Below, one piece after another: positions 1 through 64,000 of a stretch of 64,000 nucleotides of DNA; positions within the stretch are counted from its first letter, which is position 1; every line of letters starts with the position of its first letter. The stretch is taken from contig NMRA01000137.1 of the NCBI GenBank assembly GCA_002633005.1, positions 1 through 64,000 on the forward strand, in the 5' to 3' direction. Made by a program: the position numbers and the translations under genes. A model generated the notes under the pieces. The model saw only the letters and a list, made by a program, of their open reading frames with translations, did no database searches and was not told the DNA's origin. Source of the DNA: Phoronis australis (taxonomy: Eukaryota > Animalia > Phoronida).

Positions 1-2846
1 TGGCCCCTGACAATAACTTCTTCGATGTAACCGAAGTTGATCATTCATACTACCGTGCACCACAGCATCGACGCTCTACTTGTCTACTGTGAAGTCAACT
101 GGCACAGTTAACTTCGATTCAGGACCGAAGTTAACCCTCCATACTGACTGCAACTCCCCAAAACATCGCCATGTCGACGTTACAATGAAAGGGCCTTAAC
201 AGTTTTAACTACATGTTAAAACACTAACATGGTGTAACTAGTCCGGGTGAGCGTGAATCAGTACTACTACTAGTAGCATTAGATGCCATTAGAACAAAAA
301 CTGCACAGCTGATCGAATTGAGGCTCTTCAAAATGATTTGGGTCCGATGTAGGCTTACTGAGATCAGTTACCCATCAGTGAATGCTCTAACCGTGTATAT
401 GAGTCATTGAACATTTCACAAACAGCACACTTACTGACTTATACTTGTCCATCGAAAGCCTGGAATTGTTCATTTGTTGTAATGTAAAACCTTCACGAGT
501 TCGAACATTCAGTCTTGTCCTCATTGTTTCTCACCTATTGCGGTACTTAATTCGTTGCTATTGTGATTGGAACAAGGGTCCTGGATATCATCCAGCTGGC
601 GTGGAAAGGTGTGCATGTTTTGCGTTATCCATCAGTGTACTTCATAATGGACGAGTGAAATGCACGCGATCACAAAAAACACGATGGTGTTCTATGCACT
701 GCAACCTTGACATCACACTTTTCCACTCGTGATTGACATGTCAATGGTGTCCAATTCACTCGTGCTGGTATTCGAATTCACCCATGAAAATACAGTCTGT
801 AGTATCTGGGGATTCAGGGAACTTAAAGGTTCAGAGCTTTTCGTAAACGTCCATTCCAATTTACGACAGTGTTTTATTTGGACTTTATGAGGTTAAATAT
901 GGTTTGTAAGGCTGTATTCACAGTGGTGCCATTTTGGAAGGAAACTTAGCTATCACCAATGCTGCTGAAAAACATCGGAAAAACACTACGTGAAAGTCCT
1001 AATAAATTGAAAATATCGGAGAAAAAAGTGGTTTTCTAAGATTACCCCCATCGCAGAATCGATTTCACAACCTTAGCGGTGGCAGCTCAATCCTTTGGTG
1101 GCATTTTATTTTTAAACGTGTTTAACTGGTAAAGTCACTGCCCTTGATTTCTGCGAATGGCTGGCAGGTAACGGCGTGATCGGTGATTTACAATAAAATC
1201 CCCAAAACATTTTGGATTTTGTTGCTCTTTAGTTCTGGTCAAATCGTATAACTCCAAGATGTCTATCCATACAACAATAACCCCTAAGTGCGTTTCTCTG
1301 TCGTAAAACCGTTTGTGTCCCTATAACAAAATACATTAACAGAGAATTCCTGATATACAATTGTTCTCGAAGTCTCAGGTAAGTTACTCAGGAGCTTTCC
1401 TTGATTCAGGTTCCAAAAACTCCTTCATCAGTAACTCACGGTTTGGGCACTGCACCATGGGGACCATATGGAGAAGTATTGGTTTTCAATCCTACTATGG
1501 TTAAGAAAGTGGTAGTTGTGACCTCCATTTTTATCATCGAAGATGCATTATAAAAACAATGCAGTGTTTTCGAGGGCAGCGTCGTGGATCAGTTTGAGAC
1601 CCCGTCCGTTTTATAATCTTGTCGAAGCAACCAAGAAGTACAATCTATGTTTTGGACTCGCATTTTTTTTGTACTGTGTCGTGTCATCTGTTCTTTATTA
1701 GTGGATAGTGTCACGTGTCACGACAGGTGCCATCATAATCCAACCTTTTCATTGGCTATGTAGGCCTATATCACGCATATTCAAGTTCCTAACAAGCGTC
1801 GGTTTTCATCGTCAATTTTTATCTTCTTCCTTTCGTCTTCTTCTTCGTCCCTCATTCTTCTTCTCCATCGTCTTCTTATTGTATCAAATCACTTCTTCAG
1901 ATATTCTTAGCAGTACTGACTTGTACAAAGGAGAATTAGAAGGTAATTAATTGGTAATTAAAAAATCTCAAATGCAGGTTTAAACAATGCCTTTATATTT
2001 ACACTTATAAGCTGAAATGTTGCGAGGTTTGATGCCATTAAGTCTATGGCTAAAATATTTCTGATAGTCTGTACCTGACCAGAGTTGGAGAAGGAAGCTG
2101 TGATGAGTAACCATTGACATCATGTTTTGCTACGACAGCTTCTCATTGGCGACTTGCTGTAGTTCTCGTGTTGACGGTTTTTAAATGCTTTGAAAGTGTG
2201 GCGGCAGATTTGTGACACTCTTGTAAGTTATTGCTACCATAAGTGGGACACCGAACACGTAGTGGCTCACTTTTTAGTACAGCCGTATGGCACTGAGTTG
2301 AACTTCATTTGTTGAAATGATGATCGTTCCCCTAGGCACTAGGTGGTGCTCCGGATGATACCGCTTCACCAGAGCCCTTTAATGTAAGTGTGAGCCTCAA
2401 AACAAAAAGCTTGCATTTTTTAGGTAACTACCTCCTTTAATTTCTCAACTTTGATTTAGCCTATTATAGGAATCGAAATAAATTCAAAGACGCGCTTTTT
2501 AGAAGTTTTTCACCAACCGCTTTCCTCCGTCGTATCTCTTTAACTTCTGTCGATGATGTTCGACTTTCAGAGTTTAGACCCATAAACTTTGCTACGAGTT
2601 TGCAATTGTAGCATCTAATCAATACGCAATTAATGTTTTGTGTGAGTACCCTATTTCATAATCTACTCAGTACTCGGCGCTGCACTGTGACTACTGAGAC
2701 TAGCAGCATTGCGGAGCCCCGGATGCTGATTTTTCAACTTTTATCTGAGGGCTCTTTTATTTGCTGGAGCCTCGTTGCCAAGCGTGTTTCTTCCTTGGAG
2801 GAATTTGAACGTCGTTCCGGTTGAATCCAGTGTTGCTTTAATCGGG

Positions 2847-2931
2847 CGGCACCAGTCCCAATACGGCACCAGTGTCAATACGGCACCAGTCCCAATACAG
2901 CACCAGTCCCAATACCGGCACCAGTCCCAAT
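2847..2931. repeat. ~17 bp minisatellite, 5 copies
   Basis: Unit cggcaccagtcccaata. Confidence 0.9.
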
Positions 2932-5698
2932 TCAGGTAACTTGTCAACTCTTACGGGTTATCTGTCTTGTGCTCAGGACTTCAGTTGTAGGACCTCCCTC
3001 CAGCTCACTACCATCACAACTACATTACATTTCTGCTATCATTAAACACGATGTCGCCGTAAAATACACACACCATTTGGGGCACAGACAAATTCAACTT
3101 TGTCGAACTCTTCCACCCAAGTGGTATCCAGATTCCCACCTGCCGGCAATTCTTTAGTTCTCCACACTAGTGCAGTGTCATAAATCAAATTTTATTGAGC
3201 TTTTTGATGACCCTGAAGTAGTTGATGGTAACACTGATTCAGTCTGGCCTCAGACAGTGAAAGGTATCACAACTAACACGCCACCTGTATACCAATACAC
3301 CTCACTGTTTTGGATGCGTGTTGGAAAAAATAATTTACAATCGATCATTCAATTATGTATCAATGTTTTGGATGGCCCACCTGAAAATGTATAAGTGATA
3401 TGAATCTATAAACTATGTTAGCTCAACTTTTTGAGAGGTCCAATGGGCGAAAATTTAAATATTTGTAGGAATTTAGACTTATTTTCGTTGTGCGAGTTAT
3501 AATTTGTACACCGAGACACCGATCTATTTTGCTATGTATCATGTATCTCCAATATTTCAATACTCCACAAAAGAGAAAAATATACTTGCCTGAACATTTG
3601 ATCTGCATTAAGCGTGCACAGGAGAAAATGGAAGTCGCAACAGTCACGACCACATTTCCAAAACAAAACACACTCCCGCTATCCCCACAGTTGCCTGTTG
3701 ACATGTGAACTACACCCTACACTGCCAGGAACTATTCTTTTCGTGCTCCTAAGTCTCACTTTCGCATATTCGACTTCCGGACACTGTACGCAGTTTGAAA
3801 TTTCATCGCGGGTTCTCGCGTGATCGGTAAAGTTCTCGGTAGAGTGAGCAAACCAATATACGAGTTTCATCATGAACAATAGTTTGGTAATTTAGATACT
3901 TTTTGGTATGTAGATTTATGAAAACATAATTTTAAAATTCAATGAAGCGGTTCCATTATATAAAATATTCGGGACTCAAAAGACCCTTTTTCAGCCAGGG
4001 GTGACTGTTTGGAATTAGGGAATGGCACGTTGAAATAGGGGTATTTAGAAGACAGTTGTACTCCACTGTTCACCTAAAGCAAGGTAAAGAGTGCGTTTCA
4101 AGTTTCCGACAAACAAGTTCTCAACATTCAACGAAACAATCCAACTTCGATTAAATTGCCAACCTTAATTTTTTTTTAAAAGTTCGCAAAAGCAAAGACT
4201 ATCATCCAAGTGTTGTGTGCGACACCGGAAACGTAACATGAGAGTCCCAAAAGAAACAACAAGTTGTCAAAGTAAACCAACATCCGTCGAATGATTTAGA
4301 CCACGGAAACGAACATTTTTATTATGTCACTAAATAAGTTCATAAGGTTGATAAAGTACTAATTGATATTTTTTTTATTTTCACATCCTAGAAAGTATAA
4401 AATCCTGACAGTTTCGGCTCCTATCAGCAGCCATCTTCCGAAGTTATTGGACACTAGGTGGCGTGGTGATGAGGCAGTTCCTAATTTTTGAAAACGTATA
4501 CCCCCCATCGTCCATAACTGAGCCACATTTTTCCAACCCAAATAGACTCTCTTATCCGTCTTGATCTTAAGTTATTTTCCGACTCAACAACATGACTACT
4601 GAACTCTGAACTCAGGCTTCAACTTTTAAATAAAGCTTCAATACTTGATACAATGTCTTTCATAATTGCTTTGAATGGAGTTCAGACATTTTGTGCGAAT
4701 TCCTATTGCTGTGCAGAATTTCACGCTGACGAATGACTGCCTCAGTTGGCGCGTATTCCACATTCATAACAAGGGCTACGTTCCTTATTAGTTTAAACAT
4801 TGGATATCACCTGGTATACTCTCTAGTCGCTAACCCTAATTAAACTTTGAAAATTGCCAAGAGAAATATGAAAGTCGTCTGTGCTATGTCAGGAAAGTTT
4901 CGTGAATCACCATGTTATGAATATTAAACGCCTAAAAGTAATTAGAGGGAGGCCACCATCACTCAGGTGACTTAATAGACGCGAAAAAGTTATAAATCAT
5001 TAATTCTATAAATTATTGTGAAAAAAGTTTTCACGACGATGCAGAGCCGTCTGGTGTTGCTTCTACCGTGGATTCGCGACTGACTGGCTCCCGCGAAAAC
5101 TTTGTCATCCTCTAGCGTTGTTGAACGGAGACTTAAAGGCCCTAGAGTATATAGACCCTATTCACGTAGACAGGAGGCGCGTTCCAAAACGAGGTTCGCT
5201 ACGATAGCTCTGATGGCTTATCCGCGAATTTGTACTCCGCGTTGCTCGAACAGCTAGAAAATATACGGACACTCAACTGTCTGTTTTACAATTCTTAAGG
5301 ACGTTGGGATTCGGAAGCGTTGGGTCCTTGCCATACGCAGCGACGAAGTAAAATATGTCCGTGTAAAATTTATAACTGTTTTCGAATCGTAATTTGTCGC
5401 ATCTCGGATGCCGCCATCATACCGGAGAATCTTAGGCCAGCCAGGCTGTGTTTTCATGACTATGGGTTGAAGCATGATGCATTTTTCTTTACAAAAAGGT
5501 CAGGTCCCTCAATCCCTCAATTTTGGGGCCAAATATTGGCCCTATTCCCCTCTCAAAAATATTGAAAAATTACGCAAAATTCCCGGTCCCCGGCCACGAG
5601 GCCTAAAAATCCTGATTCCTTGTAGTGATTGAAAATTTCTCTCCAACGGTTCAAATCACCTGTGACCACAGAGGTGACAATTTGAAAAAGTACAAAAT

Positions 5699-5988
5699 CA
5701 TAGGCGAATTTAGGGGGGGCCCGGGCCCCTGCCCCCCCCCCTTGACTGCCGCAGCAAAATAAACCAGCAAAACGTGAAGCGGGAGGACTGCCTGACTATA
5801 ATGAGTTCGAGCTGAGATCGGTAGCGGACGAGGGGTTTTTTTAGTTCAACGACAGATTTCCTTAGCAGAAGGTATACATCCTCGGCGCCCGTAACTTCCG
5901 GGCCGCCTTAGTGTATACAATCGCGCTTTGCCCGCTTCTAGCTCCGAGAATGTCGGGACCCCCTCATGGTATCCTAGATCAGCCACTG
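5699..5988. mobile_element. MITE with 5-bp TSD (aaaat)
   Basis: aaaat|cataggcgaatttagg ... cctagatcagccactg|aaaat. Confidence 0.7.
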
Positions 5989-6180
5989 AAAATGCTACTT
6001 GAGACAGAGCTATGAGAGCTTGAAACAGGGCGGGGTGCTATTGATGGTGATCGAGAGGTCAGTAGATTTTTCACTGACCCGTCACTCGGCGAAACGTTCC
6101 CCTCTCAGAAGGCCGCACAGGCACGTTTCCCCTCGGATATGAACGAGATCTATGAAGAAACATGATAACTATGTTTGTTC

Positions 6181-6328
6181 CACGGGGGTTCCAGGATTTT
6201 GAGTTGGGGGCTGGGGCAAGGCAGAATTTTAGCCAGGATTTTGAGCTCATGAGCTGCTAAATGGAATCTGGGAGAATTTTAGGGGTGGGGGGCATGGCCC
6301 CCTTGGCTCCCCTCTAAATGCGCCACTG
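6181..6328. mobile_element. MITE with 5-bp TSD (tgttc)
   Basis: tgttc|cacggggg ... gcgccactg|tgttc. Confidence 0.6.
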
Positions 6329-6340
6329 TGTTCTGTCCAG

Positions 6341-8009
6341 TTAAAGGAGCATGCCACCCAAAAAACAACCTAATTTGTATCAATTTAGATCGAGTATTTC
6401 TACTCCATAACGACAAGTGCGGTTGCGTTACCTGACACCTGACGGCAGACGGAGGTGTTGAAATTATCCAATTACGTCATCGGTTTCACACGCATTCTGT
6501 ACAGCAGTTCACAACAGGGGTTACTGGTGTCAGCTTATCGCTTGGAATCATCGTTTAGCACCAATAAATCACCAAACTTCGATGTAAAACCCTTAAAAAT
6601 ACACCGAGTTCTTACAAAAACGTGTTGTTTTATTTCGCTCTTATGGATTTATTGGTATTTGGACACACCGTAGCCTACCAAGTTCGGCAGGCCAATAACA
6701 GGTCCGTAGCAGGAGTTTGTTGTGTGTTCGGAGATAATTTCGAAGTCTTTTCCTTGAGATACAGACAGTTGTGATTTTCTGAGTTCTAAACACAAAACGC
6801 TTGTTATCCTGGCCAGTGGCCTAGAGCCCCATCAGGCCCGGCGTCGCGGCCGGCCGGATTGACTCGTTACCCCGGCCAGTGGCTCGGAAACTGATCAGAC
6901 ATCACGAACAAACCAGGTAAAGTTCAGTGGAAACTAAACTTCCAGTCAAGAGAATACTATACTAGTGAGCCAAAGTAATGTGCACGTGATTATGTTGGTG
7001 AATTAGCCACGAAACTGCAAATCTACTTGCTCGTCGCCGGGGCCGCGAATTCAGTTCCGCTTTGGCCAAAGCACCGTCAGGGCAGAAGCTGTACATTGAC
7101 AATCATGGTTTGAGTATTGTAAATAAAGATTCCCCTAACACCTGGTCGTAGGGTGGAAATCGAGTTGTTTCACACAGTTTCTGCCAGCAAACACTAAATT
7201 AGCATGAGCTCACACGGCCTCGCGGTGTCCCGTCAATTAGTTTTATTGCACATAAAGCCGGTAACGCAGTGATTTATTCATTGCTGACTTCTCAAATCAT
7301 TTCGTGCACTCACGAACACTCCAAAGGCATTACAAATTGCATCTAATGGGACAGACTTTGTTTCAGTTTTTTATAAGTATTGGTTAGGTTGAGAATAATT
7401 CATTTTGAAAAAGAACGCTCAGTAATAAACGCCAACATGGCAACTCGCAATCCCGACTTAGGACGAGCTAGAGTGGCTCATCAATCCCGACTTCGCAGGT
7501 GGATCGTTAAGTTTTACAGGCTATCAATTCGAACAGGAATACAGTTATGAAGAAATACTAGAGAGGCGCCGTGAACAAGCTCAGACAACGGAACGTATGG
7601 AGTTATTTGGTAAGCCGGCATTCGTCAGGCACTGTCGACGTCGTCTGCAGGCCACAGACACGGAGATGTTTCACGGCCTCATACTTGCTACTTACTGCGT
7701 ACATTTCATTCTTCACTACCATGAGCCACTTCCTAAGCATTTTGGACTCTCGAGGAAGTAAACAAAACGATATACTCGCTTTCCTCGCGGCGCTGCTTAG
7801 TTCGGACAAGCGGGAACGATACACCGCAACATATCGGCATTCACTCTGCATATGAACCACTGACGTCGCTAGCGTCGTTTCTCACCTTCCTCACAGGTTA
7901 ACGCAACACCTCTTGGCAAGGTAAGGTCGACCGTATGCGAGGCGATGTGGAAATAGACCGATTAAGACGGCAAAAAAGACTAATTAAATCGGGTGGCATT
8001 CGCCTTTAA
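6341..8009. mobile_element. Non-autonomous Kolobok-like DNA transposon, copy 1, with degenerate THAP-like ORF
   Basis: TTAA at both ends; TIRs aggagcatgccaccc / gggtggcattcgcct; second copy at 38746-40058; minus ORF 7603-7860 resembles a THAP domain. Confidence 0.8.
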
Positions 8010-11000
8010 CTGAAATTGAGCTCCAAAACGAGGTTATGCTTTGGACGAAAGAATAAGGTGTTTTAATTTTAAAATTCAACTTGGGCGAGATTGATATTTG
8101 AAAAATAAAACACATGAAATAAACGTAATTATTAAAACCAAGAAAGCAGAATTGGTGGTCATATAATTTTTATTTTCAATTGCGAGCCTGGTTTTTTTTC
8201 GTAATCAAAATATATATTTAATAACATCAAATATTATTTCAGATCAATGACAAATCAACTGTTAGTCCCGGTAGTGCCTACCTCACCAGGATCTAGGCTA
8301 TGCTTGAAGCTAATAGGCCTAGTCTTGGTCAACAAATTAAACCAGATGTGACTAACTGCACATGACAGCAAAATGCTATGAGCCACCATTGTCGAATATC
8401 TTCAACTCGTCAACAATACGACCAGATGACCTGGTTCGTGTAGAAAGCATTTTTATCAAGAGTTTATTAGAGGAAACGTAACCCTGCATTCAGCATGATA
8501 CTTAATCCGTAACACTACGATCGCCGCAATTTGGTCATGTTTACTTTTCATGTTTCGAACCTAGTTTTCCGGAAAAAACTTATATCCTTTCGTCAGACAA
8601 CTCTTTGGTGCATTGACTTGTTCTTTAACTGTATTTTTCTACGTCTCTGTGGTTAGTTATTGACACATTTTTTAAGATTTAATATTCCGGTTGGACTCCA
8701 AAGACCGGCCATTAAACTCACGCAATGTAAATTTCCGCTTTGTTTATCGTAGTGAGCCTCGCTTTGGATTTTAATGTCCGCCGCGTGAATTGGGTCTATG
8801 AATTAGACAACTTGAATATGGCCCCCTGCCGTGTCTATTCAAATTCAAACTGTCTGACACCCCGCTCAAACCGTTGTCTTGAACGAGTGTCCCTTGTCAC
8901 TGAAGAGATCAAACACTGCGAAGAGCGACGAAATTTTCGCGGGATCCAGTTAGTCATCGATTCCCAGTACTGAGAGATATTAGATAAGGATACTCTGTAG
9001 ATACTAATTCCTCTGACATTAATATACCAATTAGAAAGCGATGCTCTTTCGATACTGTTATCAAAGACAAATGCTCCGCCAATTCGTCATACCGACACCA
9101 AATACTACATAGAGGTTTGTCAATTTTGGTTTCGAAAGGAAAGATAATACAGAAATGACCAAAAAATTATACGCCCTTTATTTATTTCAAACAAGGACAT
9201 ACATAATCAAAGTTTGTCTTACATGTACAAACCAACCATTATCGCCTGCATGTTTTATTTGCCAATTTAGTATTTGAAATCCTGAATTGATTGTCATGGT
9301 TTTTGTCTGCTTATCTTAGACACAAAACTTGCCGATTATTAATCAACGCATTTTGGCAAGAGAACCTAGAATCGAAAAAATAGCATTCAGTGGGCCATTT
9401 TCCGACGTTGTTGCAAAAGCAAGGCTGAGAAAATGTTTTCACTATGATTTTCATTTCAAACATACGTGTGACTTTCCCATATGTAATTAAGAGTTTGTAA
9501 CTTCAATTTTCAAAAAATAGGAAATTCTTTTCGGTAACGAATATTCGTTTAAAATGAAAGCCTATATCGAGACGATTTCTACGAAAGTGGAAATAGCCAG
9601 TTTCGGATCTGCGACTATGTTGAAATTTTGCTGTGTCGCTGGGTGAAGACAGTACATAATTTCCTAGAACCGATGAGGTGGTGGTGCAATAACTTCTAAA
9701 ATCGCTGGGTCTATTCACACCATCCTCTGTCGTATGCATATTGGCACGATGCTTCGGCTGGTTATTGTTACCGCCATCTTTAGGTGCGACAGCGTTTTTA
9801 TAAGACCGAACATGAGTATTTCGTGCACTCGTGGTGATCACTGTCTGATGATGGTGTGCAAAATTTCACTGAAATTATTTGTTGCTGTGTCCAGACACCG
9901 ATGTATCATAAACTTTCGTTTTCCACACGATTAAAACAGTAAATTGTGCTTCAACGATGTCTAGGCTCAGAGACAAATAATACATTGTAAACAGTGGAAT
10001 CGTTCATACGCTAACCACTGTGGGTGTACCACATCCCCGTTCTCGTTTCTCTTTAGGAGGACGAATATCATATCTCATTTTACGTTTTGTAATCAATCAA
10101 TGCACAAACAAACCGAAGCAGACCCCAACTCCCCGTGAATATGGTGCCGGTGTCATTGCCATTTTCAACCGTCACAGCACACCGGTTACAGACGTGATTT
10201 TAGAATTGCCCAACACCAATAGTCGTTTATCATCATTAAATTTTACCTCATTGCTTACAACTCCTATCTACAATCGACGATTTGTAGTGAAAATAAAAAA
10301 CACAAAGGGTTTCATTTTTATAGCTCTGTTCAAAACTAATATAATCGCACCACTTTCGCGTTTTTGTATAATTAGCCCGCATGGCTTAATGTGGATGTGC
10401 TTCGAATGAAAGTACTCTGTCGTTTCACGACCAAATTTGAATTATTTCTACTCACCCCTGGGAATACTTGACAATGCCGGATTTATAGGGGGCACTGTAA
10501 CAATTGCACGACCACCTCTGTCTGAGAAGGGGACCCTTACAATATGATGTCATATTGGTGCCCTTCCGTGACTGGTCCAATAAGGAGAAAGTAGGCAGGG
10601 AAAATATAAAAGATATAAGTGAATACCACCAACGACTCCATTATTTCTTGACAGTGAGCTGTCCCTGGTGAAATACAACTTTGCACTTCCTGAACACAGT
10701 CTTCTTGAAATTGAAAATGTGAATCTAATTGATCTGGAAAACTTGTTCACAATAAATTTCCCCGGACTTTTTCGAATTACATGTACGCACTCAAGTGAGC
10801 GTGGACGCCTTGTGCTGCAGTATTTTGAGCAAACGGGGCAAACCAGAACCTCCAAAGGGTGAGTCCAGCACTGGTAGTTTGCAAGTTTTTAAAGTCTTCT
10901 CTACATTACATGCTTCGCTGTGCATGTTCTTAGGTCCAAAGGATAAACCAAACACTGGCAATTTACAAATGTTCTCTGAAATTAAATACCATCCATTGTT

Positions 11001-11431
11001 TCGCTGTTTTTTTTTCTCGACTGCGTCTTGTTCCCAACCCTATGCCTACCACGGTTTCACCTTACAAATTATTGGGGGCACGTCCCCTCAACCCCACCTC
11101 CTTCAACTTTCTACGGTATATGTAGCGCACACCACTCTGATTTTGATGAATGATTGCGATAAAGTTAATTTATCATTGATGGAAAACAAAACAAATTTGG
11201 TAGTGTCTTCATTGGAACCATAATTTAATCCTGAGCGATACGCAGTATTTTAAAAAACGGCTATCACGAGTTTTTTATTTTTGATGACTCCACGTGCTCT
11301 ATGGATATAACTGCCATAGTGCTTCCAACAGAAAGCTGGGATACGAATATTTACTCGTTCCAAACCTCAACTTCTACAAGAGCCCTTCTACTAAACACGC
11401 GACTATCATTACGTGCAAGATCACCAACAGC

Positions 11432-11450
11432 AATAACAATAATAATAATG

Positions 11451-11514
<64 letters not shown>
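11432..11514. repeat. (AAT)n microsatellite
   Basis: Directly visible. Confidence 0.97.
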
Positions 11515-14309
11515 AGTTGCTAATAATTTTAAATTTGGTTCTAAATCAAAGCGCTTCACGTATTCACTTAGGCCAAATGGCCAAGTGTTTGCCTACTAGA
11601 TGGCAGGTTCGTGCAGACGACGATTAGAGGGGCTTTATGTTACCGACATAAACTACCACGTTGAACGCGTGTGGTGACTCTCCCATAGAGAAATTCAACG
11701 TAATTGAGTTCTCTAACAGCCTAGCTTGTCGTAGAATACTCGTCGATGGGACGTGGTGACGACAATTTCAGGAGACCAGCACAAAAACAATAGTAGAACA
11801 GATCCTCACAGTAACTCGAACGCACTAGAAACGAAATGGCGGGAAATTCGTAACCTCCAAAATGTCACTTCCGGAGTAGTGCACGACTAACTAATAAAAT
11901 TACAGGGAGCCGTAATTAATTGAACCATATGTCTGGGATAATCAACTAACCGTATTTTATTAAAAATGACACGATAAAAGGTTGCCTTCCCTTTAAATGG
12001 TTTTGGAGATAGAGCAGCGGACCCATATAAATATGTGGGCTCTTAGAAAGGTTAGAGTAATAATAAAATGCTAATATACAGTTCTACAACTCATAGTGTT
12101 ATTCTCAAGAAAGCCGTTAGGTTTGATCGTTATAAAAACACTTACTTATAGGCATTGCACCTAAGCTGCGCCATTAGACTGTCTAACATGTTTTTTGCGT
12201 TGGATGTTGCTGTTAAGGTTGTATACATGTATATCAGTGTTAGCAATTAGATTGATACTGCGCCGATATGGTTTTGAAATGGTGTGGTTCCAACAAGGTG
12301 TTGGTTGTGACAAAAGTTTACCCATAGTTTTTGAAGAAAGGCAAAGGGATTTTTATTTGCAAAATGGCAATCGGCTATTAATAAAAGCACAAAGCTTGAT
12401 ACATATTCTGTCATCAAGTTAGGTTTTGGCTTTGAACGTCATTTAGCATTGGATTTGCCATTTGTAGTTATGCGTGCTATTATGTAACTCAGATTATCAA
12501 ATCATTAATTAGCTATTGAGTCTCGGCAACACATTCATACTAACTAGCAGTTTCGGTTTTGCCGATTTTGTGCTGAAAAACTAAAGAAAACGAGTTTCAT
12601 TTCATATGTATCTGCACACTGTATTCGAGTCTAGTCTAAGGAATGTGTTCATTGCACTGGAATTCAAATGTAACCCAAACGTCAGCAAAGTTAAAAGGTT
12701 ATAAACAAACTGTAATGAAAATGCACAAACTAAATTAGTTCAATTTCTTTATTTAGCTTCTGCTACAAGAGAGAAAACCGTAGGTTCTTTTGATTACTGA
12801 TGAATTACAGTTTCTTTTTTTGCTCCTCTGATGGATAAGTAACTGGTAACGTTCGCTTTTTATGTATTTCTTGTGACATTTAAGGCCAACAAGGACAATG
12901 AATGTAACTGTGTGGGGACTTCCCAGTTACACAAGTTAGAGCGCTGGACAAATCGCAGTAGGACGCTGATCGTAAAATAATTCCTTATTTTACAACACGA
13001 CTTGAAGTAAACTTTTATAATCACTTAATTGTGCGTATTTTAATACTCTGCTCGTACCAGCACAGCTAGAGTCTTGTTATTCTCCGGTTTTGATTATAAT
13101 CTTCTTTTTATTATTACTATAATCATTGTTATTATTATTATTCCCAGCCTTTTCTAGACCTTAAAGACCTGGTCGCACGCGTTGTTAACCCTTATTACAT
13201 GGTTAGAGGATGTTATAAGGATCCAAGAAGTACTTACCCCATAACTAATACAAGATCCGTACTCGAAAAAGTTTAAATGAACGTGCCACTCACGATTCGC
13301 ACCCGAAGAACCACCGCCATTTTGAACTTGCCGCGAACCCGGAAGTACAATTCATTCAGGAACCCATGCTAAGAAAACGCCGTCAGTGTGGATGGACGAG
13401 TGCTTGTTACCAGCTTGCAAACGGGGATAAAATAATCGACAGCGTGCCTTAATTTTAATGAAATCAAAATACGGACAACTTTATCGAATCTGGTGAAGAA
13501 ATGTAGCGAATAAATTTTGACAGAAATTATTTTCCAGGCTCGGAACCGCAGCCTATCGGACCCGGTGGGGATCGAGACCAGACACTGGCGAACGGTAAAT
13601 GCATGCGGTTGAAAGCTGTATTGTCGAAGTAAAATGTTCAAATCATAAATGTCGCATGTATTCAAAGGTAGTTTCAGACACTTGCATGAAATTACGGGCT
13701 GGTTAGTCCTGTGTCACACTGCCGCGGCACACCTTAGCTAGCCTCAGTGCCAGCTACCAGTGAAGACTATCGTCAAAATACAGCTTGTTAGTAGGCCTAC
13801 ACTGCTTTGCGCCCAGGCTACTCTTAGGCCTAACTGGTCGCTGGCCACAGCGCTCGTTCAAACGAGGTTTATTTAGAACTTGGGTACTTCTGGCGAACTG
13901 TGCAAAGTTGTTGGCTTTCAATAGAGATTTGCCCAGGCTTTGTATGAGCGCACAAAGCCTAAAAGAATGGGGTGCTGGAATTTTTGGGAATGTCTATCTT
14001 TTACTATAAGATTCACTGGGTATGTTAAGAGCTATGAATTGCAGACACTTAATTTTGGTACTTCCTGTCTTCTAGTGGAATATTGTCTTATTTTCTACTT
14101 TTTTCGGAATTCGTGCTTCTCTGACTGGGGCAGATCTTTTCCATTTCTCCATATAGGGGGCTCGTTCGAGCACATAAGTATGACAAGTCCAATACAAAAT
14201 GTTATCATTTTTTATTCATTAACCCAAAATGAGGCAAACTTTTAACATAATAAGTAACTTAAAATGCACAATACTTTACAACATCTAGCATTACAAACAC
14301 TATTCAACA

Positions 14310-14533
14310 CATGCGCGCACCCAGCCTTCAATATGGGAGGCTCGAATTCCCGGCGATGTGGGTCTTTTGCTAAAAAAAGAGTGCGCGGACTAAAAAAATG
14401 GGTGCACCACTGTGAATTGCGCGTTTGCGCTTCTTTAGTGGACTTTTGTCCCATTTTCTCGGGCTTTTTGTCTCTCGGGAGCTAACCTTTTTGCCCACTT
14501 CGCCAAATGGGGGGCTCATTCGAGCCCCCCTAG
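14310..14533. mobile_element. MITE with 5-bp TSD (caaca)
   Basis: Perfect TIR catgcgcgcacccag / ctgggtgcgcgcatg flanked by caaca. Confidence 0.75.
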
Positions 14534-16429
14534 CCCCCCCTGGGTGCGCGCATGCAACAGCAAAAGTTTCGATGTTATGAAAGAGGACTTACATGTAACT
14601 ATTATCATGGTGACCAAATAGTGTTTCCTTACACCAGAATTTGAGAAGCATGATTAAAAATATATGAAGTTGCAAGGAACAAGAATTATAGGCTTGAAGC
14701 TTCACAATCCAACTTAGCTTATTTCCTAAATTAGAATTATTCATATTGTTGACTTGATAACCTGAATTAAGAAGCAATAAGCTACAAAACACGAATTGAA
14801 AGCAATTGAGACTTAAAATTTAGAAAAATATGAATCATTTTGTGACACCAAATCAAGCCTTGAACAATAGTTGACAGCCAAACACAAAACCATTTCAAAA
14901 TTATTTCAACTATTTTTTTAGATTAGTGTAAGATCACCTGAATGGGAAATTCACAGTAAAATAATTCGAATATATCTTATATTTTGCACAAAAAACACGA
15001 AAATTGAATAAAGTTCCTTTTTTGTAGCAACGTTTATCAAAATGTATCAACATTAAATCTTCACAAATTACAAAGTAGCCGATTGAACATGCCTTTCAGT
15101 TCAGCAAAAGTCGCCATGTTGTCGGTGCCGCCTGAAATGAGACGAAGTCCAACGGGAATTGTAAGCACATTTATCACTTAATGAGTAACAACTGCGAGGC
15201 TGAAATTTGGTGAACACTGTTGAGTCGTGCAGAATAGTAAGTAAAGATACGTCTAACTAAATTTCACCGTAATTTGTTGGCGAAAACAATTTACACAAAT
15301 CGTAACTTATCCTGCTGTCCTCCAATATGGCCGACGCGATCCAAACAAAGTGACCCAAATTTCGCCACAAAACTTCCAATAACTTTACACTGCTTGCCCC
15401 GATTTTGATACTTTTTCTATTTTTACTGAGTAGAATGCACTGACTTTCCGATGATAGCAAAGTACTTTTTCAAAACGAGAAAAAAATCAAAACGAAAAAA
15501 ATTGGTTCGACCCATATTGGTTCCTAGGTTAGACCGGCCTACGTAAGGAACTAAACACCAATGCTATTTTAACATAATAAGTACGCGTAACATTCCAAAA
15601 AATTCAACGACCACTAACTACAAACTATAAATACACTGCATATGCAAACGAATCACGAGATATTACTAATAAAATAAAATAATGAAGACTTTTCGAGCAA
15701 GCGATAGCACATTCAGTTACAAGGAAAAAATGGCGGCATTCAGGACAAGTTCCTGAACTGATGAGCCGGAAATGTGGGTACGGAAATAACCGATGACAGC
15801 CGGTAATTATATGCTCACAGAGAAGGGTCAAATACTGTTAAAAATCGCTTTTGGCAAGAAAGGCGAAAAGAATATAAAAAAGGGTGTCGAAAATAAGATT
15901 TTATGTAGTAAGTATTTTCGGATACTGGAACCACATGGGCAGTTTGAGAGCAGGACTTTAATAACTCTCAAAAGACTCAACGTTCGACTTTGAAACATTC
16001 CAAGTAGGTTTGAGCCATCCATAAATGTTATGAAGTATCATACTTTCGACTCAAAAAGCACCGGAAGTGGTCAATAGATGCCAAGGTCATTTAATTTTCA
16101 AAATGTTTTCCTTACATTTCTCAAGGAATTCTTTTTAATGTCAGCGTACAGGTATAAGTCGAGATCACAATCAAATGCGTTACTTTTCTTAGCAATCGGG
16201 CCATTCAACTAGAAAAATGGGTCAAAGGCTATTACACGTAAGTGCAATCTTCATCTTTGAGCTAGACAGTTGAAATTCACCTATCTGATTGGTACATGTA
16301 ATTGAGTTCTAATTCAATACTGCCTAATGGTATCTGGGAGAATTCTAGGGCCCCCTTGCCCCCCCCNTTTGAGAGAACCCATCCACCTCTCAATCGGGGT
16401 CGAATACCATCACAACGAGGAAAGTGGTG

Positions 16430-17890
16430 TGCTGACTGATGTGGCTTTGATGAAGTTAACTGCTTATTGATGATTAGATATTGAGAAATTTAAACGAACT
16501 TTGGTCGCAACAAACGAGATAGAGAGCAAGACGGGAAGCAGACGCTCGTCAAAGTCTCGTCGTGGCGTAAGTAATCATAGTTCATCTAGTTCTTCCTCTT
16601 CCAGGAAAGCTCTTCAAGCCGAGTTCGCTACCTTAAAATAAGAAATTAGGTTACAAGAAATTGACACTGAAGACTGTGCTGAGTTGAGAGCCATACGTGC
16701 GAATCCCAGCCTTGCGATATAGCCAATGTATGTCTGAATGCCCTTACTGAGACAAGTCGAGACGACAACCCATTATATTGCAGTCATCGGCTGTCCCTCC
16801 CGAAGGGTACACAGAGTTCTTTCCCTGTGTCCAAAAATAGATCAATATAACAAATTTAGCCCAATCCGTAGCTAGTCAAATCCAAAGTAGAAAGATACTT
16901 GCCCCAGAGCATGGGATTTTTATTGGGGAACTTCTGCACTGTCAACATTTGACGTTGAGATCATCAAGGAAATTCCAGACGCTGAGAAGTTGTGTTACCT
17001 AAACTGCTATCTGGTAGGGACAGCAAGGGAAGCCATTCTATCACAAGAGTCCTACCACTCTGCTCGTCCGTTACTAAAAGAAAAATATGGTTCGCCATTT
17101 GCAGTTACTGATACATTCAGGGATAAGCTTGAGTTATGACCCAAGATTGACTCACGTGTTGGAACAGGACTTGGGAAACTGTCAGACTTACTGCGTCAGT
17201 TTGCGCTGGACATGAAGACTCACGAAGGGCTCTATGTGCTGAATGACGAGAAGGAGAATAGGACGATGCTGCAAAAGTTTCTCGGTTGGATAGTGACGCA
17301 GTGGAGCAGGATCGTCACAAAACACAGAGCGAAAACGAAAGCATTTCCGCCATTCCATATCTTTTGCAATTTTATAGAGAAATAATCCATAATCACTTGT
17401 GATCGGTCCGCCTCCTTACATGCTCTGTACAAGGGCCAGCACAACGTTAAGCATTCCCCGACCTCGCCTGGTTGAAAGGCCACTTCCAAAAATCTCTTTG
17501 CGAACACGGAAGATGTGGTCTAGGGAAAAGATCTGCCACATGTGCAGAAACTCTGCAATAACGGCGACAGCTTGTCACGTCAAATGCATTGTGCTTTGGA
17601 TGCTTCCAGAAGTGTCTTCGTTCCAAGAACAGTCGTGTTAAAATGACATGGGACGTATGCTCCAAAGAGACATCCCACAACTATCTACGACTATAATATG
17701 GTCGACAAGAGCTTATCAGGAGCCAGTTCAGAGAATGCTGGTCAACAACAGTCGAATATTGATGCAGCCGAACCTCATTGGTTAAACTTACCTGGTGCAG
17801 TGTCTAAAACGTCAGCTGTTGTCCCTGCAATGCTCTCATATTCTGACAAACCCCACTGTGAACGACTTGCGATGCTTGACACGGTATAAC
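16430..17890 (+). mobile_element. Degenerate BEL/Pao LTR retrotransposon gag region
   Basis: About 16981-17390 reads EKLCYLNCYLVGTAREAI..SYHSARPLLKEKYGSPFAVTDTFRDKLEL*PKI...LSDLLRQ...LNDEKENRTMLQK..GWIVTQWSRIV...FPPFHIFCNFI (DUF1759-type gag), followed by frameshifted Cys/His knuckle remnants. Confidence 0.75.
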
Positions 17891-17910
17891 TCTTCTTTCA
17901 AGGCGCTAGT

Positions 17911-18341
17911 GGCCGGTTTCATGAAACAGTCCCAAACAGGGACTCAACCAAGGTCCCTAAGTCTTTTCGTGCATTTGTGTCGTTATGGACGCACAGATGC
18001 AATATTTTCCTTTCATTTCATCTTTATTATGAGCTCCTCATTGATAAATGACATTTTCTGATAATATAACTAAAACCTGAGCCCAGAGTTCATTGAAAAT
18101 AAATCGGGACTCAGTCCTTAAATTGGGGGCGTTGCATGAAAAGGTCCCTAATTATTTTCGATAATATTGACAATTCTACGTAGAGATCACTCTCGATTTG
18201 CATCAAAGTCAAAAAATGATTCAGTTATGAAACTAAAACAACACAAAAACGGCAATCGATGTTTTCACAAGTCCAAAAATACGCAGTGGATTTAAAGAAC
18301 TTAGTTGAGTCCCTATTTGGGTCTGTTTCATGCGACCGGGC
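17911..18341. mobile_element. PIF/Harbinger-like MITE beside the BEL/Pao remnant
   Basis: TIR ggccggtttcatgaaacagtcccaaacagggactcaac / gttgagtccctatttgggtctgtttcatgcgaccgggc. Confidence 0.65.
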
Positions 18342-18669
18342 ATTGGTGTCCTAGGTTGAGCAATTAAATTGATGTTATCTACAATGTCATCGGAAAACGA
18401 GGCACTAAATAGTCTGCGTGTTACTGAACGACTCAGCTTCGGAATGTGCACACTAGGAAGGTGATCCCGCTAAATCCTGATCACATACCTACAAAAAAGG
18501 ATCAAATCTCCGTTTCTGAAAGGTCCTAAACGCATAGAGGGCTCGTAAGTCCATAAAAATGTGCCATTGTGCAGAATGAAGTAATATGTGATTGAAGGTA
18601 ATGATAGCAGTGTGTTTCCTTCTATTTATTACGGTAAAATATCAAAAGAATGGGGGAATTAAAAAGACC

Positions 18670-19136
18670 TGTTAGTGCAGGAGCATAGGTCTTTTGTTTA
18701 CAATACTTTATGTCCACCAGGAGCGTTTTTGTCTTGAGGTATTTCCTAGATTCCATCGTAGTAGTAGTTTCTCCCGCTCGTAGGTAATTGTTTATTGGCT
18801 GTGAATATTTTGGTATTGTAGTCTAACCAATCAGAGCACCGGTGATGAGGCTTAACTTGAGCGTTCGTTTGTAGCGGGCATTCGGATATTGGTTCTTACC
18901 ATGTAAAGAGGGCTTAGTCAGGGTGAAAACCTCCAGTAAGTAACTTAAGTTTGTGCTTCACGTTTAACTGTACATGTAGGTCTGCTGATTGTATGTCTAG
19001 AGTAACGGTGTGGGAATATTTTGGTTACTTTATCTTAGAAGCTTCCTTATTGTTTGTAGAGAACCGTCATTTCAACAAAAATAAACGTTTTAAAGAAGCT
19101 GACGCGTTGTGCTGTCGCCCACTCTGTATATCTTCA
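18670..19136 (+). mobile_element. Possible LTR of the BEL/Pao remnant
   Basis: TG...CA ends, purine-rich tract (aaaagaatggggga) just upstream, AATAAA near 19080; no second LTR seen. Confidence 0.3.
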
Positions 19137-20518
19137 AGTGAAAATTAGTAACGACTTCTAATGGGCGGCACACCATAGGAGCTGGGGGGTATACCCCTAC
19201 TTTTTTCAGTGCTGCGCCGCCCGTGGCCTATGGGCGGTGCACCACAGGGGGCTAAAGGGGCTATAAACCCCACTTTTTTCAGTGCTTTGCCGTTCATGCT
19301 TGTAATTGAAAAGCTGATGCCAACAAGGCAAGTCACAAGAGTCGCTGCTGCGAAAATAACTCAAGTAACACAATTAAATTTAAGTTTATAAATATTCTCT
19401 GACACTTGCATTGTTGTTATGGGTAACAACAGTACTAAAAAGCTGAACGATTGCTCGGTACAACTTGCACTTTTTCATTATTGAGTATGTTAATGCTATG
19501 ACCTTGTGAACTTTCACAACTTCCGTGCTTGCGATTGACTAAAGAGGCCAGCACACAGAGCCACCTCTTACCAAATAATGTAAAATTAGGAGCGACTTAA
19601 AATCATTTCTCACAGGACGTGCAACTTTCCGAATATCAAATGCTTGAAACTATGTCTAACCATGTAAGAAAGAATTGACCTTTTGACATAGTCGCCATGA
19701 AGTGGCGGATTTGGGGGAGGGCAAGGGAGCCATGGCCCCCTCAGTAAAATTCTGTCAGATTCCATTTGGCAGTTCGATAATGCGAATGTCTGACGGGAAA
19801 AATCCTCACCAATACTCTGCCCTGCCCAACNTAAAAATCCTGGATCCGTGGATCCGCTCCTGGTCACAGGATAAAAAGACAGGAGCTACGTTCAGAAAAC
19901 CGCGCGGATCTTGCCACTGTTTCGCTGGGTGCCAACGATGAGCCTATTAATTTTTAGCGACAGTTATTTCCACGAAGTCTATTGAAATGTCGTCAGTCCT
20001 GTGTATTCTTTCTCACTTGAATTGGCCAGGACAAAAAGCTTGTAAAAACTGGCTCAAATATCAGTGTCACACGTTTAATATGGTTCTGTGAGATAACAAT
20101 TGGCAAACGATTCAACCGTCAAATCACTAACATTGGTTGATAGACGGTATTTATTGAACTGGTGAATAGAAAAGCAGGATTAATGTTTTATAATCTGAAT
20201 AGCAAAGTTAACAAAAGAGTATTTGGGTTGACAAAATGTGATAGCGTTCTGTACACAAGTATTATTTTTTTCTTCCCAGGCTACAGCTCTCATGGATGAG
20301 TCATAGCGTATATTTACGCGCGCTCGACCGTTATTTTTGCAGTCAACGACAACTACACAGATTGTATTTCTCAACGAGAGACGCCCAGGACAGTCATGCT
20401 CCACACTTGAACAGTCTTCGTACATGCGTACGTCTATACGCACAACTTGAATAACGCGGTCCTGTTTTGTCCTGGCTTTGAGTTTCCCTTTTAGACAACC
20501 CACTTGCTTTTAACAGAC

Positions 20519-20712
20519 ATGGCGTCCGGCGATGACTTGATGCGTGTAGCGAAGATTCGAAATGATCTCACGTGCCCTGAAATTTCCATAAGAGACATTT
20601 CTATTGAGGACAACGTTTTCGGTAGTGGTGGTTTCGGCAGTGTTCACAAGGGAAGCTACCGTGGAGAAGTTGTGGCTGTAAAGGTAATCGACTGGCGCAA
20701 ATACAGTGAACG
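20519..20712 (+). CDS. Kinase-TRIM-NHL gene exon 1 (kinase subdomains I-II)
   Basis: MASGDD...FGSGGFGSVHKGSYRGEVVAVKVID; donor cg|gtaggt. An acceptor-like ttttaacag ends at 20516, so an upstream exon may exist. Confidence 0.9.
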
Positions 20713-23700
20713 GTAGGTATACTTCAGTTTTGATGACATAAAATATGTTAATTGATTGCTTTTCCTGTGTAAAATATACTGTGAAAACCTTAACCGTTGG
20801 AGCTATACCAAACCCGAGTTAGGCCTATTAAAATATCCAGTACCCTGAAACAAATTTAAATACCCTGTAACCCTTGCCAACACTCAAAAGTTTGGAGCAA
20901 AGTTGGAAACTCCTCACAAGCGTGACCTACGCTTTAGGCGAATTACACGACAACTGTTAGGGAAATACCCACCAAAAACCATAACACCCAATCTTTGATA
21001 CAGAGTGAACTGTGTTTTTGGATGATTCCTTAAACATTTAGTGTTTGTTTAATTTCTTTCTTTGTCGTCCTTTGAACAAAAAAAAACAGGCAAACAGTGT
21101 GCTAAAATGCATTTTCCCTCAGCGGGAGAGGGAGCCTTCCCTCCCGACCTCCCCCTTGTCGCTGCGCGCCTCAGAAACGCGCTTCGCACGACACGTCGTT
21201 CTCACGAATTTGGGCCCCACTTTTCAAATCCTAGCACTCATATCTGTGAATCTTGCAGAAAAAATGGGACTCGCCTATCATACATAAGAAAGATAAGCAG
21301 TCGCAGTATTATCGCTTTTACACTCGCTATCAGGATCGCGCATCTAAGGCCATTTATCACCGCTCGGCGGCTATCGATCACACGATGCTAATTTTCACGG
21401 ATTTGAGTGTTTGTTCAAAGACTTGTTTAAACTCATTGGCCTATTATTTTCAGCCACAAGCAAATGATATTGGCCTGTAAAGAGGCACGCTCAATGTGCA
21501 TGGTTGAACACGCGAGCATTCTCAAGATATATGGCATCATTTTGGACGACTTGTGTGGGCTAGTACTAGAGTTTATGGAGCATGGCTCTCTCAAAGATTT
21601 GCAGATTCACACAAAGTTGGAAGGTTTTCACATTCCGATCGGTATACAGGTACTGTCATGTTTACTGAACTGTCTTCTCTAACCCAGATTGACAACTATT
21701 TATTCTTCTTAATACGCCTTTTAAGATCATATTTTTTGTAAACAAAGCGTCATGCTTGTACTAGTCCTGCTTGAAACCTATTACAAGGTTCTCTTTTGCA
21801 ATCTACTGATTAGAAATTCACACACCGAGGATTTATACATGCGCTAAACTAAACAGAGATTTATGGGAATATGTCCTATTGTCTGCGTGTTGTGAAAAAG
21901 TAATTGAATACGGAATGAGAAAAGAACAGCTGCTTGTGAGAAATGAAGTGTATTCAGGGGGAAAAGATGCTGTTTGTTAACAGATTCTTTTCTCATTGGT
22001 ATATTTCTTTCATTTTTCAATCGTTTCTCATCGACTTTGCATGATCTTGCGAATATAACTGATTAACGGTATGTGTTCCTAGTTGCAGGGTATTGATTTA
22101 GTAAATTGTGCAAAGTATGTGCTAAAAATTGTCAAATAGGGCCTACGTGGAACTCGTACAAATGAACATTCAGTGTAAGTTCTAAAGTATCCCATTCCAA
22201 CCTTGAAAAGAATACGTTTGGTTAAGGTTATGTCGAAAGTCAGTCAGGGTCTTTATTTTGTTAAGATAGGCCAGTCAGCTCCCAAGGATACTCACACAAC
22301 AGTTGCCTTTTACTATCGTAATTTTGCGAGATCTTGCTTGACACGTGGTCCGCGGGACGCTGCACGGTCGGTTCGACGAAGTGAAACAAGTGTAGACATT
22401 TTCTTACGATGACGATGTCTTAGAATAGACCTGACAGCCTTAGTACATTGAGCAGCCTAGTAATAACGTGTTACAGGTTCAAATGATGAGAGACATATCG
22501 GAGGCTTTGCGGTACCTGCACAGCCAGAATTTGGTTCATGCTGATCTTAAACTGGGCAACATTTTGATAAATGACAAAATGGAAGCCAAGGTAATCACGT
22601 TATAATTTACATGTAGGACAAATGAAGCGAGTTGGGGTCGTTTTTTGTCTTCATTAATGTCATACCATGGGTGTATGTGTGCGTTTGTGTTAATTAATTG
22701 GTTGGATTTGAAATTTTCACGGCACTAGGCTTGTATGGGTCAGTTCAAGAACCAGTCGATTAAACGACCATTTTTAAATGTCAAACAACGAACTTTTGCT
22801 TTATTACGTATTATGGTTATATTACACCTTAGCATCACTCTTAGAAATCTAACAACGTGTACTGTTTTAGCTTCGTGTTGGCTTACTACAAATGGATTTC
22901 CCTTCTGAGCGATTAACAGGTTACAATAAAAAGCATGTGTGTAAAATCTTTGACTGTTTCACCAAGAGTGTTCGATTTCTCTTTCGTTTTAGTTGGGAGA
23001 CTTTGGGTTGTCCTCATTTCAAGGCTTCACCAGCGAACTAACCAATTCCTCTCCCGCTAAAGGGACTTTATCGCACATGGCTCCAGAATTGTTCAATCCG
23101 CAATTAGTTGGGAGAGACATGCCCAAGAACTCTCCTCAAACGGATGTGTGGAGGTAATTAACATGTTGTCTGAACTGTAAGGTAATTTTGATTCATTTTG
23201 ATAACGTTAACGACTAATTGAAACAAAGTGTCTGATATTCGTCGAGGAAAACGTTTATTTTTGTTATAAAACTTATGATTGTTCAGAAAGTAGTAAATAT
23301 GTAATAAACGTTATCGATTTTTGAAGAGATAGACGTAACAATCATGTGATTGTTAGATCAGACACCTACGAAAATAATGTTTTCCTTTTTGTAGCTTTGG
23401 AGTTATGTTATTCGATCTCATGAATGAAGAATCACTGTTTCACGGTGCGTAAGTAAATTCAGTTGTGAGTATTCGCTTTTCTGTGAACTTGTTCCTCTCT
23501 GATAACGTGACTATAAGCCACCAGCAATTAAACCATAGGCATATTTAGGGGAGGGGCAGGAAACCAGGTCTCCACCAACCCAAAAAAAAAGAAAATGTAG
23601 CCAGCTTGCAGCTTTTGGGGTTTCCGACCGGACATTTTATCCGGAAAATTGTGGTTCCCTCCATTTACGACATCCTGGACCCGCCAGTGTAAACAACACC

Positions 23701-26700
23701 ACGTCTGTGTTGGTTCATTTGCTGGTGATGTGATTCGAAGCTATTATGCATTAAAGTAGGATTTTTGTCAGTATAGTAAAAAATTATTGTGATAATTCAT
23801 TTGAGGATTTTTTTTGTACGCTTGTATAAATCACACGCCGAGTACTGAGCACTAATGCTGTTTCAGGTTTGCAGCCAGATGTCATTAAACATCAAATTGG
23901 AAGAGGAATTAAGAATTACTGCATGGCTGAGGTAATGAAATGCGAACCAACTATTTTCGTAGAGGTGGTATCAACCTGCCTTGAGTATCAGCCGACAGAT
24001 AGAACGGATTTTGAGAGTAAGTGCTATCCGACCAAATTTCCAATGACGTTTAAAGATTCCTGTTTTATTCCATTCTATGTCCCTGTTTCCGTCTTTATGG
24101 TATTTCTCACTCTGGTTGAGATGGGCTCATGTTGAATGTCACAATCCATTTAGGCAGTGCTGTAGTGGTAAAATTAGAGCTAAGTAGGCGCTCAAAGCAC
24201 ACCGTATCACCTTGAGCACTGAACGTAACTTACGGTGCTTAGGTGCTACGTTCAAATGTCAAAAGGTGGTTGGCTGCGCCTACGTGCGCCTACGCCCCAC
24301 TACAGCATTGCATTTTGGTGAAGACGGTTGAGTTCGCCCACCTTTACTACCTAGCCTAAGTACAGGTTACAATTTTGCAAGGACGGTAGAGCGCTATTAT
24401 GAAGATCATTTCTACATTTCTAAAGAGAATTGTTGATTTGATTTTGGCAGACAAATCATCATAATTTTTCCCGCTCGATTTTTGGGTCCGATTTTGGCGG
24501 TTTTTCTACAACCGTTACAATTCATTTTTTGCTTGGTAGAAAATCATTTTGCTATTTGATAACTTCCAAAGGGAACGGTGTCTCAGAATCTCGATTTAAG
24601 TACTAGTTTTTTGGAACGTAGTCCTCAGGAATAAAGAGTGTTCTAAAAAATGGATAATGAAAAAACTAAGACCTATTTAAAAAATCTGTGATCGGATTCT
24701 CTCGAAAATTCCGTTATCAACATGTTGACAAAAAACCAATATGATTGGACGGACGATATCTTTAAAATCTCTGTTCAAAGAAAAAATAAAGGCAAGTAAA
24801 TACGAATGTTAAATTTTGTCAGGAAATTTATTTGCCTTTCAGAAAATATGTACTTTGTAGAGGACACATCTAACAGAATTTAACATATTTGCACACAAGT
24901 ACAACTTGGCAAACAAGGTTCACAACTAACTTTTTACATCGTTGCACGAACACACCCTATTGGTACAAAGACACGTGTATTTGTTCGACATTCTGCGACC
25001 TACGCTGTAGGGCTATTTTACCAGCTACAGGAATCAGAATAACGAAACGCCAAGGTAAAACAAAAGAAAACAGCAAAAAGCGTCATTTATAAGCAGTCCG
25101 AATTATAAAAATGACCACTTTATAGTGAAGGTGACTTTTTTGTTTGATTTGCCTTGGGTCATGGCCTAACAGCAGGCCACGCGATGTCATGTGCACGCCG
25201 TAATTATGACTGACAAAGATTTGACAAAACGTCAGATGACATTTGTAAAACAAATCTGCCGAAAGTATAACATAATTCACTGATGTATAGTTAGTAAGTT
25301 TAATACGAAATTCAGTGTAGTATTACAGTAGCCATAGTTCGTTAGTTAAGTAGACGAAGTAATGGCTAGTGCACACGTCTGTACCTTCACGTGCCACTTT
25401 TTACAAGTTCGACTTTTGGAATTGATATTTTACCTTCCCATAATACTTTTGGTATTGAAAACCATTCTAACTAATCCTAATATCGTTTGAAAAACACCAC
25501 TGACTCGATATAGTACCTATTTTCTTGACCAGAATTTGGCAAATAAAATGGCTAAAATTCAAATTAAACCAAAGTCGCGTGTACTTCCATTCCGTGGCTA
25601 TAATCATGAACAAGCTTAATCGGTCTCCTGGAAAAACCAGATCCGCTATTTTTTGTTAGAGAATGAAAGGGCACGTGGCTTAGGATATTTTTCGTATCTG
25701 GATCTAAATGGTGATTTGTTCCTATTTATAACGTGTAAAAATCTGTTTAATTTGGATTTTTACTGCCTCATTTGTTGCAACTTTTACCTTTGAAGGACGA
25801 ATTCACCCCCAGGCCGGGGCATAAACAGAAACTACATCCACGTGCTTGTTCGTGCTATTGTTGAATGTATTCCGTATTTAATCCATCTGAAGTACATGTG
25901 AACTGACAATGTTCTAGAAACTTGACCTTAATAGCTTCCGGTGAAGTACAATGTTCATGATAACGGGGCGAAATTGCCCCTGCTCTTCCTTGGATGACTC
26001 GAATGGGCCTACTCTTTCCCATTAAATAGTTCCTTTCAATGGCTGTCACCCTCTTCGGCTTCATTTGTCATTGACGGTACATGTACGTGCTCTAAGGATG
26101 ATTGGCAAGTGGCTAATGGGTTGTTATTGCAGTGGAATAAAGTGGCCTATATGTGTTGGAAACCGAAGTTTCACTAAAACAAATCGTTTCGTTTTAGGCA
26201 TAACACGCTTACTTCACGACAAGTACATTGGAGAGTTTGAGAAGTCTTACCGCGATGACATCCACACTTTGAATTACTTTCTTCAGGTAAATTTTTTATG
26301 ATGAAGTTTACTTGGCTACTCCCACTATCATCAGCCCCATGTGAGGCACCACCTATAGACCACGTGCGGCGTAGCACTGAAAAAGGTGGGGGCTATAGCC
26401 CCCCNGTGTTCACTTGAGCTTCTCTGAAAAATCGAGAGATTCGATTGGCACACAAGGGGCACTGGATTACTGAATTTAAAGCGTTGTTCGAGCTGTTGTC
26501 ACGAAAAAAATAAACATTTAAATTTCTTTTTGTTGAGAACCTCTGGTTTATACTTCGCCTATAGAGTTAGAGAGAGCTCATTTTTATGTTGTTCAAACAT
26601 GAACAACTACAATATAAGCCCAGAATATGATTTATTTTTGTACTTAAAATAGCCATTTTTGCTACCACGCAAGACTTGTCATCTCTTGTAACCTTACCAA

Positions 26701-29700
26701 AACTTGATCATGCTATGTTTAAAATACCTGAAAGCCATCATTATGCAATGAAAATTCAAAAAAAAAATGTGAAGTTCATCAGAAGGTAGGCTTAACTTAA
26801 ATGTCCTAATGGTGCAATTACGGCCAATTTTGTGCATTAATTTGACTTAGACACAGCCTTAGACCCAGTAGCAGATTAAGAGGAGGCCAAGGAGGCCATT
26901 CCCTTCCTCTAGAATTCTTCCATATTCCATTTGACACTTTGGGAGGGGGCGAATGTCTGACGGGCATAATACTGGCCAATACTCTGCCCTGCTCCACAAA
27001 CTTAAAATCCTGTGCCTTAGCTATGAAGCTGAGTTTTAATCAAAATATTTCGCTCAAAGATTGAAAAACCACAAATAGTGCTATCTACTTGACCTACTTC
27101 AGGTTAATCGAGGAATCCTGTTTTGCAACATACTTCTCATTTGGCGGTGACTGGGATCTTCCTATTCTCGCTGGCTTCGAAATACTTTTCGTCGAACACT
27201 TATTTTTTCATCGTTGCCTTAACAAACTGCCACATCATGATCGTACGATTCTCTCCTGAAAAGCACCGCCTGTTGTCTTTATCGAAGCGTTTTCGGGTAG
27301 TCCAAAAGCTACTCATCAAGAACGCCGTTTAGCGACAGCGAAGTTGCCTCCGATATCTTGTTTGTGTGTTTGTCGAGTGCGTGACTTTTCGTAAGGGGGC
27401 GGAACTTCCGATAGATAAATTGCGATAACCAATGCGTATTCATTTTTCCATATGTCCGTATCAAATGACGCGTTTTTAAAGAAAAGCATTTTGCATTTTT
27501 TTTTTTAATTTTAAAATATGCAGCGATCAGGTAAATTGCACTGATCCCCAGCCAAACATTGCTACGAAGCCAATAAACGTTGTGCCTTGTGGCACTCAAA
27601 CATTTCTAGGTGCAGAAGAAACACAGTACGGATTACGCATTACGGACTCCAGGAAAGATCTCTTACGATTTACGCATTACGTACGAATGGAAACAATACT
27701 TAATTGCACAAATAGAAACAGTGACTTTCTCAGAATGGGTGCCTTGTTGTGCATGTTTCAACGTACATATGTACATTATTACGCAAGGTGCTAAGCAAAA
27801 GCTCATTTGGTGGTAAGCAGACTGGAATTACATAAAATCAACAAACATTTTTGCTATTTGACCAGCTTATCCGTCTCTCATTTCTGATCAGTGAGCGCTT
27901 TTCTGCAACATCAGCCCAATTTTATTTCGATGCGCACGAAGATCATAGAACACTCCCATCACCTTTACCGTTTGAGATGTGTGAATGCAGGCACTTTGGC
28001 GTTTCTCCTTATTACATATATATATTAAGCCAAGCATACCAAATTACTTCATTCAGTCAAGCTCCTTTGTAATATGTAGAAAATCAACAAAAATACTTAC
28101 GTTCTAAGCCTGTTTTTCCATTTTCAGAAGACAGCGTTGGACGAACAGGCACCTCGTGTGACGGTGCTTAGCGAGCGAACAGTATATCGAGAAGTAATGA
28201 ATTGCCCTGCTCATAAAGATTATCCGTTGCAATTTTATTGTGAACAGTGTGAGATTCCGATATGTTCACTTTGTCTAACTTCTACTCATAACGAACATAA
28301 ATTGAAAGATATGAAAGAAGCTGCAAAAAAGGTTGACGATGCTTTGCGTAAGTTGCTGGAAGCTTGCAGAGGCGTAACACAGCTCTCAAAAGAGTTGTGT
28401 GAGAAGCTAAAAAGAATACTTGAAAGCCTGGAACAGCAGCAGAAAGCTTGTGAGAGTAAAATAAAGCAATTTTACACTGCGCTTCTTGCACTGACAGATA
28501 CGAATCTCGAAGAAATCAAGCGTTGTGAAAATAAGGCAATTGTTCAGTTAAATAACCAAATGCAAGTGGCTAGAAAACAAGTAGAAGATGCATATAACAG
28601 AGCTAAGCGGAACAGAGCGATGGTGTCTACTGCTGTAGAGGATGTGAGTAAGATGCTTTCCACAGCACAGGAAGGTGAGAAGCTACAGAAGTACAAGAAA
28701 ATTAGGTCACGTCTTGAAAATTTGAATGTTGAACGCATTGAAGCTCGGATGAAGAAACCAGCGTTCAAACTGCAAGATGGGAAAGTTTCAATTGCTGAGT
28801 TAAGTGTAAATATTGGCGCAGAGTTGGGAGATGAAGATGTTTCATTCAAATTTTCTGTCAATTTTGCAAAAAATCTTACAGTTTCCAGTGAACCACCAGT
28901 TCCACGTGTGACCCGTCCACCTGCTGTTAAAGAACCTGTTCAACTTGAACGAAAATTTAGCAGCGTGCTTGAAGAGGGAAAAGGCTGGTGTGAGGGACTG
29001 GCAGTGGGTGGTGGGGTGTTGGTTGTGACGGACAGTGTCAACAAAAATGTCAATGTGTTTGATAAAAATGACTTGAAACTGAAATTCACGTTCAACCAAA
29101 CCCAACACCGACTGCAGTGCCCCGGTGACGTGACATGTAACAGACTTGGTGAGATCTTCATCATGGACCGCGGCATTCACGGTGTTGTCAAGTATGACGC
29201 TACAGGTCGACTGATGGAGATTTACCCAGGTGTGTATAAAGGTGACGGGTATATTACATGTCACGTCGACCAGCTGATAGTGGCGGATAGAGGGGGCGGA
29301 CGGCTGATGTTCACTGACTTTGATTGTAAGGTCCAACATCAAATAGGCGCCCGCTCCCTGGGTCTGAGTGAGTTTTCTCCCGGCAGTGTATGTGTGGATG
29401 AGAACACTGGGCATCTGGTGGTGACCCAGTGGACACCTCCTCTTGTGTATGTGATTGACCACACACAGCCGGCCGTTATACACACATTCAGTGATCAACT
29501 GTGTGAGCCGTGGGGTGTGTGTGTGGATCAGTTCGGCCACATTCTCGTGGCTGACCTCACCAATCACCGAGTAATTCAAATGACACCTGCTGGTGCGCAC
29601 GTGATCACCACGAGGGGTGATGTCTCCTCTCCTACAGCCATATGCACATCAGGCCCCGGGCAGGTGTATGTACTGGAGTTGAGAGGTGTTGTGAAGATAT

Positions 29701-29720
29701 TCAAATATCTTGATATTTAA
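20519..29720 (+). CDS. Spliced gene (8 exons, ~848 aa): RIPK-like/TKL protein kinase fused to B-box, coiled-coil and NHL repeats
   Basis: Exons 20519-20712, 21454-21649, 22477-22590, 22993-23153, 23395-23444, 23867-24016, 26198-26286, 28128-29720. All introns are GT..AG with matching phases (2,0,0,2,1,1,0); total 2547 nt = 849 codons including the stop. Kinase motifs GSGGFG, VAVK, alphaC-Glu (KEA), HADLKLGN, DFG, GTLSHMAPE, DVWSFG, followed by a B-box, helical segment and NHL repeats. Confidence 0.85.
21454..21649 (+). CDS. Kinase-TRIM-NHL gene exon 2 (subdomains III-V)
   Basis: ttttcag acceptor; HKQMILACKEARSM...HASILKIYGII...GLVLEFMEHGSL; donor cag|gtactg. Confidence 0.9.
22477..22590 (+). 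CDS. Kinase-TRIM-NHL gene exon 3 (catalytic loop)
   Basis: ttacag acceptor; VQMMRDISEALRYLHSQNLVHADLKLGNILINDKMEAK; donor aag|gtaatc. Confidence 0.92.
22993..23153 (+). CDS. Kinase-TRIM-NHL gene exon 4 (activation segment)
   Basis: ttttag acceptor; LGDFGLSSFQG...KGTLSHMAPELFNP...QTDVW; donor ag|gtaatt. Confidence 0.92.
23395..23444 (+). CDS. Kinase-TRIM-NHL gene exon 5
   Basis: ttttgtag acceptor; completes DVWS then FGVMLFDLMNEESLFH; donor g|gtgcgt gives the phase required by exon 6. Confidence 0.85.
23534..23689. mobile_element. MITE with 5-bp TSD (taaac), in kinase gene intron 5
   Basis: taaac|cataggcatatttagg ... cctggacccgccagtg|taaac. Confidence 0.7.
23867..24016 (+). CDS. Kinase-TRIM-NHL gene exon 6 (subdomains X-XI)
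   Basis: tttcag acceptor; LQPDVIKHQI...VVSTCLEYQPTDRTDFE (C..P..R..F motif); donor a|gtaagt. Confidence 0.88.
24155..24310. mobile_element. hAT-type MITE (8-bp TSD)
   Basis: catttagg|cagtgctgtagtgg ... ccactacagcattg|cattttgg. Confidence 0.7.
26198..26286 (+). CDS. Kinase-TRIM-NHL gene exon 7 (end of kinase fold, linker)
   Basis: ttttag acceptor; (S)ITRLLHDKYIGEFEKSYRDDIHTLNYFLQ; donor cag|gtaaat; bridges phase 1 to phase 0 as required. Confidence 0.75.
28128..29720 (+). CDS. Kinase-TRIM-NHL gene terminal exon: B-box2, coiled coil, six NHL repeats
   Basis: ttttcag acceptor at 28127. B-box CPAHKDYPLQFYCEQCEIPICSLCLTSTHNEH; long E/K/Q/L helical region; NHL blades e.g. LQCPGDVTCNRLGEIFIMD, FSPGSVCVDENTGHLVVTQ, LCEPWGVCVDQFGHILVADLTNHRV, SSPTAICTSGPGQVYV. 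Stop TAA at 29718-29720. Confidence 0.93.
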   Translation, partial: KTALDEQAPRVTVLSERTVYREVMNCPAHKDYPLQFYCEQCEIPICSLCLTSTHNEHKLKDMKEAAKKVDDALRKLLEACRGVTQLSKELCEKLKRILESLEQQQKACESKIKQFYTALLALTDTNLEEIKRCENKAIVQLNNQMQVARKQVEDAYNRAKRNRAMVSTAVEDVSKMLSTAQEGEKLQKYKKIRSRLENLNVERIEARMKKPAFKLQDGKVSIAELSVNIGAELGDEDVSFKFSVNFAKNLTVSSEPPVPRVTRPPAVKEPVQLERKFSSVLEEGKGWCEGLAVGGGVLVVTDSVNKNVNVFDKNDLKLKFTFNQTQHRLQCPGDVTCNRLGEIFIMDRGIHGVVKYDATGRLMEIYPGVYKGDGYITCHVDQLIVADRGGGRLMFTDFDCKVQHQIGARSLGLSEFSPGSVCVDENTGHLVVTQWTPPLVYVIDHTQPAVIHTFSDQLCEPWGVCVDQFGHILVADLTNHRVIQMTPAGAHVITTRGDVSSPTAICTSGPGQVYVLELRGVVKIFKYLDI

Positions 29721-29749
29721 TTAAATTTACTTGGAACATCAATATGGTG

Positions 29750-29755
29750 AATAAA
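29750..29755 (+). promoter_or_regulatory. Probable polyadenylation signal of the kinase-TRIM-NHL gene
   Basis: AATAAA 30 nt after the stop codon, followed by GT/T-rich sequence. Confidence 0.55.
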
Positions 29756-30252
29756 TGTTTATGAGAACGTTTGGGTGAAATAGTTTATTTAATGCATAAA
29801 GGAAATTCATGAATCCTGTACATTACGTTGTTGTGAGCAGAGGACTTTTGTATTTTGAGAGATTTGTACCCCAATATTCGTAAGAATTAATGGCCAAAAC
29901 TAGATATTTTATACCTGAAGGCCTATGTTTTAAATGATCGTTGTAATTGTTGGAAGCGGGGCGGGGGGGGGGNACATGCTTCCACCAATAATTTCTAGGC
30001 ATCAGGGTTAAGTCGTGTAGGCGATGGACCGGGGGCAGTCGAAAAAAGAAAGACAGCAAAACATGGAGATGAGCGAAAATTCAAGAGAATGTTTGTCAAC
30101 TATCAGTGCATGATTTATCCCTTGAGGTCACTGGCCACGGCGTTGCTCTTAGGCGGCCCCTGTCTAGCAGGATAGGTAGTCTTTTTTACATTCGGTCTCG
30201 GTCCATACGCAGAATGTCGAGTGGGATATTACTTCATCTACGCCACGAGGTA

Positions 30253-31149
30253 CGTTTTGTATTTATCCCATACGCTTGTAATTCCTAAGTTTCTTTCATT
30301 TTTTCGGCAGATTTTTTAAATACTTCACTCAGACTGTTCACGTGGCGGATCACATCCTATATGTATGTACTTGCGCGTTAGGTTGCAAGTTTTCTCTAGT
30401 AAAAGAAACAGTTTTAAATGTAACAATTTATTACTTGAAAAGAGATAAAGATGAAAACAACGGTAACCGTGCATTGAACATGTAACATAGTAAAATAACA
30501 ACAATATTTGATATAATGTAGTTACCGATGAATCGGCGCCTGAGTTGCAGACGATATACCCTAACATTTAGCAATTGAAAGCTGAGACAGAACTACCATA
30601 TTAACAGTCCTGTTTCAGATGTTACGGTTGGAACCTGATTGCATTGGAAAGTTCAAAAGGTAGGGCAATGCCGACTCGACGTCGTTAGCCGGTTCGATCA
30701 TCAAACTTTCTGAAAATAGTTTAAAGTAATACAACTGCAGCAGTATAAATAATACTCAACATGCATTCAGGTCCCAACCGTAACATCTAGAACAGGGCTG
30801 TTAATTATATGACAGTTTTGCCTCAGTTTTCAATTGCTAATTATATCGTCTGCAACTCAGGCGCTGATTCCTCGGTAACTACAATATCATGTATTGTTGT
30901 TATTTAACTGTTTTCAGGAATTTCAATGCACAGTTACCGTTGTTTCCATCTTTCTCATCTCTCTTCAAGTAATAAATCGTTACATTTAAAACTGTTTCTT
31001 TTACTAGAGAAAACTTGCAACCTAATGCGCAAGTACATACATATAGGATGTGATCCGCCCCGTTAACAGTCTGAGTGAAGTATTTAAAAACTCTGCCGAA
31101 AAAATGATAGAAACTTAGAAATTCGAAGCGTATGAGATAAATACAATCG
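30253..31149. repeat. Long inverted repeat (foldback), arms ~390 bp
   Basis: 30253-30645 is the reverse complement of 30761-31149 (e.g. gttgcaagttttctctagtaaaagaaacagttttaaatgtaac / gttacatttaaaactgtttcttttactagagaaaacttgcaac). Confidence 0.92.
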
Positions 31150-31299
31150 GTCTCACGCCATACGCGGATTAATGTCTCGTGGGATATAACTTTATCTGCG
31201 TCACCCTGGGTACGTTTTGTGTATATATTATCTCAAACAGTGAAAATCCTCCCAAACTATCAACCCGCCGGGAACATCCCTATACGCGAATAACAAAGG

Positions 31300-31715
31300 T
31301 TAGATGAACCTGCCCCACTCTTTAGGTTGATGGTCAACAGTAGGTTTGACCATTTGTTTTAAAGTGTGCTTATACTTCTCACACAGGCCATTACACTGAG
31401 CATGATAAAGTGACGTATTGTACGACCTAATTGACAGCAACCTCTGAACTTCTTTCATCATCTCAGAATTAAACTGGGACCCCTTGTTATTTAACAACTC
31501 GTTGGGAATATCAACCAACGCAAACATATTAACCATTGCCTCAGCCACTGTGGATGTATCTATGTTAGCCAACGCCGCAGCTAACGGATAACTAGTAGCC
31601 ATGTCCACCACAGTACTGTTAAAATTCAACTATGAACTATGAAAACCAACCAATCAAGTCTAGGGCATGACAGGCATTTTGTCTAACGAAGCATTGGGTA
31701 TCTTGCCTTCAAGAC
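31300..31715 (-). mobile_element. Gypsy/Ty3 integrase fragment (degenerate)
   Basis: VDMATSYPLAAAL.NIDT.TVAEAM..MF..VDIPNELL..KGSQFNS.MMKEV.RLL.I...TSLYHAQCNGLCEKY..TLKQM matches the rve core pattern; second catalytic Asp degenerate. Confidence 0.85.
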
Positions 31716-32232
31716 ATACAAAACCTAGTTATGTCATATATGTTAGGCCAAAAGAAATAAATTATCTCAGTCGTTTTCCTAATACCAATATGACCTGGAC
31801 TGTATAGGGCAAGGCGCTAGTGTAGTTACTCTTCTTTGTACTTAATTGACAACAGGTTTCGCTAGTTTAATAAGTGGTTATCAAATAATAAATTAATGAT
31901 TGGATTTAATCATTTGCTCTCCATCTACCCACAATCTCAAAGCATAGCTACCTTGTAAAAAAAGCCCACAGTCAACTTCTGACAATTAGGTATTTAGCAG
32001 TATAATACATCAGTTTCGAATATATACCAACAATTTATACCTGCAAAAAATGAAAAATATTTTGATTACAGTTGCACACAATGTTTAGATGGTAATCAAA
32101 AAGTATGTGAAAATATCATCGATTTAATGTAGAAGCAATTAAAAAACACCAAACCCATTTTAAGGCCATCTACCTTGATGTGGAGATGCCCCATTATGTG
32201 CGCCCTCTATTGTCAGAACTGAATCCCATCAG

Positions 32233-32633
32233 GGCCAGGTCTCCAATCTTTTTACTCGAAATGGAACTCGAAATTAGGTTTGGCATTTTCTACTCTACTT
32301 TTGGGCGAACTCAAGATAAGTGTCTATTATTCTATGCTCGAGTACACAATAACTTACGTAGATAATTTATTGCCCTTAGTTCACAGTTTGTAAACCCAAT
32401 ATTAAAGCAATAAGTTAGAGTTTGAACTCGAAAACTCGAGTTTTTACTAGAGTTTGTAGCACGAATATAAGGGTCTTCAACGGCAAACTTGAACTAGAAA
32501 CTCCTATGCATAAACTATAATGTATTCAAGCACAGTCTGATAACCAATTATCTTAAGTTCGCACAAAAGGAGTAAAGAAATTGCCAAAAATAGTTTCGAG
32601 TTCGTTTTGAGTACAAAGATTAGGGACCGGGCC
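32233..32633. mobile_element. PIF/Harbinger-like MITE just downstream of the RCC1 gene stop codon
   Basis: cag|ggccaggtctccaatctttttactc ... gagtacaaagattagggaccgggcc|cag (3-bp CWG TSD). Confidence 0.65.
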
Positions 32634-32738
32634 CAGGAAGACTTGGCAACAATTCATTTGCTTCAAAAGCATTTTCATTCCTCTAGTCAAAGGTACGATC
32701 AATCCACAAACTCATAGTTTTACACTGTCACTTCTTTC

Positions 32739-33348
32739 TCAAACCTTTGAATCAGATTGGACAGAAGAAAGCACACATTTTGGGCAAGCCATAGTCTTAA
32801 GGCCTTGGCTACGGTAGTACTTGTTCAACAAGTTAGCACTATTGGGTAACGAAGTTCTTCCCTTGCTTAAGTCCTTTGCAAACATCGGGAGAACACTCTC
32901 ACTGAAATTCTTTTGACTGAAATGATGTCCGCAAGTAAACACAACCACATTCAAACTCCCGCTGTCAATCTTATCGACATTGTCTTCAAAGCACGTACTG
33001 TTGCTTTCCTTCTCTATTGCACTCTTCAGCCCGCTTACATCAGCATTGGACAGAAACACGTGGCTTCGCTGCTTAAGGTCTTTACGCAAGTTCTGTACGA
33101 TTTCAAGCCATAGCTTTTCCGACGGAACCCCATGGTCGCTAGGAGCCTCGACATTAGGCAGCATGCCAACGTCACACAAGTAATTGTCGAAAGTCGATAG
33201 ACAGCCACCGGCTATTGGGTCACTCTCAACGATCTGCTGGATGACTGTCGACGCCACCTGTAGACAGAACTTGGTACTGAACTTGCTCTGCATCGCTGGT
33301 GGGACTCCGCCCCATGCAGTGCAATCTTCTGGATTTTCTTTAGTATTT
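32739..33348 (-). CDS. Terminal exon of the RCC1-repeat gene with RING-like Cys/His motif
   Basis: Acceptor tcacag; VVVFTCGHHF...MACPKC; stop TGA at 32739-32741. Confidence 0.85.
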
Positions 33349-36300
33349 CTGTGAATGTAAGAAACAAGAAAGCATATGTTATAGACAACATTCTACTCTT
33401 AGGTGTATTAAGAGCACAAAAGCATCTTTTGCTTGACACCAGGGGGAGGGGTTGACAGGGATGAAACAGAATTTCTTTCACTCACAGACATTTTGACAAT
33501 TTTTGCTTGGATCCATATACTGGCAAGAAGGCGGAATACTGTCCACCAACTACCCCATAGTGATCTTGCAACAAGGTGTATTTCGTTCTGCCGGCACTAC
33601 TGACTGCGACTCAAATGCTAGTCCCAGCATTGCAGGATATTAAACAAATATAATCAACACTATAGAGAAAGAACTAGGTAAAATGTCAGTTTGTTCAACA
33701 CAAGTGCTAGTACTGAGGCTCACAAGGAGAAATGTCTTGACAATGAGTGTAGATTGTAGATTTGGTATCCCTATTCAACTCATATTCCCCTTATGCCTTA
33801 TCTGTATGCTTATTATAAGTTGTACTTACATCAAAATATTATGAGCTCTAACTTGGTTATCATGAGCAAATTTCTGAGGCAGTACATTAAAGAGACAATC
33901 AGCAATAGCCAGTCCAGGTTCCAGATTTCAAATGCCAGTAACAGGTCATAAATTAAACACATTAAAAGTTTGTATTGCTTAGATATCAACCATTCCATTT
34001 CACAAGTCCACAGCTAAATGTACTGGACACAGACTGAATTGATAACAGCGACTTAAGTTACAATCAAAAAGGACTGGCAAGTTATTCTATCATGATTAGA
34101 CTGTGTTTGAGAAATGGAAGGCATCAAAATTCTAAAGTGCCTGTAAACTGACCTGAACAAAACTTGACTCAGGAAACAGCCGACGGTGTCAAGGTGTGAA
34201 AGCAACAAGTGTTCCAATTTAGCCACACAGAGGGCACTGGTATGCCAGAACTGGATCAGATGCCTTAACAGATGCTGCAAGGTCTGGTTTCTGCGGCTCT
34301 CGCTGACGTTCTGTTCCTGACATTTCCTGGTCACAAAAAGAATTACATAAATCTTAAAAGTCCGAGTCCAGTGGACCAACATAATCCACATTCGATGCAC
34401 TGGTTTAAGTGTTTTGACACCTGTATAGTTGCCAAAATCCCAAAATGAAAAAGTGGGACATCTGGATCTAAGCCATACCAAATGGGAAAGGTCTGTCGCA
34501 ACGTCCAGAACATCATCTCAACGGCATTTTTTGGTTGTGCCCGAGAAATAGCGAAAAATGAGTGCAATTAGTGTTTGAAAGCACAAAAATATGAATCCAT
34601 TCAGTACATAAATAATGTCATGGGTTAAAAAGCGGGACATTCTGATGTTGTGGCAGGATCAAGACAATGCTAATTAAAGTGGGACAGTTCTGCCAAAAGT
34701 AAGACAACAGTTAAGACCATACAATTATGCCGTATGCGGCTTGATCCGGTGGTTTAGAGCGTTTATTTCGGTCATCAGAATGGGATTTTGTTTATTTGAA
34801 AAAAAATTGACAACTTTACTGCCAGAATACTTAAGATAAAACTAGACACTCAAATTTAACTGTACTGTTCCACTAATCCGCAACTGCACTAACGTTCACA
34901 AAGAGTAGACTTACACACTAATAACAGAAAGACTGTAGTTATGATGAGCTGAGAAGAAAAGCCAAGACACTTAACTGAATAATTACCTGATATAAAAGGC
35001 AACTACTTTTTGTACCAACTCTGTAAATCCCTGGTGTTCACTTTGATAACCAAGATGCAGTCCTTTCAGTCTGTAGTACAAGGCCTGGAAAGCAGACGTC
35101 AATTGATACAAGCAGACGTCAACTGATACAAGCAGAAGTCAATTGATACAAGCAGACATCAATTTATACAAGCAGACGTCAATTGATACAAGCAGAGGTC
35201 AATTGATACAAGCAGACGTCAACTGATACAAGCAGATGTCAATTGATACAAGCAGCCGTCAATTGATACAAGACTCAAGATTGCAGGAAAACTATACCAA
35301 TGGCTCTGAAAAAGTAGACTAACAATGGATTTTAACTTACTTTGTCTGACCAATTTTTACCAAGGATTTCTGAAAGAGATCCCTTCCAACAAGACTTGTT
35401 TTGCATGGTGGGCACGTACATTTTTAATGCGAGCAAGGTGACGTCACTTTTCACGGTTGGTCTCATATTTCATTATTTTCAAATATTCACTCGTCAACCA
35501 GTCAGTCTCATTTTACAAGTATCTTAGCTGCTGCCGAACAGCAATACAAGCCTCCACAAGAGTACCAAGGCTGGGAGGCTGATACTCAACTATAGTGGCC
35601 TTTATAATGACTTTCCTATTTCTGACCTCCTCGATAAACTTGGTTGGTACAGCCTAGTTAGAGGGTGTGACTTTCATTTAAACTTAATGGTGTACAAAGC
35701 CACACATAGCCTCACACCTACTAAATTCAAAGCAGTCAGAGATTCTCACAATTACAATACTACAGCGAGTTTTTATGGCTGCCTGGTACCAGATAAACCT
35801 ATGGCAAAAGAATTTTTTCCTACAAAAGTGCTTTTGCTTACAACCGGCTGGGGACTTTCATCGCAAATGTGCCCAATGTCCACGTCTTCAAACAGAATTT
35901 ACTGGGACTGTGTGCATGGTTCGGGACTGTAGCCCTCAGCTCATCATTATTTTACTGTATTTTATCTTATTTATTCATTTAATTGACTGTGTACATTAAC
36001 TAATTTTTATACTAATTTCTTTTATTTATTAATCTTTTCAATCTAATTGTACATAGGTCTCTGTATTTTACTTCATGTAATTATTTCCGACAGAGCTCAC
36101 TTGAAAATCAGTGTATTCACTTATAAGTGGTAACCAGTCTTTTAAAAAAGTTTAAATAAATAAATACCACCACAACTTTGCGAATGACCCTAAGAGTTGT
36201 TTTTGAATGCAAAAACACTTCCCAGAAAATAATACGTTTCCAAAATCCATAGTAACACAGTTCATAAACACTACCTTGATACCTGGTACAGTACACAACA

Positions 36301-39300
36301 AAAGTAATCAGAAGAAAAAATGTCATGTCCCGTCACAACAGCTAATTCAGTGAACACCAAAAATGGCAGGTAATAGTTATTATGGGACCAAATCTCTAAT
36401 TCTAGAATGATTTATTCACCATAAATCCCCCTTCATTCTCCATCATGAGGGAAGATTACTCTGATGATGTATTTGGTTTCAGCCCAGCCATCATAATGGA
36501 GAATTCCAGGTCATTTTGTCTGAATACTTTTTGACTTTACTGTACGGTAATGCTACGGTAACACATTCTTAGATGCATTCCATAGACCCAAGAATCTCGC
36601 TAAAAGCGGGATCATGCAAGACCACGGTCTGTGAGATTAGAACACTGAATTATGGGATGCAATTCACCGTTTCTGTTCTCTGTTCGACAACTGAAGACAT
36701 TTCGCATCAAGTGCACGGATAATGTCTTGGGTCTATGGAACGTAGCCCTCTTCAACGTACCTGTGGGTATACACCCTGTACGTGATAGATGTCAGCAGCT
36801 GTCTGGTAGTCACCACTGTCAATACACTGACGTGTCAGCTTAATCAAGTTCACATGCTCAGGCCAGTTCTGAAGAAAAGTGGGACTATGGTTGTACACAT
36901 TTCAAATACCATACGCCTCGGCTGCCTCAAAGGCCAAGGCAAGCCCCAAACACTAAAGTTCAACTCTTTTATTGTTAGAAACCCAGCCCTTTACGCACTG
37001 ACCTGCACATTTTCACAAGAATTGCCGATCGCTAAAGCCCATGTTATTATGAATGCTGATGTAAGTTCTTTTTGTGTGGAGCAAGGAAATTATCACATTT
37101 ATTTAGCAAAGACTCAGATAGTTACCTAGTTTTTGAAGCATGGGAGATAATTGGCCTGTGTCTCACCACTATCACAAGTCAAGATTGGCATCTGCATTCG
37201 AAAAATTGCTCTTCTCACTGAACAGTGATTTTGTGATGCAGTTTTCATTTTAAAAACCACCTTTCTAAAATGTTTATTGTTCTTGTAACCATAGTTTGTT
37301 GTTACAGATCAAAGTGTGTACAGTTAGTTCGGGGATGGAGCATTACAACGTCACATGACAGGTTCAATAGAAATGGTTGGACTGTATTATGTTTTAATAC
37401 GTCTAAACGCTCTTACTTTCTCTTTATCGTCTCTAAAAACATCCCTAAAGAAAACTTAATTTATTTGTACACGTGCAATTGTTTTTCAACAAAATACAAG
37501 AAACAGATTTTCATGGTCCTCTTTAAGGTTACGTTTTAAGTATTCCTCAACAAAAAAATCATTTTCCATCAGACGGTTATTTTTCCCACGAAATCTGTGG
37601 TGATTTTTGCTAGTACTGCAATGATAACTTAGCATAATTGAATGCATTGAACATGTATTAATGACTTGCAAATTTAGGGTTTTGTTTACTTTATGGAATT
37701 TTTATTGATTTTTCCATGAATTTTTACTCATTTGTCATTTTTCACAAATTTTTCATGCACAGACGGAAATGTTTTTGTCTTTGTCCAGCTTGATCAGGTA
37801 TCCACGAGAACTGGGTATCATGATTTATGATATCAAAAGCAAATTCTGAGAGGAGATGGTTGCTCTCGAGTAAAAAAAAAATATGAAACACAGGCCAATG
37901 AATATCTCAGTGAACACCACAGGCAAAATAATATATCACTCTATGAAACCAGCACGGCGCCAGTGAATAACTCAATTTGAAACACAGACAAGCGAATACT
38001 TCAATGTAAAACAATGACAATACAATATTCTCTTAATGTATGAAACACAGGCATGTGAACTCCTCAATATAAAAAACAGTTAAAAAGTAGATACCTCAAT
38101 AATGGCACCGATCACCCTGGGTGAATAAACCGGCTGTGACATCATGCTGAGATTAGGCAGGGGAGGTAACTCCTGCTCTGACTCGTAGCAATCATCACTC
38201 CACTGAAAACAGGAAAAGCAAAGTTATGACAAGGCAGTCGCAGACAGCAATATCCCTGCCAGAGGCACCGCTACAGGGGAGCTGCATGCACACGAATGTT
38301 TCCATGCTGGAATGAGAGATAACAAAGAAATTCAGGAATTACAGTAGAGTCTCAAAATACCAATGATATGGACTTTAGCACTTCATGAGCATACTTTTCT
38401 GAAGTTCGATCAAAATCACCATTAAAATGTGGGGGGCATTGAGCACAGAAAAGAAGCTGAAGAAACCCAGTCCTACATTCTTGGCAGAATTTGGTCGAGA
38501 CAAAATTGTCCAATTGCAATTAATTTAAAATTAGTTTTTTAATCAGGTTCCACACCAAGAACGTAGAGATTGCGGCTTGACCAGGAAAGAAAACATATTA
38601 AGTTCATGCTTATGTGAATATTTTTTTTTACTATTTGAAAAATTAGTTTTTTGAGAGAAGGAAAATTGCCTTCATTTCATATAAATTAGTTTACATTGGG
38701 CCATGCAATAACATTTGTCACATGTACGTGCCATAATTCAAAACATTAAAGGAGCATGCCACCCAAAAAACAACCTAATTTGCATCAATTTAGATCGAGT
38801 AGTTCTACTCCATAACGACACGTGCGGTTGCGTTACCTGACACCTGACGGCAGACGGAGGTGTTGAAATTATCCAATNNNNNNNNNNNNNNNNNNNNNNN
38901 NNNNNNNNNNNNNNNNNNNNNNNNNNNNNNNNNNNNNNNNNNNNNNNNNNNNNNNNNNNNNNNNNNNNNNNNNNNNNNNNNNNNNNNNNNNNNNNNNNNN
39001 NNNNNNNNNNNNNNNNNNNNNNNNNNNNNNNNNNNNNNNNNNNNNNNNNNNNNNNNNNNNNNNNNNNNNNNNNNNNNNNNNNNNNNNNNNNNNNNNNNNN
39101 NNNNNNNNNNNNNNNNNNNNNNNNNNNNNNNNNNNNNNNNNNNNNNNNNNNNNNNNNNNNNNNNNNNNNNNNNNNNNNNNNNNNNNNNNNNNNNNNNNNN
39201 NNNNNNNNNNNNNNNNNNNNNNNNNNNNNNNNNNNNNNNNNNNNNNNNNNNNNNNNNNNNNNNNNNNNNNNNNNNNNNNNNNNNNNNNNNNNNNNNNNNN

Positions 39301-42300
39301 NNNNNNNNNNNNNNNNNNNNNNNNNNNNNNNNNNNNNNNNNNNNNNNNNNNNNNNNNNNNNNNNNNNNNNNNNNNNNNNNNNNNNNNNNNNNNNNNNNNN
39401 NNNNNNNNNNNNNNNNNNNNNNNNNNNNNNNNNNNNNNNNNNNNNNNNNNNNNNNNNNNATTTTGAAACAGAACGGTCAGTAATAAACGCCAACATGGCA
39501 ACTCGCAATCCCGACTTAGGACGAGCTAGAGCGGCTCATCAATCCCGACTTCGCAGGTGGATCGTTAAGTTTTACAGGCTATCAATTCGAACAGGAATAC
39601 AGTTATGAAGAAATACTAAAGAGGCGCCGTGAACAAGCTCAGACAACGGAACGTATGGAGTTATTTGGTAAGCCGGCATTCGTGAGGCACTGTCGACGTT
39701 GTCTGCAGGCCACAGACACGGAGATGTCTTACTTGCTATTTACAGTGTACATTTCATTCTTCACTACCACGAACCACTTCCTAAGCATTTCGGACTCTCG
39801 AAGAAGTGAAAAAAACACGATATACTCGCTTTCCTCGCAGCTGCTTAGTTCTGACAAGCGGGAACGATACACTGCAACGTAGCCGCATTCACTATGCATA
39901 TGAACCGCTGACGTCGCTAGTGTCGTTTCTCACCTTCCTCACAGGTTAACGCGACACCTCTTGGCAAGGTAAGGTCGACCGTACGCGAAACGATGTGGAA
40001 ATAGACCGATTAAGACGGCAAAAAAAGACTAATTAAATCGGGTGGCATTCGCCTTTAATGTGGTCACATGACACGGGTTATTGAACCAATAAGCGGGTAG
40101 AGAATGCAGATGTCGTTTTATCACAGATTTAAAATATAAGTAACTGCAAAAAAATCATCCAAATAGTACGTACTCAATTCCCAAGTAAACGTCTCCAATT
40201 TTAACCAGCAAGACAACCCTACCTACCCAGTACTCTGTTGAAGAGTCTTGGCGTCTCCTTCCATCACTACTGTGTGCTGACCCCTGGTGGCTAGCCTCTT
40301 TGAATGAGGCAAAGCCCGGCAGCAGAGTGGGCCTGGTCCGGTCCATGAGCACTTCTCGCTCGGGCATCTGGGATACACGCAGCTGCTGAGATAGGCCGTG
40401 CAAGCCCAGCTGGCCTTTGTCATTACGACCCCACGCCCACGCCTGACTGCTGTCGTCCATGGCAACAGTGAAGTTGAGGCCGCAGTCAACATGCTGCACA
40501 CTGCAGTCGGCAGGCAGGGTGACACGAATTGGCAATTTCTGGCACAAAGATGGCAAAATGAAATAAGATATATTCAAGCAATGAGTTACTGTCAATAAAA
40601 ACAGACAATCAACCAGTCAATTTTTGATATAAAATTCTGTGCTCACAGTAGTTGTTAAGCTTATTAAACACTTATTAACAACTACATAGTTGTGTCCAAC
40701 TAGAGCTTTCAAGTGCTCTATGACCAAACTCAATATGACCATACAGCATTTAATCACTCTGACCCTCATTGTCACCTGAATGACCAAAGGCCAATGATGA
40801 AATTAATACTCACTGAGTTTTGAAGTTTCTTAATTTAAAGAGGCTACAAACCTGCCTTCCGTCACAAAAAATTTGGAGCACTTACTATTATGACAAATTT
40901 AAATTTTAGTAAATTTTAAGTTAAAACTTAGACTTGTCTGAAGTCCGTTTTCAAGAAAGAGATGTTAAGTTTGACTTAAACTTTTGACTTAATTCTCATT
41001 ATCTTACCGGATGTGGAAGTTTCAAATTTTGGAAGTTGAGACAAACTTTATACTTAAGTCATAAATAAACTTAAGTCACTTACTTGGAACGGGCCCCTGG
41101 TCTCAAGCAATAAAAGACATATAAATTATTTACAAAACCAAAAATCACTTCTCATGTAAATAAGGAGAAAGTTGAAACCAAAACTTTGAAGCAGCAAGGG
41201 GTCTAAATTAAAAATTACTTTCAGTTGTCTTTCTTTAACAGAACAACAAGCGCCACTTTAAAGGGAAACTCACTGCCAAAATTGCAAAGTACACGCCAGG
41301 GTTTTGTGAAAAGCGACTTACAGCTAGAAATTGGGTTTTTCTTTTCTCATTGTTTCTGACAATTTAAAACACACTTGAGCAAGGGTGCAAAGTCTCTGAG
41401 AACATACTGCTAATTACTGAGATAATTTCTATAGACTATTTCTAGAGAGTCATTTGGTCATAACTACCTGGCTAAACCTTTTTTAAGTTCTGTCTTAAGT
41501 CACTTTCATTAGACAGATGCTAGGTTATTCATCCATACAAAATTAGTCTTAAACCATGAAAATGATCTCCAAAACCAACAACATTCACTGTGCTGGCTCG
41601 TAAGGACTATCAAAACATTATAAGTATAGACAGGTTACCCAACCTTTACCTTAGCAACAAGTAACCTTTTGACTCCATCTGATCAGAGAATCCTGTTGCC
41701 ATCGTGCCGTGGAAAATTTTTGTTAGCGTTAATCAGCTTATTTTATTATTTTTATTTTTAAGTCGTAAGTGGGTAGAAAATTCCCTTTTAAATGCCCAGG
41801 GTTTTAACCTGCAGAAATACGATGCAATAATCTGGTAAAAACGTTTTACCTGCTCCTGCCTGTGACTCAACCCCAGCTGACCTTCGGCATTACGACCCCA
41901 GGAGTAGAGCAAATTACGCGACGTGAGACAGACAGAGTGAGTCGCACCGCAAGCAACCTAAAGGGAATAGATGTACTGCATCTTCATTCTCTCAATGTGA
42001 ACCTTCATTTTATATAACTACAACAATGGGAGGCTCGTGCACGATATTACCTCACAACAGTACAGCAAGCAAATACTTTGTGGAACATTCAGCAACAAGA
42101 GGACACCTACTATGACAAATGGCCGCCACGCATCCAGTGCATTGATGTGTATTTAAACCAAGATTAAAAGCGAAGCTTTGGCCCATCTATGTACTAGTAA
42201 ACCAACATTATTAATAAATGAGCAATGGAAACGCATGTCATTGCTTTATCAAAGGTGCAGTTTGCATTACTTTATTTGACTACAATTTCCTCATTATTTT

Positions 42301-45300
42301 GGGAAATCACATATTCATCAATGAAATCATGCAGTTTAACCCAAGGCCGCAACTTGGTCACACCATTGTTAAGTTTCAAAGTCAATGATTCAACGACAAT
42401 ATCTGACTACGACCATTCAATTGAATCTATAGTGATTACAGTCCACTATGTTAAGTGATTCAGAAGTTAAAGCAACTAAAGGAACTGCGCGACCCCCAGA
42501 TGCTTAATGGTCCTGTGTTCATCATACTAAATCCTTTACCTGCGTAATTTTACCGCTCACAGAGCTGGTATCGATGAGTCTGGGCATTAGATGGTTATTT
42601 ACTTCTGGAATGGACTGCCTGCTGTGAGGGTTGGAGGGAGTGCGCGAACGTCTGCTATCATGAGCCATCAGCCGTAACATGACTGGACTACAGCCCCAAG
42701 TGTAGAGTTTGCCTGACACTGAGACTGCAAGCTGTAGAAAGAAAAACGATAAATTCACATTATTGGTAAAAATGCTCGCACAAACATCTGCTACAGGGGG
42801 TCATTAGAAGCAACATGATTTATATTCAGTACAATGTATGGAGATGAGTAGACATGACTGCAAGCTATTATTAGAAACTACAAGTGATGTTACTCATTGA
42901 ATTTACCTCACTGTGTGACTGCAAACTGTAGAAAGAAAAACGATAAATTCACATTATTGGTAAAAATGCTCGCACAAACATCTGCTACAGGGGGTCATTT
43001 GAAGCAACATGATTTATATTCAGTACAATGTATGGAGATGAGTAGACATGACTGCAAGCTATTATTAGAAACTGCAAGTGATGTTACTCATTGAATTTAC
43101 CTCACTGTGTGACTGCAAACTGTAGAAAGAAAAACGATAAATTCACATTATTGGTAAAAATGCTCGCACAAACATCTGCTACAGGGGGTCATTAGAAGCA
43201 ACATGATTTATATTCAGTACAATGTATGGAGATGAGTAGACATGACTGCAAGCTATTATTAGAAACTGCAAGAGATGTTACTCATTGAATTTACCTCACT
43301 GTGTGACTGCAAACTGTAGAAAACGAATTGAAAATAAAATTAATTCAGTGACTTTTAACACCAACCATCACAAGTAGATTTCACAAGTATACGTCTTCTA
43401 ACACGTTACGGAATGTTTGATTTAATTACTTTTAGCCTTTCTATAATAAGCTACGATGACTACTAAGAAAACGGGACAAACAACCCTGTGTCCAAAGACC
43501 CAAGTTACTGAATCAAACTTAAATGGTTTATGACTTGTTTCCAACAGGTTTGGTACTGATGCAATACACTGGACTCTTACGTTGTGAAAGAACTTTGTAG
43601 CTATCTGGACAACAGGCTCTTGGAATGACGATATCGGGCATGGCTTGTTGTGTTTCAGCGTATCACCGTGACCCAGTTGTCCAAACAGTGCACAGCCAAA
43701 TGAATACAGAACGCCCTGAAATTACACACAAAATAGAACGGGTTGTTCAAAAAGACGATACAAAATCTTTGTGAAATCGCTTAACACATGAAATGAGATC
43801 AGTGGTTACAAGCCGAGGGCCTGTTTCACTACACTGTTGTAACTTTACAATATATTTCACACACAGTCTAAGCGAAGACTCACGACCAGCCTTAAGTTAC
43901 GGCATAGCTTTCCATTTACACTTTACAAAAATATTGTTAAGTTAACAACGTTTTAATGAAATGGGTCCCATATCATTAGATAGAGATCATGTCATCAATT
44001 GTGCTTGTCAGATTAATAGTGTCAGTGACCTGAAAACTGAAGAATTAAGAACATTAAGGCTATATGGATCAGGAGTGGCAAGGGACAGGTAAGTGAGGGT
44101 GCAAATGTTTAGAACAGCTTCAACCCTTCTCTGTCTAGGCATTACAACTGCTTGAAGATGGTTGTTTGCTTTAAGGAGCCAAAACTGTCAACAGCTAACA
44201 TTACAAACGTATTTTTAGTGCCGACGTGTCAACTGAGACCAAGACAAACAACTCACTCTTGCAGATAGCACCAATGAATGGGCATAACCGGCGGACATTT
44301 TGGTGGCCATGTTGGTCTGTAGAGAAGTTATCTCCCTTGGCTTCAGCTCGTCCTCCACACAACCATGCCCTAGCTGCCCGTGGGCTCCCCAGCCCCAGCT
44401 GTAAACTCTGAAATAAACGAGCCATTATCAATGGCATGCTTTAATCATAAAATCTTTGAACTCTCTCACCACATCCCCTCCCTCTCTCTTCCAATTCCTC
44501 AGTAGATAAACTTCCTTGTCTCCTCTTAGAATTTTGCACAATCTGCAGTGTCACTGTCATGGATGTTAAAGACCATAAAAATTCAAATATGCACAAGCAA
44601 AATCCACACGTTGCTTTCTCCCCCACCCCATCACTCCTCTGCTTCTACGTGTCTCACTTTTCTCCCTAACTCCCCCGTCCCTCAATCTTTTTACCTCAGT
44701 GTTGTTCATTTCAGGTGTTTAGTATTGTCGTAGAAACAGAAATCATCCCTGACCATGGCTGGGTTCTGTAGACTCAAGAAATCACCTAGCACTAGCAGAG
44801 AAAAATCTGCAGTTACAGAATAAAAATAGTCCAATTTATGAATTCAATTTGACAATACAACACTCCTGGATCACAGACAGCTCACTTCAGAGGACACCAT
44901 TTTGTTAAGTCACCGTATTAAGGTCCCGAGCACACTCCAGAAGCACTTGCGTGATTTTGTGAGGTTTTGTTGATCTCGATTTTTCTCACAGCCAAGAAAC
45001 ACCATCTGCAGATCACTGTTTCCCAATCAGAGACGAAAATTTAAGCGTTAGAGGGCACATGGAATTTCTAAAAGACTCCCTCAGGGGATTTTTTGGTAGA
45101 GGTTCTTCCAGAGATCTCCATAACTGTACAAAATTGTAACGCGAGTCGTGGTCCAACAGTATCCATCTTTATCCAAACAAAATCGCCATTTTGGGAGTTG
45201 TCTCCCCAGACTACCTACTTGGAATCAGACATGAGCGCCATGGAGTGGTAGTGCCCACAACAGACAGCGACACACGTGCTGTCAGTTCCGTGCAGTGACT

Positions 45301-48300
45301 CAATCATCATTGGTCGATTGTAGCGGTTCCTGGTGCCCACACCCACTTGTCCAAACTTGGAACATCCCCACGAATATACCTGATGAAGAAACAAAATCAG
45401 ACATCCTGTTTAATCAATGATGAAAGCAACTACTATAACGCATAAATTTTTGTTCAGACAGAATAATACAGTATGCACTTTTGAGGAAACTTGCACAGCA
45501 GTCGAAAAATTGTAAAGTTAATGTCTCAATCACGCCATATACTAGGAAAAATGTATTATTTTGGATACGGGTGCATGGGCCTAAAGATGCGCATATGAAT
45601 ACTATACCAAAAGTTTATGGCATAATGTGTATATTTGGAGAGCATGAGTCATGAGCAACACAAAGTGACTGAGAGCTGTCAATAAAAGGCTTTTTAGACA
45701 CACTTGTACTTTCTTACGGTGAACACAAGTCAGGGGAAAAATGTTTCACTGCATTCACGTCTTTGCCTTGGACAAATCCTGACAGGTACACTAAAATAGT
45801 CAGGCACCCCAACTCCACACACATGCCTGAAGATCTCTCTTGGCTGCCATTTTATAGGCTACAGATTTTTTTCATATCATTCTTTCATATATTTGTAATC
45901 AGCTATATTGCTATTCTAGAGAATACGCACATTATAACCCATATATTGAGAGAGTGTGTACAGACAACAATGTCTTCAAACAATTTTTTGTACATATTAC
46001 ACCTTTCTCTCAATCAACGTTTGTTGAACTCTATATGATCATAACTCAGTGGTCTGAACCCTGTTGGCAAAACTGTGCACCACTGTTAATGACTCCAAAC
46101 CTGCTGGCATTTTCTTTGACGATTGCCCACTCTGGCTGTGCTCCATTAAATAATTGCTTTTGGGCATAACTCTTTAGAAGCCTGATAGACAGTAGATAGG
46201 TCCCCCGTCCGTGCTGCTGCCTCTTGACATGGTAGGCAGACAGACAACCTCCACATAACCCACTGTTACATTTCTGTTGACGGTAATGGCCTTCAGGCTT
46301 CAATTTCAGGGAGTGAATGAAGGACTACTCGAAAAAATTTCATTACGGGAATATTTGTTCAAGCAGGAACGATCGAGTTAAAGAAATCAGTGGTCTCCTA
46401 AGGCATTCCTCTATACTCAACTATACTCAAAAGATACTTATAGCAACATCACTGGTGGCTTAGTCAGTGTGAGCCACAATTTGCTGAAAAGCTTCCTGTG
46501 TACTGCAGCCTTATGGGATGACTACCAACTGTGCCAGCTGTGCTGTCCCAGTTCACACGGCTATGCTGTCTAGGTAGACTGGTTTGCGCGTTATGCTAGT
46601 AGACAATGATTACCTCTGACATGGGCGGCGCACCATAGGAGGCTGTAGGGGCTATAGCCCCCCCTTTTTCAGTACTGCGTTGCCCATGTCTGACCACTTC
46701 ACAATAAGACGTTATCTGATTTTCGTCTCTAAGGTCATTGAATAAAAGGATATAGTAATGGGCGGACTGCAGCTGAACTTTTCAACACTAGGTGGTTGGG
46801 CTTTTGTTACCTACCCCATGGTTGGTCAGCGCCACAGTGTGATGGTTACCACAAGCGATGGAGGTGACCCGGATACTGAGGGATGAAAGTAGATCAACCA
46901 GCGCAGGGTGTCCTACGTCGTCAGCCAAAATGCGGTCTCCATTACCAAGCCTGGAATTAATTGAGCAAATGAATTGTGACAAGAATAATCAACTAGAAAA
47001 ACACATTTAAATCACATAATAAGTAATGGCTACCACACATTTCCTAAACTGTCTGTCTAACCATAAAACCAAGTTTGCTGCATGAAGGAAGTAACACAAT
47101 AATGAATAACATACTTTCCGAACTGACTGTGGCCCCACATAAACAGTTCTCCACATCTGACCATACCCGTGTGACTGAGGCCACAGCTCACCGGTTGCGG
47201 CTGACACACTAAACTGCGCTGGGTCGAGCTTCTTCGAGGTGCTTCCTGTAAAACATTCGCATGCCATGAATACAAACTCCGTACACTTTTAACACATCAC
47301 TGAGGAGGTGCTTTCATGCTTGCAGAGTACTCCTATAGAGGGAGTTGCTCAAATGGGCAGGGATTACACGGCCAGAATCTGGATTATATTGGACTGTGCA
47401 CAAACGTTTTCAATATGTTCCATTTCAGTATGAAGAGTTACGAAAAAAATTTACTTCCATCATTTTCGTTACAGAATCAAAAGCGGCATAAAACAAAGAC
47501 GTAATAATTTCGAAAACAATACTGTAACAGGGTTTTGAGATTTCGTTATGAGCATTCAATACATGAACCAAAATTTGGCCAACATGTTGTTGACACCGTG
47601 CTTCTGCTATTGATGTATCCTCCTTGTTAGCTAAATTTTATTAAAAAGGTATGGTCAAGTGACTCAATTAATGGCAGACTGATAACGTGTCAAAAACTAT
47701 TTCTTCGGGCTTTCTACTTTCAGAAAATATGTACATTCAGTGACAGAGTTGAATGCAGAAGTATACACAGACTGGTCATTAAGGTCCTACTACACAGTAT
47801 TAAAGAAATCAATCAAGAATACTGAGACAATGGTCTTGTTTTGTGTAATTACAATCATTACTTCACAGATGAAAATGCACCAAAACTGGAGTTTTCAGGA
47901 ACTACGCTGCGTGGAGATTCAAAACGATCTTAAATGTTGGTGATTTGCATAATATGACAATATGGCAGAATCCAACGAAACCACTACAGTTTTAAAACTA
48001 ATTGAATTCCACACTGGGTAACCCACCTCTTTTTCTGCGTCACCAGCTGTAAGCTCTCTCATGAAGGCTAGTGGCATCTGGCCATGACCTCTGACCTTAT
48101 TCAAATGAAGGATGACTTGGAGAAAGAACTCCACAATGGATATCAAGTCTGGTTGGTTAGACTCCTGAAGCAAAACGGAATTAACTGCCTATAAGGCCAC
48201 AAGAAAGGGGGGCATTCATACACCTCTAGTATATGGCACAAACACTCAATTAGTCAGGCAAAGAGTTAACTTGTGGTTAACAGAGGTAGCAACTAGGCTA

Positions 48301-51300
48301 GAGAAGCACAAAATCGATAGCACCAGACATGCATAAGTTTGAAGAATGTGCTGGCGCCCGGCCCAGGGAAAGTGCATAAATTTCATACCAGATACTGCTG
48401 GTTGGACAAAAACGAGTTATTTTTCACCCGACCAGAAAAAACTTTGAGTGGTATGATTGGTGGCAGGTATTCATTTTCTATCAAGGAGTGGAAAAGTTTG
48501 AGACATATTTGAGTTGTTACATGACAGGATTCGTAATTTGTGTTTAAATGGTTAAGTGCAGTTACTGTAGAAAAGTCTCTATAACCCTGACTCAGTACAT
48601 TCATTTATAAACCTGTGTTCTATCAGCAACTTTTGCTTTAGAGCACTTACAGCTATAAAAACAGTCTCAATTTTTATTTTGATGGGATGTGATTTCTGGG
48701 TTTACAAAGAGCTGTAGGGGCGTTACTCCTAAAGACTTTGCTCAGTGCATAAAATGACATGCAGTGACTAGCCAACTAGATTTCTAGTCTGGTCTCAAGA
48801 AATGCCATACTGTTAGTTCAATGCAAGGCCTGAAATCACATCAAATTTAACTAAGAAACAATTTAAGACTAATTTCGCAATCCATTTTTGGTGAAAAGTC
48901 TAAATCATGTTCTGTATCCACCACGAGTTAACCTACGGTCCATAATCCTTGGATATGTAAACTGTCCACAAAAACATTGGCTCTCTTCTGAATTCTCTGC
49001 ATAAGCCAGGTTGTTCATTTTGCGAGGGAAAAACATCATCATACCTCTTTGTCAGCCTTGGAGGAAGCTACACTCTGTGCACTGAATGAGTTGAGAGATG
49101 AAAGACTACTAGCCCTGAAAAGAAATGTAGGCAAATTTAAAAGCTCCATTTGTTCAGTACAGTGGTTATGGTAATAAACTCACTTCCAACCAAAAATGCT
49201 TTAGACTTACGCAATTCTACTACTACTTTTCAAAACCATAGTTTGGGTTTCAATTGTGATTCCCTAATCAATTCCAATTCAGCACATTCTTAGACCCAAG
49301 CTAATCCTTGCTTTAATTTTATTTATTATTATGCTAACTTGGTGTTCTGTTTTTTTTTTGATTGATTATATGTGCACTGGGCCAAATTCCGGAGCATCTT
49401 TACATAAAGGCGCGAGTGCACATGTGCAGTAAAGACAAAGATCATGGATCATGCATATTTTCAGGACTACATGCATGTGCATACATACACAATTGTGTAT
49501 GCTTACCCCAGGCTAGTGGTGACCAAACAATTAGTCAAGACCAAAATGTGACTTATCTGTGACTAAATATTTTTAGTCATGACTAGAACGCGACTGGGAT
49601 TTCTAGGAATAGTAAAAACTGCAGCCTCACATAATGCGACTGAATTGTGACATAAATCTTTTTATGTCTGGGTGTGATTTTTACCGTTAACCGTGGATTG
49701 TTCACTCGAGTATTATGGTTATGCATGACTACAAAAATGTCAGACTCTAAGTTTGGCTAAGTTTGAAACAAATGTCTCAAAAAAGGCCGATCGGATTCTT
49801 AAGAAACGTTCCAATACTGTTCTCCACTACATTGTTAGGAATTGTTTTAAACATGTTTCAATTTTGTAAGAGGGCCTATCAAAGTCAGATTTTTTATGAT
49901 CATCATGAAAAAATTTAAAGTTGTTTAAAACGAAAATGAAATCTGATAATTTGAAAAACTGTAGCATTTTTGAGATTTCAGCAAGAACATTTATATCAAA
50001 TGAAACTTGGCAAATAAATGTTACATGACCTAGTTGATGGCAGATCGATAAAACACCAAAAATCAAATTTTACAGGTTTTCCACTTTCAGAAAGTATAGT
50101 TTTATTGTAGATATTTGACTCAATACAGACTTGTAAATGAGGTCCTATACAACCTTAACTGATGTTCTGTTGACTGGTAGAATACTTATTAATGAAAATT
50201 CCAATGACACAAGCAAAACATTCATGACGCTAATCAAGGTATCTTTCATGTGTTGACAGTGTGTTACAATTAGAATGCAGTGACCATGCAATTCAAATGT
50301 TTCCAGACAAAAATCATGTATACAAAACAGTTGGCTAAATAACAGTCTATACTAATACAAATTTACTACCTTGCACTGTTTCATGATGATTTTCCAAAAG
50401 CCTTTAATCAGTCTGACTAAACATTACCTGCTTCTGCGTTTGGCCCGAGACAGAAAGGCTCGCATGACTGGCTTGGAGGGGTCAAACATGTGCGCCACCT
50501 GCAGGAGCATCCCCTCATCAAGTTCCATCAGAAGGTCTTTCAGCATAACCACATAAAGTAGAGCAAGGCTGGGCTTGGACAGGAGGAACTCGACCAAGTC
50601 CGTCGAAGACATGCAACGTAAAATAGCACCTGCAACGACAACTGACCACTGATGTACGTGTAATTAACATTTCTCAATTGTTAGCAAACAGTAATTTCCT
50701 TTGTGTGATGCTCCAGATGAGATGTACCTAAAGTAGACTCTTGACTCGGGCTGCATACCGTTAAGAATTCTCAATACCATTCAATATCAATATTTCTCTT
50801 GACACCATAACTTAACAGAATTTTCCTAAACAACAACAGATATAAAAAGTGAATAAAATAAATGAAGGAAAGATAACCCTGCGTGTTCACTAATCACCTA
50901 TTGTGGAAAATTAGAGACGAGGCCGCAAAGACATGCCAGTAAGATGCATTTTTTTGATGTACTGTGGGACACTCCTAAGCTTTTAAAACAAGCTGAATGT
51001 CACTTCCGAAGCCAATTTATTTTGAAGAAATAATGACTGTTCTTTTATTACCGCACTACACAGTCATGAACCTGGATTTTCTCAAGACTTATAAGAAAAC
51101 CGGTGCTTTTGCTATAGGCATTATATGACTATTTCCTCGATAACAGTTAAGTAAAGGTGAGCAGTCCAAGTCTTGAAAGTAGAAATGATAGGCGAGCATC
51201 TCCAAGTGGAACTAGCAGCGTAACTAGTTATGAATCTGTGATTATTTAGCCATCGTGACGTAGTGACAATAGTAATATTTAGTGGAATGTACATACTGTA

Positions 51301-54300
51301 AAGTTTCTTTAAATTATAACACAATTTAGCAGAATAGTAAAATTTCGTTTGATCAAATTTTTTTAAACGAGAGTAAACACGAAGACAATTTTACTTGATT
51401 TCTTGAAAACTATATTGTGCAGATGTCATCAACAAACACAATGAGATTTTCAACATTTTTGGCAATACAGCGTCAGTGTCTCAAAAATGAAAAAATGACA
51501 GTTTTGGCCGTTATTTTTGTTTAAAGTTGAAGTACCATCATACATACACCCTCAACTACTACATCATAAAGGCTTCATACTGTCTACACTGAACCCACCA
51601 TGTCCAATCTTGGCAACTTCATGTCCGTGTTCCTTCGCCATCAGCACTTTTAACTGTTGACTGTCCAGCTCCATTTTACCATTTTTCACCAGCAGCTCAA
51701 CAGCTTCAATGATGAATCCTCGTTTCTGCAGTGAAAAACCCACAAAGCACAAAGTGACAGTCAAAATTCGTAGCTAAAAAGCATAAATTTTAGTTAACTT
51801 TTCTAAAATGATAAGATCATTGTAACCAGTCTTCCAAATGGTGATCTTTTCCCTTTAGTTGTTTTCGCGAGCAGCAGCACTTCCTTTTTCATGCACCACA
51901 ATTCTTTTCCTAGAACCACATTTCCTTCCTCATGAATCATAGTTAATTCTGAGCACTGAAGAAGCAGGAGAAAGTATGTACTTCACAAGACGTATTAACA
52001 TATTACAACAAGGCCACCTATATTAATATAGGTAATTCCACTTTTGAAGCTCAAAACTGATTTCTTACCTATTACACTTTTGTAAGAACATGTCATTGAA
52101 GCTGTCTGTCCTGAATCGTCATCAATTTTACAGGGCTTGGAATGACCAATGGCGAAAAACGCGGAAATTTTTACGGCCCGAAACATGCGCAGCCAGCCTT
52201 GAAAAAGTCAGTGTGGACCTTTTGCCGACCAAAATCGAGTGGACTAAAAAAAAAAACGGTACCACCTCCGGAAGCATGCGTCTGCGTCTGTCTTAGCTCG
52301 TCTGCCACTCCCACCTCCAAGCATTTTTTGGCTACAGAGTCGTAGTATTTGTCACTGCGGTTTACAATCACACGAGCCGCCATTGAGGAAATCCACCGTG
52401 CTATCCCAAAAGCCCCGGCAATGTTGACAATTTACGTTCCTCCGAAACATAAAGAGCAACTTCCACTTTTCGAGGTGAAAGTCGTCGGCAACGCGGCGGT
52501 AAGAAAGACATTTGCCGCGGAAATTTTATATCAAATCCGATTTTTTTACGCGGAAATATAATAAAATACGCAGAAAGAACATTTGAAAAAAGCGGAAATC
52601 CGCGTTTCCGCGGAAAATTCCAAGCCCTGATTTTAGAAAGAATAAACATACCATAACTTTCATATATACACAAAGTGTTTCAAAATATAGCAAGTCAGTT
52701 ACACAAAATAATAATTTATGACAGACTTCACAAACCTTTGCTACTTCAAACATTAAATCAGCAAAGTTGAATTCGGCCAGCATTTTCATAGCAGTTCTCT
52801 CATTGTAGGAAGTATTCATGACTAGAAACTCCCTGAAAAGCAGAATCACAACATTAAGCCCCAATAAACCCACACATTCTGTAAAAGAGAGGTGAAATTC
52901 TGATTCCGACCACTTATCCCTATGAAAGTGGCCACAACCTGTTACCTTCTCACACGTGAGAAGTGATTTCTGCAAAGAAACAATAGTGTGTTGTTCTTTG
53001 AAATCGTGCTAAATGCATAAAATGACACGCCATCACAAGGCAATGTGTTGAGCCTGGTCTTAACCACAAACTGCCGAACAAGTTCCTTCAATCCCCTGAA
53101 GTCAGCTGCAGTTTGACTAAGGAACAATGTGCCAACAATTTCATAATGGTGAGGGGTCTAAATCACAATCTTTTTTATGGTGAAAGTCTGATTTATAGCC
53201 GCTTTAAAAACGGGTGCTTTACGTGTGCTTTCGTCCCTTTTGAGTGCATTCATGTTTTGAAATTATTTTAATTTTTTAAAATAGCACTCACTTGAATAAA
53301 CGACAGCGTCCACCATTTTGTTTTTATGATTGAAGGTCAGTTTATAGCCACTTTAACATACTTCAGCTAACTCCAATTTTTTTGATACAAATTCAGAAGG
53401 ACATTAGACAGAAGGACCCGGACTCAAGCTGCAGTCAAGGTGGAAATCTTTTATGACTTGTAATAACCATGTGGGGTAGTGTGGCCACGCATGATTCTGT
53501 GGAGGTGAGGTGTACACACTATGCATACACAGTACCATAGTCGACGATGGTCATACAAAATAACATAGATCATGTTCGGAAACAACAAAATCTCGCGACT
53601 ACCCCTTTACAATCTACGAGTAAGGCCTAAAGCTGCACATCAGCACGGTAAAATCTCACCAAATTTGGACAAAAATATTGCCAAACGTGGACCTTCTGCA
53701 TTGTTCAAAGGCTTCAAACATAGTCATGAATGCTCACAAATTCTCTGAATTATTTTCTCATGGGAGCTATAGTTGAGATCCTTTAAAATGTTATCGCATT
53801 TACTAATTTATGCTACTTATCTTTGACGAGAAAAACGAAAAAATATTGCTCGTCTGCTCCATTATGTCCTATATTAGTGAGACTTTACCGTACTCAAGTA
53901 CCTAGGAATATGAATAGAAATAATAAAATATACCCACATAATACCAATACCAAAAATAATGGCTTTATTATTGGTCCAAGTTACGTTCTAAGACTTTAAC
54001 TTGGTTTGTTCGTAACAAGTACTCGGCCTGTTTTGAGGCTATCAGCATGTCCCATGATGGTACATCAGTAAAAGGTACCACTTGTTTGTGTAGAAAGACT
54101 TTTCATGAATTCTAACATAAATTGCATGAAAATACAGTTCTCTTTTTGGTGAATATTCAAGATACATGAACGCAAACTTTCCTTGTCAATATCGTAACAA
54201 TTGCTCACTAGAGGGAGTCTCATTTTTATGATCGACAGGACTGATGTTTTTGAGTCACCTGAACTGGCCCAACAACTTCCTGTCATCGGGGTTGGTGTTC

Positions 54301-57300
54301 AACAGTTGGTAAAGGAAACAATGTACCACCATGTCAGAGAGTTGGCACTTGTCACTGTCAGTTAAGTCCCCTTGTCGGTTGCCTAGCGCCTGCTGTATGT
54401 AGGTCATGACCTCTGACATACGCCCATGTTTGGCAAAAGCGTGCACACGCTGCACATGCGGACACTACAACATTTAATTAAGAATACCAATACTCTCAAT
54501 TATACTTCTGTAACCTGTCAGTTGATCATATAAATTAATAACTAAAAATATTAGAAATAGAATCATGTTTCTGCTATAAGTAAAATATGTAAATTCCATG
54601 GAAGAAGTCAGGTTCTGTGAATTCCTTCCATTTTCATTTATTGCACAAAACCGGTGTCTTTAGCTACAAACCACCAACCTTCGACAACTGAAACAATCGC
54701 ACTGCGTGGACATGGTCGCCTTTTGTCAGAGTGTACTCGGCAGCCATTTTGTACAAGGCATTGATATCTAGGCCGAGCATAATGCCCAACTTCTCAGCAA
54801 GTGTGTCGGACACGTTGACAGCCAGATGAAGAAACAGGCGCTCGGGGGAAGTTCTAAAATAACGCAAGCCCGTTAGAATTTAAGTTACGATGCTACGGAA
54901 CTTACAATAGAGTTTCTGAATTTGTGGATGTAGTCTCATAAAGCTTCTTTGCCAAAAAGAGGTTAAGGTTACGCAAGACCTTCGTATCAAATCCTGGTAT
55001 TTAGCCAAACATTCACAAAACCATTATAAGATTTTAACTCAGGCAAATATTTTCTTGAACTAGAAAGCCTGTAGAATTTTATTTTATTTTTTACCAATCT
55101 GCCATCAATTGGATCGCGGGACCACGCGCGTTTAGTAAAATTGTGCAAAAATGAAAGGTTAAATTATGATTGGTAGCAAAACAGCACTAATTACTTCGAT
55201 ATAAATGCTCAACAAGAGCAACGCAGAGCGTTGAAATGCGCCCACAATTGCACCGTATACGGTATCCTTCTAGGGTTGTTTATTGGTACCATAAAGTGGC
55301 CAGTAGAGGGCATATATGTAGTATGTTGTACTTTGCAAAATGGAAAGGCATGGTCATTGTCTCCTCAATAGGCTAGGGGCAAAATGTGAGTGATCTTCAT
55401 AATACAAGCACATCCTATACATCAGTTGCTTAAAGCACCACAGAAACATAGAATTAAAAACAAATTTACCAACATACGAGATTAGCACAGCATTAGAATG
55501 CCAGAAACAAATTTCTACTTGGAACTTTTCCTTCATAGTCACGAAGTAACACAAAGTATACACCTGAAGACCTATGAAAATACAGAGGTCAATGTAAAAT
55601 ACTAAAATTGCCACTAGAGGCATACCGGTAGTCAGAATCATCCTAAAGTCGTCATCGTCCGTTGTCAACATCACATAAATACACTTGCTAAATTTAGTAA
55701 AGATCCTGCAAACGGTTTGGGAGATACAGCCATGGGCGCAAAAAAAAACTGCCACTAGGAGGCGCCACAGTAATCAAAGTCATGGGAAATTCAGCGTCAA
55801 CCGTCCTCTTCATAGTAAGAACATACATGCCAATTTTCACAATCATACTTAGAGCGGTTTGGTTGATAGAGGGGTGGACGCCAAAAAACAGACTCAAAAA
55901 CAGTAAAAATGGCCACTGGGTGTCGCAAACTAGGTCGAATTCATCCGAAAACGGGAGGATAGCGTCATCGCACTAATAGGTGCCTACATACCAAATTTCA
56001 TGAAAATCCGTTAAGGACTTGTGAAGATACAGAGGTAAACGTAAAAAAATAAAATTGCCACTAGGCGGCACACTGGTAGGCGGATCCGTCCAAAAGTCGT
56101 CATCTTCCATTTTTAACATCATATAAATACACTTACACAATTTCGTGAAGATCCTGAGAACGGTTTAGGAGATACAGCCATAGGCGTAAAAAAAAAACTG
56201 CCACTAGGAGGCACCACAGTAGTCGAAATTGTCGGAAAATCATCGTCAACTGTCCTCTACATAGTAAGCATATACATGCCAATTTTCACAATCATCCTTT
56301 GCGCGGTTTGGTTGATAGAGGGGTGGACGCACAAAAACACTCGAAAACACTAAAAATGGCCACTAGGTGGCGCAAACTATGTCGAATCCATCTGAAAACG
56401 GGAGGATAGCGTCTTCTCACCAATAGGTGCCTACATACCAAATTTCATGAAAATCTGTTCAGGACTTTTGAAGATACAAAGGTAAGCGTAAAAAAATTAA
56501 AATTGCCACCAGGGGGAACACCGGTAGTCGGATCCGTCCAAAAGTCGTCATCTTCTATTGATAACATCATATAAATACACTTTCACAATTTCGTAAAGAT
56601 CCAGCAAACGGTTTAGGAGATACAGCCATAGGCGCAAAAAAAACAAAAATGCCACTAGGAGGCGCCACAGTAGCCGAAATCGTCGGAAAATCATCGTCAA
56701 CCGTCCTCTACATAGTAAGCATATACATGCCAATTTTCACAATCATCCTTTGAGCGGTTTGGTTGATAGAGGGGTGGACGCTCAAAAACAGACTTGAAAA
56801 CACTAAAAATGGCCACTAGGTGGCGCAAACTATGTCGAATTCATCCAAAAACGAGAGGATAGCGTCATCTCACTAATAGGTGCCTACAAACCAAATTTCA
56901 TGAAAATGCGTTAAGGACTTTTGAAGATACAAAGGTAAGCGTAAAAAACTAAAATTGCCACTAGGGGGCACACCGGTAGTCGGATCTGTCCGAAAGTTCG
57001 CACATGCCGTCCCATTCATGAATGGAACATATGTGTCAAATTTCATGAACGTATGTCAAAGGGTTTTGGAGATAGAGCAGCGGACGCCGGACGCCGCCAG
57101 GACGGACGGACGGACAGACGGACGAACGGAAATGACGGCTTAATGGGTCCACATATAAATATGTGGGAGCATAAAAACCTGTTAGAGTTTTCTAAATTAT
57201 CATTTTGTTTTTGTTTTACGAGAAATTTGATTTTTTTATGTGAATCATAAACATCCTATTTTTGATAGCCCCTCATACAAAAGTGGAACACTTCAAAAAC

Positions 57301-60300
57301 TGTTCCTACCAGTGTTTTGGAGAACACGTGATACAGCCCTATTTCTTTGAATGCAAGTTATTCCTTCACTGGAAAGGTTCACCTTCATAGAAAATTTGAT
57401 TTAATCCATCCAGTGAGTTTAACCTTTGCGACTATGTCTTGACCTCAGTAACCCTTTGTTGAATTTTAAACCAAGCTACTTAATCACACAAACTATCTAT
57501 TTCAAACCTTTCTGTGCTAAAACAGAAAATGAGGTCCATCCCGAACAGACCATTGAGGGTATCAAAGACTTAAAAAGGCGTCAAACGGCAATCAGTTTTA
57601 ATGGGGTTGACCAACCATTCCCAGAACTGAACTGCTGAAAATCAAGACCAGGGGTATGCGTCATGACAAGTGACTGACAGAAAACTAAAGTCAAAAATTT
57701 TGTCTCATGCTCCACACAATCGTTTATGAAAAACAATTAAACCTCACGAGTCATGAGAAAAACCACAACGTTTCTGAGAATATATGCATAACTGCTAGTT
57801 ATTGAGATAATTTTAAGAAAAATATTTCTAGATTGCAGTGCACTTATAGCAAAACGTTTTTCCAGCAATTGTTAAGTGGCAGTGTAAGGCCAAATTTCTG
57901 TCTTAAGTCTTGAACCAATTTCATGAAACAAACCCTATGTGCTCTCAGTTTGTCACGGTACAAACCTGCAGTTTTCATCGCAAGGAAAGTTTTTGAGACC
58001 ATTCTCAGTTTCATGACTGCCATGCTACAGCTGTTAACAGGAATGAGATACCATCTTAATTTGCAAGCGCATAGATCTTTGAACTGTGTTTGTGATTAAC
58101 TCCCATTTGGGTTATAAGCTAATAAATGAAACCAAAAATATAATGAAAAAAAAAATCAAATTTCCAGTGAATACATTTTTGATGCAAAAAATTTTTACCT
58201 CGGTCGACACTCATACACAGATTCTTCTGTGACAATAAGACAACCATCCAGCACTGTATGTGTCGCCACTGGTATTGAGTACACTTCCGCGTCATTGATC
58301 ACCCGTGACCCAGTCCACATATGCCCACTCGACCACAGCTGTGAGCTTGTAATGCTGTCCTGTTTGGAGGAGAACGAGTCGCCTTCCGCTGACGAACTTG
58401 TAGAACGAAAACTGTTTTCCTGTTTTTCCGTCCCATCAGATGATGATTCTTTCGACTGAAGGCTGTCATCAATTTGACTACTATCACCATCTAGTGGAGA
58501 ATTACCAGAAGATTCATTGAGAAAACTGAAAGACTTCAACATTCTTCTAAGCACATTTGAAGGTGATGCATTCGGACTCTCCTGGCCAGCGACAACTTCT
58601 TTGTGTTCAGATCCAGTGCTGCGTCCTTCGGTCACATTTGACGAAATATCACCATCAGCTGTCGGTGAATCAGATTCTGACTCTGAGTCAAATGCTGCCC
58701 TGGCTTCTCTCTTTTCATGCCAGTAGAATGGGTAGCATTTCTTGTAAACCTTGACAATGGATGTCTTGCCCGGTAGGCAAAACTGTTGAATTGTTGCATC
58801 GACTTTATTCTTCTGAAACAGATTGATGTGATGTATTTATAATCACGAGAAATCGAAATTCCCTCACTAGGTGTCGCATGTGAAGCAACTGACCTTCCCA
58901 TAGAAATGCCTGCATTCGACTTAGTCATATGGGAACCTTAACACACAAACAATTCCTATGTTGATGATCTGATTCCTGCTCGAGATGTCAACAAGAGGTA
59001 CCTTAATACAATAGCATTGCCAAGTTCATATCGACTTGCCCATTGCCATAATCATGACAAAACCAGTAACATCCCCCTTTACCAGCCATCAGAATAGAGA
59101 CAGTTGATCTATCCAATACAATTTCTAGGTTCCTACAATTCCATGCTATGACCAAAACACAATCGCTTGGTCACGCCAGATTAGCAAGACCATCTGCGTG
59201 TGTGTACAGATGGCCACAGGTTTATCTCCAGGGCAGGGAAATCACAGCTTACTGCATCAAAGGATATAGCAGTACTTTTTTCCATGAAGTTTCCACTATG
59301 ACAGAGCACTAGCAAACCCTGGTTAAAAACTAACCTTCACAGTTCCTCCCTTTTGCTGGGATGAGAATTCGGCGTACTGATTGGACTGTACTGTGACAGA
59401 CTTACACATCTTGTGAGAAGTGAACGTCAGACGATCGGTGAAGACAATTTCCAGTATGTCAGATGGAACCGAATACACAAACAAGGGGGAATGCTCCATG
59501 TTGCTGTCAAAGACCTGAAGGAAAGAGGAAATAAAAAACATTCACAGGACAAATTGGAAACAGCATAAAGAGCTTGTGTTGGAAATAAAACAATTTAATC
59601 AGAATTATTTTGGCCCCATAAGTCAGTAACAAATACAGCAGGGGGCAATAGCCAGAAAAATAATCAGTGGAAGACAACACGTTACAACTGAGCATAGTTT
59701 AACCTGCATTTCATTTTAACATTGACTTAAGCCACTACTAATGCTCAACTAATTCAACATCAATTGTTTGTTCAAAGAGAGCTCTCCTCCACCTAGGAGT
59801 CATTTCTTAGGGGGTAATAGTCACTTACAGGGGCAGTGCATTTTGAGAACCACTTATCTCCACCGAATAGCGGGCATCAAACTGGTTCTAAAAATTCGAA
59901 CCCCTGTAAGTGACTATTGCCCCAAGGCAATACCTGAAATCCCCAGGGCAATAAAATCCCCCACCCTCCGTCCGTCTCTCCCTCTGTGTTTATAGAGAAA
60001 AGCTCGTCTCACGATTTAATCAAATATTTAAAAGCTATGGTGTATGTTTGTCATAGAACAGTGTAACGTATTCTTACAAAATTGACTTACTTCAAAAGTT
60101 TGTGAATTCGTGTCCTCAATCCCCACGAAGTGTCGTCCTTTAGCATACTGAGATGTCATATGGCAGCCACTGGGTAACTTGTTGAACCGACTTGGAATGA
60201 AGGTTGTTTTTGCTTCCTCTACCACAGAAAGTTTAAATGCATGCTACCTTTTGTTACCAAACTGTTGCTTTATGCATCTTAATACTACTTATTTGTTAAT

Positions 60301-62972
60301 CTGCATGGCATGTTTTTATAATGGATAATCATATACAAACTGATCAGCTCTCACATATCATGTACAATTATTGTATAATGGACTATGCCACAATAATACT
60401 CTGTTGAATAGGAAGTGTCAAAAAATTTAAGAAGAGAAGGAAGGTTAGAAAGCGAGAAGAGGGGTACAGAGAGAGGAGGAGGAGGGATGTTGGTGGGGAG
60501 GATAGGAGAGAGGAGAAGATAGAATGAAAGAAAAGCCATGGAGGGAAATAAGAAGAAAGAATAGACAACGTTTATGAAGAGACAGACGGAGAGAAAAGAA
60601 GAGGACAAGCACACACCTGAGCACTGGAAGATGGTGTCTACTGGCAGGTGGTGGCTGTCGATCTGCTCAAAGCCCATGTTCTGAACATCCTTGTCAACAT
60701 TCCACTGCCAGTCAACATTGCGTTTCTCCAGGTTTAGTCGCCACTGGTTACCAGTTGCCGTGGTGATCTGAAACACAGTGTAGGGCGACTGCGGGGTGAC
60801 ATACAGGTAAGGGCTCTCCAGTGTTCAAAGGAGTCCAACGTTCATACTTGTAGTGCACTATACTGGTTATATTTTACAATTAAAAACTTGAAAATATAGT
60901 TTTGAAAACCCAATTCACACTCAGTACGAGTGTCGCCGATTTCACCTCCAACACTAATCACAAACTTGCTTCGGCATTGTTGGTGCTAAAAACCAAGCCT
61001 ATATGATCACACTCATTACAGAACCTGAATTGAAGGTTGCTTTACTGGGGACTTCCGAAAGAGCCCCTACCAGGAAAAAGCAACCACAAAAAGCAACCAC
61101 GGTTGGGCTCTTTAGAAACAAGGATCAAAAACCTCATAGGAGCTCTTTTTGGATTATTTTGTGAGACTGGAACATGAAAAAAATGTTGGCAGTATTTCCT
61201 CAGTGTTGGGTCTTTAAACTTAGTATTAAAATATTTGAAATTGATCACTTGAGATCAAAAGCATTGTTAGACTTCTCTTACAGGAGTCGAGCAGTCAGCA
61301 GATTGAAACCCTCCTCTTACAACTTCCCTTGAAAACTCAGGGCTGTATGAGGGCGTCATAGGTGGCAATTCTAGTTCCCAAAACAACCCCACCACTTTTT
61401 TCCAAATGACTCCCTCGGGGCTCTCATTTGAAACAAGGTAACAGTGGTAAAAAGGTGGTTTCCGAAAGTGTCCTGACAGAAATCCCCAGTAACAAAAGTA
61501 AAGATCAAAACTAAATAAATTGCTACAACTGTGAAAAGAAAGCCAACATTTACCATGGGCTGTTAAAGGTTGAATACTATCTAGAATGCCATGGTTATTT
61601 AGATAGCACGCCGTCTATTATAATTATTATAATGATGGTACATGACATAAAGTGTTACCAGAGCATAAGTCAATGACTGTCTATCATCCTGTATCAGCTC
61701 AATGTTGGTCACGTGACCGGTGACTTCACTTTCAACAACGACATTCTCCGTAGTCATGTTAACAAATAGGAGCTTCCCATTCTGAAAAGGAAAGTAATGA
61801 ACAGAGGATAATGAAACGTTTTGTTCCACTTGGTGTTGTATCTGCGACTGAAATCAACAGGAATATCAATTGAGAACAAAAAAAAAATGTTATCCAAATG
61901 CTCCTTTTCGTACAAAATTTTAAAAATTGTAATACTATCACAGTTTTTCGCACACTCTACAGACCTAAAGTAATCCTTACTCAATCAGAAATTTGTATAG
62001 TATTTCCCTATGGATAACACTCAACTTAAAACTTCCAAAACGGTTGCTGAGTGAAAGCCACACAATCAAGTTTTTTTTCAATACATGTATTTACCCAGAA
62101 AGCATATCATTAGTGATTAGTAGATACAGCTGGGGTTGGGTGGTCCCAACTACGTAATATCTTTACAACATACTAGAGGACAATACGTCATACAAATAGA
62201 ACAAATAAGTATCTGGAAAATAACTCATAATGATTGGGCAGATAATTAGCAGAAAACTATAAAACGGGGAGGGAAACCGGAAGGGGGAGGACTTTCATAT
62301 ACTTATTCACACTCACATTCACTCGGTTTACTAACTAACTTAATTTACATAGGTGCATATTTGTGAAAAGGTTAGTTTTAAATACAACATACAAGTGGTT
62401 AAAAAATAACACCATATATTGTTTGAATCATTTTAAAGAGATGCCTGCAAAACCCTCCACTGTTCTGAAGTATAATTTTTTTCAAAAGTATAGGCATTGT
62501 ATTTGTGCAAATGAAAATTAAAATTAATGATATTTTATGTTCCTATTTTGGATGTAAATATTGTGTAGTAATTGTGCTGTAACAGATTAGTGCAATGATA
62601 TCACATTTAAGTAAGAATTATTAGCCATCACAAACGCCATATGTTGGTTACATCACAAGATCTGTAGGACATCATGCCTCCATGTGCAGGGTTTTAAACC
62701 TTATGCAGAGTTATGCAACAAGACAGCAATTTTGTGCCACAATTCTACTAAGTTTGAAATCTCACAAATGGTCTACAGAAAAATATGTCATGAATCCCAG
62801 TCTGTAGTAAACTGACTACTAAACTTATAAAGACCAGTTCTCTGCACCACAACAACGCCACCTACTTGAGCATGTACTAACAAGCTGGCAACAAGTTACA
62901 GTACCTCCATTCCAATCACTGCGATGTGTTGATCTGTGAGAGTATGCCACCACGCCACGCATGAGGGAGATC
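32739..62972 (-). CDS. ca: 5'-truncated 26-exon gene (~1566 aa visible): RCC1-repeat protein with C-terminal RING-like motif; probable claret/GLO-4-like GEF for Rab32/38-type GTPases
   Basis: Exons in transcription order: 62905-62972, 61659-61781, 60617-60767, 60091-60218, 59335-59514, 58199-58812, 54679-54853, 54259-54464, 52736-52832, 51599-51725, 50428-50629, 49045-49114, 48027-48164, 47115-47245, 46815-46950, 45219-45379, 44257-44407, 43581-43715, 42540-42731, 41850-41957, 40227-40538, 38095-38202, 36761-36868, 34987-35084, 34153-34326, 32739-33348. All GT-AG, phases consistent, no internal stop. The gene model is well supported; claret/GLO-4 orthology is inferred from architecture only (no HECT domain, RCC1 repeats in the C-terminal half). 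Confidence 0.8.
35091..35272. repeat. 20 bp minisatellite, 9 copies
   Basis: Unit agcagacgtcaattgataca. Confidence 0.95.
35550..36166 (+). mobile_element. 3' fragment of an L2/CR1-group LINE
   Basis: AGRLILNY...DLLDKLGWYSL...HLNLMVYKATHSLTP..F..VRDSHNYNT ORF2 C-terminus, T-rich 3'UTR and (TAAA)n tail. Confidence 0.7.
38746..40058. mobile_element. Non-autonomous Kolobok-like DNA transposon, copy 2 (intronic, contains assembly gap)
   Basis: Same TTAA-flanked termini and near-identical sequence to 6341-8009; N gap 38878-39459. Confidence 0.8.
38878..39459. other. Assembly gap (Ns)
   Basis: Run of n characters. Confidence 1.
40227..47245 (-). CDS. RCC1-repeat beta-propeller exons (8 exons) of the minus-strand gene
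   Basis: VSCGLSHT..LFMWGHSQFGKLG; IACGNHHTVALTNHGVYSWGCSKFGQVG; CCGHYHSMAL..VYSWGWGAHGQLG; SAGYAHSLVL..GVLYSFGCALFGQLG; GKLYTWG; VACGATHSVCL..LYSWGRNAEGQLG; VDCGLNFTVAM..AWAWGRNDKGQLG. Confidence 0.93.
42723..43322. repeat. 194 bp tandem repeat (3 copies plus partial) overlapping a splice acceptor
   Basis: gactgcaa.ctgtagaaa at 42723, 42917, 43111, 43305; copies nearly identical. Confidence 0.95.
46620..46688. mobile_element. Very short MITE with 5-bp TSD (tctga)
   Basis: tctga|catgggcggcgca ... tgcgttgcccatg|tctga; related copies near 19161-19285 and 26340-26405. Confidence 0.7.
52131..52629. mobile_element. hAT-like MITE with 6-bp flanking duplication
   Basis: atttta|cagggcttggaa ... ttccaagccctg|atttta. 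Confidence 0.7.
55211..57177 (-). mobile_element. HINE/DINE-1-like non-autonomous Helentron derivative with internal tandem array
   Basis: On the minus strand it begins TTTTATGCTCCC with hairpin ccacatat..atatgtgg, has a (GTCC/GTCT)n microsatellite near 57100-57128, central tandem repeats, and ends CTCTTGTT. Confidence 0.75.
55560..56995. repeat. Tandem array of ~450 bp units built from three diverged ~150 bp subunits
   Basis: aaaattgccac recurs at 55604, 56051, 56499, 56951; gccact-g motifs recur about every 150 bp. Confidence 0.9.
58199..58812 (-). CDS. Largest internal exon of the RCC1-repeat gene (Ser/acidic low-complexity insert, then LDGCLIVTEESVYECRPR)
   Basis: 614 nt open exon between a tttcag acceptor and an ag|gtaaaa donor; joins the next exon as ECRPR-TSPERLFLHL. 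Confidence 0.85.
59811..59923. repeat. Short inverted-repeat element (MITE-like)
   Basis: ggggtaatagtcacttacagggg / cccctgtaagtgactattgcccc. Confidence 0.6.
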
Positions 62973-63744
62973 CTAAAATACGCAAAGTGAACAGCTCACC
63001 ATTGGATTTGAAGCCAAAAAAACACTTGATGGTACAGCAACTTAAAAATACATCTTCTGGGAAGGCAGTAGTGAAGGATGGAGGGGTCACAACAAGGCAA
63101 TGGGGACAGAAGGGGATGAATGAGACAGGCCTTTATCCAGGATTTTGAAAATAGGGTGTCCAAAATGGGGTTCCCAATATTCCAGGGCGTCCATGATTCC
63201 GACGCGTAACCACCCACCCCCAGCAATACCCCCAAACACACAGATTTTTTTTACAAAAAATGCATAGATCAAGGTTTTTACATCTAAGTTTATAAAACAG
63301 CCTTCTATGCTGAGCATTTTTACTAAAAAAACTGTGCAGACCAAGACTTTTACAATGCTGTCAATCAAGTGTCAAAATAGCAACAATGCATATACTTTGT
63401 ATATACATTGTATATTTCTTCCTGCTTTGAAAAAAACTTGAAAGGTTCCTATTGACAGCGGGCGTCCAAATGATACATTGGGTGTCCTTGCCAGGGCCTC
63501 CAGATTAGTAGGTAGCTGCATAAAGGCCTGGAATGAGAGAATCAAGTTGCTGGGAGGGAGAGGGTGGGGAACAAGACTGAAGTGAGGGCACAGAAACAGC
63601 CAGAGGGGTAAGGGGTAAAAACAAAGAGGATGATTTAGACACAATATTTCAAAACTTATAAGCAAGTCAGACAAGAGCAATGAAAAGCGTTGACAGGTGC
63701 ACCGCAAATGGTATGCTTCTAGAACCACTTATTAGTATCATAAA

Positions 63745-64000
63745 AACAGCCAATAGGGGGCGAAGAATAAGTTGAACCCGTCCAAAAATGAGAGCGCATC
63801 ACCATCTGCCTCATAGAAACCTAGTTGCCAAATTTCATGAAAATCCGTCCACGACCTCTAAAGGTACAGATGTAAAACAATAGAGTTGCCAAGAGGCAAG
63901 GAGAAAGGTGAATCTGTACCAACAAGCTGTCTTCTGCTGCCATCTTCATACAGGAACACACGTGATTAATTTCACAAATATGCGGTTCACGAGATACAGT
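63745..64000. mobile_element. Diverged fragment related to the HINE-like array
   Basis: Shares ccaaatttcatgaaaatccgt, ccgtccaaaa and gagatacag motifs with 55560-56995; runs off the window. Confidence 0.5.

Follow-up and report, generated by a model that had tools for sequence, protein, structure and literature searches.

TRIM-NHL proteins normally start with a ubiquitin-ligase RING. Clustering on a target activates TRIM scaffolds, and RIP-type kinases become active when brought together. The TRIM-NHL proteins of class VII, also called subfamily C (TRIM2, TRIM3, TRIM32, TRIM56, TRIM71/LIN-41, Thin, and Brat), have a B-box2, a long coiled coil, and a six-blade NHL propeller in a common order. 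RIPK1-5 join an N-terminal TKL kinase to a C-terminal interaction module, which is a death, CARD, RHIM, or ankyrin region. Amphioxus RIPK-like homologues occur in many domain mixes, and neither NHL nor B-box is mentioned in the two RIPK surveys consulted, including the available part of PMC9573974. In Pyrin (TRIM20/MEFV), a signalling domain sits in the RING position of a B-box2-coiled coil body, an arrangement given as PAAD-B2-CC-PRYSPRY (PMC2533329, available part). Mycobacterium PknD carries its kinase and its six-blade NHL propeller (PDB 1rwi/1rwl) on a single polypeptide.

We identified a gene that combines features of all of these in the window, the whole 64,000-nt stretch of Phoronis australis DNA analysed here. 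Its product keeps the domain order of the class VII TRIM-NHL proteins and differs from them in having a 300-aa N-terminal kinase, in lacking RING, B-box1, and filamin, and in the apparent loss of the LIN41 RNA pocket. The kinase, like that of RIPK1-5, precedes a C-terminal interaction module, which here is B-box-coiled coil-NHL. A catalytic kinase takes the place of Pyrin's PYD here, and an NHL propeller that of its PRY-SPRY. PknD, in contrast, has an extracellular propeller behind a membrane helix and no B-box or coiled coil; a membrane segment is absent here. The filamin-less body is shared with expanded mollusc and echinoderm RING-less B-box-coiled coil-NHL ("TRIM2-like") genes (Atlas cluster scores 0.94-0.96), but those listed have B-boxes or RING in front, and a kinase family occurs in none of the best 10 of 30 Atlas matches. 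Over 522 aa, the body also shares 26% identity with P0135, which has two B-boxes, a coiled coil, and NHL repeats but neither RING nor filamin.

The eight exons have GT..AG ends throughout, and their phases match (Table 1). Joined, they give a coding sequence of 2547 nt, or 848 aa plus a stop, with no internal stops. The first-pass annotation had described seven kinase exons and an 89-nt linker spliced in frame; the in-frame splicing is upheld by the 848-aa frame and by the RNA joints, but the kinase exons number six, and the 89-nt exon comes in addition. An in-frame stop at 20492 lies 27 nt ahead of the ATG, so that, provided no intron is spliced out here, no domain, RING or other, comes ahead of the kinase. 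No second copy of the gene was found within the window. Mobile-element remnants surround the gene.

Table 1. Features of the kinase-B-box2-coiled coil-NHL gene, in window positions
Feature	Position	Strand	Content	Basis or remark
Probable 5' UTR	20281..20518	+		Left edge approximate; X3 depth 8.4 in bin 20200-20490
Exon 1	20519-20712	+	Start codon, glycine-rich loop aa 35-40, Lys55	Pfam Pkinase positions 5-37, E 0.08; read-covered
Kinase exon 2	21454-21649	+	Helix C Glu75, hinge	Pfam PK_Tyr_Ser-Thr positions 48-90, E 7e-6
Kinase exon 3	22477-22590	+	Catalytic loop, non-RD	Pfam Pkinase 102-140, E 6e-10; motif scan
Kinase exon 4	22993-23153	+	DFG, activation segment, APE, Asp219	Top PDB match RIPK3, E 3e-4
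Kinase exon 5	23395-23444	+	50 nt, helix F	
Kinase exon 6	23867-24016	+	Divergent C-lobe to subdomain XI Arg284	Pfam: none; single PDB match, E 0.96
89-nt exon	26198-26286	+	aa 289-318, likely end of last kinase helix plus linker	Helix call inferred from position after Arg284
Last exon, intronless	28128-29720	+	B-box2, coiled coil, low-confidence linker, six-blade NHL propeller, stop	
B-box2 zinc finger	28203..28298	+	aa 344-375	Pfam zf-B_box, E 1.5e-11
TRIM-type coiled coil	28311..28724	+	Predicted long helices	Model helices 62-122, 127-179, 182-199
Six-blade NHL beta-propeller	28938..29717	+		Pfam NHL, E 1.1e-13; both AlphaFold models
Candidate polyadenylation signal	29750..29755	+	AATAAA	Sole AATAAA within 29720-30100

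Raw RNA reads from three runs of one study (X3, X1, and X2; 18-19% of each run examined, at 93% likeness) confirmed that the fused gene is real and expressed, and they support a single transcript. Six of the seven joints are among those listed in the reads, all of them GT..AG: 21649/22477 (11 reads), 22590/22993 (7 reads), 23153/23395 (5 reads), 23444/23867 (7 reads), 24016/26198 (8 reads in X3 and 2 in X2), and the fusion joint 26286/28128 (6 reads from one run, with 6 starts and 52 letters on the short side). The last two are the junctions that had been put forward for checking in RNA. The exon 1/2 joint, 20712/21454, is absent from the listed joints, though reads cover both exons, so it is from the sequence that the Gly loop and Lys55 are predicted to be linked to the remainder. 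All first mates lie on the minus strand, placing the RNA on the plus strand given a usual stranded library, and plus-strand depth falls to zero in the bin 29728-30128, past the stop. Phase matching by itself is weak evidence because 13 chance "linker" exons of matching phase pass loose splice rules in 24017-28127; it was dropped as proof of fusion, and it is the reads that settle the joint. Expression was mostly in one of three samples (identity coded), with little or none in the other two.

The N-terminal domain is a TKL-type protein kinase with intact catalytic motifs, and an active enzyme is predicted. A motif scan found the Gly loop, Lys55, Glu75, Asn158, DFG (171-173), APE (198-200), Asp219, and Arg284, and the matches of four exons follow one another along the Pfam kinase profile. 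A non-RD catalytic loop is linked to immune kinases, and the loop here is of this kind, His151-Ala152-Asp153 (HAD) replacing HRD. Among the PDB matches of the activation-segment exon 4 at E<=10, seven of nine are RIPK3 or RIPK2 and two are BAK1, while exons 1-3 prefer other kinases, among them JAK1/ITK/TAK1/RIPK4, TGF-beta receptor/LRRK2/IRAK4, and PLK. The earlier label "RIPK-like" is therefore best kept for a resemblance, nearest RIPK3 in the activation segment; RIPK membership is no longer taken as established, given that the exons disagree on the closest kinase. No death domain, CARD, or ankyrin repeats were found at the C-terminus in a Pfam scan, and there is no RHIM-like tetrad. A hydropathy scan found no signal or membrane segment in the protein and no membrane helix between the kinase and the propeller, the highest 19-residue value (1.67) being located in the kinase N-lobe.

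The order kinase-B-box2-coiled coil-six NHL, without RING, is supported by the RNA reads, by Pfam, and by the AlphaFold models, in agreement with the content first read from the last exon. Seven Cys/His ligands of the B-box2 are invariant across 31 aligned proteins, and the eighth, Cys344, comes from the motif match. Only this single B-box is present; B-box1 is absent. Neither RING nor Filamin has a Pfam match in the last exon; the Filamin profile picks up P0003 and P0005 in the same type of scan, and the alignment shows a gap in the protein here. TRIM-like "incomplete" proteins have a B-box and coiled coil with RING absent (PMC2533329, available part), as does this protein. The B-box and coiled coil match TRIM3 (8amr), TRIM72, and TRIM28 in the PDB, and the predicted coiled-coil helices have a pLDDT of about 70-85. 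Both AlphaFold models have six four-strand blades, and the modelled propeller matches the TRIM71 NHL domain (9jur) with a VIA-align Z of 33.7 and an rmsd of 2.2 over 250 aligned residues; the TRIM3, Thin, and TRIM2 propellers fall within about 1-2 Z of that match.

The X3 reads, which may stem from a close paralog, differ from the window at 12 or more codons in exons 3-7, and 11 of the 12 listed differences change the amino acid. This excess has P 0.018 at dN/dS 0.3 and P 0.45 at dN/dS 1, so it fits neutrality equally well. Ten of the 12 lie in aa 225-311 (C-lobe); the two within aa 131-224 spare the catalytic motifs. No coding indels are listed in the RNA reads. Paralog reads heap on the propeller end, with a depth of 170 compared with about 5 over the B-box, and stop at two loops of the top face. 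The amino-acid-changing codons, paralog pile-up, uneven expression, and non-RD loop fit an immune-type gene, and an immune role is plausible.

We give roughly even weight to the reading that the protein is a cytosolic one-chain sensor-kinase, turned on by clustering of its propellers on a repetitive, probably non-RNA ligand, with a likely role in innate defence. By analogy with TRIM proteins, the coiled coil would form an antiparallel dimer holding two kinases at opposite ends. RIPK4 is active only as a dimer (PMC10492769, available part), and oligomerisation through the coiled coil and B-box had been suggested as a driver here; however, the antiparallel TRIM rod, 170 A long, would keep the two kinases apart, so dimerisation alone is probably not activating and clustering is likelier, as in B-box-driven higher-order activation (PMC8251876, available part). 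Propellers would bind the repetitive ligand, B-box contacts would help to bring kinases of different dimers together, and the gathered kinases would trans-activate and then phosphorylate targets downstream, in place of the ubiquitination that a TRIM performs. The gene may have arisen when a kinase gene of several exons took in the intronless body of a RING-less, filamin-less B-box-coiled coil-NHL gene from the expanded invertebrate set, through a phase-0 acceptor just before B-box2 and with loss of B-box1. As a natural, expressed TRIM-kinase fusion, it would allow a direct test of whether the TRIM rod serves generally as a clustering switch with an exchangeable output, as in Pyrin. Since the enzyme is built in, autophosphorylation would be a simple readout for finding propeller ligands, and the gene offers a handle on the large, little-studied invertebrate B-box-NHL expansions. 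Some caution is due: invertebrate genomes hold many shuffled architectures, these being frequent, and the function of the fusion here is predicted. In amphioxus immunity, fusions that form a shortcut from receptor to effector are frequent (PMC2575513, available part).

The kinase and the B-box-NHL part could instead belong to two adjacent genes that read-through splicing joins only from time to time. The kinase exons had been thought to have no stop of their own, but read-through of exon 6, or a splice to a usable acceptor at 24843, would supply one in frame, and X3 depth is about 5 at the start of the last exon versus about 8-12 on the kinase exons. We nonetheless regard two genes as very improbable: the fusion joints are the sole ones listed that leave 24016 or enter 28128, their read numbers (8 and 6) are similar to those of the inner kinase joints (5-11), and none leads to 24843. 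That acceptor, raised in the first-pass annotation as a separate kinase end along with separate 5' exons for the NHL exon, was accordingly dropped as the main one. A single fused protein could also be an RNA-binding kinase, its propeller binding RNA as in LIN41, Brat, or TRIM56, and the RNA triggering or localising the kinase. TRIM71 and Brat rank among the top matches in sequence and fold, the basic coiled coil has a net charge of +11, and the TRIM56 NHL-like domain binds Zika RNA (PMC13236048, available part). Yet of the ten RNA contacts of zebrafish LIN41 that we used (PMC5908797), a single one (Lys628 = Arg666) has a basic counterpart here, with blades registered by motif and less surely in blades 3-4, and the propeller is acidic (net charge -6, pI 5.9). 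The LIN41-type RNA pocket was rejected on these grounds, and RNA, named earlier as a possible ligand, is unlikely to be bound in the LIN41 mode judging from these residues. NHL domains have evolved differing RNA surfaces (PMC5908797), and the comparison covers the LIN41 surface; an RNA-binding kinase of any kind still seems to us quite unlikely.

More weight belongs to an ordinary targeted kinase, the same fused protein with a propeller that docks a host substrate or a cytoskeletal or vesicle partner in development or cell upkeep, the pathogen ligand being absent. The propellers of TRIM2, TRIM3, and Thin dock partners of these kinds, and TRIM-NHL proteins have many non-immune roles too. The near-equal fold matches to TRIM71, TRIM3, Thin, and TRIM2, the intact catalytic motifs, and expression that has no tie to infection here all agree with such a kinase. 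The fast change in the C-lobe is a poor fit to housekeeping, however, the paralogs diverge at the top-face loops, and a conserved orthologue was not found in protein searches; we consider this reading rather unlikely. The gene might also be a young chimera of an expanding family, transcribed but drifting, with a weak or dying kinase and a fusion of little function. Codon differences consistent with a dN/dS near 1, little or no expression in two samples, the surrounding mobile-element remnants, and a C-lobe exon that matches no kinase profile in Pfam would all be expected of it. Against drift, 848 codons contain no stop or frameshift, the reads list no coding indel, all catalytic residues and zinc ligands are kept, and few of the listed differences fall in aa 131-224. 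Drift is an unlikely explanation.

The sensor-kinase reading can be extended, tentatively and with a good deal less assurance, to a polymorphic and so far unrecognised family of "TRIM kinases" acting inside the cell, which would have arisen more than once in animals. These would be immune receptor kinases activated by clustering, in which a non-RD kinase occupies the RING position of the TRIM-NHL scaffold and the propeller faces vary. A further kinase-B-box-NHL protein did not turn up among the 276 proteins fetched; none has a kinase, and the kinase part compared with all of them gave no match at E<1. A word search with the last exon gave 5 weak matches among 7996 candidates, a kinase family in none, and one with kinase exon 4 gave no match among three candidates. 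An Atlas query with exon 4 returned generic kinase fragments only, and in a separate search with the filamin-NHL part of P0005 no kinase family appeared in the best 120 of 1179 matches. The sequence collections seem to consist mostly of intronless gene calls, which would make them close to blind for spliced genes. Of the 150 matches listed from a HMMER search against 1.84 billion representatives, P0135 alone matched end to end, the other 149 being multi-stretch NHL-repeat proteins. No kinase-B-box-NHL protein is named in the titles or abstract openings listed from the literature searched, and no kinase-bearing TRIM appears in the available part of PMC3503706. One NEK kinase with a B-box is listed for Leishmania (PMC1266030, available part).

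The eight exons of the gene (forward strand, 20519-29720) join into 848 codons with zero internal stops, and their splice ends and phases agree with the first-pass annotation. That annotation counted seven small exons, which is correct in total, but these are six kinase exons plus an 89-nt exon rather than seven plus one. It had also held that the kinase exons have no stop of their own, whereas exon 6 could terminate by read-through or via an acceptor at 24843. Because of these alternative ends, and because 13 phase-compatible candidate exons satisfy loose splice rules in 24017-28127, sequence alone leaves the fusion unproven.

Exons of the kinase-B-box-NHL gene, all with GT..AG ends and matching phases, and the RNA reads across the joint from each exon to the next
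Exon	Content	Coordinates	Joint to next exon	Reads
1	kinase	20519-20712		
2	kinase	21454-21649	21649/22477	11
3	kinase	22477-22590	22590/22993	7
4	kinase	22993-23153	23153/23395	5
5	kinase	23395-23444	23444/23867	7
6	kinase	23867-24016	24016/26198	8 in X3, 2 in X2
7	89-nt exon	26198-26286	26286/28128	6, from 6 starts, in X3
8	B-box exon (last)	28128-29720		

Three raw-read RNA runs from one study and bearing the same species label (X1, X2 and X3) were mapped to 20200-28900 at 93% likeness, using 18-19% of each run, and joints were listed from at least three reads upward. Six were found, all GT..AG and on a single strand, giving a continuous chain from exon 2 to the B-box exon. Both predicted junctions flanking the 89-nt exon are present, confirming that the kinase is spliced into the B-box-coiled coil-NHL exon. 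At this threshold, in the same fraction of the three runs, there was no joint to 24843 and no alternative joint into 28128. We are thus highly confident of the structure from exon 2 onward, and two separate genes, which the alternative ends of exon 6 would allow, are very improbable. The exon 1/2 joint (20712/21454) is absent from the listing despite an X3 depth of about 8-11 on both exons; the glycine loop and Lys55 are therefore attached to the remainder by sequence only. X3 depth on the kinase exons is about 8-12, and X1 and X2 have almost no coverage there. Short dispersed repeats in the introns (24155-24307, 26333-26490, 26867-27012) and upstream (19184-19290, 19701-19842) collect, from either strand, large numbers of reads that belong to other transcripts.

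A motif scan of the kinase found the glycine loop (aa 35-40), Lys55, Glu75, the catalytic loop His151-Ala152-Asp153, Asn158, DFG, APE, Asp219 and Arg284, and successive parts of the Pfam kinase profile match exons 1 to 4 in turn. Alanine replaces the usual HRD arginine, making this a non-RD kinase, a type enriched in immune signaling. The proposed RIPK likeness is borne out by exon 4, for which RIPK3 is the best PDB match and RIPK3 or RIPK2 account for seven of nine; membership in the RIPK family is not, as exon 2 matches JAK1, ITK, TAK1, RIPK4, MLK4 and RIPK1, exon 3 matches PLK, and exon 1 weakly matches TGF-beta receptor, LRRK2 and IRAK4. "TKL-type, RIPK-like" appears a fair label, with the family assignment loose.

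Encoded in the last exon are a B-box2 that has its zinc ligands, a set of long helices, and six blades of four strands each (mean AlphaFold pLDDT 63.9 with 4 sequences, 73.7 with 31). The propeller matches TRIM71 with Z 33.7 and rmsd 2.2 over 250 aligned residues, and about equally TRIM3, Thin and TRIM2. No filamin, RING, first B-box or membrane segment was found in the protein. The earlier reading that a RING is missing stands for the last exon, and a RING N-terminal to the kinase is unlikely given the read-covered stretch upstream of the ATG with an in-frame stop at 20492. Among the proteins retrieved, the nearest relative along the whole body is the database protein P0135 (26% identity over 522 aa), which has two B-boxes, a coiled coil and NHL, without RING or filamin, and in the Atlas the last exon lies beside mollusc and echinoderm B-box/NHL clusters. 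From these likenesses, the host is probably an invertebrate, and a multi-exon kinase gene likely captured an intronless B-box-NHL body.

RIPK4 activity requires a dimer (PMC10492769). On the simplest model for the protein here, a dimer would hold its kinases apart; propellers binding a repetitive target would cluster dimers, and the clustered kinases would trans-activate. Such a sensor-kinase with a defence role has, in our estimate, about an even chance, and the first-pass interpretation of a RIPK-like kinase replacing the RING of a TRIM-NHL protein is, as a whole, partly supported. A kinase targeted to some non-immune task, with the same domains, is a less probable but serious reading. RNA had been suggested as the propeller ligand. 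When the ten RNA contacts reported for the zebrafish LIN41 NHL domain (PMC5908797, in part) were placed on the blades via TRIM71 alignments and motif register, one of ten was retained, as the basic Arg666; where LIN41 has four arginines and a tyrosine flanking blade prolines, this protein has Trp, Cys, Gly, Gly and Glu. With a propeller net charge of -6 as well, LIN41-type RNA binding appears unlikely, leaving room for other RNA modes, since NHL surfaces change fast (same source); an RNA-triggered kinase is accordingly improbable overall.

Among the differences listed between X3 reads and the window in exons 3-7 are 13 bases in 12 codons, shared by all X3 reads; the source of these reads may be an allele or else a close paralog. 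The amino acid changes in 11 of the 12 codons, ten of which lie in aa 225-311, and no catalytic motif is hit. That 11 of 13 base changes are non-silent has P 0.018 at dN/dS 0.3 and P 0.45 at dN/dS 1, which fits diversifying selection or relaxed constraint. A drifting chimera with little function, to which relaxed constraint would correspond, is unlikely, if slightly less so than the RNA-triggered kinase.

At 90% likeness, X3 depth reaches 170 on 29327-29727, compared with about 5 at the B-box. Loose read ends number 453 at 29555 and 170 at 29444, and 72 reads rejoin at 29631 (within 29444-29631). Each break point falls at the loop that joins strand 2 to strand 3, in blade 5 and in blade 4, and the LIN41 ligand is bound by the face bearing such loops. 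Both loops read differently in the loose-end consensus (hand translation; agreement 0.66 and 0.82). The pile-up and its breaks at ligand-face loops point to close paralogs with putatively altered binding faces. In X1 and X2, reads of this blade 4-5 type occur without kinase reads.

Compared with RIP kinases, the protein would share a mode of action and differ in its new sensing tail; term counts in the accessible parts of two RIPK surveys (PMC9573974, PMC11507063) gave no mention of NHL or B-box. Kinase and NHL already occur together in bacterial PknD (PDB matches), a B-box is present in one Leishmania NEK kinase (PMC1266030, in part), and fusions of receptor with effector are known to recur in the immune system of amphioxus (PMC2575513, in part). 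No description of a kinase-B-box-coiled coil-NHL protein was found in the literature searched, mostly papers outside subscription, and the layout may be present among automatically generated database entries. None of 276 fetched comparison proteins has a kinase domain, nor have the best 120 of 1179 matches to the filamin-NHL part of P0005, a filamin-bearing protein. Proteins P0158-P0276, presumably from sponges, are close paralogs of the RING-B-box-filamin-NHL type and make up a very large family; at least 18, counted among those best 120, share a longest contig of 1,064,899 bases, pointing to a tandem array.

Mobile-element remnants lie on both sides of the gene, a DUF1759 match at 16891-17385 (E 5.5e-5) and an integrase-core fragment at 31300-31629 (E 0.003). 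Exons of a long convergent neighbour occupy 32739-58836 on the minus strand; its ORFs 32739-33392 and 58195-58836 have no Pfam match, and ORF 40155-40616 has RCC1 repeats (E 3e-9). An element at 6341-8009 is duplicated at 38746-40058 (93-98% alike, spanning a 582-base gap at 38878-39459), and there are three tandem duplications, at 55569-56997, 42705-43322 and 35090-35272.
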